DNA from: a bacterium
Lineage (GTDB): Bacteria > Patescibacteriota > Minisyncoccia > Sungbacterales > HO2-52-23
DNA: 64,000 nucleotides
Assembly: GCA_030697705.1 (NCBI GenBank)
Contig: JAUYPE010000006.1
Coordinates: forward strand, 4,686-68,685
Reading direction: 5' to 3'
Shown here: piece after piece, positions 1 to 64,000 of the stretch
How the letters are laid out: every line of letters starts with the position of its first letter
Position numbering within the stretch: the stretch's first letter is position 1
Notes under the pieces: generated by a model
Database searches by the model: none
What the model saw: only the letters and a program-made list of their open reading frames with translations
What the model was told of the DNA's origin: nothing
Position numbers and translations under genes: made by a program

Positions 1-112
1 TTATATGATCATTGAAAGGGTTTTATATTTGCTTTGAGGTTCCAATTTGGCACCTCAAAAATAAAAAACCTTCCCAAGTGGGAAGGCGTGCTGATGCTTT
101 ATGAGTTGTTTT

Positions 113-493
113 TTAATTTTTCTCCGTAGCGGGCGCTTCTTCCAAAGTCGTATCGTCTTCCACTTCTTGGACGGGTTCCGAGTTATTATCCTCCGGGGAA
201 TCAAGACTTTCGTGAAGGCTTACTGTATCATCGCTTTGCACCGGCACTGTCTCATTGTTTATTCCGGTATCTTTCTCACTACCCGAAGAAAGACAGAATT
301 TATTGGTACTTGTAGCAATATAACTCCTGCACTCTTTGTCCGGTGTTGGGCAATCTCTACAGAATATTATTTGCGTCTCCACGCTTGGGAAAGACAGATT
401 TATCCTGTCGGGAGCATTTCCGTACGAAAGAGAGATGGTACCCGAAAAAACTACCACACCTAAAAACACTCGTTTAAGGAACATATCCGCCAC
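113..493 (-). CDS. hypothetical secreted protein (N-terminal signal-peptide-like hydrophobic segment)
   Basis: 126-aa ORF; N-terminus MADMFLKRVFLGVVVFSGTISLSYG looks like a signal peptide; acidic C-terminal tail; no recognisable domain. Confidence 0.35.
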   Translation of the reverse strand: MADMFLKRVFLGVVVFSGTISLSYGNAPDRINLSFPSVETQIIFCRDCPTPDKECRSYIATSTNKFCLSSGSEKDTGINNETVPVQSDDTVSLHESLDSPEDNNSEPVQEVEDDTTLEEAPATEKN

Positions 494-556
494 CTCGTGT
501 TAAGTGTAAATAACTGAAGACCTAAAAGTAATGATAGCAAATATTGAGCCGGAACG

Positions 557-1207
557 CTACTTCTCAAATGTGATGGAGGAAACAATTTGACGCAGTATCT
601 CGACTTGTTTTTCATTGACGGACTTATCGGGAGAAACGGGCGTCATTTCAAAAACTATGCCGGGAAAAGGTGAGTTTGGGATATTCACAAAAGCGGCAAC
701 GCTTTCGCGGGAAAGTACTTGTTCTATCTCCATGTTTCGTATAACAATGGCTTGATCTTTTCCGCTATTCACTGGCCAAAGTTCACCGGGTGTGACTTCT
801 TGATTTCCCCAAATAAATTTTATGGCATATTTTTCTCCCTGTTTTTCATATCCATGTGTATCGGTGATACTTCCGCCCCTTGATGCACTATAGTCTTTTG
901 TAGTACCACCGAAAGAAATCAATTGGTTTGGAGCAAATTCCAATACGCCGGTAAATCTACGCCCCGTTTCGCCACTATGCACTCCCATATCTACCCTCCT
1001 AAAAATGTCTGGATATCGGAAAGAAATGCCAATCTCTTTATTTTGGTATAGTTTCAATTCTCCTGTTTTGTCGTCGATAATTTGCTTGTCTTGTGGTTGT
1101 GGCACAACGTTGTTCGGACCGGCAAGTTTGTCGCTTTTAGACAGGCTCCATACCACTAAGCCACCAATGATGGTGAGTAATACAATAACCAATATCTTAT
1201 TTTTCAT
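557..1207 (-). CDS. hypothetical membrane-anchored protein
   Basis: 216-aa ORF with N-terminal TM helix (ILVIVLLTIIGGLVVW); lies downstream of the M23 peptidase on the same strand. Confidence 0.5.
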   Translation of the reverse strand: MKNKILVIVLLTIIGGLVVWSLSKSDKLAGPNNVVPQPQDKQIIDDKTGELKLYQNKEIGISFRYPDIFRRVDMGVHSGETGRRFTGVLEFAPNQLISFGGTTKDYSASRGGSITDTHGYEKQGEKYAIKFIWGNQEVTPGELWPVNSGKDQAIVIRNMEIEQVLSRESVAAFVNIPNSPFPGIVFEMTPVSPDKSVNEKQVEILRQIVSSITFEK

Positions 1208-1295
1208 AGTAACGCCATTATACCGACAAATCTCAAAAACACAAGAAAAAGGGAAGGTGCGAACACCCTCCCCGGCTCTCTTCTTTCTGCCACAT

Positions 1296-2435
1296 CTACG
1301 GCAGGAAATACATCTGTGAAATAAAGTACTCTTCCGGGCCTGGACTTGCCATGCATCCTTGCGACGGCTTGACGATTAGATCGGTAACGATGCCGTTCCA
1401 ATAGGGCAATCCTAACATGCCAAGAACATATGTCCGCGCGGAATCGTAATTGAACGACCCGGCATGCCATACATCATCAGGTCCGCGGTAGTAGATCACT
1501 ACCGGATTGGCAATACATTTGAAGTTGAGCCGCAATACTAGACGCTTAAAGACGCTTGCGTCCAGCGTGATCTCACGGCTGCATGGCTTTCCATCGCTAT
1601 AGCCGCAGGTCGCTTCCGTAAAGAAACTGCTTCTCCCGACATACGCATAGACTGAACTGCCGTCTACCCACAAGTCGCTATTGGCGGTGCCGAATGCGGT
1701 TACATTTGCCGCACCCCAGAGTTCCTTGTTGCCGTTTTCAGCAAACGTGAAATTGTACGCATAGCCGAGAACAAACGGAAGCGGATTGTGTATCTTTGCC
1801 GTAACCTCAAAATCGGTATCAGCGGTATCAACTCTTCCCGTTGGGAACCACGGATATGGTCCACCATGCTGACGATCCACTTGGAAGTGCAGGTGTGATC
1901 CCGTACTAACTCCATGACACGCATCAGAAGTCGCGTCCCCAGACTCACCGAGAGTTTGACCTTGAGTGATTGTCGCTCCCTGAGTTACAGAAACAGCACG
2001 AAGATGGACATAACTGACATAAGCTTTCTCGCCTGCTTTGTACGGGTTGTTGACTTCTAAAACTACGAGTCCGCCCCATGATGAACTACTGCATTGATCA
2101 TTACCAATTACACGAACAGCAGTTCCCGACATGGCTGCAACGACTGGCGTGCCGCTTTCAACATCAATATCTACACCGGGATGCTTTCCGCATCGCTCTC
2201 CGGCACAGCCAGCTACACGGTTGTAATTGTCGCGATATAACGCCGTGAACATCTGACGTCCCACTGTGCTATCGCAATTTATGGAATGGCTATCACAGTT
2301 GCCACCAGTGCTGGGCGTGCCGTAGTAAGTACCATTGTAATCTGGCATCCCTACTATCGGATTTGTGCCTGCATACGCAGAACCAACAAAACTACCGACC
2401 AAAACGGCAACAAGAAAAAAAGCTTTTACATTCAC
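1296..2435 (-). CDS. M23-family (LytM-like) metallopeptidase with signal peptide
   Basis: 379 aa; signal peptide MNVKAFFLVAVLVGSFVGSAYA; M23 motifs HPGVDIDV...SGTAV and GSHLHFQV (HxH). Confidence 0.75.
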   Translation of the reverse strand: MNVKAFFLVAVLVGSFVGSAYAGTNPIVGMPDYNGTYYGTPSTGGNCDSHSINCDSTVGRQMFTALYRDNYNRVAGCAGERCGKHPGVDIDVESGTPVVAAMSGTAVRVIGNDQCSSSSWGGLVVLEVNNPYKAGEKAYVSYVHLRAVSVTQGATITQGQTLGESGDATSDACHGVSTGSHLHFQVDRQHGGPYPWFPTGRVDTADTDFEVTAKIHNPLPFVLGYAYNFTFAENGNKELWGAANVTAFGTANSDLWVDGSSVYAYVGRSSFFTEATCGYSDGKPCSREITLDASVFKRLVLRLNFKCIANPVVIYYRGPDDVWHAGSFNYDSARTYVLGMLGLPYWNGIVTDLIVKPSQGCMASPGPEEYFISQMYFLP

Positions 2436-2586
2436 TCTCTATCTCCCTTATTTGAGGGTGTCAAAGGACGATGTAGGGCAAAACCATTTGCCCCTATTTC
2501 TTGAAATAATAGCGGATCATTGGTTTTTTATCAATATATTTTTCTTTTTTCTTGATTTTTAGCCAAAAAACAGTACGATAGAGCGT

Positions 2587-5500
2587 ATGACCGATAAGGA
2601 GAAAAAAGCGACGATTCCGGAGCGGGAGGAGGCCATTTTGAAGTTCTGGGAGGAGCGGGAGATCTTCCGGAAGTCGGTGGAAAAGAACAAGAAAGGAAAA
2701 GAATTTGTTTTTTACGAAGGGCCGCCAACGGCAAACGGTCTGCCCGGCATCCATCATGTGGAGGCGCGGGCGTTTAAGGATATTATTCCGCGTTATAAAA
2801 CGATGCGGGGATTTTTCGTCCCGCGCCGTGCCGGATGGGATACGCACGGCCTGCCGGTTGAGCTACAGGTGGAAAAAGAGCTTGGCTTAAAAAATAAGCA
2901 GGATATTGAAAAATACGGTATTGGTGCGTTTAACGCCAAGGCGAAAGAATCCGTCTGGCGCTATAAAGAGGAGTGGGAAAAACTGACGAAGCGGATGGGA
3001 TTCTGGATTGATATGGACAATCCCTACATCACGTACAGCGCTCCCTATATGGAGAGTTCGTGGTGGATTATCCAGCAATTCTGGAAAAAGGGTTTACTGG
3101 AGGAGGACTTTAAGGTCGTTCCATGGTGCACGCGATGCGCTACCGGCTTGTCATCTCATGAATTGGCGCAGGGGTATAAAAAAACGACTGACACGGCCGT
3201 GTATGTGAAGTTTAAACTGGAACCCAATCAAAAGATCGGTGATTTTATGACGGATGACAAGACCTATATTCTGGCGTGGACGACAACGCCATGGACATTG
3301 CCGGGGAATGTGGGGTTAGCGGTGAATCCGAAGCTTGAGTATGTAAAGATAAAATGGGCGAGATCCTTCTATAAGACCCAAGAAGGACAGGAATTGCCGA
3401 TGCATCTAGACGAATATTATGTCATCGCAAAAGATATCTTTCTAAAAGTTGCAGAAAAACATCCAGGCGAAACAAATCGCTATGGCTGGCGGGGTCAGAC
3501 ATATGATATTATTGAAACTTTTACTGGGGAAAAGATTGTAGGGCAAAGATACAAGTCACTCTTCCATGTTAGCGAACTCAAAACAGAAACGGCATACAGG
3601 ATATATTCAGCTGATTTTGTTTCAGCGAGTGAGGGTACCGGTGTGGTGCATACTGCGGTGATGTACGGAGAGGATGACTATGTGTTGGGAAAAAAAGTGG
3701 GATTGCCAACATTTCATACTGTTGACGAGGCGGGAAGATTTGTTGGTTCACTTACAGACGGACTTGCGGGATTGTATGTAAAAGATTCCAGAACGGAAGA
3801 AAAAATTCTTGAAATTTTAAAAAGTAAAAACCTTCTCTTTGCGCAGGAAAAGTACGAGCACGACTATCCGTTCTGCTGGAGGTGCGGGACGCCATTGCTC
3901 TACTACGCGCGGAAGGGATGGTGGGTGAAGACGACGAAGGTGAAGAAAGAACTTATCGCGAATAACGAAACAATCAACTGGGTGCCGGAGCATATTAAGC
4001 ACGGGCGGTTTGGCGAATTTTTGCGTGAGGTGAGGGATTGGGCATTTTCGCGCGAGCGGTATTGGGGAACACCCTTGCCTATTTGGAAGTGCCAAAGTGA
4101 AAAATGCGATCATGTTGAGGTTATAGGTTCGCGCACTGAAATGGCCGAACACGGGAAAAAACTTTATAACGAATATTTCGTCATGCGCCATGGCGAGGCG
4201 ATGACGAATAGCAGAGGGATTATCTCATCGGAGGAGAATAAATACCCGCTCACCGCGAAAGGTCGCGCGCAAGTACAACGCGCGGCGGCACGGCTGAAAA
4301 AACAAGGCATTGATATTGTTATCGCCTCGCCGATTTTGCGTACGCGCGAGAGTGCGAAGATAATCGCAAAGATATTGGCTCTACCCGATGAGAATGTGCA
4401 TTTTGATGCGCGATTAAAGGAGATTGCGCTAGGGTCGTATGAAGGCAAAAAGGAGGGAGAGTATCATCGCGCGTTTAAAAATATACGGGAAAAACTTACC
4501 ACCGCGCTCCCAGGCGGCGAATCGCTTGACGAGGTGCGCCGGAGAATGATGGCGGCGCTTATTGATGCGGAGAAAAAGCATGGGGGTAAAAAAATCCTTT
4601 TCGTGAGCCACGACTATCCGTTGTGGATGCTCATGCGCGGAGCGGAGGGGTACTCGGGCGAGGAGGCGATTGCTCTTCGCGAAAATAACGGAAAAGAAAT
4701 GATGCATTGCGGCTATGCCGAGGTCTACGGGCTCACGCATGCCGACCTGCCGCGTGACGAAAAAGGCGAGGTGAATCTTCACCGACCGTATGTTGATGAT
4801 TTTGTTTTTCCGTGCGTAACATGCGGTGGCATGATGCGGCGTACGCCCGAAGTTGCCGATGGGTGGTTTGACTCGGGTGTTATGCCGTTTGCGCAGAGCC
4901 ACTATCCGTTTAGCTCTGTCCGTCATCCTGAACCCTTCGGACACCCTCAGGATAAACTCCGTGAAGGATCCCGTAAGTTAACGGAATTCCTCGCCCCGAC
5001 GATCGGGACTCGGAATGACGAGGGTGGAGGTTTGGCTTTCCCCGCCGACTATATTTGTGAGGGAGTTGACCAGACGCGCGGATGGTTCTATACGCTTCTT
5101 GCTGTCGCAACACTCCTTGGAAAAAAAGCACCATACAAAAATGTCATTTCGCTCGGGCATGTGCTGGATAAAAACGGACAGAAGATGTCCAAGTCAAAAG
5201 GCAACACGGTAAACGCGTTGGAGATTATTGAGAAGTACGGCATTGATGCCCTGCGCTGGTATTTCTACACGATCAATCCGCCCGGCGAGCCCAAAAAGTT
5301 TGACGAACGGGATGTGGCGAATAGATATCGTGGATTCATTCAGACGCTCTGGAACAGTTTTGTTTTGTTTGACACCTATGTCACTTCGGTTCCCGCAAGA
5401 ATTCCATCAACCATAAAACTTTCTATGCTTGATCGCTGGATTCTGGCGCGGATGGATGAGGTGACAGCGGAGGTGACGCGTGCGCTGGATAGATACGATA

Positions 5501-6282
5501 TTATGGCTGCGGGGCGGGCGCTGGAGGAGTTTTGTATCAACGACTTCTCGCAGTGGTTCTTGCGCCGCTCGCGCCGTCGGTTCCAGCATCCGGCGAGTAA
5601 AAATGAGTATGCTGGCGTTACCGTGGTTACAGGCGCCGTGCTGATGCGCTTAGCTTTTTTAACAGCACCGTTCACGCCGTTTTTGAGCGAGATGATTTTT
5701 CAGGAGTTAAAGAAAAAAATGAAACTTAAAGAGGAAAGCGTGCATCTGGCGGCGTGGCCCGCAGCGCCGAAGAAAATAAGTGCGGCGGACAAAAAACTGA
5801 TATTAGATATGCAGGTAGTTCGTGCGATCTGCTCTGAGGCTCTAAAATTGCGTGCTGAGGTGGGGATGAAGGTGCGCCAACCGTTGAGCAAATTACAAAT
5901 TACGAATGCTGAATTACAAAAAAAGACGGAGCTTCTGGCATTAATTCAAGATGAGGTAAACATAAAAAATATTTCATTTGGGAAAGAAATGTTTCTTGAT
6001 ACGGTACTGACGGTAGAACTTCGTGAAGAGGGGATGGTGCGCGAAGTCATCCGCAATATCCAAGAGATGCGGCGCGATCTGGGACTCACGCCGAGCCACA
6101 AAATCCGCGCGCAATTTTCCGCTACATCAAATGCGCTGGATGAAGTGCTTGGCCGATGGCAAAAAACAATCATGCGCGATGCGGGCGTAAAGGCGTTTAT
6201 TATTGCAGGCAAACGGGTGTTTGCTGCCGAGCGGGAATTAAAATTTGACGATGCGATGCTGTGGTTAGGGATTAAGAAGTAA
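2587..6282 (+). CDS. ileS: isoleucyl-tRNA synthetase (type 2 / eukaryote-like) carrying an inserted histidine-phosphatase domain
   Basis: HIGH-type motif PPTANGLPGIHHV; GWDTHGLPVE; KMSKSKGN; WFDSGVMPF; 1231 aa, unusually long because of an insertion of about 190 aa with RHGE...SHD phosphoglycerate-mutase-family motifs between the ...VIGS and LHRPYVDD segments. Confidence 0.9.
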   Translation: MTDKEKKATIPEREEAILKFWEEREIFRKSVEKNKKGKEFVFYEGPPTANGLPGIHHVEARAFKDIIPRYKTMRGFFVPRRAGWDTHGLPVELQVEKELGLKNKQDIEKYGIGAFNAKAKESVWRYKEEWEKLTKRMGFWIDMDNPYITYSAPYMESSWWIIQQFWKKGLLEEDFKVVPWCTRCATGLSSHELAQGYKKTTDTAVYVKFKLEPNQKIGDFMTDDKTYILAWTTTPWTLPGNVGLAVNPKLEYVKIKWARSFYKTQEGQELPMHLDEYYVIAKDIFLKVAEKHPGETNRYGWRGQTYDIIETFTGEKIVGQRYKSLFHVSELKTETAYRIYSADFVSASEGTGVVHTAVMYGEDDYVLGKKVGLPTFHTVDEAGRFVGSLTDGLAGLYVKDSRTEEKILEILKSKNLLFAQEKYEHDYPFCWRCGTPLLYYARKGWWVKTTKVKKELIANNETINWVPEHIKHGRFGEFLREVRDWAFSRERYWGTPLPIWKCQSEKCDHVEVIGSRTEMAEHGKKLYNEYFVMRHGEAMTNSRGIISSEENKYPLTAKGRAQVQRAAARLKKQGIDIVIASPILRTRESAKIIAKILALPDENVHFDARLKEIALGSYEGKKEGEYHRAFKNIREKLTTALPGGESLDEVRRRMMAALIDAEKKHGGKKILFVSHDYPLWMLMRGAEGYSGEEAIALRENNGKEMMHCGYAEVYGLTHADLPRDEKGEVNLHRPYVDDFVFPCVTCGGMMRRTPEVADGWFDSGVMPFAQSHYPFSSVRHPEPFGHPQDKLREGSRKLTEFLAPTIGTRNDEGGGLAFPADYICEGVDQTRGWFYTLLAVATLLGKKAPYKNVISLGHVLDKNGQKMSKSKGNTVNALEIIEKYGIDALRWYFYTINPPGEPKKFDERDVANRYRGFIQTLWNSFVLFDTYVTSVPARIPSTIKLSMLDRWILARMDEVTAEVTRALDRYDIMAAGRALEEFCINDFSQWFLRRSRRRFQHPASKNEYAGVTVVTGAVLMRLAFLTAPFTPFLSEMIFQELKKKMKLKEESVHLAAWPAAPKKISAADKKLILDMQVVRAICSEALKLRAEVGMKVRQPLSKLQITNAELQKKTELLALIQDEVNIKNISFGKEMFLDTVLTVELREEGMVREVIRNIQEMRRDLGLTPSHKIRAQFSATSNALDEVLGRWQKTIMRDAGVKAFIIAGKRVFAAERELKFDDAMLWLGIKK
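4150..4770 (+). other. in-frame histidine phosphatase (PGAM/CobC-like) domain inserted in ileS
   Basis: YFVMRHGEAMTNSRG...PLTAKG...ASPILRTRESA...LPGGESLDEV...ILFVSHDYPL: RHG catalytic motif, second His in SHD, GGES region; matches the histidine phosphatase superfamily layout. Confidence 0.7.
4918..5022. repeat. palindromic MITE-like repeat, copy A (in-frame inside ileS)
   Basis: gtccgtcatcctgaac...gaaggatcccgtaagttaacggaattcctcg...ctcggaatgacg; shares termini and core with copies at 10559, 18995, 48428, 51198, 54079, 57143; 105 nt = 35 codons, translated as SVRHPEPFGHPQDKLREGSRKLTEFLAPTIGTRNDEG between the conserved HYPF and FPADYI segments. Confidence 0.7.
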
Positions 6283-6288
6283 GAACTC

Positions 6289-6813
6289 ATGCACACCACC
6301 GAAGGTATTATTCTGTCCAAAACGCCGAGCGGGGAGGCGGATGAGCTGGTCACGATGTACACGTGTGCGTACGGCAAGGTGCGTGCGCTCGTGCAGGGCG
6401 TAAAAAAAGAAGAGGCGAAACTGCGCGGGCATCTTGAGGTTTTGTCTCTCTGCACTATAGGTTTGGTGGCGGGTAAAAACGGCGAACGGCTCGTCTACGC
6501 GGAGCTGAAAAACTTCTGGTCGCGCATTCGTACCCATGCAGGCAAGCATTATGCGGCGCATTATATGGTACGGCGCATGGACAATGCGTGCTTTCCCGGC
6601 GAGCGCGACGAGCGGATGTGGACGCTTCTTACGGCGGCATTCATTATTCTTGAGGAGCAGGATTTTACCACACGCGAATTGCAGGATTTTTTGCTCGGTT
6701 TTGAAAAACAGCTTGTGGCGCATTTGGGCTACGGTGACGCGGGAATCGGCTCCACACTCGGTCCGCTCGTGGCGCAGGGAACATTGGCGCGGTATACTGG
6801 AAGCGGTGCTTAG
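6289..6813 (+). CDS. recO: DNA repair protein RecO (short form)
   Basis: N-terminal OB-fold pattern EGIILSKTPSGEADELVTMYTCAYGKVRALVQGVKK typical of RecO; 174 aa (shorter than canonical). Confidence 0.55.
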   Translation: MHTTEGIILSKTPSGEADELVTMYTCAYGKVRALVQGVKKEEAKLRGHLEVLSLCTIGLVAGKNGERLVYAELKNFWSRIRTHAGKHYAAHYMVRRMDNACFPGERDERMWTLLTAAFIILEEQDFTTRELQDFLLGFEKQLVAHLGYGDAGIGSTLGPLVAQGTLARYTGSGA

Positions 6814-6835
6814 TAGGAAGAAAAGAAACCATTTC

Positions 6836-8779
6836 ATGGGTAAAATAGAGGATTTACAACAAGAGCTCTACGCCAAAGAAGGAGACGAGGTGGTTGCCAA
6901 ACGCATGCATCGCCGCGTTTTTTTCCCTGAGCGCATGCGGTCTCCCGAGGCGCATTGGTCCGAGGACGAGGATGTGCGCGCGCCGACAAAAAAAAATAAG
7001 AGTCTCGGGGCGGGTCAACTTATCCTCATCGGACTGGGAGTCTTTCTGTTGATCGGTGCCGTCGTGGCAGCCATTTTTTATTTCATACCGCGCGGTGTGG
7101 GAGTTGAAATAACCATTCGCGACAACGGGCCGGTGGAGTCGGGAGAAGTAGTGACGATCCCCATCTCCATTCGCAATACGTCAAGTGTCGCACTGGAAAA
7201 TGCCGATCTTTCGGTGGTGGTGCCGCCGAGCGCATTAGTCAAGGAAAACGGTTTGGAAATTTCCGCCCCGCCCCGCATCTTACGTCACATCGGCACGATT
7301 CGGGCGGGCGAGGAGGTCGTGGTTGATATTACCGTGCGGTTGTTCGGTGCCGAGGGCGATGAAGAGACGATTGAGGTGGATGTGCTCTATCAACCCGAGA
7401 ACTTAAAGGCACGTTTTTCGGCAAAGCAGAAAAAAAAGTTTATCATCGGGCGCGTGCCGATCGCAATCTTTCTTGAATTTCCCGATACGCTTGCCAAAGG
7501 TCAGGAGACGGAAATTATAGTGCGCTACAGCTCGCAGGCGCGGGACACCTTTCCTGCAATGGCGGTTATGGTTGATTATCCTCCGGGCTTCACATTTCTC
7601 TCCGCCGAGCCTGCGCCTCTTGTCGAGAGTCGTATTTGGGATGTCGGGCGGGTAGATCCGGGCAAGGAGGGTGTGATCAAAATTCATGGTACCGTTTCTG
7701 GCAACGACGCGGAGACGAAGGCGTTTGGAGCGCATATCGGTACCTACAATATAGTGACGAAAGAATGGAAACAATACGCGCAGGTTGCTCGCGAGGCGCA
7801 CATCGCCGTCACGCCTCTTGCGGTGCATAGTGCACTTACCCAGGTGCACGAAGGATCTATCAAGCCGGGTGATCCGCTTTCGTTTGCGGTAAGTTATCAA
7901 AATAATACGCCATTTGCCCTTAAAAATATCTCACTGCAGGTTGAGGTGAACGAGGTAGCGTCCTTGGCAACTGGCGTTACTCTTGCTGGCGGGGAACCTA
8001 GTGTTCTTATCCCGATAAGTTTGCAAATCGGCGACGGCGGCGTGGTGGACGGGACGACGCATCTTGTGCGATGGACGCCGGCAGGAACGGACGCGCTCCG
8101 CGAGTTGGCATCCGAAGCATCGGGTGTTGTCCATTTTTCTGTGAATACTCGCGCTCGTCCGGCGGTGCGGAGCGATCGGGATCAAAATATCTCCGTTCGC
8201 GTCCGGGCAAAAATTACCGCTGCCGGCGTGCCGCAAGAGCTTGCCGGAACGGATCTTGATTCTGAAGAAACGACTGATTTTAAAGTCCGCTCGCTCCTGC
8301 TTACCGCAGGACAGAGCCGTTGGGGCGCCGCGCCGTTCGTAAATACCGGACCGCTTCCGCCGCGCGTGGGGCACAAGACCACCTATGCGGTTTTGTGGGA
8401 GATACGAAATTTCACTAACGATCTTCAAGAGGTGATGGTAGAAGGTACGCTCCCGCCCAATGTGCGGTGGGAGAATACGACGGCGCCCTCAAGCGCGCGC
8501 GTCAGCTATGACGGCGCATCGGGTCTGGTGCGCTGGAGTCCGGGAATTATTCCTGCCGGTACGGGTATTCTCAATCCCGCGCTGTCCCTCGCGTTCCAAG
8601 TGTCTGTTACGCCGGCGGATATTGAAGTAGGAAGGGTCTTGGATCTGGTAAAAAATATTCGCGTGCGGGGCAAAGATGCCTTTACCGGCGATGCGGTTGA
8701 ATCAGTAATACAAACAGTTACGACGAGCGTGGTTGATGTGCAAACAACGGGAGTGCGACTAGACACGGTGGCGCCGTAG
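6836..8779 (+). CDS. large membrane-anchored protein with repetitive beta-rich extracytoplasmic region (function unknown)
   Basis: ATG at 6836 (MGKIEDLQQ) chosen to avoid overlap with recO; TM helix LILIGLGVFLLIGAVVAAIFYFI; about 570 aa of V/T/G-rich repeats. Confidence 0.55.
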   Translation: MGKIEDLQQELYAKEGDEVVAKRMHRRVFFPERMRSPEAHWSEDEDVRAPTKKNKSLGAGQLILIGLGVFLLIGAVVAAIFYFIPRGVGVEITIRDNGPVESGEVVTIPISIRNTSSVALENADLSVVVPPSALVKENGLEISAPPRILRHIGTIRAGEEVVVDITVRLFGAEGDEETIEVDVLYQPENLKARFSAKQKKKFIIGRVPIAIFLEFPDTLAKGQETEIIVRYSSQARDTFPAMAVMVDYPPGFTFLSAEPAPLVESRIWDVGRVDPGKEGVIKIHGTVSGNDAETKAFGAHIGTYNIVTKEWKQYAQVAREAHIAVTPLAVHSALTQVHEGSIKPGDPLSFAVSYQNNTPFALKNISLQVEVNEVASLATGVTLAGGEPSVLIPISLQIGDGGVVDGTTHLVRWTPAGTDALRELASEASGVVHFSVNTRARPAVRSDRDQNISVRVRAKITAAGVPQELAGTDLDSEETTDFKVRSLLLTAGQSRWGAAPFVNTGPLPPRVGHKTTYAVLWEIRNFTNDLQEVMVEGTLPPNVRWENTTAPSSARVSYDGASGLVRWSPGIIPAGTGILNPALSLAFQVSVTPADIEVGRVLDLVKNIRVRGKDAFTGDAVESVIQTVTTSVVDVQTTGVRLDTVAP

Positions 8780-8872
8780 TGTGCTTGTGGTCGGCGGGGC
8801 GCGCGTGGTAGGGTGTCCATGGCGTTATTCTTCCCTATCTTGTAAATTTTTTTGTGTATGACCGATAATCGC

Positions 8873-10183
8873 ATGGAAAAAATCGTCTCGCTCGCCAAGC
8901 GGCGCGGTTTTATCTTCCCCGGCTCCGAAATCTACGGCGGGCTTGCTGGTACGTGGGACTACGGTCCGCTCGGCGTGGAGCTGAAGAATAATCTTAAGCG
9001 CGAATTTTGGCGCACTCTTGTGTATGACCGCGAAGATACGGTGGGTCTGGACGCCGCGATTATGATGAACCCAAAAGTATGGGAAGGGTCGGGTCATACG
9101 CAAGCGTTTTCCGATCCGTTGGTGGAATGTAAAACATGTCACGAACGCTTTCGCGCCGATCATCCGGAAGAGATTGAGGAGCATGCCGCGGGTCACACAA
9201 AGAAAAAGGAGCCGGTCAGCTGGACGGAACCACGGCAATTTAATTTATTGGTTGAGGCAAAACTCGGTGCGGTTGAGGGCGAAAAAACGACCGTATATCT
9301 GCGGGGCGAAATTACGCAGGGCGTGCATGTGAACTTTAAAAATATTATTGATTCGATGCACCGTAAGTTGCCATTCGGTGTGGTGCAAGTCGGCAAGGCG
9401 TTTCGCAATGAGATTACGCCGGGGAATTTTACCTTTCGTTCCCGCGAGTTTGAGCAAATGGAATTGCAATATTATATGAAGCCGGATGAACGTAGCGCGA
9501 AAGAAGTTTTTGACTATTGGAAAAAAGAACGGATGCGATGGTATGTGTCGCTCGGTATGAATGCAGGGCACCTGCGATTTCGCGAGCATGAAGAAGATGA
9601 AAAAGCGCACTATGCGCGCGCCGCGTGGGATATTGAGTATGAAAGTCCGATCGGCTGGAAAGAGATGGAGGGGATTCATCATCGCGGCGACTGGGATCTG
9701 TCGCGGCATTCACAATTCAGCACGGTTGATCTGACCTACTTTGACGAAGAGATAAAAGAGCGCTATGCACCCTGGGTTATTGAGACATCCGGCGGAGTAG
9801 ATCGTGCCCTTCTCTTCTTTTTGCTTGACGCATACAGTGAGCAAGAGGATAAGGGAAAGATTCGGGTTGTTTTAAAACTTCATCCGAAATTAGCTCCCTG
9901 CAAAGCCGCCGTTTTTCCGCTTGTTGCCAATAAGCCGCAGTTGGTTGAAAAAGCACGTAAAATCTACAGCGATTTAAAAAAACACATGGTCGTCGCATGG
10001 GACGACCGCGGTAATATCGGCAAGCGCTATTATGCACAGGATGAAATCGGCACGCCACACTGCATCACGATTGATTATCAGACGCTTGAAGATGATACCG
10101 TCACCGTCCGTGATCGCGATACAATGAAGCAAGACCGAGTAGTCGTCGAAACATTATCGTCATATCTTGAAAGTAAAGAATAA
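8873..10183 (+). CDS. glyQS: glycyl-tRNA synthetase (dimeric class II, GlyQS type)
   Basis: MEKIVSLAKRRGFIFPGSEIYGGLAGTWDYGPLGVELKNN is a canonical GlyRS N-terminus; class II motifs; the ATG at 8873 fits better than the TTG at 8852. Confidence 0.9.
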   Translation: MEKIVSLAKRRGFIFPGSEIYGGLAGTWDYGPLGVELKNNLKREFWRTLVYDREDTVGLDAAIMMNPKVWEGSGHTQAFSDPLVECKTCHERFRADHPEEIEEHAAGHTKKKEPVSWTEPRQFNLLVEAKLGAVEGEKTTVYLRGEITQGVHVNFKNIIDSMHRKLPFGVVQVGKAFRNEITPGNFTFRSREFEQMELQYYMKPDERSAKEVFDYWKKERMRWYVSLGMNAGHLRFREHEEDEKAHYARAAWDIEYESPIGWKEMEGIHHRGDWDLSRHSQFSTVDLTYFDEEIKERYAPWVIETSGGVDRALLFFLLDAYSEQEDKGKIRVVLKLHPKLAPCKAAVFPLVANKPQLVEKARKIYSDLKKHMVVAWDDRGNIGKRYYAQDEIGTPHCITIDYQTLEDDTVTVRDRDTMKQDRVVVETLSSYLESKE

Positions 10184-10187
10184 CCGC

Positions 10188-10508
10188 ATGATTTTGATTC
10201 TTAAGGAAAATCCTAAACTCGCAGATATTCAGAACTATGTGCGACAAATGGAAAAGGAAAGGGGTTTTAATAGTTCCTCAAACATGCAGACCTGTTTTCA
10301 GCTGGGGGAAGAAATAGGCGAGTTGTTCAAAGCAGTCAGAAAGGCGGAAAAGATGAGAATTGACAGCAACTCGGATGTCACTTCCATTGAAGAGGAGTTG
10401 GCCGATATTTTGATCTATATTTCCGCACTAGCAAATCGCTATCATATTGATTTAGAAAAAGCGTTGCGAGAAAAGGAAGAAATAAATAAGAAAAGAGTTT
10501 GGCAATAA
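10188..10508 (+). CDS. MazG-like nucleotide pyrophosphohydrolase
   Basis: EEIGELFKAVRK...ELADILIYISALANRYHIDLEKA matches the MazG/NTP-PPase EExxE...ELADIL signature. Confidence 0.6.
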   Translation: MILILKENPKLADIQNYVRQMEKERGFNSSSNMQTCFQLGEEIGELFKAVRKAEKMRIDSNSDVTSIEEELADILIYISALANRYHIDLEKALREKEEINKKRVWQ

Positions 10509-10511
10509 CTT

Positions 10512-10540
10512 TATGTTCACCAAAACAAAACTGGAGAATG
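10512..10540. repeat. direct repeat duplicating the 5' end of the M16 peptidase gene (copy 1)
   Basis: tatgttcaccaaaacaaaactggagaatg versus tatgttcaccaaaacaaaactggaaaacg at 11188..11216 (true gene start); together they bracket a MITE + toxin-antitoxin cassette. Confidence 0.7.
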
Positions 10541-10558
10541 ACAATACCCATGTATTCT

Positions 10559-10646
10559 GTCCGTCATCCAGAGCGTAGCGAAGGATCCCGTACGATCTCA
10601 GTATACTGAATACTAGCGGGATTCCTCGTTATACTCGGAATGACGG
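10559..10646. repeat. palindromic MITE-like repeat, copy D (intergenic, full length)
   Basis: gtccgtcatccagagcgtagcgaaggatcccgtacgatctcagtatactgaatactagcgggattcctcgttatactcggaatgacgg; terminal inverted repeats ccgtcatcc / ggaatgacgg; central palindrome tcagtatactga. Confidence 0.75.
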
Positions 10647-10713
10647 GCGGGGGGTCAAATGGGTGAGTCCTAGACGGATTGCGGAGTAACTGATTTTTTG
10701 CTATGATCATCCC

Positions 10714-10917
10714 ATGGAAACTATTGCGGTGCTTGAAGAAACAAAGAACTATATCGTGTTGAAGGTTCCCCGAAGCATGATGCGGCGGATGGATTTTGGT
10801 GCGGAAAAGCTGTCGGAAAGGGCTACCCTGAAGATTCTGCGCGAGGGGATGAGTGAGTATCGGGCGGGGAAGACCAAGACATTACGAAGTTTGCGCGATC
10901 TACGGTATGGAAATTAA
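10714..10917 (+). CDS. putative antitoxin of RelE/ParE toxin-antitoxin pair
   Basis: 67-aa ORF overlapping the downstream toxin start by 11 nt, which is typical type II TA coupling. Confidence 0.5.
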   Translation: METIAVLEETKNYIVLKVPRSMMRRMDFGAEKLSERATLKILREGMSEYRAGKTKTLRSLRDLRYGN

Positions 10918-11173
10918 AGAGATAGAGTACTCGGCACACTTCAAAAGAATGTACGGGCATCTTGGTGCTTTGACGCAGAAAAGGGCGGAACAAAGAGAAG
11001 TGTTGTTCCGGAAAGATCCTTTTGATGCAATACTGAAGACACACAAACTCCACGGTAAATTAAAAGATTTTTATTCTTTTTCAGTTGATAGAAAAACGCG
11101 CATTGTCTTTCGGTTGGTCGGCCGCGCAAAAGCGGTCTTTTTGGATGTGGGGAGTCATGATATTTATCAATAG
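10907..11173 (+). CDS. RelE/ParE-family toxin
   Basis: MEIKEIEYSAHFKRMY...KLHGKLKDFYSFSVDRKTRIVFRL...VFLDVGSHDIY: RelE/ParE fold signature (plasmid stabilisation system toxin). Confidence 0.65.
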   Translation: MEIKEIEYSAHFKRMYGHLGALTQKRAEQREVLFRKDPFDAILKTHKLHGKLKDFYSFSVDRKTRIVFRLVGRAKAVFLDVGSHDIYQ

Positions 11174-11188
11174 GTCTCGCTGAAAACT

Positions 11189-12463
11189 ATGTTCACCAAA
11201 ACAAAACTGGAAAACGGGTTGAGGATTCTTATGGCGCCCATGCAGGGGACGAATACGGTGACGATTTTGGTATTGTGCGGCACCGGCTCCGATTACGAGG
11301 TGCGGGAGCAGGGCGGGATTTCGCACTTTTTGGAACACATGTTTTTTAAGGGTACGAAAAATCGTCCCACGCCCGACGCGATTAAACACGAACTTGACGG
11401 TATGGGCTCGCTCTCCAATGCGTTTACCTCGCATGAATTGACGGGCTATCATATCAAAGCAGCGAAGACGTATTTGGATCAGTCGCTCGACCTCCTCGCG
11501 GATATTTATAAAAACTCAACACTTGCGGGCGAGGAGATAGAACGCGAGCGGCAGGTTATTATTGAGGAGTTGCACAAGGATCGTGATACGCCGACGCTGT
11601 ATATCTGGTGGGTGTGGGAGCATCTGCTCTACGGCGACCAGCCGGCAGGGCTGGATGTCATCGGCGAGGAAAAAATCATTCGCGCGCTCACGCCCGAGGA
11701 CTTCCGGAATTATTTCCACAGTCAGTATGTGGCCGAGAACACGGCGGTCGTGGTGGCGGGTAACTTTGACGAGCGCACAACACTCGCGCGTGTGGGCGAG
11801 CTTTTTGGCGATATGCGCCATGCACCACCCGTGCGGAAAAAGCCGGATGTGGCGCTCGGTCAGTCAGCGCCGCAGGCACATTGTGAGTACAAAGAAACCG
11901 ACCAGACGCATCTTGCCATAGGATTCCACGGCTACGATGCTCTGCATCCGAAGCGGTACGCGGCGGATGTGTTAGCGACCTTACTTGGTGGTTCGTGGAG
12001 CGCGCGGATGTGGGATACGATTCGCGACAAAATGGGTCTTGCCTACACGGTGTGGACGAGCCATGAGTCGTACTCAAACCGCGGATTCTTGACCACCTAT
12101 GCGGGTGTGGATCATAAAAATGTAGAGCAGACAATTCGCGCGGCGCTGGAAGAATACAAAAAAATCCGTGATGAAAAAATCCCCGCAGAAGAACTCAAGC
12201 GCGTCAAGGATTATATTCGCGGAACGACGCTCATCGGGCTTGAGGCGTCTAACGCGGTGGCGAGTTTTGTCGGCTCGGAAGAGATGCTCACGGGGAACCC
12301 CATGACAGTTGAGGAGGTTTTTGCTAAGATAGAAGCGGTAACGCCTGATGATCTGCAGGCGGTGGCACGAGAACTCTTTCGTCCTGAAAAACTGAATCTC
12401 GCCATGATCGGGCCGCAGAAGGACTCGGCTAAGTTCAACGCTCTTCTGAAAGAGTTTTCTTAA
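11189..12463 (+). CDS. M16-family zinc peptidase (insulinase-like)
   Basis: HxxEH zinc motif HFLEHMFFKGT; 424 aa, typical M16 length. Confidence 0.85.
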   Translation: MFTKTKLENGLRILMAPMQGTNTVTILVLCGTGSDYEVREQGGISHFLEHMFFKGTKNRPTPDAIKHELDGMGSLSNAFTSHELTGYHIKAAKTYLDQSLDLLADIYKNSTLAGEEIERERQVIIEELHKDRDTPTLYIWWVWEHLLYGDQPAGLDVIGEEKIIRALTPEDFRNYFHSQYVAENTAVVVAGNFDERTTLARVGELFGDMRHAPPVRKKPDVALGQSAPQAHCEYKETDQTHLAIGFHGYDALHPKRYAADVLATLLGGSWSARMWDTIRDKMGLAYTVWTSHESYSNRGFLTTYAGVDHKNVEQTIRAALEEYKKIRDEKIPAEELKRVKDYIRGTTLIGLEASNAVASFVGSEEMLTGNPMTVEEVFAKIEAVTPDDLQAVARELFRPEKLNLAMIGPQKDSAKFNALLKEFS

Positions 12464-12485
12464 GAAAGGGGAGTATCGTTACGTC

Positions 12486-13529
12486 ATGACCACGTATCAT
12501 GCAAAGCATATAAGCATCTCAACCGGAACAATTATCCGATTTTTTGCCGTGGTCATCGGCATCTTCGCGATATATGCGCTTCTTGATGTGATCGTCGCTC
12601 TGCTTTTTGCCGTCATCTTCGCCTCGGCGCTGGAGCCTGCGGTGCGCTGGCTCAAAGCGTGCGGCATACCGCGAATTCTGGGAACCATTCTCCTCTATCT
12701 TGCTCTTGTGGGGCTTTTATTTCTGGCGGTTTATTTTATCGTTCCGATTCTTTTGGACAGCGTAGATGAGTTTTTTGACAGCTATGCGGATCTCCAGAGG
12801 CTCGTTTTTTCGCAAGTGCGAAGCTCCGGCTTCGTGCCTGATTCACTGCTCTCACCCAAGGACTTGCGCACCGCGCTGAATCTTCCACTTAATTATGTGA
12901 ATACATTTGGTGGGGGCGTGGTGAACTTCATCACTAATGCGTTTGGCGGTATCGTCTCGTTCACGCTTGTGGCGGTACTTTCTTTTTATCTCACCGCGCA
13001 GGAGCGCGGGATTGAGAGTTTTTTGCGGCTGATTACGCCGCTGGCGCAGGAGGAGTATGTTATTAGTCTGTGGAAACGCGCGCAGACAAAGCTCGGGCGA
13101 TGGTTTCGGGCCCAAGTACTTCTGGGCGCCATTGTGGGTATCTGCATCTTCTTCGGCCTTTCATTGCTCGGTATGCAGCAAGTGCTTCTATTCGCTCTTC
13201 TTGCCGGTTTGTTTGAGATCATTCCCGTCGTGGGTCCGATTCTCGCCGCGGTCCCCGCCGTCATCGCCGCGTTTCTGGTCTCACCGGGTCTTGGTTTTTC
13301 GGTTATTGTGCTTTATGTCATTGTTCAACAGACGGAAAGTCATATCATCGTGCCGGTGGTCATGCGCCGTGCCGTCGGTTTAAGTCCGTTGGTGGTCGTC
13401 TTGGCGCTCGTCATCGGGGCGCATTTTGGCGGTATTTTCGGTCTTTTGCTTGCGGTACCTCTGACGGCGATCATCGCCGAGTTTGTGGAGGACTGGGACA
13501 AAAAAAAGCGGGTGATCATGCCCGAGTAA
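12486..13529 (+). CDS. AI-2E family transporter (PerM/UPF0118)
   Basis: 347 aa, about 8 TM helices; conserved GLFEIIPVVGPILAAVP motif region typical of the AI-2E family. Confidence 0.65.
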   Translation: MTTYHAKHISISTGTIIRFFAVVIGIFAIYALLDVIVALLFAVIFASALEPAVRWLKACGIPRILGTILLYLALVGLLFLAVYFIVPILLDSVDEFFDSYADLQRLVFSQVRSSGFVPDSLLSPKDLRTALNLPLNYVNTFGGGVVNFITNAFGGIVSFTLVAVLSFYLTAQERGIESFLRLITPLAQEEYVISLWKRAQTKLGRWFRAQVLLGAIVGICIFFGLSLLGMQQVLLFALLAGLFEIIPVVGPILAAVPAVIAAFLVSPGLGFSVIVLYVIVQQTESHIIVPVVMRRAVGLSPLVVVLALVIGAHFGGIFGLLLAVPLTAIIAEFVEDWDKKKRVIMPE

Positions 13530-13598
13530 CGCGCGATTTGCTCTTCTTAAGAAGTCGCTGTGAAGTTCTTTTTTTTGCATGTTCATCTCTTGATCCAC

Positions 13599-14093
13599 TC
13601 ATCCGACGAGCCACAAAGCGAGTACGAGAATTGCTCCTTGAAAGGGGATACCGATGAACGGGTAAGCGCCGAGGCGGATGTTCGTGTGCATGGTATCATG
13701 GAAGTGTTGCACTGGGCGCAAAAGCTCCGCGCGGCGCGTGTAATACACGCCTTGCAAAAAGTCCGGCAGTGCGCCACCAATAACAGCAAGAAGCACCCAT
13801 GAAAATTCACGGACGGTTGTCGGGTGGGCGAGGGCGAGCACGAGCGTGAGACCGAGGATGCCGTCGCACGCCATGTTTCGTGCATCTTTGAGAAAGTGAG
13901 TGCTGTGAAAATGCCATCGGCGCCCTTCGGCGTTCTTTGCCGCACTGATGGATGAGAGGGGGTAGTCCCAATGGGGAACGGCGTCCGAAAGATAATGTGA
14001 GGCGATAGCGATGCAAAAAATAATGATGGGGTGGGCGTGCATGAACGGCTTGGTCAGTGCTACGGCAATTGCGGCGTGGGTAGTGAGGGTCAT
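13599..14093 (-). CDS. putative membrane-bound metal-dependent hydrolase (YdjM/DUF457-like)
   Basis: Start chosen at MTLTTHAAIAVAL (ATG complement at 14091..14093) to avoid overlap with metG; His-rich N-terminus, GALPDF motif, TM helices; the longer 287-aa ORF is a frame-open extension into metG. Confidence 0.4.
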   Translation of the reverse strand: MTLTTHAAIAVALTKPFMHAHPIIIFCIAIASHYLSDAVPHWDYPLSSISAAKNAEGRRWHFHSTHFLKDARNMACDGILGLTLVLALAHPTTVREFSWVLLAVIGGALPDFLQGVYYTRRAELLRPVQHFHDTMHTNIRLGAYPFIGIPFQGAILVLALWLVG

Positions 14094-14141
14094 ATATATG
14101 ATAGTATAGCGGGGACTTTTGGAAAAAGAAAGTTTTACGAC

Positions 14142-15626
14142 ATGTCTTCTATGAACGAAAAAAATAAAAAGTTTTATCTTACGACCGCCATTCCGTATGT
14201 GAACGCAAAACCACACATCGGTCACGCGCTTGAATTTGTGCAGGCGGATGTTATTGCGCGGGTGCACCGGCTTCGCGGCGAGGAGGTATGTCTGCTGTCG
14301 GGCGGGGACGAGAATGCGCTTAAAAACGTGCAGGCGGCGGAGCAGGAGGGAGCGCCCGTGCAGGAGTTTATTGACCGCAATGCGGAATCGTTTGCCGAAC
14401 TTGCCCGCCAGCTTGATGTGCAGTTTGATGTATTCCAAAAAGGGAGCGACCGCACGCACCATTTTCCTTCAAGCCAGGAGCTTTGGCGGCGATGCGCGGC
14501 GGCAGGAGATATTTATAAAAAATCATACGAGGGATTGTATTGTGTCGGTTGTGAGACGTTTTATGCCGTTGACGAATTGAACGGGAGTGGCGAGTGCTTT
14601 GAGCATCCGGGAAAAAAACTTGAACTTGTCGCCGAGGAAAATTATTTTTTCCGCCTCTCGCGATATCAAAATGAATTAATCAAGTTGATTGAGACGGACG
14701 CGCTGGCGATCATGCCGCGCCATCGCAAAAACGAAGTAACTTCTTTTTTAAAACAACCGTTGCAGGACATCAGTATTTCACGCACGAACGCACGGGCGAA
14801 AAATTGGGGCGTGCCGGTGCCGGGGGACGATACCCAGCGCATTTATGTCTGGTTTGACGCGCTCAACATCTACCAGTCCGGCGTGGGATTCGGATGGGAC
14901 GAGGAGCGATATCAAAAGTGGTGGCCGGCGGATGCGCACCTTATCGGCAAAGGAATCCTGCGTTTTCATGCGGTGTACTGGCCGGCGTTTCTCCTCTCCG
15001 CACAACTGCCGGTGCCCAAGGCGCTGTATGTGCACGGTTATATCACGATTGACGGGCAGAAAATGTCCAAGACGCTTGGCAATGGGATTGACCCTTTTGG
15101 TTTAATTGAAAAATATGGCGCGGATCCGGTGCGCTACTACCTCTTGCGCGAAATTCCCTCGGGCGAGGATGGCGACTTCAGTATTAAAAAGTTTGAGGAG
15201 CGCTATAATGGCGACTTGGCAAACGGACTGGGTAATCTCGTGGCACGCGTGGCAACGCTCGGAGAAAAGATCAGTCCTATCTCCTTAAACGATGTCTATC
15301 CAAAAGAGCAACCACGGACTAAGGTTATAGATGAAGCGTATGAAAAGAGGGTAGCGGAATTTCGTTTGAATGAAGCATTGGAATTGATTTGGGGACTTAT
15401 CTCGTTAGGAGATAAGAATATCAATGATGGAAAACCATGGGCGGTATCCGATGAAGCTGAATTACGCCGTATCATCGGCGATGCGTGCCATCTTATCAGC
15501 ACAGTATCGCGTTTGGTCGCTCCATTTATACCAGAGACGGCAAGAAAGATAAATGAACAAATCAGTGTGGGCGAAATGGAAATTATTATAAAAAGGGGTG
15601 CGAATATTTTTCCACGATTGCGATAA
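14142..15626 (+). CDS. metG: methionyl-tRNA synthetase (short form)
   Basis: LTTAIPYVNAKPHIGHALE (HIGH), zinc knuckle CVGCETF...CFEH, KMSKTLGN; start at MSSMNEKNKKFY. Confidence 0.85.
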   Translation: MSSMNEKNKKFYLTTAIPYVNAKPHIGHALEFVQADVIARVHRLRGEEVCLLSGGDENALKNVQAAEQEGAPVQEFIDRNAESFAELARQLDVQFDVFQKGSDRTHHFPSSQELWRRCAAAGDIYKKSYEGLYCVGCETFYAVDELNGSGECFEHPGKKLELVAEENYFFRLSRYQNELIKLIETDALAIMPRHRKNEVTSFLKQPLQDISISRTNARAKNWGVPVPGDDTQRIYVWFDALNIYQSGVGFGWDEERYQKWWPADAHLIGKGILRFHAVYWPAFLLSAQLPVPKALYVHGYITIDGQKMSKTLGNGIDPFGLIEKYGADPVRYYLLREIPSGEDGDFSIKKFEERYNGDLANGLGNLVARVATLGEKISPISLNDVYPKEQPRTKVIDEAYEKRVAEFRLNEALELIWGLISLGDKNINDGKPWAVSDEAELRRIIGDACHLISTVSRLVAPFIPETARKINEQISVGEMEIIIKRGANIFPRLR

Positions 15627-15630
15627 TATC

Positions 15631-16467
15631 ATGCATTCTCTCCTCTTTGATGTCCACACCCATACCCAGTTTGCCGTGTATAAAGACGATAAAGATGCGG
15701 TTATTCGCCGAGCGCTGGATACTGGTGTGTGGCTGGTGAATGTGGGGACGCAACTAGATACCTCACGCGATGCGATTGCGACGGCGCACGAATATCCGGA
15801 GGGCGTGTATGCGACGGTGGGGCTCCATCCGGTGCATACGGAAAAGTCATTTCACGATACAGAGGAATTAGGTGACGGCGCGGAGGCGAAAAGTTTTACG
15901 AGCCGCGGGGAGGCGTTTGATTACGAGTATTATAAAAAATTGGCGCAGGATGCAAAAGTGGTTGCGATAGGCGAATGCGGACTTGATTATTATCGTTTAA
16001 GTGAAGAAACAAAAAACCGCCAACTTCCGGTGTTTCTCGCGCAGATACAACTTGCGCGCGATGTTCAGAAGCCGCTCATGATTCATTGCCGGGACGCATT
16101 TGGCGATTTGATTGACGTGCTGAAAGCCGAAAAAGAAACCTTACCCGAACGGCGGGGCATTATTCATTTTTTTGCCGGGACGAAAGATGATGCCAAGGTC
16201 TTACTTGATCTTGGTTTCTCGTTCTCATTCGGTGGCGTGCTGACATTTGCGCGCGACTACGACGAGGTGGTACGCTATATTCCGCTATCGCATATCACAG
16301 TTGAGACGGACGCGCCGTATATCACACCCGTTCCCTATCGCGGCAAGCGCAACGAGCCAAGCTATATTACCGAGACGGCAAAAAAGTTGGGAGAAATAAA
16401 AGAGCTACCGTACGAGACGGTAGCCCGAGTTACGACCGAGAATGCGCGAGCGCTTTTTTCCGTGTAG
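15631..16467 (+). CDS. tatD: TatD-family metal-dependent deoxyribonuclease/hydrolase
   Basis: LFDVHTHTQF N-terminal metal-binding motif, ...IGECGLDY..., ...ETDAPY... characteristic of TatD. Confidence 0.8.
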   Translation: MHSLLFDVHTHTQFAVYKDDKDAVIRRALDTGVWLVNVGTQLDTSRDAIATAHEYPEGVYATVGLHPVHTEKSFHDTEELGDGAEAKSFTSRGEAFDYEYYKKLAQDAKVVAIGECGLDYYRLSEETKNRQLPVFLAQIQLARDVQKPLMIHCRDAFGDLIDVLKAEKETLPERRGIIHFFAGTKDDAKVLLDLGFSFSFGGVLTFARDYDEVVRYIPLSHITVETDAPYITPVPYRGKRNEPSYITETAKKLGEIKELPYETVARVTTENARALFSV

Positions 16468-16469
16468 CG

Positions 16470-16874
16470 CTAGCGCGTTGCGGCATGAGGACGGAAAGTG
16501 GTGCGGAGTGTCTTATGGAGCTCGTTAAGGACATCATCAACTTTGCGCATACATGTCCGAAGCGTAGTGTTTGCGAATGAGAATATTATCGCCCATTGCT
16601 CCCATTCAGGCGCTTCCGCGAGTGGCGTGCGTGACCAAATAGCGGTGCACCTGCCTCCCGGCGCAAAGAGTCGTCCCAGGTGTTTGGTAACAACCTCTCC
16701 ATCGTTCCGATGGCTTCTAAGACGAAGAGTAACTTCAGCGATGTGCCGATAATCTTGTGTCACATTTATGGTTATCGGAAAACATTTCTCGCCGAATGAG
16801 AGAGTCCCTCTCATATGATAATGGATGTCGTCCCCTATGGCGACACCCGTTACCTCTCCGAGAATCATTGTCAT
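16470..16874 (-). CDS. hypothetical protein
   Basis: 134-aa ORF filling the tatD-leuS gap on the opposite strand; coding-like composition; no recognisable motif. Confidence 0.3.
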   Translation of the reverse strand: MTMILGEVTGVAIGDDIHYHMRGTLSFGEKCFPITINVTQDYRHIAEVTLRLRSHRNDGEVVTKHLGRLFAPGGRCTAIWSRTPLAEAPEWEQWAIIFSFANTTLRTCMRKVDDVLNELHKTLRTTFRPHAATR

Positions 16875-16948
16875 CAGGAATCTCCTTAGTGTAAAGGTAA
16901 AAATATCCAGTCAGTCTCACTAAAGTATCTAAGCAGTATTTTATCCTA

Positions 16949-19600
16949 ATGTCAATCATGCGCTACAATCCCAAAAAAATTGAAGCAAAGTGGCAGAAAA
17001 AATGGCTCGCGGAAAAAATCTACGAGCCGGATTTGACTTCTCAACGAAAAAATTCTCGACAAGATCAAACCGTAAAATTGCGCAAACCGTTTTATAATCT
17101 CATGATGTTTCCGTATCCGTCCGCGGAAGGACTCCACATCGGCGGGATGCGGACGTTTACTGGTGTGGATATATACGGGCGCATTAAACGGATGCAGGGA
17201 CATGACGTTTTTGAGCCCATCGGGCTTGATGCATTCGGTATTCACTCGGAAAACTATGCGCTCAAAACGGGGCGGCACCCGATGAAGCAAGCGGTTATTT
17301 TGAAAAAAAACTTCTACCGCCAGCTTGCCGCAATGGGCAACGGTTTTGCGTGGGATGAACGATTAGAAACGAACGATCCGGACTACTACCGCTGGACGCA
17401 GTGGATCTTTGTGCAGATGTTTCGGCACGGTCTTGCGTACCGCAAAAAACAGGCGGTGAACTGGTGTCCTTCGTGCAAAACGGTGCTTGCCGACGAGCAG
17501 GTCATCACGGGGCGGTGTGAACGGTGCGATAGTGAAGTAATGAAAAAAGAACTGGAACAGTGGTTTTTCCGCACGACAAAGTATGCCGAGCGCCTCCTCA
17601 ATAATCTTGAAAAAATTGACTGGTCGGAACGCGTGAAGATTGCGCAGAGGAATTGGATTGGGAAGTCGGATGGCGCAATAATTCGCTTTCCCCTTACCGA
17701 GATTCCCAGTCAGCCCGACGGTAAACATTTTGTTGATGTTTTTACCACGCGGCCCGATACGCTCTTCGGCGCGACCTTTCTTGTGATCTCTCCGGAGCTG
17801 GCGAAATTCTGGATGGATATCGGGTGGCGGGTGGGCGATGATGTGCGCGACTATGTAAAAACCACGCTTGCCGAGCGGGCGATACAAGCACGAGACGCAG
17901 AACCGAAAAAAACGGGCGTGTTCTCCGGCATCTATGGTATTAACCCCGCAAACCAAGAAAAAATTCCCGTCTGGATTGCGGACTATGTGCTCGCCGGATA
18001 CGGTACCGGTGCCATTATGGCGGTACCTGCACACGACGAACGCGATTTTGAGTTTGCAAAAAAGTATAATCTGCCGATAAAAATCGTTGTCTGTCCGCAC
18101 TATCCGGAGAAGACATGTCCGATTTTGGACGAGGCATACACAGGCGAGGGACACTTGGTTGGTTCAAGTGTATTTGATGGTATGACTTCAATTGCCGCGC
18201 GGGCGACTATTGTCAAACATGTCGGCGGGAAGATAACTATTCAATATCGGCTCCGCGATTGGCTGATCTCTCGTCAGCGCTATTGGGGACCGCCGATTCC
18301 GATGATCTATTGCGAGGCATGCGCACGCAATAAAAAAGGTGAGCGAAACGACACGCCCGGGTGGTATACGGTGCCGGAAAAAAATCTTCCGGTGAAACTG
18401 CCATTTATCAAAAACTTTAGACCTACTGGAACGGATCGGTCGCCACTCGCAAGCGTCGCTTCTTTTTATAAAGTTCGATGTCCGGGGTGTAAAAAAGAGG
18501 CGCGGCGCGAAACGGACGTCTCGGATACCTTTTTGGATTCCGCATGGTATTTTTTGCGCTATCCGAATGTAAAGAATAAAAAAGCCGCATGGGATGCGGC
18601 GATAACCAAAAAAATACTTCCCGTTGATTCATACATCGGCGGGGCGGAGCACTCGGTTTTACATCTCATGTACGCGCGCTTTTTGACGATGGCGTTACAT
18701 GATATTGGTGTTTTGAATTTTTCCGCCAAAGGCGGATCCGCCTCCGGCGGAGAAGAACCGTTTCCAAAATTTCGGGCGCACGGATTGATTACCAAAGACG
18801 GTGCGAAGATGTCCAAGTCAAAGGGCAATGTCGTGAGTCCCGACGAGTACATCAAAGCATACGGCGCCGATGCGGTGCGGATGTACTTGGCGTTTTTGGC
18901 TCCCTTTGAGCAGGACGGAGATTTCCGCGATACGGGCATCCGTGGTATGACGCGGTTTCTTGAGCGCGTTTGGCGGATGATGCAAAACTTCTCCAGCCGT
19001 CATCCTGAAGGAGCGAAGCGACTGAAGGATCCCGCAAAGTTACGGGATGCTTCGCCTACGGCTCAGCATGACATACAGCAGGTGCTCCATCGGACGATAA
19101 AGAAAGTTACGGAAGATATAGAGCACCTGCACTACAACACCGCCATTTCCGCGCTTATGGTTTTGCTCAATAGTTTTGAAAAACATCCGGAGGAGGTCGC
19201 GCAAGAATACGGAGGGGTATTTTTAAAGCTTCTGGCGCCATTTGCCCCGCATGTAGCGGAAGAGTTGTGGCAGCAGATGAATGCTCATACTAATGCTAAA
19301 TTAAAAATGCCAAATGATAAAAAAAAGCATTCAGCATTCAGCATTCAGTATTCAGCATTTCGTTCTGTTCATCGCGAGCCGTGGCCGAAATATAATCCAC
19401 GTTTGATCATGGAACAAACGTTTGAACTTGTCGTGCAGGTCAACGGCAAGGTCCGCGGCCGCGTATCTGTTTCTAGAGGAATAAGCGAGGCGGATGTGGT
19501 CGCCACAGCTCGCGCATTGGAGTCGGTAAAACCTTATTTAGCTGCACTGCCAAAAAAAACAATCTTTGTTCCCGATAAACTTGTAAACTTTGTCGTCTAG
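16949..19600 (+). CDS. leuS: leucyl-tRNA synthetase
   Basis: MMFPYPSAEGLHIGGMRTFTGVDIYGR...GLDAFGIHSE...KMSKSKGN; 883 aa; contains MITE copy B and a heptamer SSR in-frame. Confidence 0.92.
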   Translation: MSIMRYNPKKIEAKWQKKWLAEKIYEPDLTSQRKNSRQDQTVKLRKPFYNLMMFPYPSAEGLHIGGMRTFTGVDIYGRIKRMQGHDVFEPIGLDAFGIHSENYALKTGRHPMKQAVILKKNFYRQLAAMGNGFAWDERLETNDPDYYRWTQWIFVQMFRHGLAYRKKQAVNWCPSCKTVLADEQVITGRCERCDSEVMKKELEQWFFRTTKYAERLLNNLEKIDWSERVKIAQRNWIGKSDGAIIRFPLTEIPSQPDGKHFVDVFTTRPDTLFGATFLVISPELAKFWMDIGWRVGDDVRDYVKTTLAERAIQARDAEPKKTGVFSGIYGINPANQEKIPVWIADYVLAGYGTGAIMAVPAHDERDFEFAKKYNLPIKIVVCPHYPEKTCPILDEAYTGEGHLVGSSVFDGMTSIAARATIVKHVGGKITIQYRLRDWLISRQRYWGPPIPMIYCEACARNKKGERNDTPGWYTVPEKNLPVKLPFIKNFRPTGTDRSPLASVASFYKVRCPGCKKEARRETDVSDTFLDSAWYFLRYPNVKNKKAAWDAAITKKILPVDSYIGGAEHSVLHLMYARFLTMALHDIGVLNFSAKGGSASGGEEPFPKFRAHGLITKDGAKMSKSKGNVVSPDEYIKAYGADAVRMYLAFLAPFEQDGDFRDTGIRGMTRFLERVWRMMQNFSSRHPEGAKRLKDPAKLRDASPTAQHDIQQVLHRTIKKVTEDIEHLHYNTAISALMVLLNSFEKHPEEVAQEYGGVFLKLLAPFAPHVAEELWQQMNAHTNAKLKMPNDKKKHSAFSIQYSAFRSVHREPWPKYNPRLIMEQTFELVVQVNGKVRGRVSVSRGISEADVVATARALESVKPYLAALPKKTIFVPDKLVNFVV
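18995..19073. repeat. palindromic MITE-like repeat, copy B (in-frame inside leuS, short form)
   Basis: agccgtcatcctgaaggagcgaagcgactgaaggatcccgcaaagttacgggatgcttcgcctacggctcagcatgac; translated SSRHPEGAKRLKDPAKLRDASPTAQH in the variable linker before the conserved HRTIKKVTEDIE segment; boundaries approximate. Confidence 0.55.
19327..19360. repeat. tandem heptanucleotide repeat (gcattca x about 4.7) inside leuS
   Basis: gcattcagcattcagcattcagtattcagcattt preceded by an A8 run; encodes HSAFSIQYSAF within an expanded loop near the LeuRS C-terminus. Confidence 0.7.
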
Positions 19601-19700
19601 CGGTCGGTCGGATATTTTTTACAAGGTCGCTTTGGACTTCGTCCGTAAGCGGTTTTTATGCGATACTCTTGGCGTGGATCCGGCGTTTCATTTCCATACT

Positions 19701-21557
19701 ATGTGCGGCATTATCGGTTACATCGGTAAACGGCAAGCGCTGCCTCTCCTTGTGGAGGGATTACGGCGCATGGAGTACCGCGGGTACGACTCGGCTGGCG
19801 TCGCGGTTGCCATGCCGTCAGGTATTTTTACCGCGCATGCGGTGGGGATGATAAATGCGCTCGATGAGAAACTCGCGGCGTTATCCGGCCTGGCGGGAAC
19901 GCTGGGTATTGGCCATACGCGCTGGGCGACGCACGGCGGCGTGACGGAACAAAACGCCCACCCGCACGCCGACTGTACGGGGGACGTTTGGGTCGCGCAT
20001 AACGGCATTATTGAAAATTATAGTGAGTTGAAAAATGAGCTTACGGCGCGCGGGCATGTCTTTCGTTCCGAGACGGATACCGAGGTTCTGCCGCATTTGA
20101 TTGAAGAGGCGGCGCGCGCGTATCCGGAGGCGGGGCTCGGCGAGCAGGTTCGAGTGGCACTGCAAAAGATTATCGGTACCTACGGGATTGTTGTTCTTGA
20201 CCGGCGCGCGCCCGAAACGCTGATTGCGGCGCGCAACTTCAGTCCGCTTTTGATTGGTATCGGAGGTGGCGGTATTGGCGACGGAGAATATTTCGTCGCC
20301 TCGGACGCTTCGGCGGTGCTCAAACACACCAAAGAAGTTATTTATTTGGATGACGGTGAGATCGCTGTGCTCACGCCGCGTGGACATCATGTCTCGGATC
20401 TCGGCCGCAACACGCGGACAAAAACCTCGGAGCGCATTGAGTGGACGGATGATGAGGTCAAAAAAGACGGCTATGCGCACTTTATGCTCAAAGAAATTCA
20501 CGGCGAGCCGGAGGCGATTGAGAATTCCATTCGCGGGCGCATTGTTTTGGAAGAGGGAGGCGCGAGACTGGGCGGTCTGGCTGATGCGCTCGGCGTTCTG
20601 CGGGAGGCGCAAAGAATACTCATCGTCGGTTGCGGGACGGCGTATCATGCGGGGCGCATCGGTGAATATATGCTGGAAGAGTACGCAAGCATTCCCGTAG
20701 AGACCGATATCGCCTCCGAATTTCGCTACCGCAAGCCGGTGTTTCGTCCTGGTGATGTGCTCCTCGCCATCTCGCAGTCGGGCGAGACGGCTGACACGCT
20801 CGCCGCCGTGCGTGAGGCGAAGCAAAAAGGCGTTTTCACTCTCGGCATCGTGAATGTCGTCGGCTCCAGTATCGCGCGGGAAACTCATGCGGGTGTGTAC
20901 CAGCATATCGGTCCGGAGATTGGCGTCGCCTCCACCAAAGCATTCACCTCGCAGGTTGCCATTCTTGCCCTGCTCACGCTTCTCGTCGGTCGCCAGCGCG
21001 ACATGTCGCTTGTGACGGGCGAGCGCATCGGGAGTGAGCTGAAAAAAATCCCCGACCTTATGCGGGAGATTCTCAAGCAAGAGCGTGCGATTAAAAAAAT
21101 CGCGGCGAAATATAAAAATGCGCAAAACTTCTTTTTCCTCGGGCGCAAATATAATCTTCCCGTCGCGCTGGAGGGCGCATTGAAATTAAAAGAAATCTCG
21201 TATGTCCATGCCGAGGGGTGCGGCGCGGGGGAGTTGAAGCATGGGCCGATTGCGATGATTGATAAGCACCTGCCTTCCATCTGTATCGTCCCGCACGACT
21301 CAACCTACGAAAAAATGATCTCCAATATGGAGGAGATTCGTGCCCGCAAAGGTCCCATTATTGCCATCGCAACGGAGGGCGACGAGCGCGTACAGACAAT
21401 CGCCGATGATGTCATCTATATTCCCAAAACACTGGAGATGCTTACCCCGCTCCTTTCAGTCATACCGCTCCAGCTTTTCGCGTATCATTTCGGTGTCCAG
21501 CATGGCCATGACGTTGACAAACCCCGCAATCTCGCCAAGTCCGTGACGGTGGAATAG
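19701..21557 (+). CDS. glmS: glutamine--fructose-6-phosphate aminotransferase
   Basis: MCGIIGYIG N-terminal Cys amidotransferase start; two SIS domains; C-terminal ...KPRNLAKSVTVE. Confidence 0.9.
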   Translation: MCGIIGYIGKRQALPLLVEGLRRMEYRGYDSAGVAVAMPSGIFTAHAVGMINALDEKLAALSGLAGTLGIGHTRWATHGGVTEQNAHPHADCTGDVWVAHNGIIENYSELKNELTARGHVFRSETDTEVLPHLIEEAARAYPEAGLGEQVRVALQKIIGTYGIVVLDRRAPETLIAARNFSPLLIGIGGGGIGDGEYFVASDASAVLKHTKEVIYLDDGEIAVLTPRGHHVSDLGRNTRTKTSERIEWTDDEVKKDGYAHFMLKEIHGEPEAIENSIRGRIVLEEGGARLGGLADALGVLREAQRILIVGCGTAYHAGRIGEYMLEEYASIPVETDIASEFRYRKPVFRPGDVLLAISQSGETADTLAAVREAKQKGVFTLGIVNVVGSSIARETHAGVYQHIGPEIGVASTKAFTSQVAILALLTLLVGRQRDMSLVTGERIGSELKKIPDLMREILKQERAIKKIAAKYKNAQNFFFLGRKYNLPVALEGALKLKEISYVHAEGCGAGELKHGPIAMIDKHLPSICIVPHDSTYEKMISNMEEIRARKGPIIAIATEGDERVQTIADDVIYIPKTLEMLTPLLSVIPLQLFAYHFGVQHGHDVDKPRNLAKSVTVE

Positions 21558-22036
21558 GGTTGTGATAAGCATGGGATCAAGAGAAGCATGGTGCACCAAC
21601 TAAAAAATCCATCCGGAAAGATAGATTTTCTAGCGTGGAGCCAAGGGGAATCGGACCCCTCTATCCGAGTTGTTGATCACGGATCCCTCCCAAAGGTGGC
21701 CCCTCGGGCTCCACAAAAGTATGGTATCATTTTTAAAACAAAAAGAAAGCCCGAGATCGCTCTCGGACATTCGGGATCCTCTTGAATCCGTGATCAACAT
21801 AATCAGTGTACTCCTAGCGGTAGGAGAGTGTCAAGTGTCATCACTGGCAGTGGCTTAATTGAAAATTGCGATGCAATGGCATAGATAGAGAGTTATTATA
21901 ATGTATTAGTGGTAGATGTCAATGACTTTTGAGTTTATCCACAGGCATACTTGGCACCATTGCATGACAGGGCAAGAGCCCTTGCCCACTTTCAAATTAC
22001 CCTGCGGATAATGTGGATCATTGGTCTGCCTTTTTT

Positions 22037-23143
22037 ATGAAGCTTTACGAGTACGAAGGAAAGGAATTGTTCAAGAAATATAATATTCCCGTGCCGAAGG
22101 GAGTGGTTGTTTCGCGTGGGGAGGAGGTGCCGGATGGGGACGAGCCCGTGTTTCTCAAAGCGCAGGTAAAGTCGGGAGACAGGAAAAAAGAAGGGGGGAT
22201 TCTAGAGGCGAAAAACCACGCCGCGGCGATGAAGGGTGCGTGGGAACTTTTGGATAAGAAAATAAAAGGGGAGCAGGTGGAAAAAGTATTGGTAGAGGAG
22301 CGCGTGGATGCGGCGAAAGAATACTATGTAAGTTTTAGTTACGACTCGGACTATCGTGCGCCGGTGCTTTCGGTCTCAACCAAGGGCGGATCGGGGATTG
22401 CTAAAGCGCATATCGTTCCCGTTGATATGCTCTGGGGCGTGCCGAATTTTTTTCTGCGCGATGCCCTCACCGCGGCGGGATTTCCCCAAGAAGATATCGC
22501 GGGCGTGAGCCGCGTGGCGCAGAGCTCGTACTCCCTTTTCATCAAAGAATACGCGCTTCTTGCCGAGATGAATCCGTTATTCAAAACGAAAGATGGCGCG
22601 TTTGTTGCCGGAGACGCAAAAATAATTCTGGATGACGAGAAATATAATCCCGGCGAGCGGAGATTTTTGGACATGGATGGAGATATCGCGGTATTGGCAT
22701 CAGGGGGCGGCGCGTCGCTTTTGAATATGGATGCGCTCTTGCGATGCGGCGGCCGGCCGGCAAATTATACCGAATACTCGGGAAATCCCAAGAGCGATGT
22801 GGTCAAAGAATTGACGAAACGCGTGTTAAGTCGTCCGGGGCTCAAAGGATGCTGGGTGGTGGGCGGGACGGCGAACTTTACCGATATTTATGAAACGCTA
22901 AAAGGATTTTTGGATGGTTTGCGGGGAGTTACACCGAAGCCGAATTACCCGATCGTTATCCGTCGTGACGGGCCGCGTCGTGCCGAGGCGTTTGCCATGC
23001 TCAAAGAAGTTAGTGAAAAAGAAGGGTATGATTTTCATCTATTCGGATCCGATACGGCAATGGCGGATACGGCAAAGATTATGGTACGGGAGGCGTATGG
23101 GAAAAAGAAGAGATCGCCGCGCGGTTCTCAAAAAACAGCATGA
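22037..23143 (+). CDS. SucC-like ATP-grasp subunit (succinyl-CoA synthetase beta / citryl-CoA synthetase / ACL B-type subunit)
   Basis: MKLYEYEGKELFKKYNIPVPKG matches the SucC N-terminus MNLHEYQAKQLF..YG.P.P; ATP-grasp then CoA-ligase domain; 368 aa. Confidence 0.75.
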   Translation: MKLYEYEGKELFKKYNIPVPKGVVVSRGEEVPDGDEPVFLKAQVKSGDRKKEGGILEAKNHAAAMKGAWELLDKKIKGEQVEKVLVEERVDAAKEYYVSFSYDSDYRAPVLSVSTKGGSGIAKAHIVPVDMLWGVPNFFLRDALTAAGFPQEDIAGVSRVAQSSYSLFIKEYALLAEMNPLFKTKDGAFVAGDAKIILDDEKYNPGERRFLDMDGDIAVLASGGGASLLNMDALLRCGGRPANYTEYSGNPKSDVVKELTKRVLSRPGLKGCWVVGGTANFTDIYETLKGFLDGLRGVTPKPNYPIVIRRDGPRRAEAFAMLKEVSEKEGYDFHLFGSDTAMADTAKIMVREAYGKKKRSPRGSQKTA

Positions 23144-24045
23144 GTATTTTGATTGATAAAAAAACACGAATCCTTATTCAGGGTATCACTGGTAACGAAG
23201 GAGCGCGCGCGTGCCGCGAGGCACTGGCGTATGGGACAAAAGTTCTTGCCGGTGTGACGCCGGGAAAGGGCGGACAGAGAGTGGAGGGTGTTCCGGTGTA
23301 CAACACAATTGCCGAGGCGATGCGCATACACGCCGCGATAAATACCTCGCTCATCGTCGTGCCCGGAGTGTTCGTCAAAGATGCGGCACTTGAGGCGATT
23401 CATGCGCGTATTCCGCTCATTGTGATACTGACTGAACATGTACCGGCGGCGGACGCGGCATTGATAGTGCACACCGCGCGGCGGTATGGCGTGCGAATTG
23501 TCGGACCCTCATCCATCGGCATCATCTCGCCGGGAAAGGCAAAAATCGGAAGCATTGGGACGGCTGAAATTGCGCATGTTTTTCGCCCGGGACCGATCGG
23601 TGTTATTTCCAAAAGTGGGGGAATGACGGCCGAGATTGCGGTAGTGCTTGGGCGTGCGGGATTCGGGCAGAGCACCGTGGTCGGCATCGGTGGGGATTTG
23701 ATTATCGGCTCGGATTTTGCCGATCTGCTGGTGCTCTACAAAGATGACCCCGAGACTCGCGCCATTGTTTTATTCGGCGAGGTTGGTGGGACGTACGAGG
23801 AGCGGGCGGCGGAGTATATCGCGCAGGCGAGGTTTAAAAAGCCGGTTGTGGCGCTGATTGCCGGACGGTTTGCGGAGGCGTTGTCGGAAGAGACGGTGCT
23901 CGGGCATGCGGGCGCCATCGTCGCGCGCGGACGGGGAAGTTACGCCTCAAAAATCCGCGCGCTCAAAAAAGCCGGCGTGCATATCGCGTCAAGCGTTGAG
24001 GAGATCCCGCTCATTTTGAAACGGGTTATGGGAAGAAAAAAATAA
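23140..24045 (+). CDS. SucD-like CoA-binding alpha subunit with phosphohistidine motif
   Basis: ILIQGITGNEGA (CoA-binding), GPSSIGIISPGK, phosphohistidine loop VLGHAGAIVA; 301 aa; 4-nt overlap with upstream gene. Confidence 0.8.
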   Translation: MSILIDKKTRILIQGITGNEGARACREALAYGTKVLAGVTPGKGGQRVEGVPVYNTIAEAMRIHAAINTSLIVVPGVFVKDAALEAIHARIPLIVILTEHVPAADAALIVHTARRYGVRIVGPSSIGIISPGKAKIGSIGTAEIAHVFRPGPIGVISKSGGMTAEIAVVLGRAGFGQSTVVGIGGDLIIGSDFADLLVLYKDDPETRAIVLFGEVGGTYEERAAEYIAQARFKKPVVALIAGRFAEALSEETVLGHAGAIVARGRGSYASKIRALKKAGVHIASSVEEIPLILKRVMGRKK

Positions 24046-24051
24046 AGGTTT

Positions 24052-24528
24052 ATGGCGGATAAGAAAAAAATCTTGACGCTCTGTATCATCCGCGAGCCTG
24101 GCAGAGTTTTGCTTGGCATGAAGAAGCGGGGATTCGGCGCCGGCAGGTGGAATGGTTTTGGCGGGAAGGTGTGCGAAGAGGAAACAGTAGAGGCCGCGGC
24201 GCGGAGGGAGTTGTACGAAGAAGCGAGTGTCCGTGTGAAGAAATTAAAAAAAGTTGGCATACTGGACTTCAGTTTTGAGTACAATTCTGATCTGCTGGAG
24301 GTTCATGTTTTTAAGGGGGAGGGCATACGGGGAAATCCTTATGAAAGCGAGGAGATGCGACCCCGGTGGTTTTCACTTGACGAGGTACCCTTTCACGAGA
24401 TGTGGCCGGATGACAAATATTGGTTTCCTTTGTTTCTTGCGGATAAAAGCTTTCGCGGTAGATTCCATTTCGGACCGGATGATATGATCGTGGATCAGGC
24501 GCTTTCCGAAGAAGAAAAAATACGATGA
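24052..24528 (+). CDS. NUDIX hydrolase (MutT/MTH1-like)
   Basis: NUDIX box GFGGKVCEEETVEAAARRELYEEASV. Confidence 0.8.
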   Translation: MADKKKILTLCIIREPGRVLLGMKKRGFGAGRWNGFGGKVCEEETVEAAARRELYEEASVRVKKLKKVGILDFSFEYNSDLLEVHVFKGEGIRGNPYESEEMRPRWFSLDEVPFHEMWPDDKYWFPLFLADKSFRGRFHFGPDDMIVDQALSEEEKIR

Positions 24529-25268
24529 TGAAATGGAAAACGGCAATCAGTACGCATAAAGACGGCGAGTTGTATGTCCGCGGGCATGCGCTTGCCGGTC
24601 TCATTAACAAGCACTCGTTTACCGAGATGATTTTTCTTTTGCTTGCCAAGAGAATGCCGAATGAAAAAGAAGTGAAATTGCTTGATGCTGTCCTGGTTTC
24701 GTGCGCCGAGCACGGTGTTGAAGCACCTTCGGCGTTTTCGGCGCGTGTGTCTGTCTCTACGGGAAATTCGCTTCACGCGGCGTTGGCGGCGGGGATTCTC
24801 GCGACCGGCGAGTGGCATGGCGGCGCGCTTGAAAAAGCCGCGGAATACCTGCAGTCGGAAAAAACTCCCTCACAAATCGTACGGGATGTCAGGGAATCAG
24901 GCGGGCGGCTTGCGGGATTGGGTCACAAGATCTACAAAGACAAAGACCCGCGGGCGGAGCTTTTATTTGCCAAAGCGAAAGAACTGGGATTTTCCGGCAA
25001 CTATGTTCTGCGCATGCACGAGTTACAGAATGAGCTGGAGAAACAAAGCGGAAAAAAACTGCCGATCAATATTGATGGTGCCGGCGCGGCGTTAATTTCC
25101 GAGCTTGGATTTGACTGGCGCTTAGGCAAAGCAATCTTTGTGCTCGGGCGACTGCCGGGGATGATCGCGCATGCGCACGAGGAGATGGTGAATGAAAAGC
25201 CGTATCGTCGCTTCAGTGAAGAAGATGTGGAGTATGTTGGACCGGAGCCGAGAGAAGAATTTTTATGA
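24525..25268 (+). CDS. citryl-CoA lyase-like protein (small citrate-synthase-family protein)
   Basis: GEWHGGALE (the HGG motif of citrate synthase), GLGHKIYKDKDPRAELL matching the citrate-synthase signature G-[FY]-G-H-x-[IV]-x-K-x-D-P-R, and INIDGAGA resembling the NVDFYSG region; 247 aa, like Ccl / the C-terminal domain of ATP-citrate lyase. Confidence 0.7.
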   Translation: MMKWKTAISTHKDGELYVRGHALAGLINKHSFTEMIFLLLAKRMPNEKEVKLLDAVLVSCAEHGVEAPSAFSARVSVSTGNSLHAALAAGILATGEWHGGALEKAAEYLQSEKTPSQIVRDVRESGGRLAGLGHKIYKDKDPRAELLFAKAKELGFSGNYVLRMHELQNELEKQSGKKLPINIDGAGAALISELGFDWRLGKAIFVLGRLPGMIAHAHEEMVNEKPYRRFSEEDVEYVGPEPREEFL

Positions 25269-25696
25269 TTACGTACCGACGCCTTAAAAAAACGGATGCC
25301 GTAACGAGTCGCGCGGTGCATGCGCTGTGTGCCGAACTTTCCAAAGATGCAGGGAAAAATTATTCCGCCGTGCTCCTTGCTCGTGCGGTGAAAGAAAAAA
25401 ACAATTTTATTTGTGCGGCGTATGAACGTGGTGTGCTGGTCGGCATGGCGACACTCGTACATGCCGTAACGTTAAAAGGTATGTGCGGACGCATTGAGGA
25501 TGTGGTCGTACATGAAACCATGCGGGGCAAGGGTGTCGGGCGGGAGCTTATGCGACGTTTAATGAAAGAAGCGCGGCGGCAAAAAATAAAACAGCTGGAG
25601 CTGACGAGTCGTCCGAAGCGCACCGCGGCAAACAAACTCTATCAATCACTCGGATTCACGATACGGGAAACAAATGTTTACCGTATGATGCTATGA
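25265..25696 (+). CDS. GNAT-family N-acetyltransferase
   Basis: RIEDVVVHETMRGKGVGRELMRRLMKEAR acetyl-CoA binding motif A (Q/RxxGxG/A). Confidence 0.7.
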   Translation: MITYRRLKKTDAVTSRAVHALCAELSKDAGKNYSAVLLARAVKEKNNFICAAYERGVLVGMATLVHAVTLKGMCGRIEDVVVHETMRGKGVGRELMRRLMKEARRQKIKQLELTSRPKRTAANKLYQSLGFTIRETNVYRMML

Positions 25697-26364
25697 AGAA
25701 AAAACAGCTGACAGCGCGGGCACTTCTTTGCGTTTTGGATTTTGACGGTGTGCTGTTTGATGACGGGAAATTCAAAGAGGCGCACCAAAGAGCGTTTAAG
25801 CGATACGGTGTTTCACCGCGCCTCTATGAGGATATCTATCATGAGGCAAAGCGGTTAACGGGCGGACATTACGCACCGCCGATCCATTACGCGCTCATCT
25901 CTCGGCGTGTGCCTTTGTTGTCTCGCGCGCTTCTCCATAAAAAAAGTGCGACTCTCGTCAGGCAGTCACGGCAGTATTTGTATGCGGATGTAAAACCGTT
26001 TCTTCAGTGGTGTGATGAGTCAGATGTGGTTCTGGCACTCGTGAGCACCGGTCACTCTTTTCAAAAGAAAAAAATTTCGGCAAGCGGTCTTGCGCCGTTT
26101 TTTAAAAAAACAGTCGTAACGAAAGATATTTCAAAAGTCGCGGGGATACGCGCGGTCATGGGGAAGGTAGGACATCGGCGAGTTGTGTTTGTAGATGACA
26201 AGCATAAGGTACTTGATGAGGTTAAAAGAGAACTTCCCGAAGTATTTACCGTCAGGATGGAGCGGCATAAGCGGGAAGCGGATGAGCGGGTCGATGAGAG
26301 CGTTCGCAACTTTGCGGGAGTCAAAAAAATAATCCATGCCATCAAAACAAAAAGCGCATTATAA
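25693..26364 (+). CDS. HAD-superfamily hydrolase
   Basis: Motif I DFDGVL, motif II LVSTG, motif IV FVDDK. Confidence 0.6.
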   Translation: MKKKQLTARALLCVLDFDGVLFDDGKFKEAHQRAFKRYGVSPRLYEDIYHEAKRLTGGHYAPPIHYALISRRVPLLSRALLHKKSATLVRQSRQYLYADVKPFLQWCDESDVVLALVSTGHSFQKKKISASGLAPFFKKTVVTKDISKVAGIRAVMGKVGHRRVVFVDDKHKVLDEVKRELPEVFTVRMERHKREADERVDESVRNFAGVKKIIHAIKTKSAL

Positions 26365-27346
26365 AAAAACAAAACTGCCGCGCGTTGTCGCCATAGGCGG
26401 GGGGCATGGCACTGCGGTTGTTTTGGAAGGGCTCCGCGACTATCCGGTTGATGTCTCGGCGATTGTCTCTATGGCGGATGACGGCGGCTCAAGCGGCATA
26501 CTCCGCCGCGAGCTGGGAGTTCTGGCGCTGGGCGATGTGCGGAGGGCTCTAGTTGCGCTTGCGGGTGATGAGTGTCGCCTGCTTGCAGATATAGCCGAGT
26601 ATCGCTTTACCAAAGGCGCGCTTGCGGGGCATGCTCTCGGCAATCTGATGCTGGTGGCGCTGGAGCGCATGACAGGATCATTTTCCAAGGGTCTCCATGC
26701 GGCGCATGAACTTTTTGGCGTGCGCGGACATGTCATACCCGTTACGCTTGAGTCGGCGGAATTATGCGCTGAATATGCCGATGGTTCTGTCGTACGCGGT
26801 GAGAAAAACATTGATATGCCGAAACGCGCCATTGTCCCTGCCATCCGGCGCGTATGGCTGGAGCCGAACGCGTCTCCGAATCCTGAAGCATTGGTCGCGA
26901 TCCGCAGTGCCGATGTGATTATATTCGGACCGGGGGATCTCTATACCAGTATCGTACCGAATATCTTGGTGCGCGGTGTTGCGGAGGCGATTAAAAAATC
27001 ATCCGCCAAAAAAATAATGATCGTAAACTATCGCACTAAGCGAAGCGAAACAAACGGTTTTTCCGCCACGGACTTTGTGCGAGAGCTTGAGCGGTATCTC
27101 GGTGAAGGTGTGCTTGATGTCGCACTGTGTGCAATAACGCGCGTGTCGCCGGACCGGCTGGCGGAAATGTTACGCGAAGGAGGGGAGCCGGTTTCGTACG
27201 CGGATCGCGGCGTCTCGCGCGCACAGCTGATCATCCGCTCTCTTTTAACAACGCGCGGTATTCTGCGGCATGATCCCAAAAAACTCGCCCGTGCGATCAT
27301 GGCTCTTTTACCGGCGAAACAAAAAAATGGAAATCGTCGCGCTTGA
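26336..27346 (+). CDS. YvcK/CofD-family protein (gluconeogenesis factor / UPF0052)
   Basis: VVAIGGGHGTAVVLEGL...VSAIVSMADDGGSSG matches the YvcK signature GGGTG...ADDGGSSG. Confidence 0.75.
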   Translation: MPSKQKAHYKKTKLPRVVAIGGGHGTAVVLEGLRDYPVDVSAIVSMADDGGSSGILRRELGVLALGDVRRALVALAGDECRLLADIAEYRFTKGALAGHALGNLMLVALERMTGSFSKGLHAAHELFGVRGHVIPVTLESAELCAEYADGSVVRGEKNIDMPKRAIVPAIRRVWLEPNASPNPEALVAIRSADVIIFGPGDLYTSIVPNILVRGVAEAIKKSSAKKIMIVNYRTKRSETNGFSATDFVRELERYLGEGVLDVALCAITRVSPDRLAEMLREGGEPVSYADRGVSRAQLIIRSLLTTRGILRHDPKKLARAIMALLPAKQKNGNRRA

Positions 27347-27965
27347 ACATTCGGTACCTCCCGAACTTATTACTTGTGCAGTTGCACTGCTCCGCGGTGG
27401 CGGTGTTGCAATCCTGCCGACCGATACCGTCTATGGTATGGTGTGCGACGCATCAAACGCCGCGGCGATCCGTCGGATGTTTGCTTTAAAAAAACGCCCG
27501 AAAGAAAAAGCATTTCCCGTTTTTGTACGTGATATTCCTACCGCGCGCCGCCTTGCGTATATTGCCGATGCCAAGGCGCGATTTCTTGAGCGTGTGTGGC
27601 CGGGAGCGGTGACGGTGTTATTTAACCATAAAGGAAAACTGCCTAAGGTATTGACCGGCGGCTCGCAAAAAATAGGCATGCGGATGCCAGATCATCCGTT
27701 GCTCCGCGCATTACTTGACGAGTATGCCGCGCCGCTCGCACAAACGTCGGCTAACACGTCCGGCGCGCCTCCCGCAAAGACAAGCGAGGAGGTCTGCGCC
27801 TATTTTCCCGATGGCGGCGATGAGCCGGATTTGTTTGTTGATGCGGGTGCGATTGCGGGCGCGGCGTCCACGATCATTGATTACTCCGGCAATCAGACGC
27901 TTCTTGTTCGCACGGGCGTTATGTCCCGAGAGCGGCTTGATGAATTGTTTAAGAGTATGTTATAG
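27327..27965 (+). CDS. tsaC: L-threonylcarbamoyladenylate synthase (YrdC/TsaC family)
   Basis: LLRGGGVAILPTDTVYGMVCDASN...KKRP..KAFPVFVRD...SANTSGAP: YrdC fold motifs. Confidence 0.8.
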   Translation: MEIVALEHSVPPELITCAVALLRGGGVAILPTDTVYGMVCDASNAAAIRRMFALKKRPKEKAFPVFVRDIPTARRLAYIADAKARFLERVWPGAVTVLFNHKGKLPKVLTGGSQKIGMRMPDHPLLRALLDEYAAPLAQTSANTSGAPPAKTSEEVCAYFPDGGDEPDLFVDAGAIAGAASTIIDYSGNQTLLVRTGVMSRERLDELFKSML

Positions 27966-27975
27966 TCCGCCTATC

Positions 27976-28653
27976 ATGCTTCTTTCCCGCAATGCGATTT
28001 TACGTCATTACCAACAAGGGAATATCGTCATTGATCCGTTTGACGAGCGGAAATTAAAAACAGTGAGTTATGATGTGTCGCTCGGCGATTGGTTTTGGCG
28101 CGAGGGGCATCCAGAGGGGCGTGCGACTGTGCACAATCTTTACGACGAAGAATCCACGAAGCGTGTGTGGCAAGGGCCGTTTCAGGCCGAGGCGCGGGAT
28201 GCGGTGTGCGAGCGGCTGGGAATGGATTTGAAAAATATTAAAACGGCGGACAAGATTATTCTCTTGCGTCCCGGCGAAACGGTGCTGGCGCATACAGAAG
28301 AATTTATCGGTGGTCGTGATCGTGCCGTCGCCAAAATGTACGCGCGCTCAAGCATGGGGCGCAATTTTATTGAGGTGTGCAAGGACGCCGGCTGGGGCGA
28401 TATCGGGTACTTCAACCGCTGGACGATGGAGGTGACGAACAATTCACAGTACTTTACTATTCCGTTGGTAGTGGGAAGGCGCGTCGGGCAGATGGTTTTT
28501 TATGAAGTAGAGCCGATCAGTGCCGTTCCCGATTATGTGAAAGAAGGCGGCAAATACCAGTACTCACAGGATATTGAAGAAGTTAAAAAATCATGGAATC
28601 CCCATATGATGATTCCGCAGATGCATAAGGATTGGGAAGTTGGCTCGGAATAG
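27976..28653 (+). CDS. dcd: dCTP deaminase / dUTPase-fold enzyme
   Basis: MLLSRNAILRHYQQGNIVIDPFDE...VSYDVSLGD...ILLRPGETVLAHTEEFIGG typical of dCTP deaminase; internal ATG chosen because the upstream part of the ORF overlaps tsaC in another frame. Confidence 0.7.
   Translation: MLLSRNAILRHYQQGNIVIDPFDERKLKTVSYDVSLGDWFWREGHPEGRATVHNLYDEESTKRVWQGPFQAEARDAVCERLGMDLKNIKTADKIILLRPGETVLAHTEEFIGGRDRAVAKMYARSSMGRNFIEVCKDAGWGDIGYFNRWTMEVTNNSQYFTIPLVVGRRVGQMVFYEVEPISAVPDYVKEGGKYQYSQDIEEVKKSWNPHMMIPQMHKDWEVGSE
28585..28642. repeat. direct repeat (copy 1 = native 3' end of dcd)
   Basis: aaaaaatcatggaatccccatatgatgattccgcagatgcataaggattgggaagtt; near-identical copy at 29396..29452. Confidence 0.75.
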
Positions 28654-28727
28654 CAATTATATCGTAATGGGCGCTCTGCTATGGAGGAAGATTGGAAATT
28701 TTTAGATAAATAGGTTATAATACACCC

Positions 28728-28931
28728 ATGAAAAAATCTACGCTCCCTATCATTGATGTCAAAAAATATGGCGGTAAACAGGTGGCGATTGTGAGAGGAA
28801 AAATCGTTGCGTCTGGCGACTCAACGCGAGAGGTGCTTGTGCGCGCACGGCGGAAGGTTTCCCCTAAAGACAAGAATGCTATCTGGTTACTTACTGTCCC
28901 GCGAGGGCTTACAATGGTTTATCGTTTATGA
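28728..28931 (+). CDS. small hypothetical protein (partner of retropepsin-like protease)
   Basis: 67 aa, MKKSTLPIIDVKKYGGKQVAIVRGKIVASGDS...; 4-nt overlap with downstream protease gene. Confidence 0.4.
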   Translation: MKKSTLPIIDVKKYGGKQVAIVRGKIVASGDSTREVLVRARRKVSPKDKNAIWLLTVPRGLTMVYRL

Positions 28932-29377
28932 CGCTCGTAATACCATACGGAATACGGTTGGCGGGGGATGAAGGGCGGGTTGAAACGGTGCCGGTAGCGT
29001 ATATTCGAGTGCGATATGGTGCTTTCGAAATCCCCGGAATTTTTGTCGTTGATTCAGGAGCAACTACGACTCTTTTGCCCGCTTCCGATGCTGACGAGCT
29101 GGGAATTTCTTTGAAGAAGGGTGGGGAACGAGTCGCGATACAGGGCGCTACTGGTCATGTACTTATGGGATGTCGTCATAGGGTTGATATGGTCATTGAT
29201 AATTTTTTTCTCCATGCCGTACCGGTTATTTTTGCGCGAGCAAAAAACATCCCTCGCGTACTCGGTCGCGAGGGCGTGTTTTCGCGATTTGGGATTCTTT
29301 TTGACGAAGCACGACGGCGTACTGCACTACTTGATGCTCATAAAGAACGAAAAGCCATTGACGGTTTGTTATCATAA
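28928..29377 (+). CDS. retropepsin-like (clan AA) aspartic protease
   Basis: IFVVDSGATTTLL: the D-S/T-G-A catalytic motif with hydrophobic-hydrophobic-D context of retroviral-type aspartyl proteases; 149 aa. Confidence 0.65.
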   Translation: MTLVIPYGIRLAGDEGRVETVPVAYIRVRYGAFEIPGIFVVDSGATTTLLPASDADELGISLKKGGERVAIQGATGHVLMGCRHRVDMVIDNFFLHAVPVIFARAKNIPRVLGREGVFSRFGILFDEARRRTALLDAHKERKAIDGLLS

Positions 29378-29395
29378 GACGCGTATCAACCTACC

Positions 29396-29452
29396 CAAAA
29401 ATCGTGGAATCCCCACATGATGATTCCGCAGATGCATAAGGATTGGGAGGTT
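29396..29452. repeat. direct repeat (copy 2, duplicate of dcd 3' end)
   Basis: cccaaaaatcgtggaatccccacatgatgattccgcagatgcataaggattgggaggtt, about 54/57 identical to 28585..28642. Confidence 0.75.
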
Positions 29453-29628
29453 AACTTGTCGTAGCGCTTTCGCTTTTTATTTTGCCCAGCGACAAAATAT
29501 GCTAAGCATCAACACGGTTTCTCTCGGCGACCATCGGGACCGTGCAAACTGTGTCTCAAATTGTCTCAAAATAAAAGCAAAAGCGCCTGCGAACTCGCAA
29601 GATAATGATCGGGGGGGGGATACATTTT

Positions 29629-30894
29629 ATGAAGTATCTCAAAAAATCAGATCCGCACATCGCAAAACTCATTGTGGCAGAAACGAAGCGTCAACAAGAG
29701 ACGCTTGATTTGATTCCGTCCGAAAACATCGTCTCGTCGGCGGTACGGGAGGCACTCGGATCGGCACTGACGAATAAGTATTCGGAAGGGTATCCGAACA
29801 AACGCTACTATGCGGGGAATGCTGTTATTGATGATATTGAACTACTTGCACAAGAACGGGCAAAAAAAGTTTTCCGGTTAGGCAGTGAATGGTCAGTAAA
29901 TGTACAGGCATTATCCGGTTCGCCCGCGAATATGGCGGTATATTTTGCATTGCTGAAGCCCGGAGATACCTTGCTTGGCATGAGTAGACCATTTGGCGGG
30001 CACTTAACCCATGGCGACGCGGTGAACTTCTCAGGGCAGATTTTTAAGTCAGTGCTCTACACAGTCGCCCACGACGGATATCTTGATTATGGGGAGGTGC
30101 ATAAATTGGCAAAACAGCACAAGCCGAAGCTGATTGTCGCGGGAGCGAGCGCGTATTCGCGCATTATTGATTTTGAAAAGTTCGCCAAAATTGCGCATGA
30201 AGTTGGCGCTTATCTTCTCGTAGACATGTCGCATATTTCTGGTTTGGTTGTTGCGGGCGTACATCCCTCGCCTTTTCCCCATGCTGATGTCGTGATGACA
30301 ACAACACATAAAACATTGCGCGGACCGCGAGGAGCACTTATTTTTAGCCGGAACGATAAGATGATTGCGTCGCGCACAAAAGAAGGAAAAGAAATAAGCA
30401 TCACACGGGCGATTGACAGTGCGGTATTTCCGGGACTGCAGGGCGGACCGCATGACAATCAAACCGCGGCGATTGCTGTGGCGCTGGGTGAGGCGATGAA
30501 ACCGGCGTTTAGGGTATATGGGAAGCAGATTGTAAAAAACGCCAAAGCGCTCGCAAAAAATTTGCAAAAACTCGGATTTAAAATCATTTCAGGCGGGACA
30601 GATAATCATCTGATGTTGATTGATATGACACCCCTCGGCATGTCCGGGCGCGAGGCGCAGGATAAGCTTGAATCAGTCGGCATTATTGTGAATCGCAATA
30701 CGATTCCTTACGATACGCGCTCCGCCTTTGATCCATCCGGTATCCGCATCGGCACACCCTCTCTCACGACGCGCGGGATGAAGGAAAAAGAAATGGCGTT
30801 GATTGCCGGATTCCTTCATGCTACCGTGCAGGGGGAAAGTATTGGCACTTTGAAAAAACAGGTCTTGGCACTCTGCCGAAAGTTTCCCGTCTGA
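29629..30894 (+). CDS. glyA: serine hydroxymethyltransferase
   Basis: LIPSENIVS...YSEGYPNKRYYAGN...TTTHKTLRGPRG (PLP lysine); start MKYLKK at 29629, an upstream in-frame ATG at 29605 is also possible. Confidence 0.92.
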   Translation: MKYLKKSDPHIAKLIVAETKRQQETLDLIPSENIVSSAVREALGSALTNKYSEGYPNKRYYAGNAVIDDIELLAQERAKKVFRLGSEWSVNVQALSGSPANMAVYFALLKPGDTLLGMSRPFGGHLTHGDAVNFSGQIFKSVLYTVAHDGYLDYGEVHKLAKQHKPKLIVAGASAYSRIIDFEKFAKIAHEVGAYLLVDMSHISGLVVAGVHPSPFPHADVVMTTTHKTLRGPRGALIFSRNDKMIASRTKEGKEISITRAIDSAVFPGLQGGPHDNQTAAIAVALGEAMKPAFRVYGKQIVKNAKALAKNLQKLGFKIISGGTDNHLMLIDMTPLGMSGREAQDKLESVGIIVNRNTIPYDTRSAFDPSGIRIGTPSLTTRGMKEKEMALIAGFLHATVQGESIGTLKKQVLALCRKFPV

Positions 30895-30931
30895 CGGCAA
30901 AGTTGTTTTTAAAAGAGATGGGAGAATAATC

Positions 30932-31111
30932 GTGAAAAAACTCCTCGCGGTTGTTGGTGCGGCGCTGTCTCTTGCGGGGCTCTATGTCTTTTTCCGGTTT
31001 GAGTTGCTGTGGTGGCATATAGTCGTAGGGTGGGGTGCAAAAATCGTGATTGTTGGCTTCATCGGAGCGATTGTTTGGCGATGGCGCAAGAGGCGTCAAA
31101 GCAATGCATAA
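30932..31111 (+). CDS. small membrane protein (GTG start), hypothetical
   Basis: GGGAGA Shine-Dalgarno 7 nt upstream of GTG; 59 aa with two hydrophobic helices (LLAVVGAALSLAGLYVFF, IVIVGFIGAIVW); not in the supplied ORF track because it is under 60 aa. Confidence 0.3.
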   Translation: MKKLLAVVGAALSLAGLYVFFRFELLWWHIVVGWGAKIVIVGFIGAIVWRWRKRRQSNA

Positions 31112-31173
31112 ATAAAGGGGAGCGTGCCCATCGCGCGCTTCCTTTTTTCATATTCGTCTGTTAGGATGCGAGC

Positions 31174-32007
31174 ATGATTATTGTTGACGGAAAAGCGATC
31201 GCGGCGGGTATTCTTGACGAGGTGCGGAACGAGGTCGCCGCATCAAAAAAGAAACTGCGCCTCGGTGTGGTGGTTGTGGGAAATGATGTGGTGACGCGCC
31301 ATTTTGTGATGGAGAAGCGCCGTGTCGCCGAGTCGGTCGGTATTGATATGCGGGTCTATCCATTTCCGGAGACGGTCATGCCGAATGAACTCCGTGCCCG
31401 CGTTACCGAGCTTGTGCGCGAGGAGCACAATACGGGCATCATTATTCAACTTCCTCTGCCATCGCACCTGCCGCGCCAGCATATCCTTAATGCCGTCACG
31501 CCGGAGAAAGATATTGATATGCTCTCCGCGCGCGCGGTGGGAAATTTCACCGTGGGCAAGGGAGTTCTCGTCCCGCCCGTCGTGGGTGCCATTCAGGAAA
31601 TTGCCGCGGCTCACGGGGTTGAATTTATTGGAAAAAATATCGTGGTGGTCGGTGCCGGTCCATTGGTGGGGCGGCCGGTGGTGCTATGGCTTCTGCGATC
31701 CGGCGCGACTTTTAGCGTCGTGCGTAAAAGTACCCCCGATCCCGCATCGTTTTTACGTTCCGCGGATATTATTATCTCCGGCATCGGTAAGCCGCGTTTT
31801 ATTACCGGTGTGATGGTAAAGACAGGCATTGCCGCGTTTGATGCGGGGACGGCGGAATCGGAGGGTAAAATCGCAGGGGACTTTGATGATGATTCTGTTG
31901 CACCGAAATGTTCGCTTATCACACCCGTCCCCGGAGGTATCGGACCGCTCACCGTCGCCATACTTTTGCGAAATCTTGTTCTGCTGGCACGCAGTCGCAA
32001 AAAATAA
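31174..32007 (+). CDS. folD: bifunctional methylene-THF dehydrogenase / methenyl-THF cyclohydrolase
   Basis: MIIVDGKAIAAGI...LGVVVVGND..., NAD(P)-binding GKNIVVVGAGPLVGRPV, ...PVPGGIGPLTVA. Confidence 0.9.
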   Translation: MIIVDGKAIAAGILDEVRNEVAASKKKLRLGVVVVGNDVVTRHFVMEKRRVAESVGIDMRVYPFPETVMPNELRARVTELVREEHNTGIIIQLPLPSHLPRQHILNAVTPEKDIDMLSARAVGNFTVGKGVLVPPVVGAIQEIAAAHGVEFIGKNIVVVGAGPLVGRPVVLWLLRSGATFSVVRKSTPDPASFLRSADIIISGIGKPRFITGVMVKTGIAAFDAGTAESEGKIAGDFDDDSVAPKCSLITPVPGGIGPLTVAILLRNLVLLARSRKK

Positions 32008-32151
32008 TCGCCAGTACGCGCGCTCTCAAGCCGATCGTGGTATGCATGCTTCTGTTCCGGAATGCGTATCTTATGGTATAATAGAAAGCGTAAAAACGCT
32101 TTCAGCTTTCTGCCATTTTTTATGGCATACCTTTTTCCGGTCAGAAAAACA

Positions 32152-34278
32152 ATGTTTTATCGTACGATCGCTTTGCTCGCGTTCGGTATATTTTTTGTGG
32201 AAGTATTCGTGTGGCAAGCGGCGCAACCTTCGTTCCCATGGGGATCTTCCCCGCGGCGGGAATTCGCCGCCGTCGGTTCTTTGGCGGGTGACGGGGAGGT
32301 GGTACAGAATACGGAGGTTGCGGCAAACTTTTCAGCCGATGAATTGGAAGATATCGTCACTCCCGCGGTTGTGCGTGTGATCCAGCATATCAGCGGAACG
32401 GTGGTTCTCGCCGGTTTTTCGGTGGATGCGGCATCCCTCACCTTCACGCCCGCTCCGCTCCAAAAAAAAATACCTATTGATGTGTATGCGAGCGGCGCGG
32501 GATTCTTTGTCAATCCCGACGGATATGCGTTGGTAAGTGCGCGTACTGTTTCCCTTGAGGGGGCGAAACAGGTGCTTATTACTCGCACGATTGAAATGGC
32601 GCTTTCGCAATCGGTGGTAGAGCCATCGGGAGGTGCGAAGAATGAGCGACACGCCGTGCTTAAGGCAAATATCGCGCGCTACCTGCGCGAGAAGAGCGTT
32701 TTTCATCTGGAACAGACGAGTGTCATTGCCAACCCCTCCTCTCCAAAAAAGAAGGTGGCGGATCTCTTTACGGACGGCTATCCTGTGAGAATTCTTAGTG
32801 CCAATGAACATTTTCTTGAAGATGGCCGTGATGTTGCGCTGGTACATATTGATCAAGAGGGCGTTCCGGCGCTCGCTTTGAGCGGTGTGGTGGCACCCGA
32901 GGTCGGTACGTCGCTTTTCGTTGCTGGTGTTCCCTTCTCGCATGCCGTAGCGGCGGCTCCCGTTGGTGCGGTCACTTCCTCATTGATAAAAAATACCCTC
33001 GGCGGTGCCGTGCGGGGGTCTGCGGGTGTCACCACGCTCTTTGCCACGGATGCTCATCTTGCTCCGGAGATGAGCGGTGCGCCAATCGTCAATCAGGACG
33101 GCACCGTTGTTGGGATGGCGGTATTCGTCTCAAAACTCCCTCTTGCACAATCGGAAATGTCTCCGGCATTTATGCTCGGCGTCTCTTCCCTTCGTGACGA
33201 GCTGACCGGTCGTTTTATTATTCCCCGCGAGGGCGTCTACTCGGTCGCGGTTCGCAAAGGGATCGACTTGTTGCATAATCGCCGTTGCAGTGAAGCACTT
33301 GCCGCGTTCACCGAGGCGCGGCGAACGAATGCACTCTTTTTCTCCGCGGATCGCCTTACTGCGTATGAAGGGCAATGCGACTCGTTCACCATCGGCGGTA
33401 TTTCTCTTACGCTTCTCTGGGAAGACATACAGAATAGGACACGCTCTTTAAACAGACAGGTTCGCCTTGCGATTCTGGGTGGTGCCTCCTTGCTGATCAT
33501 ATTGCTCGTGATAGTGGTTCATCTTTCCCGCAAGGTCACCAAGGAACGCGCGCTTCACCGTATCAATGAAAATCTTACTTCAAAAAAGACTCCACCGAGG
33601 AGTATCCTGGGGCTTCCCCGCCAGCCGGTGCTCCAGCAGAAATATAAACCGTCGCCGACTTTTCTCAAACCGACACATTTTCCTTATGTGCGCAAAAAGG
33701 TACTGCCGCCGCTCTTGACGGATACGCCCGAGTCCTCCGAGTTGCCGCCTGTCTCCCCAATCGCGTCCGTACCGCTTATCTCGTCGGTGCCCCGCGAGTT
33801 GGTAATCCCCCCCGACGCGGTCGAGCAAAAAATAATTCATCAACTCTCCGATGAGGAGGAGGCGCGAATACTGAAAAAAAAGTCACCCTCGCGCTCTCTG
33901 CCGCCAACCGGACCGATTATGGAGGGAGGCATCCTGTCCGGTATTGATGAAGCGATCGGACTTGAGCGACCGCGTGATCCTCGTCTGCGCACCATGCTTC
34001 ACCAGCTGGCAACCGAGGACGAGAATAGCGCAGCGCATCATCATATGCCCGCCGCCGACGCACTATGGGCGCTCCCCGACGATTCTACCGCAGAACACAA
34101 AGACGACATGGTGCAAGCAAAGGAGTTTGTACCCCCCGATGTTGATCCGACCGTTTTTGCCTATGTGCGCGATGCGCATCGTTCCAGGATGAGCCGTGAG
34201 ATGATCACAGAGGAGCTTACGCGGGCGGGTTGGCCGCGTGAGGCGATTAAACGAGCACTTGACGCGCGGGACAGATAA
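32152..34278 (+). CDS. membrane-anchored trypsin-like (S1) serine protease with second TM and proline-rich C-terminal region
   Basis: N-terminal TM; candidate catalytic Ser in ...HLAPEMSGAPIVNQDGTVVGMAV (GDSGGP-like); internal TM ILGGASLLIILLVIVV; P-rich low-complexity tail; start codon uncertain (32122/32152). Confidence 0.55.
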   Translation: MFYRTIALLAFGIFFVEVFVWQAAQPSFPWGSSPRREFAAVGSLAGDGEVVQNTEVAANFSADELEDIVTPAVVRVIQHISGTVVLAGFSVDAASLTFTPAPLQKKIPIDVYASGAGFFVNPDGYALVSARTVSLEGAKQVLITRTIEMALSQSVVEPSGGAKNERHAVLKANIARYLREKSVFHLEQTSVIANPSSPKKKVADLFTDGYPVRILSANEHFLEDGRDVALVHIDQEGVPALALSGVVAPEVGTSLFVAGVPFSHAVAAAPVGAVTSSLIKNTLGGAVRGSAGVTTLFATDAHLAPEMSGAPIVNQDGTVVGMAVFVSKLPLAQSEMSPAFMLGVSSLRDELTGRFIIPREGVYSVAVRKGIDLLHNRRCSEALAAFTEARRTNALFFSADRLTAYEGQCDSFTIGGISLTLLWEDIQNRTRSLNRQVRLAILGGASLLIILLVIVVHLSRKVTKERALHRINENLTSKKTPPRSILGLPRQPVLQQKYKPSPTFLKPTHFPYVRKKVLPPLLTDTPESSELPPVSPIASVPLISSVPRELVIPPDAVEQKIIHQLSDEEEARILKKKSPSRSLPPTGPIMEGGILSGIDEAIGLERPRDPRLRTMLHQLATEDENSAAHHHMPAADALWALPDDSTAEHKDDMVQAKEFVPPDVDPTVFAYVRDAHRSRMSREMITEELTRAGWPREAIKRALDARDR

Positions 34279-34369
34279 TTAAAAACTCCAGACGGGGTAT
34301 CCGATGTGCCCATACGACTCACCCCTTTCAGGAAATTCGTGAAAAATACAGATTTTTTTGTTCAATAAT

Positions 34370-35758
34370 TTATCTCAATACGTTATACACGATTGTAGGT
34401 GAAGTGTTGATTTGTTTTTCCTGTCGGAGGAGTGTACGAACTTCTCCCACCACATAAAGGGAGCCGGTGATGAGCACGAGTCCGTCATCCGCGAGTGTCG
34501 CGCGAGCTTTCTTTAGTGCTTCGTGGGGAGAGGCGGTGCAGGCAATAGGAGCAGTAATTCCCTTCGCGTATAAAAGTTCGGCGAGCGCCGCAGGATCCAT
34601 GCCGGTGCTTTTCCCCGTATCCGTTACGGCGGAGCTTTGTGTAAATCTGAAGTCGACAATCAACGGCGCGAGGATATCAAGCATGCTCGCAACATCTTTT
34701 CCTGTCTTTGCCCCGAAAACGCAGGATATTTTTTTGTCGGGAAAAATTTCACGAATGGCATCAACTAATGCCCGCATTTTTGCGGGATTGTGCGCGCCGT
34801 CAAGAACAATAAGCGGGGAGCGCGAAATAATTTCCATGCGTCCGGGTACGCGGCATGCGGCCAGACCCTGGCGAAATGCGACAGGCGCTATGGCAACTCT
34901 TGTTTCTTCCAGCGCTTCAACTGCGGCGACGGCGCATGCGGCATTTTCTATTTGGTGCCGACCGAGGAGGGAGATTGTTAAATCAGTATAATTTTTTTTT
35001 GAGGTCGTGATGGAAAATCGGGAACCATTGCTATTGGATGCGGTGATGGAATAGGTGACATCTCTGCCGATGAGCATAAGGAGTGCATTTTTTTCACGGC
35101 ATCTGTTTTCTATGATCTCGCGCACGCTTGGCTGTTTTGCGGCACTTATGACTTGCATGCCTTGTTTTATAATCCCTGCCTTGTCGCGCGCGATTTCCTC
35201 CACCGTATTGCCGAGAATTTCCGTGTGGTCCAGGTCAACATTCGTGAGTACCGCGACGGGCGGCGCAAGAACATTTGTCGCATCCCGTTCGCCGCCGAGA
35301 CCAACCTCAACCACCGCGATCTCAACACCCGAGCGGCGGAAGTGTTCAAACGCGAGTGAGACGAGGACCTCAAAATAAGTTGGGGTGCCAAAGCTGCCGG
35401 TTTTCTCCACTTCTTCAACAAACGGGCGAATCCACGAAACCAGCACGGCAAAATCTTCCTGCGTAATTGCTACGCCGTTTATCTGTATTCGCTCGCCGAT
35501 ATACTCCAAATGGGGTGAGACATGGAGTCCCGTCTTATATCCCGCCGCTGTGAGAATAGAGCTAATAAGATAGCATGTTGATCCCTTCCCCGATGTTCCG
35601 CCAACATGCACACTCTTAAAACTCCGCTCCGGATTCCCGATACGTGCAAGCAGGGCTTGGATTCTTTCAAGCCGCAAATTCTGCACGAGCGGTGTTCCGG
35701 CTTTCGGAATCAATGACTCAACATACGCGAGGGATTGGGGGAAAGAAAAACGATCCAT
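34370..35758 (-). CDS. folC: folylpolyglutamate synthase / dihydrofolate synthase (Mur ligase family)
   Basis: P-loop HVGGTSGKGST; Mur-ligase middle and C domains; 462 aa. Confidence 0.85.
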   Translation of the reverse strand: MDRFSFPQSLAYVESLIPKAGTPLVQNLRLERIQALLARIGNPERSFKSVHVGGTSGKGSTCYLISSILTAAGYKTGLHVSPHLEYIGERIQINGVAITQEDFAVLVSWIRPFVEEVEKTGSFGTPTYFEVLVSLAFEHFRRSGVEIAVVEVGLGGERDATNVLAPPVAVLTNVDLDHTEILGNTVEEIARDKAGIIKQGMQVISAAKQPSVREIIENRCREKNALLMLIGRDVTYSITASNSNGSRFSITTSKKNYTDLTISLLGRHQIENAACAVAAVEALEETRVAIAPVAFRQGLAACRVPGRMEIISRSPLIVLDGAHNPAKMRALVDAIREIFPDKKISCVFGAKTGKDVASMLDILAPLIVDFRFTQSSAVTDTGKSTGMDPAALAELLYAKGITAPIACTASPHEALKKARATLADDGLVLITGSLYVVGEVRTLLRQEKQINTSPTIVYNVLR

Positions 35759-35766
35759 TGCATTAT

Positions 35767-36120
35767 CCTACAGATTTATTAAAAAAAGTCAGTTACCCGC
35801 GAGAGCGCACAAGTGTCCTCGAACAAATGCCAGGGGTGGAGATTGTAGAACAGAACATTCAGGTTGATCACATCCACACCGTGATGATCATCCCATCCAA
35901 GTATGCGGTAAGCGCGGTGGTCGCACAACTGAAGGCGAAGAGTGCCGGAAGGCTGCGGAAAAAGTTTGTATGGCTTGATAAGATGTATTGGAAAGAACTG
36001 AACATCGTTTGGTCGCCTGGCTTCTTTGTTGCTACCGTGGGACTGGACGAGAAACACATTATTCACTATGTCAGATGGCAACAACGCCAGGATTCAGGAC
36101 AGTTAAAACTGAATTTTTGA
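35767..36120 (+). pseudogene. tnpA: IS200/IS605-family Y1 transposase TnpA, 5'-truncated relic
   Basis: VEIVEQNIQVDHIHTVMIIPSKYAVSAVVAQLKAKSAGRLRKKFVWLDKMYWKELNIVWSPGFFVATVGLDEKHIIHYVRWQQ: HuH (HIH) and catalytic-Tyr region of IS200 TnpA. The N-terminal beta-strand (xYHxVWCPKYRR) is absent; folC begins on the opposite strand at 35758 and would overlap it. Confidence 0.7.
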
Positions 36121-36185
36121 TTCAGTTTTAACCTTGTTTTCCGCCACCGCCGAATTTCGCGCCAGTGAAACTGGCGCACCTCCTA

Positions 36186-37115
36186 CTAGCTGTTCATTAT
36201 AAATTCTATAATAGCGTAGGTCGCCCAAAAAACCAAAAGCATATATCCTTCCTTTTTTGTGATTATTCGTCCCGAACGCATAAAATGCAGAAGCACAAGT
36301 GAAGCGACTACCATAAATGCTCCTGTGATATAAACAATTTTTATAGGAAAAAAGAAAGGACTAATGAGAGAAAGAACTCCCACGACAATAGTTGCGTCTG
36401 CCAGCACCGACCCTAAAATATCACCAATCGCTAGTCCGTCATCCTTTCTCTTTATCGATTTGAGCGAATAAAACAATTCCGGCATCGTCGTCCCAAAACT
36501 AACAACAAGCATAGCAATAAGAATCGGCGTTATTTTCAGTGCGTGGGCTAACTCGATTGCTGAGGTTACTGTAAAGTGCGCGCCGACCAACAAAAGAGCC
36601 ATGGCAAAAAGCAGAAGAGTAAAATTTTTATATTTTCCGCTCCCATCGTGTGACCTCTCCGATACCTCTCTGCTGTTTTTAAAAACAAGATAGTAAAAAA
36701 GCGTACCAGCAATAATAAGAGCCGCACCCTCAACTCGGGAATAGTGACCGTTTAGTCCAAAGACAAGCGGTAGTAAGAGAAAAAACGGGTATAGGTGGAC
36801 ATGTTTTAATATCTTGCTTTCAATTTTTATTCCTCGTCTGGCGTATATGCTTAAAATTGCGAAAATGAGCGTCAAGTCGGCAATATTTGATCCGAACAAT
36901 GTGCCGAGACCGAACTCGGGGATTCCTTCAACCACTGAACTTATTGCAATGAGCGTTTCAGGCAAAATTGAAATAAAGGCGACTATGATAAAACTGATAA
37001 TGTATTTTGGGAGATGAAAATTTCTCGCAAGTTTTGTGGAATATTTAGTGGCCAGCGTCGCGCCCCTAACAACCAGAAGTAATGAAAAGATGAAAATTAA
37101 AAGATTTTCTATCAT
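36186..37115 (-). CDS. Ca2+/cation antiporter (CaCA family, YrbG-like)
   Basis: Two alpha-repeat signatures GSNIADLTL and GDILGSVLAD; about 10 TM; 309 aa. Confidence 0.75.
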   Translation of the reverse strand: MIENLLIFIFSLLLVVRGATLATKYSTKLARNFHLPKYIISFIIVAFISILPETLIAISSVVEGIPEFGLGTLFGSNIADLTLIFAILSIYARRGIKIESKILKHVHLYPFFLLLPLVFGLNGHYSRVEGAALIIAGTLFYYLVFKNSREVSERSHDGSGKYKNFTLLLFAMALLLVGAHFTVTSAIELAHALKITPILIAMLVVSFGTTMPELFYSLKSIKRKDDGLAIGDILGSVLADATIVVGVLSLISPFFFPIKIVYITGAFMVVASLVLLHFMRSGRIITKKEGYMLLVFWATYAIIEFIMNS

Positions 37116-37246
37116 GATTGTTTCCTAAAAGATAATGTGCAGCTTTTTAATTTCTTTTGAACTAGACCATCCCGGCTGGCTTACTGGTCGGAGGTTTATC
37201 TCAAAATTCATAATTTCATATGCATAAGACCCATTGCCGCATACTT

Positions 37247-37930
37247 TTATGAATGACTTTGCGCCTTACGGTAAAACCAATATCCTCCTCCTGCCATAAT
37301 GCCCGTGGTCAAGAGATAGCCCAGTATGATGAGAAACGGGTGCGCAGTAATATATGCCGACAGCAGACTGCCAAAAGCGACCAGGAGTGCCGCGGGTCCA
37401 ATTCCTATAGGCACAAGCAGAGCAAGAAATTTCCAAAAGGGCATAGTGGTAAGTCCGGCGGCATAGGTTACTCCCTCCGGAAATGAAAAGAAAACAAGGC
37501 GCGCATGAATAAGACCGCGCGGCGTTCCCAAATAGGCGAGAATGATATCAATGATCTTCATGCCTGGTTTTGTAACAAAATACTGCACGACTTTTCGTCC
37601 GAATATGCGGCTGATGAAAAACGCAATGGCACTTCCTAAAAGATCGCCTAAAGATGTGTAGATAAAGCCATGCCAAAAACCGAATGCGGCTCCCGCAATC
37701 GGGTAGAGCGGGGATCCGCCAAGAGGAGCAATAACCAACGTGGATGCTTTGAGCAGAATGACGATAAAAGGTCCCCAAATGCCCGCCGCCGCAATCCGTT
37801 CGCGCGTTTCGCTTATGCCTAAAAATTGCGCAAAGAAATAAATTGCGGCGATGGTAAGACCAAGCCAGAGTATGTTGAGCATCGTCTCTTGATAGCCGGC
37901 TTTTACGCCTTTCAGCTGAATTTTTGACAT
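37247..37930 (-). CDS. DedA/TVP38-family membrane protein
   Basis: 227 aa polytopic; FPEGVTYAAGLT and GxxxxGxxxY motifs typical of DedA/SNARE-associated family. Confidence 0.75.
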   Translation of the reverse strand: MSKIQLKGVKAGYQETMLNILWLGLTIAAIYFFAQFLGISETRERIAAAGIWGPFIVILLKASTLVIAPLGGSPLYPIAGAAFGFWHGFIYTSLGDLLGSAIAFFISRIFGRKVVQYFVTKPGMKIIDIILAYLGTPRGLIHARLVFFSFPEGVTYAAGLTTMPFWKFLALLVPIGIGPAALLVAFGSLLSAYITAHPFLIILGYLLTTGIMAGGGYWFYRKAQSHS

Positions 37931-38091
37931 AACTACTGGGATATTCTTATGTCAATATCCTGGGGTTTGGCGTTTCCTCGCCTTCAGGCGAAGGCTTCAG
38001 CAGGTTAGTTCTCGTTCATTCCTTATTTTGCCTGTTGTCCATCGTATTCAGACGGTCACTGGGAACCTGTGTACTTTTAGCGCACAGTGGT

Positions 38092-38484
38092 TCAATTGGC
38101 GACACAAGTTCCGTCAAAAAATCCAAAAGGTGGCTCAAGGTCAATAGCAAGCGTTTTGCTTAACTTAGAGAAATTTCCCTTAAGTGTTTTTTGCGGATAT
38201 GTTTCGAAAATCTGAAGTTGGTCGCCCGCTTCTTCAATGTGTCCGTAGTATTCAACCCATTCATTCGGAATCTCTAAGTTGATTGAGCCATTGGAATCGC
38301 TCCTAACCCATGGTCTATATTCCGTTAATTTCATATAGACGGTCATAGGTCGAGTGGTGCCATTGAGAGATATTTCACCAGAGCATTGGAAACTTGATTC
38401 TACCTCAGAAAAGTTGGCAGCAAAGAAAAACAAAACAACAATGCCCAATACGCCAGACCCAACATATTTGAGTGATTTTTTCAT
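38092..38484 (-). CDS. hypothetical secreted protein
   Basis: Signal peptide MKKSLKYVGSGVLGIVVLFFFAANF; 130 aa; no domain recognised. Confidence 0.45.
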   Translation of the reverse strand: MKKSLKYVGSGVLGIVVLFFFAANFSEVESSFQCSGEISLNGTTRPMTVYMKLTEYRPWVRSDSNGSINLEIPNEWVEYYGHIEEAGDQLQIFETYPQKTLKGNFSKLSKTLAIDLEPPFGFFDGTCVAN

Positions 38485-38553
38485 AGATTTATTTTTTATG
38501 GTTTAATGCTCCCCAACACCATGTAGTAAAAGATACGCCTAATGTCAAAATTA

Positions 38554-39303
38554 TCATTTAGTGGGCGAGGGGAGAGTCGAACTTTCACTTGCTCTCGTGT
38601 ACTCTCTTCGCTTTTCAGTTGAGAAAATTGCTAAAGTATTTTGTGCGATCATCCACTTTCTTTGCAGGCAAGGTAATCCTTCTTGATAATACATCCAGCT
38701 CAGTAAGTTTATAGAATCTTTCTTCGCGAATTTGAGTTGCCACATACTTGTTGTTTGGTCTTTTCGCGTTGGCTTTTCTTCGTTTAGGTGTCCCTTTATG
38801 GCAAAAATTCTTTCCATATTTTTCTGTATCCATTCCATGTGCTCTTGACTCGCAGATAGAAATCTAACAAATAGGCGGGTATAGGTATATTTCGGATTCT
38901 TATATGTATTATAGTAATCAGTGTATGTAGAGATTGATCCGTCGCCATCCAAGTGTCCCCGAAGAAAGTCGGCGAAATAATCGTCAGGAATTTTTATCTT
39001 CCCAATGGTGTAGGTTTTCGCAGGAAACAGGCCAATCGTGAGTAACCAATTATAGAACTGAATATTACCGAACTGGACTCTATAACTGGGCTTCGTTGCG
39101 TACCCATTATTATGAGACACCGCCATTTTATTTTGAATGCCAAGGCATCGCCTAAATGTCTTTAGTTGTTCTGTTTCAGATGAACGCATTATGATATGCC
39201 TACCATCTTTTGAAAGACATCCATCAGTAACAAGAAGCCCCACCGCATAAGCAAGCTCTGATGTCCATAAAAACTCTTTTTCCGGCAATTTCATTTTTGC
39301 CAT
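38554..39303 (-). CDS. LAGLIDADG-family homing endonuclease (two-motif monomeric type)
   Basis: Motif 1 LAYAVGLLVTDGCLS and motif 2 FLRGHLDGDGSIS; start placed at MAKMKL (ATG complement 39301..39303) because the upstream part of the ORF is the tRNA-Leu gene read as protein. Confidence 0.8.
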   Translation of the reverse strand: MAKMKLPEKEFLWTSELAYAVGLLVTDGCLSKDGRHIIMRSSETEQLKTFRRCLGIQNKMAVSHNNGYATKPSYRVQFGNIQFYNWLLTIGLFPAKTYTIGKIKIPDDYFADFLRGHLDGDGSISTYTDYYNTYKNPKYTYTRLFVRFLSASQEHMEWIQKNMERIFAIKGHLNEEKPTRKDQTTSMWQLKFAKKDSINLLSWMYYQEGLPCLQRKWMIAQNTLAIFSTEKRREYTRASESSTLPSPTK

Positions 39304-39309
39304 AAAGTA

Positions 39310-39393
39310 TGGGCGAGGCGGGATTTGAACCCGCACGGGATTACTCCCACACGATTTTGAGTCGTGATCGTCTGCCAATTCCGACACTCGCCC
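39310..39393 (-). tRNA. tRNA-Leu (anticodon CAA), class II with long variable arm
   Basis: Manual fold: acceptor GGGCGAG/CTCGCCC + A73; D-arm TCG-GAATTGGCAGA-CGA; anticodon stem CACGA/TCGTG with loop CTCAAAA (CAA); variable arm GGGAGTAATCCC; T-arm GCGGG-TTCAAAT-CCCGC; no encoded CCA. Confidence 0.85.
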
Positions 39394-39442
39394 ATTTCAC
39401 GGTTGATGATAGGATAAAAATCTGCTAAAGTAAAGGTATTCT

Positions 39443-40327
39443 ATGCAGAGCAAACTTCCTCAACGAACAAAAAAATTATGCCTTTGTGGATGTGGTGAGG
39501 TGCTCAAAATCCATGAATATACTCGACGGGATAGTGGCGGAGTAAGTTATCTTGTTTATAATTTTGTCATAGGCCATAGCAAGCGGGGCATAAACGGATT
39601 TAATATGGAAATCCACCGTTCGCGCTTATGTCAGTGTGGGTGCGGACAATATACCACAAAGTTCAGAGGACGCCATAATCGTTTTATGAGGAAACACGAG
39701 AATAATGGAAGAGTCCCGTGGAATAAAGGGAAGGCGTTTTCTGATGAAGTAAGAAAAAAGATGAGTCTGGCAAGACTAGGGAAGGAGCCGGCGAACAAGA
39801 CGGTAATAGATTTAATTGCGCTCCATAGACATTATATACATGAAAAAAAGACGATCTCTACGGTGAGTAGGGAGATTAATATTTTAACGGATGCAATTAA
39901 AAATAGACTGCGGGCTTTGGGATGGAGCCGTACCACAAAAGAATCATGTGCGACGGATGCATTTCGTGAGCAGATGCGACAGATAAGAATAAAAACATTG
40001 ACTTCTCGGCAAGCAATAGAGAGTCCAAATAAACTTGAGAAATCAGTGTATGAAGCATTGGATCGGATGAATATCCCCTACGAAAAACAGGTGCCGCTTT
40101 TCGGCAAGTTCGTAGTGGATGTTTTGTTTCCTCAACAGCATCTAGTGCTTGAAATTTTCGGGAGATATTGGCATCGTATGCCTCAAAATGTGAGAAAGAA
40201 CTATTCAAAAAAGAAATACTTGGAAAAATGTGGTTACCGAGTTGAAGAAGTTTGGGATAACGAAATTAAGGAAAAAGGAGTTGATTCTGTGTTGGAGAAA
40301 GTTGTAGAGAAATATGCATTAATATGA
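39443..40327 (+). CDS. homing-endonuclease-like protein: duplicated CxCGCG zinc knuckles + NUMOD3 motif + C-terminal DUF559/Vsr-like PD-(D/E)xK nuclease domain
   Basis: LCLCGCGEV and LCQCGCGQY knuckles; NUMOD3-like VPWNKGKAFSDEVRKKMSLARLGK; C-terminal FVVDVLFPQQHLVLEIFGRYWH...YLEKCGYRVEEVWDNEI resembles DUF559/Vsr endonuclease fold; stop overlaps parA start (ATGA). Confidence 0.6.
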   Translation: MQSKLPQRTKKLCLCGCGEVLKIHEYTRRDSGGVSYLVYNFVIGHSKRGINGFNMEIHRSRLCQCGCGQYTTKFRGRHNRFMRKHENNGRVPWNKGKAFSDEVRKKMSLARLGKEPANKTVIDLIALHRHYIHEKKTISTVSREINILTDAIKNRLRALGWSRTTKESCATDAFREQMRQIRIKTLTSRQAIESPNKLEKSVYEALDRMNIPYEKQVPLFGKFVVDVLFPQQHLVLEIFGRYWHRMPQNVRKNYSKKKYLEKCGYRVEEVWDNEIKEKGVDSVLEKVVEKYALI

Positions 40328-41100
40328 CTCGCGTCTTAAGTGTATGTAACTTTAAGGGTGGTGTTGGAAAATCAACAACGACGCAGAATCTCGCCGTCTT
40401 TCTTTCTGCTCTTGGCTCGCGCGTGCTGGTGGTTGATATGGATCCGCAGGCGAATGCGACCTCGGGTATGGGACTCAATCCCCGGCGGCTCCGACACTCG
40501 CTCTACGACGCGCTCATCGGTCGCACATCCGCAGAGGAGATCATAAAAAAAACGGGACTCTCGGGCGTGGATATGCTTCCCGCGGTTGCGGCGATGGCGG
40601 GGGCGGGGATTGAGTTGGTTGACATGCCGAATCGCGAGTATAAACTGAAAGAGGTTCTCGCGCCCCTGCGCGACCAGTATGACTTTATCATTATTGATTC
40701 GCCGCCGAGCATGGGACTCCTTACGCTCAACGCGTTGACGGCCGCTTCACGCATTATCATTCCCGTGCAGTGCGAGTATTATGCACTGGAAGGACTTGCC
40801 GATCTTTTGGGGACGATTCAAATGGTGAACGCAAATTTAAAGGTGAAGATCTGCATTATGGGCGCACTGCTCACGATGTATGACCAAAAGTCGCGATTGC
40901 ATCGGGAGGTTGCCGAGGAGATTCGGCGAAAATTTCGCGGCTATGTGTTTAACGCCGTTATTCCGCGCAATGCTTCTCTTGCGGAAGCGCCGTCTTTTGG
41001 AAAAACTATTTTACAATACGATCCCTACAGCCACGGGGCGAAAGCGTATCGCGCGCTTGCCGAAGAGGTTTTACAGCTGGAGGGCTTGCGGGCGGTGTGA
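40324..41100 (+). CDS. parA: chromosome partitioning ATPase ParA/Soj
   Basis: Deviant Walker A NFKGGVGKSTTTQNLA; ...VVDMDPQANATSG...; 258 aa. Confidence 0.9.
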   Translation: MTRVLSVCNFKGGVGKSTTTQNLAVFLSALGSRVLVVDMDPQANATSGMGLNPRRLRHSLYDALIGRTSAEEIIKKTGLSGVDMLPAVAAMAGAGIELVDMPNREYKLKEVLAPLRDQYDFIIIDSPPSMGLLTLNALTAASRIIIPVQCEYYALEGLADLLGTIQMVNANLKVKICIMGALLTMYDQKSRLHREVAEEIRRKFRGYVFNAVIPRNASLAEAPSFGKTILQYDPYSHGAKAYRALAEEVLQLEGLRAV

Positions 41101-41116
41101 GGATTATGTTCGGCTT

Positions 41117-41185
41117 GTCATTGCGAGGAGCCGAAGGCGACGCGGCAATTACAAAAAGATTGCTTCGGCTTCACCTCGCAATGAC
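41117..41185. repeat. 69-bp perfect-ended palindrome between parA and parB
   Basis: gtcattgcgagg agccgaag gcgacgcggcaattacaaaaagattg cttcggct tcacctcgcaatgac; termini resemble the MITE family termini gtcattccgag / ctcggaatgac. Confidence 0.6.
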
Positions 41186-41196
41186 AGTATCAAATT

Positions 41197-42291
41197 ATGT
41201 CAGATGCACTGGGAAAAGGTCTTGAGTCGCTCATTCCGCACCGTGATCCGGAGCGGAAATCTGCCCCTGCGATAATTGCCGCTGAACGCGAGGGTGGAAA
41301 CGTTCAAGAGCCGGAAGAAATCGCGGTGCATACCGCCGATAACGATGGTGTCGTGGCGGGTACTCCCGGAATCGCGGAGCCGGTTGTTTTTTCTGCATCG
41401 GCCACTACCGGAAGCGGCGCGACTGCACCTTCGCGGAGTTATCAGGATCACTTCCAGCCACGGCGCGGCGATTCTATTTATTGGATTGAACTGGAACGTA
41501 TTGAGCCGAATCCCTTCCAGCCGCGGCGGGAGTTTGGCGAGGATGCTTTGCGCGAGCTGGCGGATTCCATCCGTGAACACGGCGTGCTCCAGCCGATTTT
41601 AGTAACAAAGCGCGAACAGGAGACGTCGACGGGACTTGACGTGCGTTACCAGCTTATTGCCGGCGAACGGCGTTGGCGTGCGGCAAAACTTGCCGGACTT
41701 TCGCAGGTCCCCGCCGTCATCCGGCGCGGAATGCCCGACGACCGCATTAAGCTCGAACTTGCGATTATTGAAAATGTCCAGCGCGAGGACTTGAATGCCA
41801 TGGATCGCGCGCTTGCCTATAAACAACTCACCGACCAATTCCATCTCGTCCAGCGGGAAATTGCGGCGCGTATCGGCAAGTCGCGCGAAATGGTCGCCAA
41901 CACGCTCCGGCTTCTCGCGCTCTCACCCGAGATGCAAGGCGCGCTCCGGAGCGGGAAGATTTCCGAGGGGCACGCGCGGGCGATTCTCATGGCGGGGGAC
42001 GACGCGGGCAAACAAGCCGAGATGTATACCACTATTCTCTCCGATCGCTTAAATGTGCGGGAGGCCGAGGGTCGCGCGCGGCAAATTGCCGGTAAGTCAT
42101 TGACCTTGCGCAAACGCCCCGCCTCCGACGAAACGAATCCCGAAATGCGGGCGTGGACTGCGCGCCTCCAGGACCGTTTCGGAACGAAAGTACGGCTCCA
42201 GCGCATCGGCGAACGGGGAAAAATCGTCGTGGAGTTTTATTCCGAGGAGGAGCTTCGGGCACTTCTGCAAAAACTCGTGCAGGAAGCGTAG
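41197..42291 (+). CDS. parB: chromosome partitioning protein ParB/Spo0J with extended N-terminus
   Basis: IELERIEPNPFQPRREF...LRELADSIREHGVLQPILV...YQLIAGERRWRAAKLAGL (ParB box), HTH; about 120-aa low-complexity N-terminal extension. Confidence 0.9.
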   Translation: MSDALGKGLESLIPHRDPERKSAPAIIAAEREGGNVQEPEEIAVHTADNDGVVAGTPGIAEPVVFSASATTGSGATAPSRSYQDHFQPRRGDSIYWIELERIEPNPFQPRREFGEDALRELADSIREHGVLQPILVTKREQETSTGLDVRYQLIAGERRWRAAKLAGLSQVPAVIRRGMPDDRIKLELAIIENVQREDLNAMDRALAYKQLTDQFHLVQREIAARIGKSREMVANTLRLLALSPEMQGALRSGKISEGHARAILMAGDDAGKQAEMYTTILSDRLNVREAEGRARQIAGKSLTLRKRPASDETNPEMRAWTARLQDRFGTKVRLQRIGERGKIVVEFYSEEELRALLQKLVQEA

Positions 42292-42345
42292 TCCCGCTTT
42301 CTATAATGGACTGGGAAATTTAGACTCATTCCTCATCTTATTGGC

Positions 42346-43500
42346 ATGAATCAAGAAGTAATAAATACAGATAATCGTTCCCCAAAGGAGAGTTCCGATG
42401 GGGATCGGGAAAAAATAAAGTCGGCGGTGGAGCGCGAAATCTCGGAACGGGTGCACGATCGCTTTGGCGACCACCCTGACCGGGGTCCGGAACGGTCTCG
42501 GTTTTTCTTTCACCGTCCGGAGCATCCCGCCGCCGTCCGGGAACGCGCATGGCGAATTATGAAGCTTGCCCGGGAACACGGGATGGACGACGCGGATGAT
42601 GAGGCGGTACTTGCCGCAGATACTGCCGCGCAAGCACACGACCTCGTGATACGCTTTCATGAGATTAATGATTCGGTATCTCCCCGCCACGGAGAGATTG
42701 ATCGCTATCGCGGATGGGGCGGTCGGGCTCCCGAGGCGATCAGGACGGTACTCAATGAAAGGAGTATTAAGGGCAATGAAGAGGCAAGTTGGGATGAACT
42801 GGAAAAAATGCTTGACGATCACGATCCCGAAAAAAAGGTCTATACGGATCGCGTGCGCAATCTTGCCAAAAAAGCGATTGCGGCGACCTATCCCGAGGTG
42901 CCGTTTCCCTTTCCCGCATTTCCCGAGGGTGCGACGGTTATTGAAGGACGGGATCTCGCTCCCTATTTGTTTCGAACAAATGACGGATTGCTCGCCGGTC
43001 TTAAATTCGATCAGCCCGAGCTGACCGACGAAAGTCCGCTTGCCGTATTCGCCGTCGCCATGGGCGACTTGGCGTACGGTGGCGTGGTGGATGCCGAGAG
43101 TTTCAAGGAGCACGGTGATGAAGAGTGGGCGGAAACGCATCCGCGCATGATACGCGAGATTGAGGCGGATATTGCGGAGAAAAATGATGAGGCGAGTATC
43201 AAGGAAAAAGCGCGTATCGCGGCGAGTATCATCGGTTGGCAGAGCGCGCAACCCGGGTTCCTCTTGTGGCAAAAAATTCGTTTTTACGAGCATCTGCCGG
43301 GATCTTCCAACTTTAAAACGGCAATGAGCGCGGAGTATCGGCATTTTGACGAAAATATCCTTGCCGCCGCAGACCGTGTTGAGGCGTTTAAGAAATTTAT
43401 CCCGCTCAAAGATGCGGTATTTTACACCAGTCCGGAGGGCGCGTATGAGGCAGATCAGCTTTTCCGCAATATGGTGCGGGAGATGCATTGCTCCGTCTGA
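42346..43500 (+). CDS. hypothetical acidic soluble protein
   Basis: 384 aa, D/E-rich, coding-like composition; the antisense 395-aa ORF (42301..43488) has R/F/I-rich antisense-like composition and was rejected. Confidence 0.5.
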   Translation: MNQEVINTDNRSPKESSDGDREKIKSAVEREISERVHDRFGDHPDRGPERSRFFFHRPEHPAAVRERAWRIMKLAREHGMDDADDEAVLAADTAAQAHDLVIRFHEINDSVSPRHGEIDRYRGWGGRAPEAIRTVLNERSIKGNEEASWDELEKMLDDHDPEKKVYTDRVRNLAKKAIAATYPEVPFPFPAFPEGATVIEGRDLAPYLFRTNDGLLAGLKFDQPELTDESPLAVFAVAMGDLAYGGVVDAESFKEHGDEEWAETHPRMIREIEADIAEKNDEASIKEKARIAASIIGWQSAQPGFLLWQKIRFYEHLPGSSNFKTAMSAEYRHFDENILAAADRVEAFKKFIPLKDAVFYTSPEGAYEADQLFRNMVREMHCSV

Positions 43501-43577
43501 ACGGGCACAGAGGACATTCTTTATAAAAATGACCCATCATGAAGCGATAGGTCTTTTCTGAAGCGAGCGCAGGATGT

Positions 43578-43925
43578 TTATTGAGGCGGCGTGGACGCCC
43601 ATGCAATAATCGTGGGCACTTGCGCAGGGCGGTTCTGCTGAAATCGGATGAGGAGCGGCACTGCTTCTTCCCGCGAGAGTTGACGAAAGTTCCAGCGCAG
43701 AAAATTGATCCCGTACAGTGCTTGTTCATGGGGAGCGGGGAGTATCAGATATTGACTGGCGTCAAGAACAAAAACCGGTATGGTTGAATGTTCGGCGAGT
43801 GTTGTCACAATGTTTGACGGATTTGCGTGTGCGGTGTCAAAACACCACAGAATAAGTTTTTCAAGAACGTGAGTGGTAAATGTCAGCTCTGTCATGGTCG
43901 CCATTCTCCTTTTTCTGCCGAGCAC
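43578..43925 (-). CDS. hypothetical protein
   Basis: 115-aa ORF between the hypothetical gene and topA; no motif recognised. Confidence 0.3.
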   Translation of the reverse strand: MLGRKRRMATMTELTFTTHVLEKLILWCFDTAHANPSNIVTTLAEHSTIPVFVLDASQYLILPAPHEQALYGINFLRWNFRQLSREEAVPLLIRFQQNRPAQVPTIIAWASTPPQ

Positions 43926-43985
43926 TCAGTGATATAAGGGTGTCTTTATAAGTACCACATGAGAAGAAAAGTATCAATCATTCAT

Positions 43986-46223
43986 CTATTCGCGCATGGG
44001 AGACGGTTCCGAAGTTTGCGTATCCTCTGCCGGGGCGCGTGGGTCTTTCCATGAGGCGAAATTGCAGGTGGGATACCGCGAACAGCCGTAAAACATCCGC
44101 TTCCGGCGGGTGAATTTTTTTATAACCTCGCCCTCGGTACAGATGGGGCACTTCATACCGATGGTCTCAGGATCTTTTTTGATTGCTTTGGCGTTTTTGC
44201 ATTCGGGGAAACCAGAGCAGGCGAGAAACTTGCCGAAACGCCCGCGTTTAATGATCATCGGCTTGCCGCACTTCTCGCACACCTCGTCCGTCGTCTCGTC
44301 CGTATCTTGTTTCTGCACCTCTTCATATTTGGCTTCCAATAATGTGGCGAAGGGCTCGTAAAACTCGCGGATGACGGGTTGCCACGCGGCGGTACCCTCC
44401 GCAATTTCATCAAACTCCCCTTCCATTTTTGCGGTAAACTGGCTGTCAACGATTTGTGGGAAGTGTTCCACAAGCATGTCATTGACCGTGTATCCCGTTT
44501 CGGTGGGTACGAGCCGCCGCCGCTCATCGCGCTCCACATAGTGCCGGTCCTGAATCGTCGCAATGGTTGGCGCATAGGTGGATGGTCTGCCGATGCCGTT
44601 TTGTTCCAGGAGTTTAATAAGCGATGCTTCGGTATAGCGGGGCGGCGGTTCGGTAAAGTGCTGGAGTGGCGAGAGGGTAAGGGGTGTGAGCGGGTCGTGT
44701 TCCGTCAGTTCCGGAAGCGTGATTTCCATGAATTTTGTGGGATATACTTTTAAAAATCCGTCAAACTTCATCGTCTGTCCTGTCGCGCGAAAAAGATAGG
44801 ACTGTACGTCTGTCGTAGTAGTCTTAGGTGTTGCGGCGATGTCAACACTCGTTGCATCAAAAAGCGCATCCGCCATTTGCGTAGCGATAGTGCGCCGCCA
44901 GATAAGCTCGTAGAGCTTGTGTTGCCGTTTATCAAGAAAGCTCTCAACCGATAAGGGCGTGCGAAGCGGATCTGTGGGGCGGATCGCTTCATGCGCCTCC
45001 TGCGCGCCTTTTGATTTTGTTTTGAAACGGCGTGCGGTCGGGACGAGATAATTTTTGCCAAGTTCTGTTTCAATATACCGGCGCGTCCCGCTCATGGCCT
45101 CCTGACCGATAGTGAGAGAGTCGGTGCGCATATAGGTGATGAGTCCGACGGCGCCCGCACCGCCGAGATCCACGCCTTCGTAGAGTTGTTGCGCGACCGC
45201 CATGGTAGCGCGTGCGGAAAAACCAAGCCGGCGGAACGCTTCTTGCTGGAGGGTTGATGTGGTGAATGGCGGAAGCGGATGTTTGACGCTTGCCCGCTTT
45301 TCAATCAATGCAACCCGCCACGCTGCATGTTCCAGTTCTTTTACAATGCGGTTGGCCGCTTCGCCGTCGCGGATGGCAAACTTATCCATTACCGCTCCGT
45401 TTATTTTCACCAATGCGGCATGGAACGGCTCGGTATTTTTTTGCGTTTTATTTGCGTGTTCTTCATGTTTGATCAAATCCGCCTCAATCGTCCAGTACTC
45501 TTCTTTGTTGAATTTCTGGATTTCGCGTTCGCGCTCCACAACAAACCGGACGGCGACGGATTGCACACGTCCCGCCGAGAGACCGCGGTAGAGTTTTTTC
45601 CACAAAAACGGCGAGAGTTTATAGCCGACCAAACGATCCAAAATACGCCGTGCCTGCTGGGCGTCTACGAGGTGCTCATCCAGCGTGCGGGGATGCATGA
45701 GCGCTTCTTTGATGGCATGCTCGGTAATTTCATGAAAAACAATCCGCTCAACGGGTTTTTCAAGTGCCGCGGCAGGTTCTTTTTTTGTTTTTGGTTTGGG
45801 TGCGGGGTTTTCCGCCGGTGCGATTCCCGATGCTTCAGCCGCGTCTTCTTTCGCTTTTTTTCGCGCTCCCGCCCGCGCCTCTTTTCTCGCCTCCGCCGCG
45901 TGGTCTATGCGAATGCCGAGCGCATACAAAAGATGCCACGCAATCGCCTCACCCTCGCGGTCTTCGTCAGTTGCCAGGATGATCTTGCCGGCTTTTGCCG
46001 CGGCGGTCTTGAGACGTTTTACGGTAGCGGTTGCCTTTTTGGGGATAATATAATGAGGAGCGAAATTGTCTTCCGGATCAACGCCGAGTGTAGAGGTCGG
46101 GAGATCGCGCACATGACCGTAGCTTGAGTCCACGATAAAGTTACTTCCCAAAAATCGCGCAATGGTACGTGCCTTGGTGGGTGACTCCACAATGACAAGC
46201 GATTTTTTTTCTTTGCGTGGCAT
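43986..46223 (-). CDS. topA: DNA topoisomerase I
   Basis: Toprim N-terminus KSLVIVESPTKARTIARFLG...SYGHVRDLP; catalytic Tyr region; two C-terminal zinc ribbons (CEKCGKPM...CSGFPEC, CPICTEG...GCSRYPTC); an internal A/K/E-rich low-complexity insert. Confidence 0.92.
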   Translation of the reverse strand: MPRKEKKSLVIVESPTKARTIARFLGSNFIVDSSYGHVRDLPTSTLGVDPEDNFAPHYIIPKKATATVKRLKTAAAKAGKIILATDEDREGEAIAWHLLYALGIRIDHAAEARKEARAGARKKAKEDAAEASGIAPAENPAPKPKTKKEPAAALEKPVERIVFHEITEHAIKEALMHPRTLDEHLVDAQQARRILDRLVGYKLSPFLWKKLYRGLSAGRVQSVAVRFVVEREREIQKFNKEEYWTIEADLIKHEEHANKTQKNTEPFHAALVKINGAVMDKFAIRDGEAANRIVKELEHAAWRVALIEKRASVKHPLPPFTTSTLQQEAFRRLGFSARATMAVAQQLYEGVDLGGAGAVGLITYMRTDSLTIGQEAMSGTRRYIETELGKNYLVPTARRFKTKSKGAQEAHEAIRPTDPLRTPLSVESFLDKRQHKLYELIWRRTIATQMADALFDATSVDIAATPKTTTTDVQSYLFRATGQTMKFDGFLKVYPTKFMEITLPELTEHDPLTPLTLSPLQHFTEPPPRYTEASLIKLLEQNGIGRPSTYAPTIATIQDRHYVERDERRRLVPTETGYTVNDMLVEHFPQIVDSQFTAKMEGEFDEIAEGTAAWQPVIREFYEPFATLLEAKYEEVQKQDTDETTDEVCEKCGKPMIIKRGRFGKFLACSGFPECKNAKAIKKDPETIGMKCPICTEGEVIKKFTRRKRMFYGCSRYPTCNFASWKDPRAPAEDTQTSEPSPMRE

Positions 46224-46289
46224 TATCTTGACTTTATAGAGTATTCTTGTTTTGTTGTCAAACGGCGTGCTTGGTAAATATATAAAGGG

Positions 46290-47384
46290 TTACATGATAC
46301 GCTGATAGGTGCCAGCGCCAAGATTCCGGACTCTGCCCTGCAATTCCAATAGAGAAAGTGAAGCGATCAGTGGTGCTGTTTCTCCGGAAATGGCTTGTTT
46401 GAGCGTATCAATCGTTTGCGGCTCTTCCAATAAATCAAGGAGCATCCGATCGGCTTCGGAGAGTGTATCGCGCGTGGCGGTCAGTGTCGCGGCGGGCGTA
46501 ATGCCGAGCTCAACCAAGATATCGGCAGTAGAGAGAATAAGTTTGGCGCCCTCTTGAATGAGCAGATTCGCACCGCGCGCTGTGGGAGAGAAAATAGAAC
46601 CGGGAACGGCGAAAACCTGGCGGTTATGCTCCAGCGCAAAACGCGCGGTAATAAGCGCGCCTGACTTTTCCCGCGCCTCAACGACGACGATGCCCTTGCA
46701 GATACCCGAGACGATGCGGTTCCGCTGGGGGAAGTGTTCTTTTAACGGTGGCGTGCCCGGTGGGTATTCGCTTACGACTACGCCGTTTTCTTTTATTATT
46801 CGTTCTGAAAGATTCCAATTTTCGCGCGGGAAAAAAGAAGCACGATCAAGTCCCGATCCCAATATGCCGATAGTTGTGCCTTTGCGCTCCAGTGTCGCTG
46901 TGTGCGCCGTCGCGTCAATGCCGGTCGCAAGACCGCTGACCACCGTGATGCCGGCCTCGGCGAGCTCATGCGCAAGGAGTTCTGCGACTTCAATCCCATA
47001 GCGCGTCGTGCGCCGCGTGCCGACGAGCGCGATGGCAATAGAGTGTGCTGTTAGCGCCTCGACTGCACCTTTGCCGTACAGGGCGGCGGGAGGATTGGGA
47101 ATTTCTTTTAATAATTCCGGATACACATCACTGTCCTCGGCAATCATCCAGATGTTTGCTTGGGCGAGTTTTGCAAATTCTTTTTCCGGGTCAATGTGCG
47201 GGCGGTGTTCTATCAATGCGGCAACGGCGGGAGGAAAGATCCCGCACTCGGCAAGCTCTCCGGCGTTTGCCTCCCACACGCTGGCAAAACTGCCAAAGTG
47301 CTCCCGCAGGGTGCGGAGCGTTTTTTGCCCCACCTGCGGTACGAGATTCAACGCGTGGAGGTAGCTGTATTCGTGTTCGTCCAT
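46290..47384 (-). CDS. dprA: DNA processing protein DprA (Smf)
   Basis: Rossmann-like DprA core GLATGIDATAHTATLE...TIGILGSGLD...NRIVSGICKGIVVVEAREKSGALITA; C-terminal wHTH. Confidence 0.85.
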   Translation of the reverse strand: MDEHEYSYLHALNLVPQVGQKTLRTLREHFGSFASVWEANAGELAECGIFPPAVAALIEHRPHIDPEKEFAKLAQANIWMIAEDSDVYPELLKEIPNPPAALYGKGAVEALTAHSIAIALVGTRRTTRYGIEVAELLAHELAEAGITVVSGLATGIDATAHTATLERKGTTIGILGSGLDRASFFPRENWNLSERIIKENGVVVSEYPPGTPPLKEHFPQRNRIVSGICKGIVVVEAREKSGALITARFALEHNRQVFAVPGSIFSPTARGANLLIQEGAKLILSTADILVELGITPAATLTATRDTLSEADRMLLDLLEEPQTIDTLKQAISGETAPLIASLSLLELQGRVRNLGAGTYQRIM

Positions 47385-47527
47385 TGCCTCCTACTATAGA
47401 AGAAAGGTAACCGATTGTACATGAGGTTGAGGAGGTATTCTTGGACTGTGTTGTTATTAAATAATAAGTATGGTATTAATTACTGTGGTCATTCACAAGG
47501 AAGTTTTTGAAGAAGAGAGGGTAGAGT

Positions 47528-47752
47528 ATGCCTTACAGCGCTTTTGCCTTAATTTGGGAGTTTATGGAGGATCCCAGTGCAGTTATTCTTGCCCAGAGTG
47601 TGGAAGAAGCGGCACGACTGGCGGGGGGAGTTCTTGGCGATAGAGTGGAAAACAGCTGGGAAGTCCGGTATTATAGGCATCTGTTTGGTCCTGCATCTTC
47701 GGAAGAGGAAAAGGCATTAATTGACGAAGTTGCGGGGAGTGAAGAAGGGTGA
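47528..47752 (+). CDS. small hypothetical protein
   Basis: 74-aa acidic ORF followed by a + strand intrinsic-terminator-like hairpin at 47910..47938. Confidence 0.25.
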   Translation: MPYSAFALIWEFMEDPSAVILAQSVEEAARLAGGVLGDRVENSWEVRYYRHLFGPASSEEEKALIDEVAGSEEG

Positions 47753-47909
47753 CTGATATATCATCGTTTTCCAATAACCGTTATGCTGGTGCCCGAAGAG
47801 GAGTATGCCCGTGGCTACATTTACAATCTGCCTCTTGTCGTCCATCCGGATATTCAGATAAAGATGATCGTGGGAATGGGGTGAGCAACGGTAACGAGTA
47901 GCATCTGAT

Positions 47910-47938
47910 CTGCAGGAAATTTTCCTGCGGATTTTTTA
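47910..47938 (+). terminator. putative intrinsic terminator
   Basis: ctgcaggaaattttcctgcgg hairpin followed by ATTTTTTAT. Confidence 0.4.
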
Positions 47939-47941
47939 TGT

Positions 47942-50080
47942 TCACAAAAGTGCCGATTCGTTTCTCGCCTCCTCAACCGCCTCGCCGAGCATTTGGTAAT
48001 AAAGATTCAAGCCGATTTTATTGATGGCGCCCGATTGCTTGCGACCAAGAATATTGCCCGCGCCGCGGATTTCCAAATCGCGCAGGGCGAGCTGATATCC
48101 TGCGCCAAGTTCGGCGTATTCTTGCAGTGCCTCCAGCCGTTCTGTCGCTTTTTGGGTAAGATGTTTGGGACGATACAAAAAATACGCATACGCCTGATCC
48201 GTCCCACGGCCAATCCTACCGCGGAGCTGGTGCGCCTGCGCGAGTCCGAGCCGCGTCGCGTCGTCTACGATGAGCGTATTGGCAGATGAGATATCCAAAC
48301 CGTTTTCAATAATAGTGGTGGCAAGAAGAATATCTATTTTTCCCTCGCGAAACTCATTCATCGTGCGGATGATCGCGTCTTCCCCCATCCGGCCGTGCAT
48401 GATCGCGATGCGGGGTTTAACCCTTATTCCGTCATCCAGAGTCCCGACTCGTCGGGACGAAGGATCCCGTAAATTAACGGGATTCCTCTCCGCCCCAGGC
48501 GGCTCGGAATGACGGACAAAACGGGTAAATCCCAGCTTAGCTTTTTTTGCAAGCATGCGCTCAAGTTTCTGCTTCACCGCGCCGATCGTTTCTATCCTAT
48601 TATGGAGAAAATAAACCTGCCCGCCGCGTTCGCGTTCGCGAAGAATCGCCTCGGCAATGAGCTTGGCGGAATAAGGGAGGACGAGCGTCTGGATGGCGAG
48701 GCGGCCGGGCGGCGGGGTATCCAGTGTGGAAATGTCGCGAAGCCGCGCAAGGGTAAGTTGCATAGTGCGGGGGATGGGCGTTGCCGAGAGTGAGAGTATA
48801 TCAACATCGGCGCAAATTTCTTTTAAGCGTTCTTTTTGTTTAACACCGAAGCGCTGTTCTTCGTCCAGAATTACCATACCGAGATTCTTGAACGCCACAT
48901 CGCGTGAGAGGAGCCGGTGTGTGCCGATGATGCAATCAATTTTTCCATTCTGCACCTCGTCAAGCATGCGTGTTTGTTCTGCGGGAGAGGCGAGCCGGGA
49001 AATCATGCGGACGGAGACAGGGAGAGCGGCGAATCGCTCGCGGAACGTCCGTTCGTGCTGTGCGGCGAGGACGGTGGTGGGAGCCAAAACGGCGACCTGT
49101 GCGCCGGAGGCGATAATGCGCATCGCCGCGCGGATGGCAACCTCCGTTTTACCGAATCCCACATCGCCGCAGAGGACGCGATCCATGGGTGCATCACGTG
49201 CCATGTCGGCGAGGATTTCGTTTTCCGCTCGCGACTGGTCTTCTGTTTCTTGATAAGGGAAACTTTCGCGGAGTCGTGCTTCCATGTCGTTGTCCCCCGT
49301 GCGGGGAGGGCGCCGTGCGAGGGAACGCTTGGCATAGAGTGCAAGAAGTGCCCGCGCAAGTTTTTCTGTTTCTTCCTTTACTTTTCGTTTGGTATTCATC
49401 CACAGCGAACCGCCCAAACGATGTACGCGGGGTAACTCAAACCCCACATAGGGCGAGAGCCGCTCGTACTGCACGCGCGGTACAAATAGACGATCCGGCT
49501 CCGCTCCCTCGCGCGGCGGCGCGTATTCTATGATGAAAAAGTCATCCGTCGGTATGTCCGTTCCCAAAATGTTTTTTTGCCGCGCGTCTGTCCCCATGCC
49601 GTGAAAGATACCAATGCCGTGGTCAATATGGACGACGAAACTTCCCGGAGCGAGGTTCTCCATCGTTGTTTTTTGCGAGATGCGCGGTTTTGCGTGCGGC
49701 AGTTCTTCCGTCGGCGGGCGCTGGACAAGCGATGCGATCGTATTTCCCGAAAACTCAATCAAATAAGGTACAGCCGTATTAATCGGCCAGATCTCTATGA
49801 CCCCGCCGCGTACGGCGAAAAGCCCGCGACTCCGCACCGTTTGCACGCGCTCATAGCTAAAACCGGATAGCCGCCGTGCAAGTTCCGCCGGCTTCATGAC
49901 CAAGTCCTGCTCAACAAAAAATGCATGCTCCCGCCACCACGGATTCGCCATCCGCGCCTTCTTAATTGATTCCTGATTTTCCGCGTACCACAAAACATCC
50001 CTCTCCAAATTTTGGGGGGTTACCGAGACGATGAGGAGTTCTTGTGGTGGTGCCGCGCCCTGCGGCGCTTTGCCAGCCAT
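47942..50080 (-). CDS. mfd: transcription-repair coupling factor Mfd, short form lacking the UvrB-homology N-terminal domains
   Basis: Walker A CGDVGFGKTEVAIRAA, motif II DEEQRFGV, C-terminal TRCF domain; 712 aa versus about 1150 canonical; contains MITE copy C in-frame. Confidence 0.8.
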   Translation of the reverse strand: MAGKAPQGAAPPQELLIVSVTPQNLERDVLWYAENQESIKKARMANPWWREHAFFVEQDLVMKPAELARRLSGFSYERVQTVRSRGLFAVRGGVIEIWPINTAVPYLIEFSGNTIASLVQRPPTEELPHAKPRISQKTTMENLAPGSFVVHIDHGIGIFHGMGTDARQKNILGTDIPTDDFFIIEYAPPREGAEPDRLFVPRVQYERLSPYVGFELPRVHRLGGSLWMNTKRKVKEETEKLARALLALYAKRSLARRPPRTGDNDMEARLRESFPYQETEDQSRAENEILADMARDAPMDRVLCGDVGFGKTEVAIRAAMRIIASGAQVAVLAPTTVLAAQHERTFRERFAALPVSVRMISRLASPAEQTRMLDEVQNGKIDCIIGTHRLLSRDVAFKNLGMVILDEEQRFGVKQKERLKEICADVDILSLSATPIPRTMQLTLARLRDISTLDTPPPGRLAIQTLVLPYSAKLIAEAILRERERGGQVYFLHNRIETIGAVKQKLERMLAKKAKLGFTRFVRHSEPPGAERNPVNLRDPSSRRVGTLDDGIRVKPRIAIMHGRMGEDAIIRTMNEFREGKIDILLATTIIENGLDISSANTLIVDDATRLGLAQAHQLRGRIGRGTDQAYAYFLYRPKHLTQKATERLEALQEYAELGAGYQLALRDLEIRGAGNILGRKQSGAINKIGLNLYYQMLGEAVEEARNESALL
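48428..48517. repeat. palindromic MITE-like repeat, copy C (in-frame inside mfd, read on minus strand)
   Basis: ttccgtcatccagagtcccgactcgtcgggacgaaggatcccgtaaattaacgggattcctctccgccccaggcggctcggaatgacgga; 90 nt = 30 codons; encodes VRHSEPPGAERNPVNLRDPSSRRVGTLDDG immediately before the conserved RIAIMHGRM segment. Confidence 0.65.
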
Positions 50081-50166
50081 CTCCGCATTATAGAGAAATG
50101 CCGATATTCTACAAGTGTTACGGTGTTCTGAATAAAATCAGGACGGGATTAGTAATCCTCCTCTCA

Positions 50167-50601
50167 CTACTCTAAGAAATATCCTGAATCTAATCGTATA
50201 TTTTCATCAGCGAAGACGGTGTCACTGACTATTCGTTGATCGTTCTTTAGTTTATTAATGACGGTATCAAGATCCCTCAATGTTTCAGTAGAAATTTCCA
50301 AAATGTAAGCGTTTTTATAGGGATATTCTCCGAAAATTTTAGCTCCAATCTCAAGGGCTATGGATTTAGCCACTGCTGTGTGGCTAGGGTTAGGCACGCC
50401 ACTCCTGGAGGTCGAACGGAGATGTATCAGGATCCGATGCATTTGTTTTTCTGTCAAGGGTCTTAGCGGCTGGTTGGTGGTTGCGGCGGGGGCTTGAATG
50501 GCAGGAATGATCGCAAAGGGTTTGTTGAAAGAAAGATATGCTACCGTGCCAGCAAAAACTAGCACAAGAATGCCAGTAATAATGACAATTTTTTTATCCA
50601 T
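50167..50601 (-). CDS. hypothetical membrane-anchored protein
   Basis: 144 aa with N-terminal TM (IVIITGILVLVFAGTVAYL). Confidence 0.45.
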   Translation of the reverse strand: MDKKIVIITGILVLVFAGTVAYLSFNKPFAIIPAIQAPAATTNQPLRPLTEKQMHRILIHLRSTSRSGVPNPSHTAVAKSIALEIGAKIFGEYPYKNAYILEISTETLRDLDTVINKLKNDQRIVSDTVFADENIRLDSGYFLE

Positions 50602-50612
50602 GATAATGGTCG

Positions 50613-51176
50613 TTAACTATTATACTCATTCATGGCGCGACTACCGCCGGTGGTGATGGCGATTTCCAGTGCCACTAGGGTTTTTTTGGCTATTTTCTTA
50701 ATTAATTTTACCTCGTCGGGAGTGAAGTGCTTTAAGACGAGGCGGTCGGCGGGGATGTCGCGCTTGCCCGCGATGCCAATCCGAAAGCGCCAGAATTCGT
50801 TTGTCTTTAGGGCGCGAATGACCGAGTCCACGCCCTTGTGTCCAGCAGAGCGTTTGGCGTATGAAAGTTTGGCGGAACCCAATGCAATATCCGCGTCGTC
50901 GTGGACGAGAAATATATGAGCGGGTTTGATTTTGTAAAACACTGCGATGGGGCCGGCCGCTTTGCCGGAGTTGTTCATGAGCGTATCAGGAAGGGCGAGG
51001 ATGATTTTTTCTTTGCCGATGTTACCTTCACTTATGAGTGTTTTCCATTTTTTTTCCGTGCGAAATTCAGGAAAGTTGTGGGCTTTGGCGAAGTCCATAA
51101 CAACATCGCGTCCCGCATTATGGCGCGTTTTCTCGTATTCTTTTCCCGGATTGCCGAGTCCGATAATGAGGAGCAC
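50613..51176 (-). CDS. pth: peptidyl-tRNA hydrolase
   Basis: MLLIIGLGNPGKEYEKTRHNAG N-terminal Pth signature; 187 aa. Confidence 0.9.
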   Translation of the reverse strand: MLLIIGLGNPGKEYEKTRHNAGRDVVMDFAKAHNFPEFRTEKKWKTLISEGNIGKEKIILALPDTLMNNSGKAAGPIAVFYKIKPAHIFLVHDDADIALGSAKLSYAKRSAGHKGVDSVIRALKTNEFWRFRIGIAGKRDIPADRLVLKHFTPDEVKLIKKIAKKTLVALEIAITTGGSRAMNEYNS

Positions 51177-51197
51177 AGTTAAAGCTTATGGTTTTTG

Positions 51198-51282
51198 TCC
51201 GTCATTCTGAACGCAGTGAAGAATCCCGTATGATTTCAGTATGTTGAACATTAACGGGATTCCTCGCTTCGCTCGGAATGAC
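51198..51282. repeat. palindromic MITE-like repeat, copy E (intergenic pth/lepB)
   Basis: tccgtcattctgaacgcagtgaagaatcccgtatgatttcagtatgttgaacattaacgggattcctcgcttcgctcggaatga. Confidence 0.75.
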
Positions 51283-51363
51283 AAGAGGGCGAAAAATATA
51301 GTATTTGTAGGATTTTGAGGGTTATTATTTGCCAATAGAGCTTAGGTCAACTATACTCTACGC

Positions 51364-51963
51364 ATGATTGAGAGTAAAGATGGCGAAGTGGGCGAAATGT
51401 CTGCGCCGGAGACACAAAAAAAACCAACACAGGGGTGGTACGAATTTCTCCGCTTTGCCGCCGTCGCGTTGGCGTTGGCGCTTTTCGTCCGCTTTTATGT
51501 CGCCCAGCCGTTTATTGTCCGTGGCGCCTCCATGGAGCCGAATTTCGAGGATCGCGAATATCTCGTCATTGATGAGGCATCGTACCACTTTCGCGAGCCG
51601 GAACGTGGCGAGGTTGTTGTCTTCCGCTATCCGCGGAATACGGATGAATTTTTTATCAAGCGCATTATCGGTCTTCCGGGTGAGCAGGTAGTCATCTCCG
51701 GCGGGCATGTCAAAATAATAAATGCCGCACATCCGGAAGGTTTCGTGCTAGGCGAGTCCTATCTTTCCGCGGATGTGGGAACGTATCTTGACCAGACGAA
51801 GACGCTTGCCGCCGGACAATATTTCGTTCTGGGGGACAACCGCCCCGCCTCCTCCGACTCCCGTGTGTGGGGGGTCTTGGACAGGGGCTTCATCGTCGGT
51901 CGCGTATTTTTCCGTGCATGGCCGCTGACGCGACTGGGTATTGTATTAGACAACGGGCAGTAG
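51364..51963 (+). CDS. lepB: signal peptidase I
   Basis: TM anchor; catalytic Ser box RGASMEPNF; Lys box and GDNRPASSDSRVWG C-terminal box. Confidence 0.85.
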   Translation: MIESKDGEVGEMSAPETQKKPTQGWYEFLRFAAVALALALFVRFYVAQPFIVRGASMEPNFEDREYLVIDEASYHFREPERGEVVVFRYPRNTDEFFIKRIIGLPGEQVVISGGHVKIINAAHPEGFVLGESYLSADVGTYLDQTKTLAAGQYFVLGDNRPASSDSRVWGVLDRGFIVGRVFFRAWPLTRLGIVLDNGQ

Positions 51964-51998
51964 ACGTTTTAATTGGATAATCCTTTTATCCCCCTCTT

Positions 51999-53393
51999 AT
52001 GCCGAAAGCACGAACCGCCGGAGTGCCGTTTCTCATTCCTACCGATCGCCCGCCCGCACGCGAACTTTTGTTTGCGCATATACGCACCACTTTCGGCACC
52101 TTGGCGGGTTTTTACGGATTTAATGCGATGCATGTTGCGCCTCTTTTGGAAGCAAGCACTCTCTCACCGCTTGCCAAAGCGGGATTACTTGAGGAAGTTT
52201 CTCCCGTTACGGCAAAAACCAAGACGGGTGAGGATTTTATCCTGCGACCAAGTACCGTTCTGCTTATCCTTGCCGCGTACGGGCCGTACAAAATGAACGA
52301 CTTGCCTCATCCGCTCAAGGTCTCATGCGGCGGCGAGGTTTTTTCCCTCGGGACGGGAGTCGAGGGACGGCTTAAGACCACCTCCGAGGAGGGGATTGTG
52401 ATGATCGGCGAGGAGGGACCTATTGCCGAAGCCGAGATTGTGCAGGTGCTGTGGCGCGCGTTGCAGGAGTTTGGCGCGAGTGCGGAACGTGTACGTATGG
52501 AGGTGAGTGCAACGGGGTGTACCCAATGTCGCGCGGGATTCCGGTCTTCTTTTAACGCGCACTTCCGCACGCGTCTTGCACGCCTGTGTACGGCATGCAA
52601 GCGCCGGTTTAAAAAAAATCCCACCCAGATACTGACCTGCACCGAAGAAAAGTGCGCTGCGCTCTCGGCAACCGCCCCCTCTATTCTTGATTTTTTGTGC
52701 GAACCGTGCAAGAAACATCTGCGGGGTTTTCTGGAGTTTTTGGATGAGATCGGTATCTCATATTTTCTGGATGCGAAATATTTTCGCGAGGGTTCATGGT
52801 ACCATCAATTGATTTTCCGTATTGTTACCAATGACGCCGAGATTTCCCTGCCGGAGGCGGAGGGAGTCGCCGACGGGATGGTTGCGGATGCACCAACGGA
52901 TGTTCCGACGGTGGCGCCGACCGGCAGTGCCGTGACGCGCCTGCGGGGCATGGTATTGGCCGAGGGTGGGCGCGTCTCCAAAGCAGGGGAGCTACTCGTA
53001 GGGAGACGACTTGATGCGGTGGCGGGGGTGCTTAATCCCGAAAATATTGAACGGGCGCGGCACGCATGGAAACTGCCCGATCCCGAGCCGCCCGTCCCTC
53101 ATATTTTTTTGGCGCAGTTGGGTGAATACGCCAAGCGCAAGAGTATGAATATTTTTGAATTGCTTCGACGCGAGGGCATTCCGGTGCGCGAATCGCTCGG
53201 GCGGGATTCGCTCAAATCCCAGCTCACGGTTGCCGCCAAGATCGGTGCGCGCATGGCGTTGATCCTCGGTCAGAAAGAGGCGATCGACGGAACGGTCATC
53301 GTGCGCGAGGTTGAGTCAGGTATTCAGGAGACGGTTCCGCAAGAGAAGCTTATTGATCTCTTGCGCCGCTACTTGAAAAAAAACGGGGAGTAG
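51999..53393 (+). CDS. hisS: histidyl-tRNA synthetase-like class II aaRS (divergent motif 2)
   Basis: N-terminus GVPFLIP...RELLFAHIRTTFGTLAGFYGFNAMHVAPLLE fits HisRS motif 1; HisRS insertion-domain pattern LDFLCEPCKKHL...GISYFLDAKYFREGSWYHQLIFRIV; AEGGRVSK...AVAGV; C-terminal anticodon-binding domain ...GARMALILGQKEAIDGTVIVREVESG; motif-2 Arg residues are not obvious. Confidence 0.6.
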   Translation: MPKARTAGVPFLIPTDRPPARELLFAHIRTTFGTLAGFYGFNAMHVAPLLEASTLSPLAKAGLLEEVSPVTAKTKTGEDFILRPSTVLLILAAYGPYKMNDLPHPLKVSCGGEVFSLGTGVEGRLKTTSEEGIVMIGEEGPIAEAEIVQVLWRALQEFGASAERVRMEVSATGCTQCRAGFRSSFNAHFRTRLARLCTACKRRFKKNPTQILTCTEEKCAALSATAPSILDFLCEPCKKHLRGFLEFLDEIGISYFLDAKYFREGSWYHQLIFRIVTNDAEISLPEAEGVADGMVADAPTDVPTVAPTGSAVTRLRGMVLAEGGRVSKAGELLVGRRLDAVAGVLNPENIERARHAWKLPDPEPPVPHIFLAQLGEYAKRKSMNIFELLRREGIPVRESLGRDSLKSQLTVAAKIGARMALILGQKEAIDGTVIVREVESGIQETVPQEKLIDLLRRYLKKNGE

Positions 53394-53438
53394 GATATAA
53401 CAGAGTGGCGGGGTTGTTATCCCCCGCTTGTAGTTTTT

Positions 53439-53780
53439 ATGGATGGATGCCTATTTTGCGGAATTGCCGGTGGAGCGGTAAAAACCGAGATGGTTTTTGC
53501 GGATGACGCCGTGTGCGTCTTTCGCGACATCCACCCCAAGGCGCCGGTGCATTTCTTGATCATTCCGCGCGAACATATTGAGTCAATCGCTCATCTGGAG
53601 GAGCATCACGCGGCTATCGTCGCGCAGCTTATCTTTACGGCAAAACGCGTTGCGGCGGAACAGGGGCTTGAGGGCTACAAACTAGTGTTTAATGTCGGAC
53701 GGGACGGTGGGCAGGTCATTGACCATCTGCATCTCCACCTCCTCGGCGGATGGAAAGATGGAGAAAAGATAAGTGGTTAG
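53439..53780 (+). CDS. HIT-family (histidine triad) nucleotide-binding protein
   Basis: HLHLHLLGG histidine triad; CLFCGI N-terminal zinc motif. Confidence 0.85.
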   Translation: MDGCLFCGIAGGAVKTEMVFADDAVCVFRDIHPKAPVHFLIIPREHIESIAHLEEHHAAIVAQLIFTAKRVAAEQGLEGYKLVFNVGRDGGQVIDHLHLHLLGGWKDGEKISG

Positions 53781-53825
53781 TATCAGCTATTTATCATTCA
53801 GCATTTGTAATTTATCATTCTTGTT

Positions 53826-54059
53826 ATGGTTGAAGTACGAAGACGGGAACACGAAACGATAGGTGCGATGTTGCGCCGCTTCACGCGTCGCGTCCAGCAG
53901 TCGGGCGTGCTTATGCAGGTACGCAAAAAGCGCTTCTATAAGTCCGCACCAACCCGCCGCGCCATACGCGCTGGCGCCCTGCGCCGCACCGAGGTGACGC
54001 GCGAGCGAATCAAGCTTCAGAAGCTCGGCAAGCTTAACGAGGAGGAGCGGCGGAAATAA
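53826..54059 (+). CDS. rpsU: 30S ribosomal protein bS21
   Basis: MVEVRRREHETIGAMLRRFTRRVQQSGVLMQVRKKRFYKSAPTRR parallels the bS21 consensus (VxVRENExxDxALRRFKRxxxKAGVLxEVRRRxxYEKP). Confidence 0.8.
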   Translation: MVEVRRREHETIGAMLRRFTRRVQQSGVLMQVRKKRFYKSAPTRRAIRAGALRRTEVTRERIKLQKLGKLNEEERRK

Positions 54060-54078
54060 AGTAGGAGGTGTAATCAGA

Positions 54079-54188
54079 GTCATTCCGAGCGTGAGCGACT
54101 GCCAGGAGGCGTCCCGTGAGGGGGGAATTCCGTTAATATTCAGCATACTGAAATTGTACGGGATCCTTCGCTACGCTCTGGATGACGG
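54079..54188. repeat. palindromic MITE-like repeat, copy F (intergenic, opposite orientation)
   Basis: gtcattccgagcgtgagcgactgccaggaggcgtcccgtgaggggggaattccgttaatattcagcatactgaaattgtacgggatccttcgctacgctctggatgacgg. Confidence 0.75.
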
Positions 54189-54201
54189 AGTTGTTTTTGC
54201 T

Positions 54202-54663
54202 ATGACTCTCCAAGAGCGGATTATCGCAGACATGAAGGATGCCATGCGGGCTCATGACGAGCTCCGTGTTTCTGTTTTGCGGATGCTTATCGCCGCGGTA
54301 AAAAACAAAGAAATTGCCGAGCGGGGACGAGGGAAGAGCGGTGAGTTGTCCGATGATGAGGTTTTGGCGGTATTCAAGACGGAGGTAAAAAAGCGGCGCG
54401 ACGGTGCGGAGGGATTCCGCGTGGGCGGGCGCTCTGAATCTGCGGAAAAAGAAGACGCCGAACGGTTGATGATCGAGCTCTATCTTCCTGCCGAACTCTC
54501 GGATGAGGAGATAAAAAAACTCGTCCAACCGCTTGCGGAAGGACGAGGTGCTGATGAGTTCGGTCGCGTTATGGGTGCGGCGATGAAAGCCGTTGCAGGT
54601 CGTGCGAACGGCGACCGTATCGGTGCAATCGTGAAGAAGATGCTTGGCGGGGTAAAGACCTAG
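54202..54663 (+). CDS. GatB/YqeY-domain protein
   Basis: LQERIIADMKDAMRAHDELRVSVLRMLIAAVKNKEI matches the YqeY N-terminus; ATG at 54202 chosen because the upstream part of the ORF is MITE copy F. Confidence 0.7.
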   Translation: MTLQERIIADMKDAMRAHDELRVSVLRMLIAAVKNKEIAERGRGKSGELSDDEVLAVFKTEVKKRRDGAEGFRVGGRSESAEKEDAERLMIELYLPAELSDEEIKKLVQPLAEGRGADEFGRVMGAAMKAVAGRANGDRIGAIVKKMLGGVKT

Positions 54664-55208
54664 CGGAGACAGCAGAACTGGAAGTCTAATTGATATCGGA
54701 AGCCACTGGTAAGATCTTCGGGATCTTCTGCGAATAGAATACGCTCGGCTCCGCAGATACGAAAAGGATCTCTTCTGTTCCAGTAGCATCTATACTCAAA
54801 ACCATCTTCGATCAGACAATTGGAAATTGGTCCCCGAAACAGAGATGTAGTGTCGACTCTCTTGAGCATGCTCTCCAAAAACGCGAATGTCTTTTTTACT
54901 TGCCTCGGATCTCCAAGAGCATACCCATCATACGCCATGTGTGCAATTGGAACAAAAGGACCGAACTCATCGGTGCGCTCAAAATACATCTCGCGGCCGA
55001 AAAATGGATTATCAAGCGGGCCAGTTCCGTCCCACTGGTCTGTAAAACGCCACTGCGGCCAGCGCTCGTCATTGAATGTATACATCCAGCCGCCATGAGA
55101 AAGTTGTATGGCTCTCGTCTCTCCTCCTGAAGCGTAGGTCTTCTGTTTTGCCGTAACCATGAACTCAAGAAAGTTATGGTCGTCAAGGAGTGTTTTTGGC
55201 TGTGCCAT
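54660..55208 (-). CDS. hypothetical protein
   Basis: 182 aa, W/F-rich soluble protein; no motif recognised. Confidence 0.45.
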   Translation of the reverse strand: MAQPKTLLDDHNFLEFMVTAKQKTYASGGETRAIQLSHGGWMYTFNDERWPQWRFTDQWDGTGPLDNPFFGREMYFERTDEFGPFVPIAHMAYDGYALGDPRQVKKTFAFLESMLKRVDTTSLFRGPISNCLIEDGFEYRCYWNRRDPFRICGAERILFAEDPEDLTSGFRYQLDFQFCCLR

Positions 55209-55228
55209 GGTCTACTTCCTCTCAAAAT

Positions 55229-55636
55229 ATGAAGGTGCATATTCAATCAACACTAACGACTATAATAGATTCTCCATCTAGTTTTGTCAACTCTCTTCCT
55301 GCTATAATCAAGAGACGATTACCAGAAGAGATTGCCATCGTCAGCGTCTCGTCCAAGGAGTCGCAAAAGTTAAACCGTCTCTATCGCACAAAAGACAGAC
55401 CGACGAATGTCCTGTCTTTTTTTTATGATAAAACCTACGGTGAAATTATCGTCTGTCCGGCGGCTATCCGCGCGGAAGCAAGGGTGGCGGGGAATTCTTA
55501 TAAATACCAGATGACATGGATGATAGTGCATGGTATGATCCATCTGGCGGGGGTCCATCATGAAGTATCGGCTATGGCGGAACAGGAGTTTGAACGGATT
55601 GAACGGCGAGCGCGGCAAAACATCAAGAACGAATGA
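55229..55636 (+). CDS. ybeY: rRNA maturation endoribonuclease YbeY
   Basis: Zinc-binding motif HGMIHLAGVHH (H-x-x-x-H-x-x-G-x-x-H). Confidence 0.85.
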   Translation: MKVHIQSTLTTIIDSPSSFVNSLPAIIKRRLPEEIAIVSVSSKESQKLNRLYRTKDRPTNVLSFFYDKTYGEIIVCPAAIRAEARVAGNSYKYQMTWMIVHGMIHLAGVHHEVSAMAEQEFERIERRARQNIKNE

Positions 55637-55637
55637 T

Positions 55638-55958
55638 ATGAACACGGTACCGAAAAAAATACAGGAGGTCGTGGATAAAATTGTTCGGGAGTATCAACCG
55701 GAGAAAATAATTCTCTTCGGCTCATGGGCGTGGGGAACGCCACACGAAGACAGTGATGTGGATTTGTTTATTATGAAAGAGAGCGAGCAAAAAAGGATAG
55801 ATCGCGAGCGAGAACTAAGAAAAAAACTCTATGGTAATAGATTCCCGCCTCTGGATCTGTTTATGTATACACCCGCAGAAACGGCGCGCAGATTATCCAT
55901 GGATGATTTTTTTATAAAGGAAATTATAGAAAAGGGAAAAGTATTGTATGCAAAATAA
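55638..55958 (+). CDS. minimal nucleotidyltransferase (MNT) of an MNT/HEPN pair
   Basis: KIILFGSWAWGTPHEDSDVDLFI = GS...G...S/DxD nucleotidyltransferase motif; 106 aa; overlaps the HEPN gene by 11 nt. Confidence 0.75.
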   Translation: MNTVPKKIQEVVDKIVREYQPEKIILFGSWAWGTPHEDSDVDLFIMKESEQKRIDRERELRKKLYGNRFPPLDLFMYTPAETARRLSMDDFFIKEIIEKGKVLYAK

Positions 55959-57120
55959 ATTTTCTTCTCAAGAACTACTCGTAGCGGAGTGGATTAAACG
56001 CGGAGAAGACGACGAGCAGAATGTTCGTTCAATTCTTCTGCATCGCGATGGCACGCCAAATGCGGCTTGTCTTCTTTCACATCAGATGGCGGAGAAGTAC
56101 CTGAAAGCTTTTTTGGTTTTGACTAAAAAATGGTTTCCGAGAATACATCCATTGGATAAGTTGGTGGAACTTTGTGAAGAAATTGACATTTCTTTTAGAG
56201 AGTTAAATGATACTGCCGCTGATCTCAATCCGTTTTATACTCCCGCGCGATATCCGGGCGATTATCCTGATTTTTCGTGGAAAGATGCTGAAGAAGCATC
56301 TCTCTTAGCATTACGCATTAAAGAATTTGTACTCCCACGGCTTGAAACAGGAAGGGAAAAACAAGAAAAGAATGGTTTTGGTATCATCGGCATTTTGATC
56401 ACCGTTGCGACTATTGTGCTTGTCGGTGGTGGCGGGTTGTATGTGTGGGAGATTCAGCAACAAAAAGCCATTGAACAAATCGGGATTGAAAAAATCAAAG
56501 AAGGTCAAACGGTTCTATTTGGCAACGAAGCAGGCAAACTCTGCGGTCCGCAACCCCCGGTAATCTGTCAGGTGGGATTTGCGTTGGGATGCCGGATTGC
56601 CGACAAGCAATGGGGTTGCTATCCTGTTGATAACAGCGCTGATACCTCCACATGGAAGACCTACCGGAATGAAAAACATGGGTTTGAGGTGATGTATCCA
56701 ATTGGATTTACATTAAGTGCTGAAACAGAAAATGAAATAATATTTACCCACCGTCTGATAAGCGGATATCAAATTAGTATAAAAAAATATAATTGCGAGA
56801 ATATTAGCATTGATCGATGTAGTGTGCAAAACATTTTTGATGTTTCTAGGGAATCACTAGATGAGGTAATTGAAAACCACGAGTTCGTTAGTGAGGCACA
56901 GACGATAATAGTTGCTGGGCAAAAAGCCAAGACATTCACCTGGTTTACGATAGGAGATGGAGCGCGCTTGATACTTGTACCCCATCCAACAAAAAAATAT
57001 TTATATGATATTGGTGTGTCTTTTGGATTTGATCCGGGAAGTGGTAGAAACCGAGAAGATGTAGCACTGGATACTGAAACTGTTTCGATGCTCATCAATA
57101 GCTTCAAATTTACCAAATAA
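55948..57120 (+). CDS. HEPN-domain protein fused to a transmembrane segment and a 230-aa C-terminal extracytoplasmic domain
   Basis: N-terminal 130 aa: HEPN-like helices and ...LSHQMAEKYLKAFL...; then TM GFGIIGILITVATIVLVGGGGLYVW; Cys-containing beta-rich C-terminal domain; no stop codon or obvious internal start between the parts. Confidence 0.55.
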   Translation: MQNKFSSQELLVAEWIKRGEDDEQNVRSILLHRDGTPNAACLLSHQMAEKYLKAFLVLTKKWFPRIHPLDKLVELCEEIDISFRELNDTAADLNPFYTPARYPGDYPDFSWKDAEEASLLALRIKEFVLPRLETGREKQEKNGFGIIGILITVATIVLVGGGGLYVWEIQQQKAIEQIGIEKIKEGQTVLFGNEAGKLCGPQPPVICQVGFALGCRIADKQWGCYPVDNSADTSTWKTYRNEKHGFEVMYPIGFTLSAETENEIIFTHRLISGYQISIKKYNCENISIDRCSVQNIFDVSRESLDEVIENHEFVSEAQTIIVAGQKAKTFTWFTIGDGARLILVPHPTKKYLYDIGVSFGFDPGSGRNREDVALDTETVSMLINSFKFTK

Positions 57121-57142
57121 TTTTAGGACTTACGCATTTTAT

Positions 57143-57233
57143 CCGTCATTCAAGGTGTAGCGAAGGATTTTTCGTACGATTTCAGTATACTGAAAATAGT
57201 AACGGGATTCCTCGCGGGTGCTCGGAATGACGG
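57143..57233. repeat. palindromic MITE-like repeat, copy G (intergenic upstream of ftsA)
   Basis: ccgtcattcaaggtgtagcgaaggatttttcgtacgatttcagtatactgaaaatagtaacgggattcctcgcgggtgctcggaatgacgg. Confidence 0.75.
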
Positions 57234-57292
57234 ATAGGGGAGAGAGAAGGTCTCCTTTTGTTATCATTCTTTATTCTTACTTCTTCATTTCT

Positions 57293-58528
57293 ATGGCGGC
57301 GCGTACTATTATTGCGGCATTGGATGTGGGTACCTCAACCGTGCAGACGGTTGTGGCGGAGCGTGCCCGCGGGGAGCAGGAGCTCCATATTTTGGGTGTA
57401 GGCATCGTGCCGTCGCAGGGTATTCGCCGCGGCGCAGTGGTTGATCTGGAGGAGGCGACAGCCGCGATTCGGGCATCAGCCGAGGCGGCGAGCCGCGCGG
57501 CGGGCGTACCGGTAACATCGGTGTGGCTTTCCGTCGGCGGATCGCAGGTTTCCGTCTCGTCTTCGCGGGGTGTTATTGCCGTCTCGCGTGCGGACGGGGA
57601 AATCTCGCCCGAGGATGTGCGGCGCGCTATTGCGGCGGCCGAGACATTCGTCCCGAGAAATCCCAATAAAGAGACGCTCCATATCATTCCCCGCGATTTC
57701 AAAGTGGACCACGAGAGCGGGGTGAAGGATCCCGTGGGGATGCACGGTGTGCGGCTGGAGGTGGATACGCTTATTATAGAGTGCTCTAGTCCGTTTTTAA
57801 AAAATCTTATTAAATGCGTGGAAGGGGCGGGACTTCGCGTTGAGGATTATGTATTCGGACCGCTTGCTGCCGCCGAGGTGGCGCTCACGAAGCGGCAAAA
57901 AGAACTTGGTGTCATGCTGGTGGATATCGGCGGCGGGACGGCGAGTTTTATTATTTTTGACGAGGGAATGCCAGTGCATGCTGGTGTTTTACCCGTAGGC
58001 GGGATGCACATTACCAACGATGTTGCCATTGGATTTCGTACGCATGTGGATGTCGCCGAGGCGATGAAGTGCACGCATGGCTCATGCTTGCCTACGCTCT
58101 TCACTAAAAAAGACAACATCCGGCTTGCGGAATTCATACCTGACGAGAGCGCGGTCTATTCGCGCCGTGAGCTTGCCGAAATGATCGAGGCGCGACTTCA
58201 TGATATCTTTGAACTGCTTCGCAAGGAGCTCAAAAAAATAGATCGGCGCCACTTACTTCCGGCTGGCGTCATTCTTACGGGAGGGTCATCGGTTTTACCG
58301 GGTGTGGTGCAGGCGACGCGCGAGGAGTTCGGTTTGCCCGTGGAGGCTGGGCAGCTCCATATGGGGGATAATTTGGATGAGCGGCTCACGCCTTCCCTTG
58401 CCGCCGCATGCGGTGTGCTTGCATGGGCGAATCAGCACACGACCACCTCCTTCTCTCTTTTTGAGGAGCACTCGCTTCGTGTGCGGAAAAGCAAGGTGGT
58501 GAGGTGGCTTAAATCTCTCCTGCCCTAG
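57293..58528 (+). CDS. ftsA: cell division protein FtsA
   Basis: Actin-fold N-terminus IIAALDVGTSTVQTVVAE...; ...DIGGGTASFIIF...; 411 aa. Confidence 0.9.
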   Translation: MAARTIIAALDVGTSTVQTVVAERARGEQELHILGVGIVPSQGIRRGAVVDLEEATAAIRASAEAASRAAGVPVTSVWLSVGGSQVSVSSSRGVIAVSRADGEISPEDVRRAIAAAETFVPRNPNKETLHIIPRDFKVDHESGVKDPVGMHGVRLEVDTLIIECSSPFLKNLIKCVEGAGLRVEDYVFGPLAAAEVALTKRQKELGVMLVDIGGGTASFIIFDEGMPVHAGVLPVGGMHITNDVAIGFRTHVDVAEAMKCTHGSCLPTLFTKKDNIRLAEFIPDESAVYSRRELAEMIEARLHDIFELLRKELKKIDRRHLLPAGVILTGGSSVLPGVVQATREEFGLPVEAGQLHMGDNLDERLTPSLAAACGVLAWANQHTTTSFSLFEEHSLRVRKSKVVRWLKSLLP

Positions 58529-58757
58529 GGTGGTTGTGAGGTCTGAAAAGGTGGGTATAAGGTGTGGAAGAGGTGGGGATGAATTTTGGTATGCGATGCA
58601 CTCTTGGGGTACTAAGGGCTTTTTTGGCTCACAGTGTGATTTTTTTGATAAAAATGATACCTGCTTGCAGGCGAAGAGTGCGCATGGTACAAGGTAAGGG
58701 TATGGTTATGCTTAAGAGAGCGGTTGATCGTGATGGGCTGATAAATTTTTAAATGAT

Positions 58758-59861
58758 ATGCCCCAACAAAAACCAGATATTGAAACCTACGCGCGCATCA
58801 AAGTTGTCGGCGTGGGCGGCGGCGGTGGCAAGGCCGTGACGCGTATGATTGACCACAAGATCAGCGGCGTTGATTTCATTACCATCAATACCGACGCGCA
58901 GGATCTGCACTTTACCAAGGCGCGGACGAAAATTCACGTGGGTAAAAATTTGACCAAAGGACTCGGTGCGGGCATGAATCCTGAAGTGGGGCGCCAGGCC
59001 GCGGAAGAAAACCGCGACGAGATTCATGAAGCGCTCAAAGGCGCGGATATGATTTTTCTCACCGGCGGGCTCGGAGGCGGGACATGTTCGGGTGCCTCGC
59101 CCATTGTGGCGGAGGTGGCGCGCGAGGCGGGTGCGTTGGTTATCGGCGTCGTTACTAAGCCCTTCAGTTTTGAGGGTATCCAGCGTGCGCGTCTTGCCGA
59201 AGAGGCGTGGCAATTACTGCGTGATCGGGTCGACGCGCTCATTACCATCCACAATGACCGCATGCTTGGCGTTATCGGCAAAGAAACGCCGTTGCTTGGG
59301 GCGTTTGCGATTTGCGATGACGTACTTCGCCAGGCGGTGCAAGGAATCTCTGATTTAATTATTACGCCGGGTATCATCAATGTTGATTTTGCGGACGTGC
59401 GGGCAATTATGTCCGATGCCGGTTCCGCGCTTATGGGCGTGGGTCTGGGATCAGGGGAAGATCGTGCGGTAGTTGCGGCGCGCGCGGCCGTCAGCTCGCC
59501 TTTGCTTGACGTTTCCATAAACGGTGCGCGTGGGGTGCTCTTTAATGTCTCGGGTGGGACGGATCTCACAATGTGGGAGATTAATGAGGCGGCGCGCGTT
59601 ATTACCGAATCCATTGACCGCGATGCGAAGGTAATTTTCGGCGCAGTGCACGATGAGCATTTGAAAAAAGGTGAGGTGAAGATCACGGTCATCGCGACGG
59701 GATTTTCCGCGCCGCACGGAGGAATTGGGTCTACTCCGCGGGCGGAAGAGCATACAGAGCATGAGGAGGAGCGGCATGCCGCGACCCCTGCCCCTGCGGA
59801 ACGATCACATCGGATGGATGATATTGACATCCCGGCATTTCTCCGCCGTCGTGGAGTGTAA
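58758..59861 (+). CDS. ftsZ: cell division GTPase FtsZ
   Basis: IKVVGVGGGGGKAVTRM (tubulin GGGTG(S/T)G signature), ...FLTGGLGGGTCSGASP..., NVDFADV T7 loop. Confidence 0.93.
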   Translation: MPQQKPDIETYARIKVVGVGGGGGKAVTRMIDHKISGVDFITINTDAQDLHFTKARTKIHVGKNLTKGLGAGMNPEVGRQAAEENRDEIHEALKGADMIFLTGGLGGGTCSGASPIVAEVAREAGALVIGVVTKPFSFEGIQRARLAEEAWQLLRDRVDALITIHNDRMLGVIGKETPLLGAFAICDDVLRQAVQGISDLIITPGIINVDFADVRAIMSDAGSALMGVGLGSGEDRAVVAARAAVSSPLLDVSINGARGVLFNVSGGTDLTMWEINEAARVITESIDRDAKVIFGAVHDEHLKKGEVKITVIATGFSAPHGGIGSTPRAEEHTEHEEERHAATPAPAERSHRMDDIDIPAFLRRRGV

Positions 59862-59957
59862 AAAATGTTACGGATCGGTTGGAAAAAGCATCATAGCAAT
59901 AAATAAGCCGGGGATCTTGTGGATCCTCGGCTAATACTTTGTTGGCTATGGGGAGTC

Positions 59958-60344
59958 CTATTTCTCGCAGTTTTCAAAAATTTCAGGATTCTGCATAATG
60001 ACAAGTCCTGCGGTGTTAATATCAGGGTCAGGTAAAAGTCTCCGCCGCAAGATTTGTGGAACTGGCAGTAACTTTTCTAATCCCACAGGCTTCAACAGGA
60101 TTGAAATAGGATCTTTACTCGTTGTCTCGCCGATCATAATTGCGACTAAGACATCTTGATAGTGCAAGTGCACCGTCTGCATGCCTTTTTTTGGCGAGTT
60201 GACAAAGGCACTTACCTTCACATCTTTGTAAACACAGACATGATTTGGTGGTCTTGCCATTGGTTTTTTTGGTTTTGAATGAGCTATTACCGCTTGGCAA
60301 CTAACCAACATTGTGATCAGAAGCAGGATCGCAAACTTTCTCAT
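59958..60344 (-). CDS. hypothetical lipoprotein
   Basis: Signal peptide + lipobox-like MLVSC; 128 aa. Confidence 0.45.
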   Translation of the reverse strand: MRKFAILLLITMLVSCQAVIAHSKPKKPMARPPNHVCVYKDVKVSAFVNSPKKGMQTVHLHYQDVLVAIMIGETTSKDPISILLKPVGLEKLLPVPQILRRRLLPDPDINTAGLVIMQNPEIFENCEK

Positions 60345-60548
60345 ACCTTTCTCCTCGTTGTAGATAAGATCCAGGTGACCGATTGCGAATCTATCATAGT
60401 ACTTTCTTTATATTTTGTCAACCTTTACCTTTTTATCCACAGTTTTTTTGACCTGTATTTTTAAGAGGCGTATACTGCAAGCAGACACAGTGATTTTATC
60501 AATTTTCTCCGGAAAAAGTTCTCTTTCGTCCGAAAAACTCCTCTTCGG

Positions 60549-63374
60549 ATGAAAGAGTATTTTTGTCTCTCAATCTCTATGGCAAAGACAGCAGTAACAA
60601 GCGAGATGGCGGGTGTTTTGGGGGGTAAGGCGCATATAGGGGCGAGGGATTTAAAGAAACGACTGCCGTTGAAGCGGATGTTTACTAAGGAAGGCGTTCA
60701 TCCTTTTGATAAAATTGCGTGGAAGCAGGTGCGCGTAATGGTGCGCGGGAGCGGGATGAATACCACCGCCGAGGAGCGGGAGCTTGAGTTTCCCGAATTT
60801 TGGTCCGACAACGCGACGAGCATCGCTGGCTCTAAGTATTTCCGTGGACGCATCGGTTCCGCGGGACGCGAGACATCCGTGCGCTCTATGATTACGCGCG
60901 TGGTGACTGTCATCCGCGGATGGGGCGTGGAGTTCGGCTATTTTGACGGCGCGGCGGAGGCGGATATTTTTGCGGCGGAGCTCACCCATATTCTTCTGCA
61001 TCAAAAAGCGGCGTTTAACTCGCCCGTGTGGTTTAATGTTGGTGTAGAAAGCCCGCCCCAGTGCTCGGCATGCTTTATCCTCGCGGTGGAGGACAGTATG
61101 GAGTCTATTTTGGAGTGGATTACCACCGAGGGAATGATTTTCAAACGCGGTTCGGGTGCTGGTGTGAATCTCTCACCGCTTCGCTCCACGAAAGAAACGC
61201 TCACCCATGGCGGACGCTCCTCGGGACCGGTCTCGTTTATGCGGGGTGGGGATGCGGTGGCGGGGATGATCGCCTCGGGTGGTTCCACGCGGCGCGCGGC
61301 AAAGATGGTGGTGATGAATATTGATCATCCCGACATCATGCAGTTTATTCGTTGCAAGGCGGAGGAGGAGAAAAAAGTCCACGCGCTGATTAAAGCGGGG
61401 TACAATATGTACGACCTCAACAATCCCGCATGGAACTCCATTCAATATCAAAATGCCAACAACTCTGTGCGCGTGACCGACGAATTCATGCACGCCGTGG
61501 AGGAGGATGAGACGATTGCGACGCGTTATATCACGACAGGCGAGATTGCCAGCGAATACAAAGCTCGCGAACTCATGCGCGAGATTGCGCAGGCGGCGTG
61601 GGAGTCGGGGGATCCGGGCATGCAGTATGACACGACGATTAACCGCTGGCACACCGCAAGCAACACCGGACGGATCAATGCGTCAAACCCGTGTTCAGAA
61701 TATATGCACTTGGATAACAGCGCATGTAATCTCGCTTCTATCAATCTTCTGAAGTACCTCGATGCCGACGGCTCGTTTGCGGTGCGTGATTTCGCGCACA
61801 CGGTTGATATTATGATTCTTGCCCAAGAGATTGTCGTGGATGGCTCGCGCTATCCGACGGAAAAAATCGCTAAGAATTCACATGATTTTCGCCAACTTGG
61901 GCTCGGATTTGCCAATTTGGGCGCGCTTCTGATGACCTGGGGATATCCCTACGACTCGGAGCGGGCGCGGCATACCGCAGGAGCGCTCACGGCGCTTATG
62001 TGCGGTGAGGCGTACCGTTACTCGGCCGAGATAGCACGGCGCATGGGACCGTTTGCCGGCTATGCCATAAATCGCGAACCGATGCTCGGCGTTTTGGCGA
62101 TGCATCGCGACGGCATGCGGCGCGTGAGGCGCGACCGCACGGCCGACGCGGCAATTCACGAGGCGGCGCAAAAAAGCTGGGACGAAGCATTGGCGCTCGG
62201 CACGAAATACGGCGTGCGCAATTCGCAGGTGACCGTTATTGCACCGACGGGTACCATCGCGCTCATGATGGACTGTGCGACGACGGGCGTGGAGCCGGAG
62301 TTTGCGCTCGTAAAGATGAAAAAACTCGTCGGTGGTGGGACGATGAAATTCGTCAATACTTCGGTTTCGGCCGCATTGGATAAGTTGGGTTACGGCAAAG
62401 AGGCGACCATTGAGATTGTCGCGTATCTGGAAAGAACCGGTACAATTGAAGGTGCGCCGCATATCAAAGACGAGCACTTGGCGGTCTTTGACTGCGCCAT
62501 TCAGCCGGCGAACGGCAAGCGCTCCATCTCATGGCAGGGGCATGTCAAAATGGTTGCCGCCGTTCAGCAATTCATCTCCGGCGCGATTTCCAAGACCTTC
62601 AATATGCCTGCTGAAACGACGGTGGAGGAGATTATGGATGCCTATATGATGGGATGGAAGCTGGAGCTTAAGGCGTTTGCTGTCTACCGCGACGGATCCA
62701 AAGCCGCCCAGCCGCTCACGGTGGCGGGTGACACGAAGGGTGGGAAAAAAGAAGAAATAACGCACAAGCCTCTCCGCCGCCATCTGCCCGCAACGCGCGC
62801 GTCCGAAACGCATAAGTTCTCCATCGCCGGTCATGAGGGATTTTTAACCTACAGCATGTATGAAGACGGCGCGCTTGCCGAGATTTTTATCCGCATGTCA
62901 AAACAGGGCTCAACACTCGCTGGTTTATTAGATGTCTTTGCCATCGCCGTTTCTATTGCGCTCCAATATGGCGTGCCGCTTAAAACGATGACGCGCCGCT
63001 TCTCCTACGGTCGTTTTGAGCCTGCCGGCTACACGGATAATCCCGCCATTCAGGTGGCAACCTCCATCACGGATTATATCTTCCGGTATCTCGCGATACG
63101 CTTCCTTCCGGAAGCCGATCTTGATGAGTTAGGAATAAAAGCACCCGTTAAAGAAATTGAGGTATCGGGAGAAAAAACGGATCTGCCCGCCATGCACAGT
63201 AGCGTAACACCGGCTCCCTCGCTGGTTGTAGAGGAGCATCGAGAGACGGTGCGGAGTGAGATAAAGACCGTAGTATATGCGGACAGCGTCTGCCGCCAGT
63301 GCGGGGGGATGCTTATCCAGACAGGCACGTGCAAAACCTGTATCCAATGCGGCACGAGTAACGGAGGGTGTTGA
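60549..63374 (+). CDS. nrdJ: adenosylcobalamin-dependent (class II) ribonucleotide reductase
   Basis: Active-site region NPCSEYMHLDNSACNLASINL; ATP-cone-less class II architecture; C-terminal zinc ribbon CRQCGGMLIQTGTCKTCIQCG; 941 aa; alternative start at 60579. Confidence 0.88.
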   Translation: MKEYFCLSISMAKTAVTSEMAGVLGGKAHIGARDLKKRLPLKRMFTKEGVHPFDKIAWKQVRVMVRGSGMNTTAEERELEFPEFWSDNATSIAGSKYFRGRIGSAGRETSVRSMITRVVTVIRGWGVEFGYFDGAAEADIFAAELTHILLHQKAAFNSPVWFNVGVESPPQCSACFILAVEDSMESILEWITTEGMIFKRGSGAGVNLSPLRSTKETLTHGGRSSGPVSFMRGGDAVAGMIASGGSTRRAAKMVVMNIDHPDIMQFIRCKAEEEKKVHALIKAGYNMYDLNNPAWNSIQYQNANNSVRVTDEFMHAVEEDETIATRYITTGEIASEYKARELMREIAQAAWESGDPGMQYDTTINRWHTASNTGRINASNPCSEYMHLDNSACNLASINLLKYLDADGSFAVRDFAHTVDIMILAQEIVVDGSRYPTEKIAKNSHDFRQLGLGFANLGALLMTWGYPYDSERARHTAGALTALMCGEAYRYSAEIARRMGPFAGYAINREPMLGVLAMHRDGMRRVRRDRTADAAIHEAAQKSWDEALALGTKYGVRNSQVTVIAPTGTIALMMDCATTGVEPEFALVKMKKLVGGGTMKFVNTSVSAALDKLGYGKEATIEIVAYLERTGTIEGAPHIKDEHLAVFDCAIQPANGKRSISWQGHVKMVAAVQQFISGAISKTFNMPAETTVEEIMDAYMMGWKLELKAFAVYRDGSKAAQPLTVAGDTKGGKKEEITHKPLRRHLPATRASETHKFSIAGHEGFLTYSMYEDGALAEIFIRMSKQGSTLAGLLDVFAIAVSIALQYGVPLKTMTRRFSYGRFEPAGYTDNPAIQVATSITDYIFRYLAIRFLPEADLDELGIKAPVKEIEVSGEKTDLPAMHSSVTPAPSLVVEEHRETVRSEIKTVVYADSVCRQCGGMLIQTGTCKTCIQCGTSNGGC

Positions 63375-63401
63375 TCAAGAAAATAAAAAATAGCAGAGGA
63401 T

Positions 63402-63426
63402 GAAGAATCCTCTGCTTGGCGTGCTT
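63402..63426. terminator. bidirectional intrinsic-terminator-like hairpin between convergent genes
   Basis: agcagaggatgaagaatcctctgct hairpin immediately 3' of nrdJ and 3' of the minus-strand small gene. Confidence 0.45.
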
Positions 63427-63436
63427 ATGTCTTCGC

Positions 63437-63712
63437 CTAGCGATCCAGTAGTTCTCCGTTTTGCCGCGAAGATGGCCGGTCGCAGTATTCTTTTTGTGCC
63501 TTTGGAGTAAATCCAACTCCACAGTTTGGACAGAAGATATTGGAGGGGAGGCCACCGCTTTCATCGGAAATGGTTCCTGTATTGCAATAACATCCATTGT
63601 AGCAGAAGGGCTCCGCAAGCCATCTCTGGACATCATTTAGTGCTTGTTCTTCCTGTTCCAAAGGCACACAAAGAACGATATACACATATCCACTTTCTGT
63701 GTTTTTTTCCAT
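63437..63712 (-). CDS. small Cys-rich hypothetical protein
   Basis: Start at MEKNTESGYVYIV; CYNGCYCN...CPNCG cysteine cluster; 91 aa. Confidence 0.35.
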   Translation of the reverse strand: MEKNTESGYVYIVLCVPLEQEEQALNDVQRWLAEPFCYNGCYCNTGTISDESGGLPSNIFCPNCGVGFTPKAQKEYCDRPSSRQNGELLDR

Positions 63713-63881
63713 CGATACTACCCTCTTGTTTTTTGATGTGATAGGACTCTCTTTATGATACACACTTTACACTTTGATTGACAACGGGAGGGGGAAGACG
63801 GTGGCGGCACTCAGTACTGCATGTGATAGAGGAGACGCTTTCCGCATTGCAATGGGCTTGTCAGTGTGCTAGATTGTAGAT

Positions 63882-64000
63882 ATGTTACACTACTCTGTAA
63901 AACTACAAGCTCAGAAAGAGGGCGGGTTCACCGTTACCGTTCCTGCATTGCCGGGGTGTATTTCGGAGGGTGAGACCATGGAGGAGGCATTGGAAAATAT
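63882..64000 (+). CDS. HicB-like antitoxin (UPF0150), 5' partial at window end
   Basis: MLHYSVKLQAQKEGGFTVTVPALPGCISEGETMEEALEN matches HicB N-terminal pattern (...GGY.V.VPdLPGC.S.GdT.EEA). Confidence 0.5.
   Translation, partial: MLHYSVKLQAQKEGGFTVTVPALPGCISEGETMEEALEN

What the first reader, a model, noticed from the sequence alone, without database searches (positions are those of the whole stretch)
4918..5022. MITE copy inserted in-frame in the isoleucyl-tRNA synthetase catalytic core
The 105-nt element (exactly 35 codons) is translated as SVRHPEPFGHPQDKLREGSRKLTEFLAPTIGTRNDEG. It sits between the universally conserved HYPF and FPADYI(C/A)EG(V/L)DQTRGWFYTL segments, where other IleRS have only about 8-10 residues. 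The flanking IleRS motifs are intact, so the enzyme is presumably functional with an extra surface loop. Only one of the three frames of the element is stop-free, and that is the frame used. This resembles the in-frame Rickettsia palindromic elements inside protein-coding genes.
Basis: partly seen in the sequence, partly recalled or inferred. Interest (0 to 1): 0.75.

Follow-up and report, generated by a model that had tools for sequence, protein, structure and literature searches.

The report
Palindromic repeat translated inside IleRS
A copy of a short palindromic repeat has landed in frame inside the essential isoleucyl-tRNA synthetase gene of a Sungbacteria (CPR) bacterium and is read as a floppy extra loop, much like the Rickettsia palindromic elements, and close relatives of the same repeat occur in unrelated phyla.

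Summary
Window 4915-5031 (core 4918-5022) is one of seven copies in the window of a ~90-115 nt palindromic repeat. It lies in frame in a 1231-aa type-2 IleRS.

The closest homologue (81% identical over aligned codons) has an empty site, a net difference of exactly 35 codons. Only the frame in use is open. HIGH and KMSKS are intact, and dN/dS against that homologue is 0.13. AlphaFold2 predicts residues 776-814 as unstructured within an otherwise confident model.

Two more copies are translated in frame in the window, in LeuRS and in Mfd. The same IleRS loop carries related elements at the same codon offset in at least two other Parcubacteria lineages whose nearest relatives have empty sites.

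The family is not lineage-specific. A profile built from the window copies alone finds about 150 places in 0.83 Mb of mainly Verrucomicrobia loci, with arms about 84% identical. Some of those copies are also in frame in real genes (Mfd, IspG-like and others).

No target-site duplication is detectable, and each arm is itself an imperfect palindrome. It therefore behaves like an RPE, but it is not shown to be a classical MITE. How it moves is unknown.

The parts
4915..5031 (+). Palindromic repeat copy translated inside ileS (residues 777-815, SVRHPEPFGHPQDKLREGSRKLTEFLAPTIGTRNDEGGG). Terminal inverted repeats are CCGTCATCCTGA at 4920-4931 and TCGGAATGACG at 5010-5020.
   Evidence: (E=7e-20). Empty site in L001/P0002. 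pLDDT below 50 for residues 776-814.
2587..6282 (+). ileS, a type-2 isoleucyl-tRNA synthetase of 1231 aa and the host gene. HIGH-type motif at residues 53-57, KMSKS at 866-870.
   Evidence: (H57 and K866-S870 invariant). dN/dS 0.13 against P0002.
10553..10657 (+). Intergenic copy, a near-perfect long hairpin, between a MazG-like gene and a YafQ/YoeB-like toxin gene.
   Evidence: -46.5 kcal/mol, z -6.2; E=4e-27.
18990..19085 (+). Copy translated in frame inside leuS (ORF 16949..19600), peptide SSRHPEGAKRLKDPAKLRDASPTAQHDI.
   Evidence: E=1e-15. The linker is 42 aa here, 27 aa in the closest homologue P0121 and most often 24 aa.
48420..48525 (+). Copy translated in frame, on the opposite strand, inside mfd (ORF 47942..50080, minus strand), peptide FVRHSEPPGAERNPVNLRDPSSRRVGTLDDGI.
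   Evidence: E=3e-20. E. coli Mfd has 2 residues (833-834) where this protein has 45.
51191..51295 (+). Intergenic copy between the divergent genes pth (minus strand) and lepB (plus strand).
   Evidence: z -7.8; E=3e-26.
54102..54195 (-). Intergenic copy with a degraded 3' end, just upstream of the likely yqeY start.
   Evidence: (E=6e-22).
57137..57244 (+). Intergenic copy between a HEPN-domain gene and ftsA.
   Evidence: z -5.6; E=2e-24.

Best explanation
A copy of a non-coding, multi-copy palindromic DNA repeat was inserted into ileS, in the short loop between the HYPF segment and the FPADYI strand of the Rossmann fold. The repeat has outer inverted termini (C)CGTCATCC.GA ... TCGGAATGAC(G) and arms that are themselves small imperfect palindromes.

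This subtype of the element has one stop-free frame (RH[P/S]E ... [N/H/D]D), and the net length change is a multiple of three. The mRNA is therefore translated straight through, giving 39 element-encoded residues in place of 4. These form a disordered loop on the N-terminal side of the strand whose C-terminal end carries the conserved DQTRGW motif.

The enzyme stays functional. The insertion is tolerated selfish DNA, not a designed domain. This is the same process described for Rickettsia palindromic elements.

Shown here: repeat membership, the empty site in the nearest relative, frame use, intact motifs, purifying selection, and the predicted disorder.

Inferred: that the loop faces away from the active site, that the insert is neutral or slightly deleterious, and how it moves. 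The most likely route is a hairpin or single-strand-dependent mechanism that leaves no target-site duplication, of the REPIN/RAYT or IS200/IS605 kind, rather than cut-and-paste by a DDE transposase. No mobilising enzyme was identified.
For: Repeat family:
- Seven copies in the window; the pattern matches 5 times against 0 in shuffles; intergenic copies fold with z -5.6 to -7.8.

Empty versus filled site:
- P0002, the sister in a neighbour-joining tree (81% identical over aligned codons, 83.5% with the loop masked), reads HHPFSKKEKLAFPADY. There is one clean 35-codon gap.
- Solved IleRS2 (8c8u) has 6 residues at the site.

Frame and function:
- Only the used frame is open on the + strand. All three genic copies use the same RH(P/S)E...D frame.
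- HIGH and KMSKS columns are invariant. dN/dS is 0.13.
- AF2 gives mean pLDDT 86.3 and pTM 0.79. Residues 776-814 are below 50 with no secondary structure, and the flanks are confident.

Generality:
- In-frame copies in LeuRS (+15 aa against the closest homologue) and Mfd (45 aa where E. coli Mfd has 2).
- A second element in the editing domain of P0044 shares CTCAGGATAAACTCCGTGAAGGATC with the ileS copy.
- Related elements sit at the same codon offset in P0004/P0016 and P0044, whose nearest relatives have empty sites.
- In-frame copies in a Verrucomicrobia Mfd and in proteins whose sequences look like IspG, a cysteine desulfurase and RNase D.

Against a classical MITE:
- No TSD in 111 copies.
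- Arm-internal complementarity in 285 of 358 cases against 139 expected, with 5 compensatory types.
Against: - There is no direct evidence of translation: no proteomics and no RNA data.
- Whether a second ileS exists elsewhere in the genome cannot be checked from one window.
- The filled site is not a simple insertion. 117 nt replace 12 nt, so either a deletion accompanied the insertion or the flanks have diverged since.
- Surface exposure is inferred from low pLDDT and Rossmann-fold topology, not measured on coordinates.
- The ileS copy folds weakly (z -1.9) and belongs to a branched subtype, so its age and source copy are unclear.
- Three lineages have the element starting exactly 3 codons after HxPF. 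This could mean site preference, or selection for something, rather than pure tolerance.
- No transposase or RAYT was found, so mobility is inferred from the distribution alone.
Confidence: 0.85

Rival explanations
1. The element is a classical MITE: a deletion derivative of an insertion sequence, moved in trans by a DDE transposase that recognises the terminal inverted repeats.
For: It is small and multi-copy, has imperfect terminal inverted repeats of 12 nt or more, and encodes no protein.
Against: There is no target-site duplication of 2-6 bp at offsets 0-2 and no flank consensus in 111 copies. No longer element or transposase with the same ends was seen in the window or in 0.83 Mb of related loci. 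The arms are themselves hairpins with compensatory variants, which a transposase that reads terminal repeats does not require.
Confidence: 0.15
2. The insert has been co-opted. The extra loop gives IleRS a selected function, for example a partner-binding or regulatory surface, which would explain why the same loop carries element-derived segments in several lineages.
For: Related elements occupy the same codon offset in at least three lineages. P0004 and P0016, which are 74% identical, keep nearly the same insert including its loop sequence.
Against: The inserts differ in subtype, length (24, 26 and 35 extra residues) and peptide sequence. The nearest relatives lack them. AF2 predicts no structure. 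The same element is read through unrelated loops of LeuRS, Mfd and other proteins. The loop also carries unrelated low-complexity inserts in other Parcubacteria, which fits a permissive site better than a selected one.
Confidence: 0.08
3. It is an ordinary lineage-specific protein loop that only resembles a repeat by chance.
For: The loop length at this site varies widely among Parcubacteria IleRS, giving a WFDSG-to-RGWF stretch of 34 to 75 aa.
Against: Nucleotide-level membership in a 7-copy family (E=7e-20). The inverted termini are retained. A 25-nt sub-module is shared with an element at a different site in another genome, and 21 nt of it occur in at least 120 metagenome contigs. The sister sequence has an empty site.
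Confidence: 0.01
4. The insert is not translated. It is removed or bypassed at the RNA level, or the gene is a pseudogene, or the insert is an assembly artefact.
For: The element can form RNA structure, and such hairpins are potential RNase III substrates. No expression data are available.
Against: All three genic copies are stop-free in the host frame and keep that frame open. This would not be required if they were excised or bypassed. The identical protein occurs in an independent NCBI MAG (P0001). The gene has no frameshifts and dN/dS is 0.13.
Confidence: 0.03

Closest known systems
Rickettsia palindromic elements (RPE; Ogata et al. 2000 Science 290:347; Ogata et al. 2002 Genome Res 12:808; summarised in PMC2229807 and PMC10969869)
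   Same: Palindromic repeats of about 100-150 nt with inverted termini, found in intergenic regions and fused in frame within conserved housekeeping genes of a small, reduced genome. They are translated in a conserved frame and are thought to be tolerated at surface positions. TSD status is listed as unknown ('?') for RPE in PMC2229807, and none is detectable here.
   Different: A different phylum (Patescibacteria/Sungbacteria). Sequence similarity to RPEs was not tested. RPEs are Rickettsia-specific, whereas this family recurs with about 84% arm identity in Verrucomicrobia and in related form in Bacteroidota. Here the arms are themselves small palindromes, and the same enzyme loop was hit repeatedly in different lineages.
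Bacterial MITEs found in frame inside genes (ERIC/IRU, the 107-bp Correia/NEMIS element, YPAL; Delihas 2007, PMC2229807)
   Same: Small hairpin-forming repeats with inverted termini. Variants with an open frame are found inside genes and variants with stops are intergenic. This matches the window, where the branched, stop-free subtype is genic and the long-hairpin subtype with stops is intergenic.
   Different: Those MITEs are mostly A+T-rich, often have TA termini, and make target-site duplications. This family shows no TSD and has termini of the form (C/T)GTCAT...ATGAC(G/A).
REP/REPIN elements mobilised by RAYT (IS200/IS605-like Y1 transposases)
   Same: Each arm is a 20-30 nt imperfect palindrome, and two inverted arms make a hairpin doublet of about 90 nt. 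There is no TSD. Copy density is very high in some genomes, with several copies per 8 kb in Udaeobacter-like contigs.
   Different: No RAYT gene was identified. Copies are not confined to extragenic positions. REP families are normally species- or genus-specific, not shared across phyla.

Membership tests
MITE (classical, DDE-transposase mobilised) | Small (under about 300 bp), non-coding, multi-copy | tested here: met
   Length 90-117 nt; 7 copies in 64 kb; about 150 places in 0.83 Mb of other loci.
MITE (classical, DDE-transposase mobilised) | Terminal inverted repeats | tested here: met
   (C)CGTCATCC.GAGCG / CGCTCGGAATGACG(G), paired with single-nucleotide bulges.
MITE (classical, DDE-transposase mobilised) | Target-site duplication flanking each copy | tested here: not met
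   In 111 copies, direct repeats of 2-6 bp at offsets 0-2 occur at about chance frequency. The flanks show no consensus.
MITE (classical, DDE-transposase mobilised) | A parent insertion sequence or transposase with the same termini | not tested
   None was seen near the copies in the window or as L...R end pairs 0.5-4 kb apart in related loci. No whole genome was available.
Rickettsia palindromic elements (RPE-1 to RPE-10) | Sequence membership in an RPE family in a Rickettsia genome | not tested
   The host is a Sungbacteria (Patescibacteria) MAG. No RPE sequences were compared.
Rickettsia palindromic elements (RPE-1 to RPE-10) | Palindromic repeat translated in frame within conserved genes, compatible with the protein fold | tested here: met
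   Found in ileS, leuS and mfd in the window. The insert is predicted disordered, the flanks are confident, and the motifs are intact.
REP/REPIN-RAYT | The unit is a short imperfect palindrome; REPIN = two inverted units forming a hairpin | tested here: met
   Within an arm, A-N-N-N-T ... A-N'-N'-N'-T are complementary in 285 of 358 cases against 139 expected, with five compensatory types. Fisher p=9e-11 within one set. Shared ancestry of copies could inflate these figures.
REP/REPIN-RAYT | An associated RAYT (Y1 transposase) gene flanked by REPs | not testable with these tools
   This needs the complete genome. None lies beside the four intergenic window copies.
IS200/IS605-derived PATE | Insertion 3' of a conserved 4-5 nt target, without TSD | tested here: not met
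   There is no TSD, but also no conserved 5' flank at positions -15 to -1. The strongest bias is C at -1 in 45 of 111 copies.
Rfam structured RNA families | A match to a curated covariance model | tested here: not met
   Only a tRNA in the window reaches a gathering score. Only sub-threshold miRNA-like hairpin noise falls on the element.

The most novel reading that the evidence does not exclude
The ileS insert may be one visible case of an undescribed, modular superfamily of nested-hairpin repeats. Its signature is GTCA-NNN-TGA...GAAG-N'N'N'-TC arms. Closely similar copies occur in Patescibacteria and Verrucomicrobiota, pattern matches occur in MAGs labelled Nitrospirota and Binataceae, and a related form occurs in Bacteroidota.

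On this reading the superfamily spreads without target-site duplication, probably through a single-strand or hairpin-dependent enzyme, and moves between phyla. In compact CPR genomes it would be a recurrent source of new loops in essential enzymes. Certain loops, such as IleRS HYPF|FPADY and the LeuRS linker, would act as repeated landing or survival sites.
Probability: 0.4. Interest if true: 0.8.

Novelty: new member of a known kind. Interest (0 to 1): 0.62.

Why it matters
In-frame 'selfish DNA' inside essential genes has been regarded as mainly a Rickettsia peculiarity, with scattered cases involving enterobacterial and Neisseria repeats.

In this window 3 of the 7 copies are translated, inside IleRS, LeuRS and Mfd. 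Both copies on another Sungbacteria contig lie in ileS. By comparison, about 4-5% of copies in the larger Verrucomicrobia genomes are in frame. This suggests repeat insertion is a regular source of the extra loops seen in CPR housekeeping proteins.

Repeated, apparently independent hits in one IleRS loop offer a natural experiment on where an aminoacyl-tRNA synthetase tolerates insertions.

Arm identity of about 84% between phyla raises a testable question: what enzyme or vector moves this element, and does it cross phylum boundaries?

Tried and rejected
- Searching the protein database with the 40-aa insert peptide returned nothing, because no candidate shared three 5-residue words with it. 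A first attempt failed on the E-value limit. A census of proteins carrying the peptide could therefore not be made that way.
- The scan of viral contigs and of phage genomes found no copy, so there is no evidence for a phage vector.
- Rfam found no family, at gathering or at permissive thresholds.
- Literature searches found no description of such an element. Terms tried: RPE with CPR; palindromic with in-frame and Patescibacteria; Udaeobacter with repeat and palindromic; MITE with CPR or Verrucomicrobia; and the terminal sequences themselves.
- Extra window matches to the 11-nt terminus (34480, 36434, 41712, 44286 and others) were inspected and rejected as chance, because they lack the rest of the element.
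- RNAalifold on 36 copies showed strongly conserved stems but almost no covariation in the long hairpin. That fold is not independently supported; the arm-internal pairing is.
- A search for left and right end pairs 0.5-4 kb apart, which would mark an autonomous parent element, gave nothing obvious.
- Brevundimonas and Bordetella pattern hits (L043, L069) lack the 3' terminus and are chance matches inside coding sequence.
- For LeuRS, comparison with solved structures alone did not show a net insertion. Close homologues were needed.
- One Mfd query was in the wrong frame and was repeated.
Full report
**1. What is at the coordinates**

Window 4918-5022 reads GTCCGTCATCCTGAACCC...CTCGGAATGACGAG. 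It lies inside ORF 2587..6282(+), which encodes 1231 aa. Pfam identifies this protein as a class-I IleRS: tRNA-synt_1, Anticodon_1 and DUF5915, plus an inserted His_Phos_1 domain. The best solved relatives are type-2 IleRS structures, 8c8u and 1ile.

Position 4918 is in codon phase 0. On the + strand only that frame is stop-free; frame +1 has one stop and frame +2 has several. This is a small inconsistency with 'exactly 35 codons' and does not matter.

**2. It is a repeat, not a chance resemblance**

The repeat finder, a hand alignment and an nhmmer profile agree on exactly seven copies in the window:

| Copy | Location | nhmmer E-value |
|---|---|---|
| 4915-5031 | ileS | 7e-20 |
| 10553-10657 | intergenic | 4e-27 |
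| 18990-19085 | leuS | 1e-15 |
| 48420-48525 | mfd | 3e-20 |
| 51191-51295 | intergenic | 3e-26 |
| 54102-54195 (minus strand) | intergenic | 6e-22 |
| 57137-57244 | intergenic | 2e-24 |

A degenerate family pattern hits 5 times, against 0 in 100 shuffles. Other matches to the 11-nt terminus alone were inspected and dismissed.

The consensus is (C)CGTCATCC.GAGCG.AGCGAAGGATCCCGT - loop - ACGGGATTCCTCG....GCTCGGAATGACG(G). Intergenic copies fold into near-perfect long hairpins (z -5.6 to -7.8). The three genic copies are a branched subtype with side hairpins. The ileS copy is the most eroded (z -1.9).

The long-hairpin subtype has stops in most frames, while the branched subtype has an open RH(P/S)E...(N/H/D)D frame. 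All three genic copies are read in that frame. Mfd reads it from the opposite strand.

**3. It is an insertion**

Among 120 IleRS homologues, all Parcubacteria and many labelled Sungbacteria, the WFDSG-to-RGWF stretch is usually 38-41 aa. Here it is 75 aa.

The closest full-length relative is P0002. It is 81% identical over aligned codons and 83.5% with the loop masked, and it is the sister in a neighbour-joining tree. It reads HHPF-SKKEKLA-FPADY.

The DNA compares as follows:
- P0002 contig: CCG TTC AGT | AAA AAA GAA AAA | CTC GCC TTT
- Window: CCG TTT AGC | TCT GTC CGT CAT ... AAT GAC GAG GGT GGA GGT | TTG GCT TTC

So 39 codons replace 4, a net gain of 35. This is the only large gap in the C-terminal two-thirds of the pairwise alignment.

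The 5' TCTGTC and the purine-rich 3' tail also flank the intergenic copies. The element proper is therefore about 4915-5031. Either 12 nt were lost when it inserted, or the old KKEK codons have diverged.

Against the solved IleRS2 structure 8c8u, the alignment breaks at residues 534/541. Six residues there correspond to 39 here.

**4. The gene looks functional and the insert looks like a loop**

- HIGH-type residues (…PGIHH, H57) and KMSKS (866-870) fall in invariant alignment columns.
- dN/dS against P0002 is 0.13, with dS 0.92.
- An identical partial protein exists in an independent NCBI MAG (P0001). This argues against an assembly artefact.
- AlphaFold2 with a 60-sequence alignment gives mean pLDDT 86.3 and pTM 0.79.
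- The only long low-confidence stretch is 776-814, with pLDDT about 28-45 and no secondary structure. It coincides with the insert (residues 777-815).
- The following strand (820-824, FPADYI) and helix (833-843, DQTRGWF...) are confident.

The insert precedes the N-terminal end of a Rossmann strand whose C-terminal end carries the conserved DQTRGW motif. From general Rossmann topology I infer that it projects from the face opposite the catalytic pocket. This was not measured on coordinates.

**5. The phenomenon is general**

*Other genes in the window.* In Mfd, 45 residues sit where E. coli Mfd has two, at 832/835 in RecA-like domain 2. In LeuRS the linker after RFLERVW is 42 aa, against 27 in the closest homologue (P0121, 76% identity) and a most common length of 24. 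Solved LeuRS structures have a variable linker of similar length there, so they were uninformative on their own.

*Other IleRS.* P0004 and P0016 (...RHPERSEG.FMQKKRDSSP.AQND...) and P0044 (...RHPERAKRTKDLEILLRQLSDQND...) carry related elements. In each, RHPE begins exactly three codons after HxPF, as in the window.
- These elements differ in subtype and add 26 or 24 residues rather than 35.
- The nearest relatives of each bearer have empty sites.
- The tree implies at least three gains: the window lineage, the P0004/P0016 clade and P0044.
- The P0004/P0016 clade also includes the empty P0008.

Whether the shared offset reflects target preference, or survival within a 6-7 codon loop, is open.

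P0044 also has a second element in its editing domain. It shares CTCAGGATAAACTCCGTGAAGGATC with the window's ileS copy. It appears there as part of varied, mosaic palindromic elements.

**6. The family crosses phyla**

Most are Verrucomicrobia (Candidatus Udaeobacter and Chthoniobacterales), some on contigs up to 4 Mb long. A few are in MAGs labelled Nitrospirota, Binataceae, Acidobacteria and Saccharibacteria. Two hits, in Brevundimonas and Bordetella, are chance matches.

A profile built from the seven window copies alone finds about 150 places in 0.83 Mb of those loci, with best E 6e-12. The arms of copy 10553-10657 are on average 83.5% identical to them. Several copies per 8 kb are common there.

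A related, perfectly palindromic 113-nt form (GTCATGCTGAGCG...) lies between atpC and atpD on a Hymenobacter plasmid.

Mis-binning could explain some of the minor phyla. It cannot explain the Patescibacteria and Verrucomicrobiota cases.

In Verrucomicrobia too, a few copies are read in frame inside real genes. One is an Mfd. Three others I recognise by sequence as an IspG-like protein, a cysteine desulfurase and an RNase D-like protein; I did not run these through Pfam. That is about 4-5 of 109.

By contrast, 3 of the 7 window copies are genic, as are both copies found on the second Sungbacteria contig (L002). This is a small sample, but it fits a compact genome that leaves little intergenic room.

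**7. What kind of element it is**

Small size, multiple copies and inverted termini fit a MITE. However, 111 copies show no target-site duplication (2-6 bp at offsets 0-2, at chance level) and no conserved flank. No transposase lies next to the four intergenic window copies. Their neighbours are MazG-like and YafQ-like genes, pth and lepB, a HIT gene and yqeY, and a HEPN gene and ftsA.

The conserved 'asymmetry' between the two ends has an explanation. Each arm is internally complementary: ATCCT...AGGAT in the 5' arm and ATTCC...GGAAT in the 3' arm. Across subfamilies the pentamers co-vary:

| Pentamer pair | Count |
|---|---|
| ATCCT/AGGAT | 171 |
| ATTCT/AGAAT | 93 |
| ATGCT/AGCAT | 8 |
| ATGTT/AACAT | 7 |
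| ACCCT/AGGGT | 4 |

In total 285 of 358 cases are complementary, against 139 expected. Within the Verrucomicrobia set, Fisher p=9e-11. Shared ancestry of copies inflates such figures, so this is supportive rather than proof.

The long hairpin itself shows almost no covariation, because its stems are nearly invariant.

Two inverted REP-like units with no TSD resemble REPINs or IS200/IS605 derivatives. But no RAYT was found and there is no conserved target tetranucleotide. The mechanism of movement is therefore inferred and remains unresolved.

Rfam has no matching family. Five literature searches found no description.

**8. Comparison with what is known**

The closest analogue is the Rickettsia palindromic element. 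RPEs are 105-146 bp palindromes with 12-bp inverted termini and uncertain TSDs. They are fused in frame into 19 or more conserved genes, and RPE-containing guanylate kinase was shown to be active (PMC2229807, PMC10969869, citing Ogata 2000 and 2002 and Abergel 2006). ERIC and the 107-bp Correia element show the same split between in-frame and intergenic variants (PMC2229807).

The present case works like an RPE. It is a new family in a new phylum, with three differences: cross-phylum distribution, nested-hairpin arms, and recurrent hits in the same loop.

**9. Verdict**

The strict MITE label fails the TSD test. This is a new member of a known kind, and its family context is more interesting than the single insert.

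Noticed in passing
window 4177-4677 (IleRS residues 531-697): A complete histidine-phosphatase (His_Phos_1, PGAM-like) domain is inserted inside IleRS (Pfam E=5e-35). Most of the 120 closest Parcubacteria IleRS carry it. R534, H535, E645 and H675 are invariant in 60 sequences, and AF2 folds the domain with confidence, so it is probably an active enzyme domain. One literature search found no description.
   Followed up: partly
window 18990-19085 (leuS) and 48420-48525 (mfd): Two more copies of the same palindromic repeat are translated in frame, in LeuRS (+15 aa against the closest homologue) and in Mfd (45 aa where E. coli Mfd has 2). Mfd reads the element from the opposite strand.
   Followed up: yes
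window 19315-19373 (leuS, near the C-terminal domain): A tandem 7-nt repeat (ATTCAGC, about 4 units) lies in frame in LeuRS (…KKKHSAFSIQYSAFRS…). This segment is 35 aa here, 17 aa in the closest homologue and most often 11 aa, so it is a second, unrelated insertion in the same gene.
   Followed up: partly
P0121-P0240 (LeuRS homologues): Many Parcubacteria/Sungbacteria LeuRS are 950-1170 aa long and carry NUDIX (PF00293) and/or alpha/beta-hydrolase (PF06821, PF00561) domains. Together with the His_Phos domain in IleRS, this suggests that extra enzyme domains in aminoacyl-tRNA synthetases are a trait of this clade. Whether the extra LeuRS domains are internal or terminal was not checked.
   Followed up: no
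P0017-P0113 (IleRS loop between HYPF and FPADY): The same IleRS loop in other Parcubacteria holds other insert types with patchy distribution. These include low-complexity AQSQKSKIKNQNFG-like segments and SYETRSHR...-type segments (P0026, P0049, P0096). They may derive from other repeat families, which would make the loop a general insertion hotspot.
   Followed up: partly
L002:11031-11143 (ileS of P0044, GCA_964501445.1): A second element copy is translated in the editing domain of another Sungbacteria IleRS (ARHPERNGHPESFDGHSDPPAGGEESQDKLREGSRDPSASPQDDDMPRDDG). It shares a 25-nt module with the window's ileS copy.
   Followed up: partly
L002:6702-8083: A bAvd gene and a reverse transcriptase (RVT_1) gene, which look like a diversity-generating retroelement, lie just upstream of argS-ileS on that Sungbacteria contig.
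   Followed up: no
L004-L114 (Verrucomicrobia loci), e.g. L051, L059, L087: The element is very dense in Udaeobacter/Chthoniobacterales contigs, with several copies per 8 kb. A few copies are in frame in genes: L017 Mfd, L020 IspG-like, L021 cysteine desulfurase-like, L074 RNase D-like.
   Followed up: partly
L238:399-515 (Hymenobacter psoromatis plasmid CP014769.1, about 195716-195832): A perfect 113-nt palindrome of a related subfamily (CCGTCATGCTGAGCGCAGCGGAGCGGAGTCGAAGCATCTC...) lies between atpC and atpD of a cultured Bacteroidota species.
   Followed up: partly
window 28586-28654 and 29397-29465: A 69-nt direct repeat, 87% identical, with copies 811 nt apart, lies at or near the 3' ends of neighbouring ORFs. 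It is unrelated to the palindromic family. Its cause was not examined.
   Followed up: no
window 47942-50080 (minus strand): The Mfd homologue is only 712 aa, against about 1150 aa in E. coli. It therefore lacks part of the canonical architecture.
   Followed up: no

Follow-up and report, generated by a model that had tools for sequence, protein, structure and literature searches.

Results

An isoleucyl-tRNA synthetase with a nested phosphatase

The window, the whole stretch of 64,000 nucleotides that was analysed, comes from a Sungbacteria genome (Parcubacteria, candidate phyla radiation) and carries an ileS open reading frame whose product is a type-2 isoleucyl-tRNA synthetase (IleRS) with a histidine phosphatase nested inside it (Table 1). 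The product scored 834.8 bits against the TIGR00392 ileS profile (cut-off 621.4). Its assignment to the type-2 enzymes, made in an earlier note on this DNA, agrees with the PF19302 domain found at the C-terminus in the Pfam search and with the best PDB matches, which were the Thermus thermophilus (Tth) IleRS and PmIleRS2 (E 1e-220 or better), S. aureus IleRS1 following at 9e-85. In the same Pfam search, the PF00133 match was split by a match to PF00300 (His_Phos_1). An AlphaFold model of aa 1-1151, phosphatase domain included, gave a pLDDT of 89.6 and a pTM of 0.86.

Table 1. Features of the ileS locus (positions in the window; residues in the ileS product)
Feature	Position	Strand	Basis or remark
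ileS ORF, type-2 isoleucyl-tRNA synthetase with nested histidine phosphatase	2587..6282	+	1231 aa
Class I signature motif, non-canonical G-I-H-H (aa 54-57)	2746..2757	+	read from sequence
CP3 zinc knuckle, first half, W-K-C-QSEK-C (C502, C507)	4084..4107	+	aligned with Tth C461/C464
Inserted histidine-phosphatase module (aa 520-720)	4144..4746	+	alignments to insert-less relatives
PF00300 His_Phos_1 match (aa 531-697)	4177..4677	+	Pfam search
R534-H535-G536, phosphate-binding Arg and nucleophilic His	4186..4194	+	no change at R or H in 126 nested and 37 free-standing copies
R585, second phosphate-binding Arg (PhoE R59 equivalent)	4339..4341	+	125/126 nested, 37/37 adjacent
E612, proton donor in 'RL.E' motif (PhoE E83 equivalent)	4420..4422	+	PhoE alignment
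'GGES...R' segment, invariant E645 and R653	4519..4545	+	conservation in 163 sequences
H675, second catalytic His (PhoE H151 equivalent)	4609..4611	+	invariant in 163 sequences
CP3 second half, LPRDEKGEVNLHRPYVD...C743-x2-C746	4747..4824	+	alignments with Tth IleRS and homologs
KMSKS loop (aa 866-870), intact	5182..5196	+	read from sequence
Downstream synteny block: recO (6289..6813), DUF11-like protein, glyQS (8852..10183)	6289..10183	+	

The synthetase retains its own machinery. GIHH aligns with HVGH of the Tth enzyme, and G/AXHH is a natural IleRS2 variant of the HIGH motif that has been shown to be active (PMC10485003). The second class I signature, K866-S870, is invariant among the homologs aligned. 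The CP1 editing domain is present, aa 303-428 matching the isolated Tth editing domain (1WK8) with E 7e-27, and its motifs WTTTPWTLPGN and GTGVVH are kept across the homolog alignment. In CP3, which carries a zinc-binding motif in the Tth enzyme (PMC7191050), C502 and C507 are invariant in 102 homologs. Since GIHH, KMSKS and the editing domain are all kept, the motifs show that the nested protein, as read from its sequence, is still the isoleucine-charging enzyme of the cell.

The insertion site is in the CP3 zinc knuckle, where it separates the C-x4-C half from the C-x2-C half; insert-less relatives have a 6-residue linker there, KKRAGA. Alignment to Tth IleRS (1ILE) stops at residue 525 (Tth 482) and resumes at residue 730 (Tth 489), and alignment to the insert-less P0022 (70% identity) jumps from about residue 526 to 721. 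Together these breaks give the boundaries in Table 1, in good accord with the 4150-4770 proposed earlier.

The insert matched PF00300 with E 4.7e-35 (121.5 bits, cut-off 21.7) and has the alpha/beta fold of branch 1 of the histidine phosphatases. The profile search suggested in the earlier note thus returned a significant match with catalytic His and Arg alignable to those of PhoE, and the claim of a complete inserted phosphatase holds. None of the 126 nested and 37 adjacent copies has lost R534, H535, E/D612, E645, R653 or H675, position 612 being Glu or Asp in each of the 163 sequences; the sole exception at R585 is one R585C. Even in IleRS with several phosphatase copies, the catalytic residues are kept in nearly every copy. 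On this conservation we reject a degenerate domain, which had been offered as an option. The motifs that had been quoted are present (RHG 534-536, LT..G 555-559, SP.LRTRES 581-589, GGES 642-645, SHD 674-676); by alignment to PhoE, however, the catalytic acid is E612 in 'RLKE' rather than the Glu of GGES, E645, which is also invariant. The insert is 41% identical to the free-standing P0155 over residues 2-177 of 195, almost the whole of that protein. Judged by these residues, the insert is a complete, apparently active histidine phosphatase within the IleRS catalytic core. Its mean pairwise identity is 41% versus 56% for the IleRS body, and we count this faster evolution of the insert against a link to IleRS.

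We see next to no chance that the insert arose through chimeric assembly or a frameshift error, or that it is an intein or a mobile element that entered recently. The identical protein was assembled independently in Logan SRR13727529 and is also found as the partial NCBI protein P0001, which rules out an assembly chimera. The homologs described below, recovered in many studies with the insert at the same site, likewise speak against an assembly or frameshift artefact. An intein, already dismissed in the earlier note, was rejected since Pfam finds no Hint/intein domain and the junctions, ...EMAEHGKKLYNEY... and ...LTHAD/LPRDE..., have neither a Cys/Ser at the N-terminal side nor a His-Asn at the C-terminal side. 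The one point in favour of such a reading is a slightly higher GC3 (0.59 vs 0.53-0.54), which is within the range of the other genes in the window; composition as a whole falls inside the window's range, and flanking direct or inverted repeats do not exceed chance. PADLOC gave no match that would mark the insert as a defence-system component. The sole PHROG match is to a family of unknown function.

Relation to known phosphatases and synthetases

The insert scored below every curated NCBIfam cut-off: CobC (TIGR03162, 66.6 vs 162.9), SixA (TIGR00249, 35.4 vs 74.5), PspA (NF045917, 54.9 vs 350) and the phosphoglycerate mutase models TIGR01258 pgm_1 (23 vs 81.7 bits) and NF038349 dPGM_arch (104.5 vs 225 bits). 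This, and the very different substrates on which its structural neighbours act, we count against an IleRS-linked reading. The nearest phosphatases are PhoE/YhfR (1H2E, 1EBB), the phosphoserine phosphatase PspA (4IJ5), CobC, glucosyl-3-phosphoglycerate phosphatase (GpgP; 6S2Q, 4PZ9) and the riboflavin-pathway HFP (9MMH). These small branch-1 enzymes are only 22-27% identical to the insert and are free-standing, whereas the present module sits inside IleRS or is translationally coupled to it. The type-2 IleRS of T. thermophilus (1ILE) and Priestia megaterium (8C8U-8C9D) resemble the present protein in domain order, in having the CP3 zinc knuckle and C-terminal DUF5915-type domains, and in their non-canonical GXHH variant, but they have 6-20 residues where it has a 200-residue enzyme domain.

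Distribution of the nested and adjacent forms

The insert was present at one and the same site in more than 120 Parcubacteria IleRS, which answers the call in the earlier note for a survey of relatives. Sister lineages encode this ~195-aa phosphatase in a gene of its own, usually upstream of an ileS that lacks the insert. Relatives of the insert were sought by exhaustive phmmer search. The best 150 representatives, which were inspected, comprised copies nested in IleRS, IleRS fragments, free proteins of ~195 aa, two fusions to TsaC and four free tandem doubles; IleRS was the only synthetase among them, and no host protein besides IleRS and TsaC was seen. Nor did the phmmer matches include an N-terminal fusion of the phosphatase to IleRS, which the loss of one stop codon would create. 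Extra phosphatase copies were found in IleRS at two other internal sites, as well as a tandem pair in CP3 (P0166, P0203, P0255, P0247).

The TsaC-phosphatase fusions are real (P0168, P0238, P0274-P0276), and one lies among tRNA genes (CCA-adding enzyme, TGT, TruD). The partners of TsaC in Patescibacteria include MGMT, TruB, 2H-phosphoesterase, NUDIX, GNAT and AAG, with this phosphatase in 5 clusters. Because TsaC fuses with so many unrelated domains there, we gave these fusions less weight as a clue to function.

The best 80 loci in GTDB species genomes were 26 nested and 54 free-standing. The free-standing gene lay upstream of ileS on the same strand in 41 of the 54, directly upstream in 39 of these. 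Stop and start overlapped by 4-11 nt in 21 of the 41 and were separated by gaps of 1-18 nt in 16, so that 37 are overlapping or at most 18 nt apart; two others were ~580-680 nt from ileS. Both forms were never found together (0 of 67 loci). Complete genomes are available with the nested form (CP179887.1) and with the adjacent form (CP179888.1), GCA_964371935.1 belongs to an insert-less lineage, and Nealsonbacteria are among the lineages with a nested copy. Adjacent loci have the order argS-HP-ileS (HP, the phosphatase gene), and at nested loci argS directly precedes ileS (17 of the 21 with enough upstream sequence), so that the slot of the phosphatase gene is empty where the domain is nested. 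The recO/DUF11-like/glyQS block downstream is also present at loci with a free-standing phosphatase. Since the argS-ileS-recO-glyS block is strongly syntenic anyway, adjacency alone could be historical. Among free-standing copies with enough flanking sequence, about 10 of 51 are not beside ileS, which we again count against a link to IleRS; at locus L074, the phosphatase remains between argS and recO with ileS elsewhere.

In neighbour-joining trees, the root state was adjacent in 90 of 100 midpoint-rooted bootstraps. With Tth and P. megaterium as outgroups (n=172), 92 gave an adjacent root, 76 an ambiguous one and 4 a nested one. The trees favour a history in which an adjacent gene was ancestral, then relocated into CP3, and was then cleanly lost at least twice. 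Sixteen insert-less IleRS form two groups inside the insert-bearing clade, with no phosphatase gene near ileS at the two loci inspected; the phosphatase domain is dispensable, which also counts against a link to IleRS. A different outcome is seen at L067, whose IleRS falls inside the nested clade in 94 of 100 bootstraps and has no insert. Its adjacent phosphatase gene has other adjacent-type genes as closest relatives, and the lost insert appears, from these trees, to have been replaced by an adjacent gene.

Discussion

Few enzymes are better studied than the aminoacyl-tRNA synthetases, whose accessory domains normally serve tRNA binding or editing. A conserved, apparently active phosphatase in a connective peptide of the catalytic domain is outside the IleRS architectures described in the literature searched. 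In this the earlier note was right for that literature, in which we found no description of a phosphatase-IleRS association, the papers on IleRS domain evolution of 2023 (PMC10485003) and 2026 included; the architecture is nevertheless not rare, since public databases contain hundreds of MAG proteins from Parcubacteria with it, and hundreds of species of that group share it.

Several known systems offer partial parallels. GNAT-IleRS (NF040702 'ileS_w_GNAT') and the RNase H/acid phosphatase Rv2228c (NF005567) likewise join an enzyme to a small catalytic domain, and M. tuberculosis MutT1 (Nudix plus histidine phosphatase; NF052459, 9CXX) joins a nucleotide enzyme to a phosphatase. Scores against these three models were far below the cut-offs (295 vs 1999, 86 vs 326 and 19 vs 475). 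The bacterial CCA-adding enzyme carries an HD phosphatase/phosphodiesterase domain, and the histidine-phosphatase fold of MutT1 can strip the terminal phosphate of a nucleoside diphosphate. All four are end-to-end fusions, whereas the present domain is nested in a Rossmann-fold connective peptide. The INS domain of ProRS and free YbaK, like the editing domain of AlaRS and AlaX, are cis and trans versions of synthetase modules. They too are an internal domain or a separate protein by lineage; they are aminoacyl-tRNA deacylases with an editing role, however, and the present module is a predicted phosphatase.

On balance we lean, with some reserve, towards the insert being a catalytically competent accessory phosphatase of IleRS, of the PhoE/PspA/GpgP type. 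In most of the basal Parcubacteria lineages it would be a separate ~195-aa protein, translationally coupled from a gene immediately upstream of ileS. In a single large derived clade, to which this Sungbacteria genome belongs, the whole coding unit would have moved ~1.5 kb downstream, in frame, into a surface loop of the CP3 zinc knuckle, and nesting would tether the phosphatase permanently to the synthetase core. Its substrate may be a ligand of the IleRS reaction cycle from which it hydrolyses a terminal phosphate, the preferred candidates being a 2'/3'-phosphorylated tRNA 3' end and an adenine-nucleotide or polyphosphate by-product. Because two sub-lineages deleted it cleanly, the module would be useful rather than essential. 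A more specific proposal, which we regard as doubtful, is a new kind of synthetase-linked "healing", in which a phosphatase tethered at CP3, or supplied as a translationally coupled subunit, would free the CCA end of tRNA-Ile of a 2'/3'-phosphate or pyrophosphate, or an adenine-nucleotide by-product of its terminal phosphate. Phosphorylated ends of this sort are left by ribotoxins, RNases or RelA/SpoT-type toxins. In both cases one enzyme would combine repair or clearance with charging. If true, this would be the first aminoacyl-tRNA synthetase with a built-in phosphatase step.

The main alternative, possible though we think it somewhat unlikely, is that the domain is a genomic hitch-hiker, an ordinary phosphomonoesterase of housekeeping or metabolism that is functionally unconnected with IleRS. 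It would have sat in the conserved argS-ileS-recO operon as a matter of history, reached a tolerant surface loop by a rare rearrangement and persisted there, the cell needing both activities and the fusion being neutral. In its favour, unrelated genes are freely fused in streamlined Patescibacteria, as the TsaC partners illustrate; ~20% of free copies are away from ileS; the insert was twice lost cleanly; the nearest structures are metabolic phosphatases; and CP3 is a variable, peripheral subdomain (PMC7191050). Such a history fits less well with TsaC (2 cases) being the sole other host among the best 150 representatives, with repeated extra insertions specific to IleRS at three sites, with the absence of the easy N-terminal fusion and with the strict mutual exclusion of nested and adjacent forms over 67 loci. 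The apparent replacement of the lost insert by an adjacent gene at L067 also argues against it.

Two further readings assign the phosphatase a different job. One makes it a glycolytic enzyme lodged in IleRS, the cofactor-dependent phosphoglycerate mutase of the organism, and could draw on its best NCBIfam match, the short archaeal model NF038349, and on its fit to the PROSITE-type pattern [LIVM]-x-R-H-G-[EQ]-x-x-x-N. We find this improbable, since the NF038349 score is less than half of the cut-off and that for TIGR01258 also falls well short, phosphatases (PhoE, PspA, GpgP, CobC, HFP) are nearest in both sequence and structure, and most adjacent-type copies have Gln in place of the Asn of the pattern. 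Slimmer still is the chance that it is a protein phosphatase acting on IleRS itself or on a partner, for example to counter synthetase-targeting HipA-type kinases: the SixA score is low, PADLOC reports no defence system, and no kinase was seen in the neighbourhoods inspected.

The phosphatase occurs in three interchangeable states, as an adjacent coupled gene, as a nested domain or not at all. They constitute a natural experiment on its role for IleRS, and the data offer an unusually clear case of a neighbouring gene becoming an internal domain of its operon partner. If the activity is coupled to tRNA or nucleotide handling, it would represent a new quality-control step of aminoacylation in minimal genomes; if uncoupled, a striking neutral nesting of genes in streamlined ones. 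The adjacent form is also found in the MAG of Ca. Microsyncoccus archaeolyticus PMX.50 (L084), an organism kept in co-culture, which would open this form to experiments.

Architecture of the IleRS and position of the insert

A long open reading frame encodes an isoleucyl-tRNA synthetase (IleRS) that scores 834.8 bits against TIGR00392, the curated IleRS model (cut-off 621.4). It is an IleRS2 with a natural GIHH motif, KMSKS and an editing domain, all intact. A Pfam His_Phos_1 match (residues 531-697, E 4.7e-35) interrupts its class I catalytic domain and bears out the PF00300 domain proposed in the earlier note. Alignment with the Thermus thermophilus (Tth) enzyme, 1ILE, stops at query residue 525 (Tth 482) and restarts at 730 (Tth 489), and that with P0022, an insert-less relative of 70% identity, skips residues ~526 to 721. 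The limits of the insert in the table were set from these breaks and essentially match those of the earlier note. The insertion point lies between the cysteine pairs C502/C507 and C743/C746, the equivalents of the zinc site in the Tth CP3 subdomain (alignment and PMC7191050). Every defining feature open to testing was found, both for the host IleRS2 and for branch 1 of PF00300 in the insert.

Features of the IleRS gene and of the palindromic repeat in the window
Feature	Position (nt)	Strand	Residues	Remark
ileS ORF	2587..6282	+	1231 aa	TIGR00392 match
Class I HIGH signature as G-I-H-H	2746-2757	+	54-57	G/AXHH motif of PMC10485003
Phosphatase insert	4144-4746	+	~520-720	1ILE and P0022 alignments
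40-residue extra segment (SVRHPEPFGHPQDKLREGSRKLTEFLAPTIGTRNDEGGG)	4915-5034	+	777-816	missing from P0002
Other palindromic-repeat copies	near 10556-10645, 18997-19053, 48428-48518, 51196-51282, 57200-57232
Other palindromic-repeat copy	near 54079-54189	-

The identical IleRS was recovered in an independent assembly, and P0001, a partial NCBI entry assigned to a Candidatus Sungbacteria MAG, is the same protein (within the Patescibacteria, Sungbacteria fall in the Parcubacteria group); together these rule out an artefact. As the earlier note had argued, the insert is not an intein: Pfam detects no Hint domain, and the junctions (...KKLYNEY... and ...THAD|LPRD...) are not intein-like. A recent mobile insertion was also rejected, there being no flanking repeats and a GC3 (0.59, vs 0.53-0.54 in the IleRS body) within the range of neighbouring genes. 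The 64-kb window holds no second phosphatase-domain copy and no second IleRS.

A conserved, active-looking phosphatase domain

AlphaFold2 predicted the region of residues 495-770, with 102 homologs, at pLDDT 92.4 and pTM 0.89; in a model of residues 1-1151 (pLDDT 89.6, pTM 0.86) the insert reaches pLDDT 93-98. Surveyed for the same insertion, 104 of the 120 best IleRS relatives carry a ~200-residue insert at the same site. R534, H535, E645, R653 and H675 are invariant in all 126 nested copies (those within an IleRS), R585 is retained in 125 of them, and residue 612 varies only between Glu and Asp; by this conservation the active site is intact. The phosphatase motifs listed in the earlier note are all present, with one correction: alignment with the small histidine phosphatase PhoE makes the proton donor E612 of 'RLKE' rather than the Glu of 'GGES'. 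The insert changes faster than the IleRS body (mean pairwise identity 41% vs 56%), yet its active site stays constant. We regard it as a folded, conserved, active-looking enzyme domain. By its sequence it is a histidine phosphatase outside the curated subfamilies, and no recognisable phosphoglycerate mutase, because it falls below all the curated NCBIfam cut-offs: dPGM_arch (104.5 bits, cut-off 225), pgm_1 (23, 81.7), CobC (66.6, 162.9), SixA (35, 74.5) and PspA (55, 350).

Nested, adjacent and absent phosphatases

P0155 and P0237 are free phosphatases encoded directly upstream of an insert-less ileS, with a 1-bp gap in one and a 10-bp overlap in the other. Residues 2-177 of the 195 in P0155 align with the insert at 41% identity, and therefore nearly the whole coding unit sits in CP3. 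Both loci read argS - phosphatase - ileS - recO - DUF11/DUF7619 protein - glyQS, and the order downstream of the window ileS is the same. Directly upstream of the window ileS, the opposite strand carries an M23 peptidase gene and a gene without Pfam match (1296-2435 and 557-1207). Three reverse-strand genes separate ileS from the upstream argS in the independent assembly, the third of them lying near the first 500 bases of the window; these genes fill the slot where relatives have argS (and the phosphatase gene) abutting ileS.

A GTDB scan, one genome per species, yielded 306 loci with a relative, the best 80 of which were classified. The phosphatase is nested in IleRS at 26 and is a free gene upstream of ileS on the same strand at 41, with overlaps of 4-11 nt (21 loci) or gaps of 1-18 nt (16), 41-46 nt (two) or ~580-680 nt (two). 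At the other 13, of which three lie at contig ends, the gene is free and the flank retrieved contains no ileS. No locus among the best 80 has nested and adjacent copies together. The association is lineage-wide and IleRS-specific, and its two forms exclude each other. Among the 21 nested loci with enough sequence, 17 have argS immediately before ileS, as do the insert-less loci P0022 and P0077, which have no phosphatase gene within 7-10 kb. At locus L074 (4223-8942) the order is argS - phosphatase - recO without ileS between, and therefore ileS has moved away while the phosphatase stayed. Two further loci, L058 and L083, have two free-standing copies each, the L083 pair adjacent and overlapping.

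Hosts and copy number

An exhaustive phmmer search of 1.84 billion representative proteins with the insert gave 13,470 matches at E<=1e-3 and 1,031 at E<=1e-10. The best 150 of the 13,470 were classified. The majority have the domain in CP3 of an IleRS or of an IleRS fragment; ~45 are free-standing and complete, at 185-215 aa, and there are four free tandem doubles and two fusions to TsaC (Sua5/YrdC). These 150 include no other synthetase, no host besides IleRS and TsaC, and no N-terminal phosphatase-IleRS fusion.

A few IleRS proteins carry extra copies: at residues ~777-816 in P0166, at ~932-946, just past the KMSKS/stem-contact region, in P0203 and P0255, and as a tandem pair in CP3 in P0247. 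P0152, whose IleRS part stops early, contains three complete copies followed by a truncated one, and may be a fragment or misassembly. Complete copies in these enzymes retain the catalytic set, except one in P0166 with Gln at both the E645 and R653 positions.

Order of events

A neighbour-joining tree was computed on 878 columns from 179 IleRS sequences, after excision of the insert. Its basal grade is adjacent-type (Nealsonbacteria, Wildermuthbacteria, Paceibacterota and Minisyncoccales MAGs), and one clade of at least 119 sequences, without adjacent-type IleRS, holds most nested and all 16 insert-less sequences. In none of 100 bootstraps did the smallest clade uniting the insert-less sequences take in an adjacent-type lineage; the query, P0002, P0022 and P0035 were monophyletic in 82. 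With midpoint rooting the root state was adjacent in 90 of 100 bootstraps. Rooting on the Tth and P. megaterium IleRS2 (172 usable replicates) gave an adjacent state at the ingroup root in 92, left it ambiguous in 76 and made it nested in 4. The favoured history would run from a coupled neighbour gene, through one or a few moves into CP3, to at least two precise deletions; insert-less enzymes have a 6-residue linker at the site. Parsimony counts 5-10 events, a number that, like the polarity, rests on distance trees. The L067 IleRS lies inside the nested clade (94/100 bootstraps) but lacks the insert; its adjacent phosphatase gene is closest to other genes of the adjacent type (64% identity) and looks like a replacement for a lost insert.

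A possible functional link to IleRS

The phosphatase may well work together with IleRS, because translational coupling to ileS is typical of the neighbour gene, because the domain moved into an internal surface loop rather than by a trivially easy N-terminal read-through, because extra copies again landed inside IleRS, and because the models (pTM 0.86-0.89) suggest a defined orientation. Set against this, the main rival is that it is an unrelated housekeeping enzyme merely travelling with ileS in a conserved operon; we consider this less likely. In its favour, the module was lost twice, about one fifth of the free copies lie elsewhere in the genome, and CP3 is a variable peripheral subdomain (PMC7191050).

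If the phosphatase does act with IleRS, the candidate substrates that we prefer are tRNA phosphorylated at its 3' end and by-products of the IleRS reaction, either an adenine nucleotide or polyphosphate. Bacterial CCA-adding enzymes, with their HD phosphatase domain, offer a precedent, as does mycobacterial MutT1, whose histidine-phosphatase domain weakly matches the insert in profile and structure searches. In five protein clusters (P0168, P0238, P0274-P0276) the phosphatase subfamily of the insert is also joined C-terminally to TsaC (Sua5/YciO/YrdC), a protein of t6A synthesis; at L091 (1964-3292) such a rare fusion has genes for TGT, TruD, a CCA-adding enzyme and a queuosine-salvage protein nearby. 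Such company among tRNA-maturation genes lends weak support to a tRNA-linked role, weak because TsaC of Patescibacteria is joined to many unrelated domains (MGMT in most cases, TruB, 2H-phosphoesterase, NUDIX, GNAT, 3-methyladenine glycosylase).

Conceptually, the closest case is that of synthetase editing modules, which exist either in cis or in trans (ProRS INS vs YbaK, AlaRS vs AlaX); NCBIfam also has an IleRS model with a GNAT domain. In agreement with the earlier note's view of the architecture as undescribed, the literature searched contains no description of a phosphatase in, or coupled to, IleRS, and two recent studies of IleRS architecture and evolution (one being PMC10485003) do not mention one. 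Public-database entries bear automatic names only, such as 'class I tRNA ligase family protein'. The pairing is widespread and testable, and would surprise synthetase specialists.

Other features of the window

Brkic et al. 2023 (PMC10485003) tied G/AXHH, a non-canonical HIGH variant, to the hyper-resistance of IleRS2 to mupirocin; the whole Parcubacteria IleRS family has P-G-I-H-H at this position. Genes for IleRS, GlyRS, MetRS and LeuRS cluster in the first 20 kb (8852-10183, 14031-15626 and 16949-19600 besides ileS). MetRS and LeuRS are of ordinary architecture, and no inserted domain was seen in these or in GlyRS. The single tRNA gene in the 64 kb is tRNA-Leu CAA (39309-39394).

The 40-residue segment, lacking in the 81% identical P0002, is an in-frame copy of a dispersed palindromic repeat of ~95-120 nt with an internal hairpin and the ends TCCGTCATCC[TA]GA ... 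CTCGGAATGACG. Chance would give 2.45 occurrences of the end motif in the window, where 11 are present, and the repeat resembles the Rickettsia palindromic elements, which insert into coding genes. AlphaFold leaves the segment disordered (pLDDT <50). At the same site P0004 has a similar peptide and P0166 its second phosphatase domain, which makes the loop that runs from HYPF to FPADYI a hot spot for insertions.

Follow-up and report, generated by a model that had tools for sequence, protein, structure and literature searches.

In the description of the CGTC-tagged REP superfamily (Di Nocera, De Gregorio & Rocco 2013, BMC Genomics 14:522, PMC3733652), a unit is defined by a CGTC tag (with TGTC and CCTC variants), an 8-9 bp stem with A-T residues at positions 1-2, a 4-5 nt loop and a 3-nt unpaired tail of consensus CCA, with deviant loops in some families. 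That account presents these repeats as having no associated transposase, and it records intragenic dimers that encode 20-30 aa; dimers of this kind have been known since 2013 from genes that include tRNA synthetases and DNA-repair genes, where they are viewed as neutral inserts in flexible loops. It also counts RPE-4 and RPE-6 of Rickettsia among the CGTC REPs; for the Rickettsia palindromic elements (RPEs) at large, both PMC10969869 and PMC3733652 cite Ogata et al. (2000 Science 290:347; 2002 Genome Res 12:808).

Here we examine a short palindromic segment inside the essential leucyl-tRNA synthetase gene (leuS) of a Sungbacterales bacterium, a member of the candidate phyla radiation (CPR), using a 64 kb window (the whole stretch of DNA that was analysed). 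The segment is a REP-like dimer, and we consider it likely that it was inserted into the leuS linker after this lineage had split from its sister, and that it is translated and tolerated as selfish DNA. Literature searches on the repeat sequence, on the encoded peptides and on MITEs or palindromes in CPR returned only primer coincidences or irrelevant papers.

The repeat family within and beyond the window

The window holds seven copies of the family, 76-112 nt long. The six copies outside leuS are the following.

4919-5022, plus strand: copy A, in-frame in ileS (ORF 2587-6282), peptide VRHPEPFGHPQDKLREGSRKLTEFLAPTIGTRNDE; leave-one-out E=3.8e-10
10560-10647, plus strand: copy B, intergenic; loops canonical (5 nt), spacer long and AT-rich; E=2e-19
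48428-48516, minus strand: copy D, in-frame in an mfd-like gene (ORF 47942-50080, minus strand), peptide VRHSEPPGAERNPVNLRDPSSRRVGTLDDG; leave-one-out E=1.2e-12
51198-51285, plus strand: copy E, intergenic; neighbours pth and a signal-peptidase gene; E=1e-18
54078-54189, minus strand: copy F, overlapping the end of ORF 54133-54789 (minus strand); E=1.2e-16
57142-57234, plus strand: copy G, intergenic; neighbours a HEPN-domain gene and ftsA; E=5e-15

Although ~91% of the window is coding, fully intragenic copies make up three of the seven (binomial P ~0.002). These three, in leuS, ileS and mfd, are in-frame inserts at permissive sites, and the latter two are also inserts relative to solved structures: copy A adds 39 aa to IleRS where 8C9D has 6 residues, and copy D adds 44 aa to Mfd where the solved protein has 1. 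The inner frame shifts among the intragenic copies, so the encoded peptides differ from copy to copy. Copy F contributes the end of a gene, its left unit encoding the final 19 codons of ORF 54133-54789 together with the TAA stop. Stops occur in every forward frame of three of the four intergenic copies, copy G keeping one frame open. Pfam holds no family matching the repeat-encoded peptides, and an Rfam scan of the whole window found one tRNA only and no family for the repeat at gathering score; the intragenic copies were also considered as tRNA-like or cloverleaf structures, a reading that was dropped because Rfam finds no tRNA there.

All seven copies are inverted dimers with their tags pointing outward, and all 14 half-units parse as (C/T/A)GTC, AT......, a loop, ......AT and a CCC-type tail. 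The tag is CGTC in 11 window units, TGTC in two and AGTC in one; among 132 canonical units over all loci, found with a search pattern that demanded CGTC on one side, it is CGTC in 91 and TGTC in 41. The 3-nt tail is CCC in 11 of the 14 window units and in 117 of the 132 (CCA in 7). The 8-position stem opens A-T, T-A in every window unit and in all 31 distinct unit types; its positions 6-7 are never Watson-Crick and form a conserved tandem GA/AG, which leaves 5+1 pairs. Positions 3, 5 and 8 covary (29 double-change cells vs. 11.5 in shuffles, 0/500), and all slid alignments, used as a control, score lower. Loops of 5 nt (six of the 14 window units) or 6 nt (one unit) are confined to intergenic copies; in the intragenic copies every unit has a loop of 7-29 nt (13 and 7 nt in the leuS copy), and the loop of the right unit of copy F reaches 31 nt. 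The ends of the copies are inverted and complementary at 9-10 of 12 positions, and the intragenic copies fold as four-way junctions.

The preliminary description had called the leuS segment MITE-derived, and this label is not supported. On reading, the flanks of all seven copies show no direct repeat that could be a target-site duplication, none of the 58 window ORFs matches a transposase family, and no transposase was found in the sister contigs examined. The anatomy suits the description of an inverted dimer, made of two CGTC/TGTC-tagged REP-like stem-loops, better than that of a MITE. The flanks are T-rich on the left and G-rich on the right.

The family also occurs in-frame on other metagenomic contigs, in genes for ArgRS (twice), PheT, Obg, IscS and POR, hosts being accepted only where the ORF had family or PDB support; another class I aaRS is among the family hosts as well. 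Long 'spanning ORFs' around copies in contigs of 58-70% GC were treated as spurious. The hosts span Patescibacteria (Sungbacteria), Verrucomicrobiota/Udaeobacter and Nitrospirota. Scanning the metagenomes with a looser left-arm pattern gave at least 120 loci, and the short-spacer 'type 2' core gave no match in the same kind of scan.

The leuS copy and its host gene

The host gene and the parts of the copy are as follows.

16949-19600, plus strand: leuS, bacterial leucyl-tRNA synthetase, ORF of 883 aa
18997-19073, plus strand: the leuS copy, two REP-like units forming an inverted dimer in frame with leuS, peptide RHPEGAKRLKDPAKLRDASPTAQHD, aa 684-708
18998-19033, plus strand: left unit, parsed by the unit model (CGTC tag 18998-19001; arm ATCCTGAA 19002-19009; expanded loop GGAGCGAAGCGAC 19010-19022; second arm TGAAGGAT 19023-19030; CCC tail 19031-19033)
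19034-19043, no strand assigned: 10-nt spacer GCAAAGTTAC between the units, by direct reading
19044-19073, minus strand: right unit (TGTC tag, arm ATGCTGAG, loop CCGTAGG, arm CGAAGCAT, CCC tail)

The ORF matches the NCBIfam model for bacterial LeuRS in a single stretch (TIGR00396; 850 bits against a cut-off of 548, aa 6-883). The segment ccgtcatcctgaag...gaaggatcccgcaaagttacggg...gctcagcatgac (18997-19072) lies within it and is translated in the ORF as ...SSRHPEGAKRLKDPAKLRDASPTAQHDI... (aa 682-709). It falls between the catalytic and the anticodon-binding domains, in line with the linker position proposed earlier: in Pfam terms it follows tRNA-synt_1 (to aa 656) and precedes Anticodon_1 (from aa 709). 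The preliminary description had placed a segment of ~79 nt at 18995-19073; its sequence and peptide stand as given, and its stated start precedes the first conserved base by 2 nt.

At 76-77 nt, this is the shortest and most diverged family copy in the window, and also the weakest member (21 bits). An nhmmer profile built from the six other window copies nonetheless recovers it at full length (18997-19073, 21-23 bits), with leave-one-out E values of 2.6e-6 to 9e-6 over the whole window and both strands, and a profile built only from 18 external copies (Verrucomicrobiota, Nitrospirota and Komeilibacteria genomes, no window copies) matches it at E=1.4e-5; its membership in the family, claimed earlier, is thereby confirmed. 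The nearest relative is copy D (70% identity). When the two strongest boxes (ccgtcatcc and ggatcccg) were masked, nhmmer over the whole window no longer reported the leuS copy, though its 59 box-free nt remain significantly similar to the family in global alignment, both against the window copies (z=5.7, 1/3000 shuffles) and against the external copies (z=6.3, 0/3000 shuffles). A right-half motif free of both boxes (ACGGGATTCCTC with at most two mismatches, 0-45 nt, then CTCGGAATGAC with at most two mismatches) finds only the seven copies in the window, the leuS copy included, against a random expectation of 0.01 per window. The similarity thus outlasts removal of the boxes, and the refutation that the preliminary description had envisaged does not come about.

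The left arm of the left unit is the 'long-arm' variant known from other phyla (by alignment to the external profile), and the right unit is matched by the external profile on the reverse strand (E=0.0014). At stem position 3 the right unit carries a compensatory G-C pair where the rest of the family has C-G or U-A. The RNA fold of the whole copy is predicted at -31 kcal/mol (z=-3.4, 0/200 shuffles as stable).

Of the six frames of the copy, only that of leuS is free of stops; the preliminary description had already noted this frame as stop-free. The spacer GCAAAGTTAC has no stop in this frame, whereas the family-typical GTAAATTAAC or GTAAGTTAAC would give TAA there; by frame analysis, copy D has a stop at the equivalent spacer position in forward frame 1. 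The peptide follows the RHPE...QHD pattern seen in the ileS copy, and ileS (TIGR00392, 835 bits) is indeed a further aaRS gene that carries the element. The frame shared between the two, RH(P/S)E, was correctly identified earlier; it is not a special choice, two of the three frames at each copy terminus being open because the third contains TGA, and the VIL/VIP frame is used by other in-gene copies elsewhere. The segment peptide has a net charge of about +2, and the tryptic peptides expected of the region include LKDPAK, LRDASPTAQHDIQQVLHR and HPEGAK.

In the AlphaFold model of LeuRS, helices 661-683 and 703-725 flank the insert, whose blocks have pLDDT values of 66 and 59 vs. a LeuRS mean of 84.4. 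Compared with the sister genome, the LeuRS of the window has four extra in-frame segments, and the other low-pLDDT stretches include three further lineage-specific inserts (32-42, 594-599 and 793-801). A proteobacterial LeuRS (6Q89) has a native linker of about the same length as that of the window protein, so linker length alone is no proof of an insertion.

Origin and fate of the leuS segment

The syntenic sister contig (L020; 84-90% nt identity) aligns on both sides of the leuS segment (83-90% identity in the adjoining leuS sequence), and its own leuS linker is unrelated, unalignable and 45 nt shorter than that of the window; the family profiles have no match in this linker at E<1. Comparison with a sister leuS, which the preliminary description had suggested, bears out the absence of the element there but gives a net +45 nt rather than a clean gain of ~78 nt. 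The segment peptide is likewise absent from 95 Parcubacteria LeuRS sequences and from the C-terminal fragments searched; none of these fragments has the same insert or comes closer than 57% identity, and in the protein collection the window genome's own LeuRS is represented by a 515-aa N-terminal fragment (P0013) only. Without 26 aa, the linker of the window protein would be 11 aa long, the shortest among the 95 relatives being 13, so one must assume that a deletion or replacement went with the insertion.

The sister contig in turn carries family copies at sites that are empty in the window, including the sucC-sucD gap. At this site and at that of copy B, neither an exact empty site nor a target-site duplication is derivable, because of divergence at the junctions or differences in gene content. 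With no target-site duplication and no transposase, mobility of the repeat rests on such presence/absence differences between genomes.

From these observations we infer an insertion, its translation and its neutrality. A copy of the dispersed palindromic repeat would have entered the leuS interdomain linker after the lineage split from the nearest sequenced sister, displacing about 9-10 codons of the native linker and lengthening the gene by 45 nt net. As the nearest relative LeuRS is only 76% identical in protein sequence, the timing of this event is loose. The copy would have persisted because the reading frame is kept and no stop codon lies inside it. Since the frame is open, the copy is most likely translated, as a hydrophilic excursion of 25-26 residues between two helices; it would lie where the catalytic body of LeuRS meets the anticodon-binding domain, a place that tolerates extra residues. 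An open frame and a net length of 3n likewise point to translation rather than to an intein or intron; the latter reading was dropped, the segment being too short and free of such domains. On this view the leuS copy would be selfish DNA that has passed the filter of purifying selection, and no function of its own is attributed to it. The shortage of intragenic copies and the stops in most of the intergenic ones speak for such a filter.

The segment might instead have been exapted and positively selected, its peptide giving LeuRS a new contact with tRNA or with a partner, or its mRNA structure regulating the translation or stability of leuS. The palindrome is still well folded and the right unit has its compensatory pair, as this would predict; compensatory changes in the stem are, however, expected anyway of a repeat that acts at the DNA or RNA level. 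REP-type dimers occur in the same LeuRS linker in three Parcubacteria lineages, two of them with an identical 11-nt gap between the element end and the conserved Leu-His codons, and aaRS genes recur as hosts, which would also suit a selected role; but hosts elsewhere are unrelated proteins (Obg, IscS, POR), the peptides differ among copies with their shifting inner frame, AlphaFold confidence is low at the insert, and the closest relatives do without the segment. Together with the published view, cited above from PMC3733652, that intragenic REPs are neutral, these points lead us to regard exaptation as very unlikely.

It is also very unlikely, in our judgement, that the insertion is old and ancestral to the clade, with the shorter linker of the sister a decayed or deleted remnant. 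Partial deletion would fit a difference of 45 rather than 78 nt, an older age would fit the position of the leuS copy as the most diverged in the window, and a stretch of the sister linker, GAAGCAAAGAATCCGTGG, bears a loose likeness to GCGAAGGATCCCGT, the family core. By our estimate, however, the likeness of this 8-mer is within chance, and the sister linker has the profile result reported above; the peptide is found in 0 of 95 relatives, and the leuS copy still folds as a near-intact dimer.

That the segment is an artefact, either an assembly chimera or a native linker that is repeat-like by coincidence, is hardly credible: repeats can misassemble in metagenome bins and window-wide significance is gone once the two strongest boxes are masked, but leuS aligns well on both sides of a 76-77 nt in-frame segment that read pairs would span, an in-frame, stop-free join would be rare in a chimera, two independent profiles match at E ~1e-5 with the masked remainder still significant, and the unit parse and the compensatory pair are family-specific.

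A lineage-specific, tolerated insertion in leuS is the reading we prefer. A wider proposition, which we put forward as doubtful, is that a cross-phylum family of CGTC REP dimers is a systematic source of lineage-specific peptide inserts in the housekeeping proteins of small-genome CPR bacteria, and that its landing may be non-random. The recurrent hosts behind this idea are IleRS, LeuRS, ArgRS (twice), PheT, another class I aaRS and Mfd. Joined with independent hits on the LeuRS linker in three or more Parcubacteria lineages, twice at the identical 11-nt offset, such a pattern would speak for a preference in targeting and not for survivorship alone; the preference might concern sequence or structure, or might depend on transcription or replication.

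On the preferred reading, part of the extra length and of the low-confidence loops in CPR housekeeping proteins would be translated selfish palindromes and not functional domains. Annotators and structure predictors should then expect such segments, and phylogenomic alignments should mask them. Protein-coding palindromes, best known from Rickettsia, would be extended to Patescibacteria and soil Verrucomicrobiota through a single cross-phylum family. The data set, with hundreds of copies, many of them in genes, may be used to ask how CGTC-type REPs, for which no transposase is known, are copied.

Comparison with known repeat systems

Several classes of small bacterial repeats share features with the window family. 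Like bacterial MITEs (ERIC/IRU, Correia, Nezha; PMC10969869), it is small, has inverted ends, is present in many copies, varies in presence among related genomes and is occasionally fused in-frame with host ORFs; unlike MITEs, it is accompanied in the window by no IS with matching ends, and its 'terminal inverted repeats' are whole REP-like hairpin units. With GTAG REPs and REPINs, which RAYTs (IS200/IS605-like Y1 transposases) mobilise, it shares short imperfect hairpins, an unpaired tetranucleotide tag and frequent inverted doublets able to fold into one long hairpin; its tag, however, is CGTC and not GTAG, and none of the 58 window ORFs shows a RAYT/Y1 domain.

The RPEs, too, are described as palindromic repeats lying in-frame and with an open frame in unrelated housekeeping genes, and as thought to occupy fold-compatible surface loops. 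The window family differs from them in its host, a free-living or episymbiotic CPR bacterium (Parcubacteria/Sungbacteria, judging by the relatives of its LeuRS) rather than the obligate intracellular alphaproteobacterium of those accounts, in crossing phyla, in the use of two alternative frames by its in-gene copies and in length, RPE-1 being given as longer (about 100-150 bp). The window repeat is a functional analogue of the RPEs, and through RPE-4 and RPE-6 possibly a relative within the superfamily, but we do not class it as an RPE.

Compared with the published CGTC REPs (CGTC-1 to CGTC-4) by their verbal description, the family has the CGTC/TGTC tag and agrees in part in its stem (8 positions opening A-T, T-A, with 5+1 pairs), its tail (3 nt) and its loop (5 nt in canonical units); its units come in inverted pairs whose spacer can itself be structured, and, as in the published account, most copies are intergenic and near gene ends while some are intragenic. 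It departs from the CGTC REPs in its CCC tail (consensus CCA in the latter), in the invariant tandem G.A/A.G mismatch at stem positions 6-7 and in the loops of its intragenic copies, which are swollen to 7-31 nt by nested hairpins. The leuS case adds one more instance to the known 'protein-coding palindrome' phenomenon; it is neither a new kind of element nor a new mechanism.

A leuS-borne member of a palindromic repeat family

The palindromic repeat copy in leuS (copy C; window 18997-19072, ccgtcatcctgaaggagcgaagcgactgaaggatcccgcaaagttacgggatgcttcgcctacggctcagcatgac) lies within one 883-aa ORF (16949-19600, + strand), a bacterial LeuRS (NCBIfam TIGR00396, 850 bits vs. a cut-off of 548, in one stretch over aa 6-883). 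The element occupies aa 684-708 and reads, in context, ...SS RHPEGAKRLKDPAKLRDASPTAQHD IQQ... The preliminary description put it after the KMSKS region and before the anticodon-binding domain, which is accurate because the Pfam catalytic domain ends at aa 656 and the anticodon-binding domain starts at aa 709. The family has seven copies in the window:

4919-5022, copy A
10560-10647, copy B
18997-19073, copy C, inside leuS
48428-48516, copy D
51198-51285, copy E
54078-54189, minus strand, copy F
57142-57234, copy G

In leave-one-out nhmmer searches each copy was found by the profile of the remaining six, copy C being the weakest (21.2 bits, E=9e-6 over the whole window and both strands) with a full-length match. 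An independent profile, built from 18 copies exclusively from Verrucomicrobiota, Nitrospirota and Komeilibacteria genomes, matched copy C at E=1.4e-5 and ranked it fourth of the seven. When the ccgtcatcc and ggatcccg boxes were masked, the whole-window profile search dropped copy C, but the remainder was still significant; its 59 unmasked bases aligned to family members at z=5.7 (1/3000 shuffles) and z=6.3 (0/3000). A pattern scan with the right half, which contains neither box, returned exactly the seven copies (chance expectation, 0.01). Because of the profile tests, the right-half scan and the box-free alignment, the family membership originally proposed for copy C is confirmed.

A copy consists of two short units in inverted orientation, and all 14 window units share one parse: a [C/T/A]GTC tag, two 8-nt arms around a loop, the first opening and the second closing with AT, and a CCC tail. 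Pairing of the arms begins with five Watson-Crick pairs, is interrupted by a tandem G.A/A.G mismatch that never varies, and ends in a closing pair. In the 31 distinct unit types collected over all loci, compensatory changes occur at stem positions 3 (UA/CG/GC), 5 (CG/UA) and 8 (GC/AU); double-change cells numbered 29 vs. 11.5 after shuffling (0/500), with every slid control lower, in a count for which one arm type was preset by the search patterns used. Copy C, in whose right unit stem position 3 holds a compensatory G-C of its own, is parsed as follows:

18998-19033, left unit, CGTC ATCCTGAA, 13-nt loop, TGAAGGAT CCC
19034-19043, spacer between the left and right units
19044-19073, minus strand, right unit, TGTC ATGCTGAG, 7-nt loop, CGAAGCAT CCC

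The left unit of copy F (54133-54189) forms the last 19 codons (SVIQSVAKDPVQFQYAEY) and TAA stop of a minus-strand ORF (54133-54789; 218 aa, no family match), and is a C-terminal fusion, not an internal insert.

Comparison with the sister genome

The closest full-length LeuRS (P0001, 76% identity) is encoded on two contigs of a sister genome (L020/L021) that share synteny and 84-90% nucleotide identity with the window. Both flanks of the leuS site align at ~90%, and the stretch between them is unalignable (117 nt in the window vs. 72 nt in the sister); copy C is absent from the sister, and the net +45 nt is no clean gain. LeuRS linkers in 95 Parcubacteria sequences span 13-40 aa (mode 19, median 24), that of the window being 37; the RHPE peptide occurs in the linker of none of the others, and a search with the C-terminal third of LeuRS alone returned no closer fragment with it. 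Subtracting the 26 copy C residues leaves 11 aa, below the observed minimum, which points to an insertion in which ~9-10 native codons would have been lost or replaced. The Proteobacterial linker is naturally of similar length (6Q89 alignment), so the site tolerates extra residues, and linker length by itself is no evidence of insertion. The sister has family copies elsewhere, e.g. in the sucC-sucD gap, where it holds a 250-nt composite and the window has none; presence/absence variation therefore goes in both directions. An ancestral insertion that decayed in the sister genome appears unlikely.

A second palindromic family (GTCATTGCGAGGAGC...GCTTC...CCTCGCAATGAC; window 41117-41185, L020 14485-14559) has the GTCAT...ATGAC ends in common with the first. 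In the window a parA-like and a parB gene flank it, and in the sister a copy is nested within a first-family copy in the sucC-sucD gap.

Reading frames, host genes and tolerance

Copy C is in-frame and stop-free, as first described: one of its six frames is open, and this is the leuS frame (two of six are open in each of copies A and D). All three intragenic copies read RH[PS]E...[N/H/D]D, so the frame reported as shared with ileS is real, but it has no special property because each terminus has one TGA frame and two open ones; in-gene copies on other contigs also read in the VIL/VIP...MT frame. An AT-rich spacer of 25-30 nt brings stops into all three forward frames of three intergenic copies, while the fourth, copy G, keeps one forward frame open; intragenic copies have a 10-nt spacer in its place. 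The copy C spacer is GCAAAGTTAC; the family's usual GTAAATTAAC gives TAA in the leuS frame. With the window 91% coding (greedy ORF estimate), 3/7 copies lie fully inside genes (binomial P~0.002), a depletion that would be the expected outcome of purifying selection on insertions.

Copy A is hosted by IleRS (TIGR00392, 835 bits), where it forms a 39-aa insert vs. 6 residues in solved IleRS 8C9D, bearing out the report of two essential aaRS genes with the element. Copy D is hosted by an Mfd-like helicase (720 bits, under the equivalog cut-off of 800), as a 44-aa insert vs. 1 residue in solved Mfd. A metagenome scan with the left-arm pattern returned at least 120 loci; among the matches listed, in-frame copies in verified genes were:

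L027, ArgRS, two copies, aa 70-95 and 513-534
L123, PheRS beta, aa 440-475
L040, pyruvate:ferredoxin oxidoreductase, between its two domains
L032, Obg, ~39-aa insert vs. 1LNZ
L074, cysteine desulfurase, ~36-aa insert
L024, RNase D-like protein, aa 76-117
L106, another class I aaRS, aa 261-299

Both copies in the L027 ArgRS (11616-13493) start nearly alike (RHSEQSEESR[K/E]LTGS), and L027 aligns with the start of ileS in the window at 87% nucleotide identity, the divergence level of the sister genome; argS on L027 is directly upstream of ileS, contrary to the window.

REP-type dimers (pairs of tagged short stem-loops in inverted orientation) occupy the same LeuRS linker in three Parcubacteria, those of the window, L022 (2124-2195; same family, VIL frame) and L023 (12059-12132; canonical CGTC dimer with CCA tails, 8-bp stems and loops of GAAA and of 5 nt), the latter two folding strongly. 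The distance from the element tag to the conserved Leu-His codons is 11 nt in the window and L022 and 15 nt in L023. A hot spot, or a linker that is strongly permissive, may explain this. Non-random targeting, suggested by recurrent insertion here, twice with the 11-nt offset, and by what looks like an excess of aaRS and repair genes among the hosts, is a tentative and rather doubtful reading. Linkers of other relatives hold further repeat-like peptides (P0004 ...GTARND, P0038 VRNDISNEAKRPREIASS..., P0111 VIPAKAGIH...).

In an AlphaFold2 model of LeuRS (95-sequence alignment; mean pLDDT 84.4, pTM 0.80) helices 661-683 and 703-725 flank the insert, for which the block pLDDT values are 66 and 59. 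Further low-confidence stretches include 32-42, 594-599 and 793-801, which match three in-frame leuS segments missing from the sister (+36, +30 and +54 nt). As RNA, copy C folds at -31 kcal/mol (z=-3.4); exaptation of its peptide or mRNA hairpin nevertheless strikes us as improbable. An artefact or coincidence behind copy C is scarcely credible beside the profile and alignment results.

We infer instead, and consider the account as a whole probable, that a REP dimer entered the linker of leuS once this lineage and the L020-like one had separated, through the process that spreads CGTC REPs. Survival in an essential gene would have been limited to a copy that kept the frame and had no stops, and translation of copy C would now give an excursion at a domain junction that is exposed to solvent, poorly ordered, tolerated and presumably neutral.

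Other segments were seen in these genes. At leuS 18722-18751 (aa 592-601; pLDDT <50) a 30-nt palindromic in-frame segment, tccgccaaaggcggatccgcctccggcgga, codes SAKGGSASGG; it is missing from the closest relatives P0001-P0006 and sister L020 and recurs at this position in more distant LeuRS (P0007, P0008 and P0012; 63-66% identity), which could reflect independent insertion at one site, or transfer. An AT-rich in-frame segment at 19274-19356 (aa ~776-803; +54 nt vs. the sister) codes NAKLKMPNDKKKHSAFSIQYSAF and comprises ~5 copies of a 7-nt tandem repeat, gcattca; related heptamers lie at window 5891-5920 and 53790-53819, a different LeuRS (P0127) has a very similar peptide, MPNAKYTDRKRENNSAFSIQHSAL, in its other linker, and the segment looks like a second in-frame repeat type. 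The N-terminal segment TSQRKNSRQDQTVKL (17029-17083, aa ~28-45; +36 nt, pLDDT <50) has unrelated repeat-like peptides at its position in other Parcubacteria LeuRS, e.g. PRQARDK and SLARDK. The 1231-aa IleRS is split into two halves by an embedded histidine-phosphatase/phosphoglycerate-mutase-like domain with an RHG motif (window 4168-4692, aa 528-702; dPGM_arch, 104 bits, E=6e-30), and many ~1000-aa Parcubacteria LeuRS homologues likewise hold NUDIX or alpha/beta-hydrolase Pfam domains.

Elsewhere, a 149-aa ORF (28928-29377) matching retropepsin-like aspartyl protease families (gag-asp_proteas, 39 bits) has on either side a 69-nt direct repeat (28586-28654 and 29397-29465); the two are 87% identical and lie 811 nt apart. 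A 277-aa minus-strand ORF (38554-39393) with a weak LAGLIDADG_3 match (23.5 bits, cut-off 22.5) overlaps the window's only tRNA gene (39310-39393, minus strand; 84 nt vs. a 71-position model).

Relation to CGTC-tagged REPs

The label of MITE given to the segment is not established: no target-site duplication was seen on direct reading of the flanks of the seven copies, no empty site fit for use turned up, and none of the 58 window ORFs matched a transposase family. No Rfam model matched the repeat, and a literature search found no paper on elements of this kind in CPR/Patescibacteria, which is weak evidence of absence. CGTC-tagged REPs have a CGTC/TGTC tag, an 8-9 bp stem opening with A-T pairs, a 4-5 nt loop and a 3-nt tail; they occur mostly as inverted dimers, lack a dedicated transposase and include Rickettsia RPE-4 and RPE-6, and the dimers reported within tRNA synthetase and DNA-repair genes code for 20-30 aa (PMC3733652). 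By this published anatomy the window family resembles the superfamily in tag, A-T stem start, dimer organisation and absence of a transposase, whereas stem pairing, loop length and tail fit only in part: the tail is CCC rather than CCA, the stem has an internal GA/AG mismatch, and the loops of intragenic copies are expanded. Copy C works like the Rickettsia RPEs and the REP dimers that Di Nocera et al. (2013) described within genes; it reveals no new mechanism and extends protein-coding palindromes both to the CPR and to a cross-phylum family.
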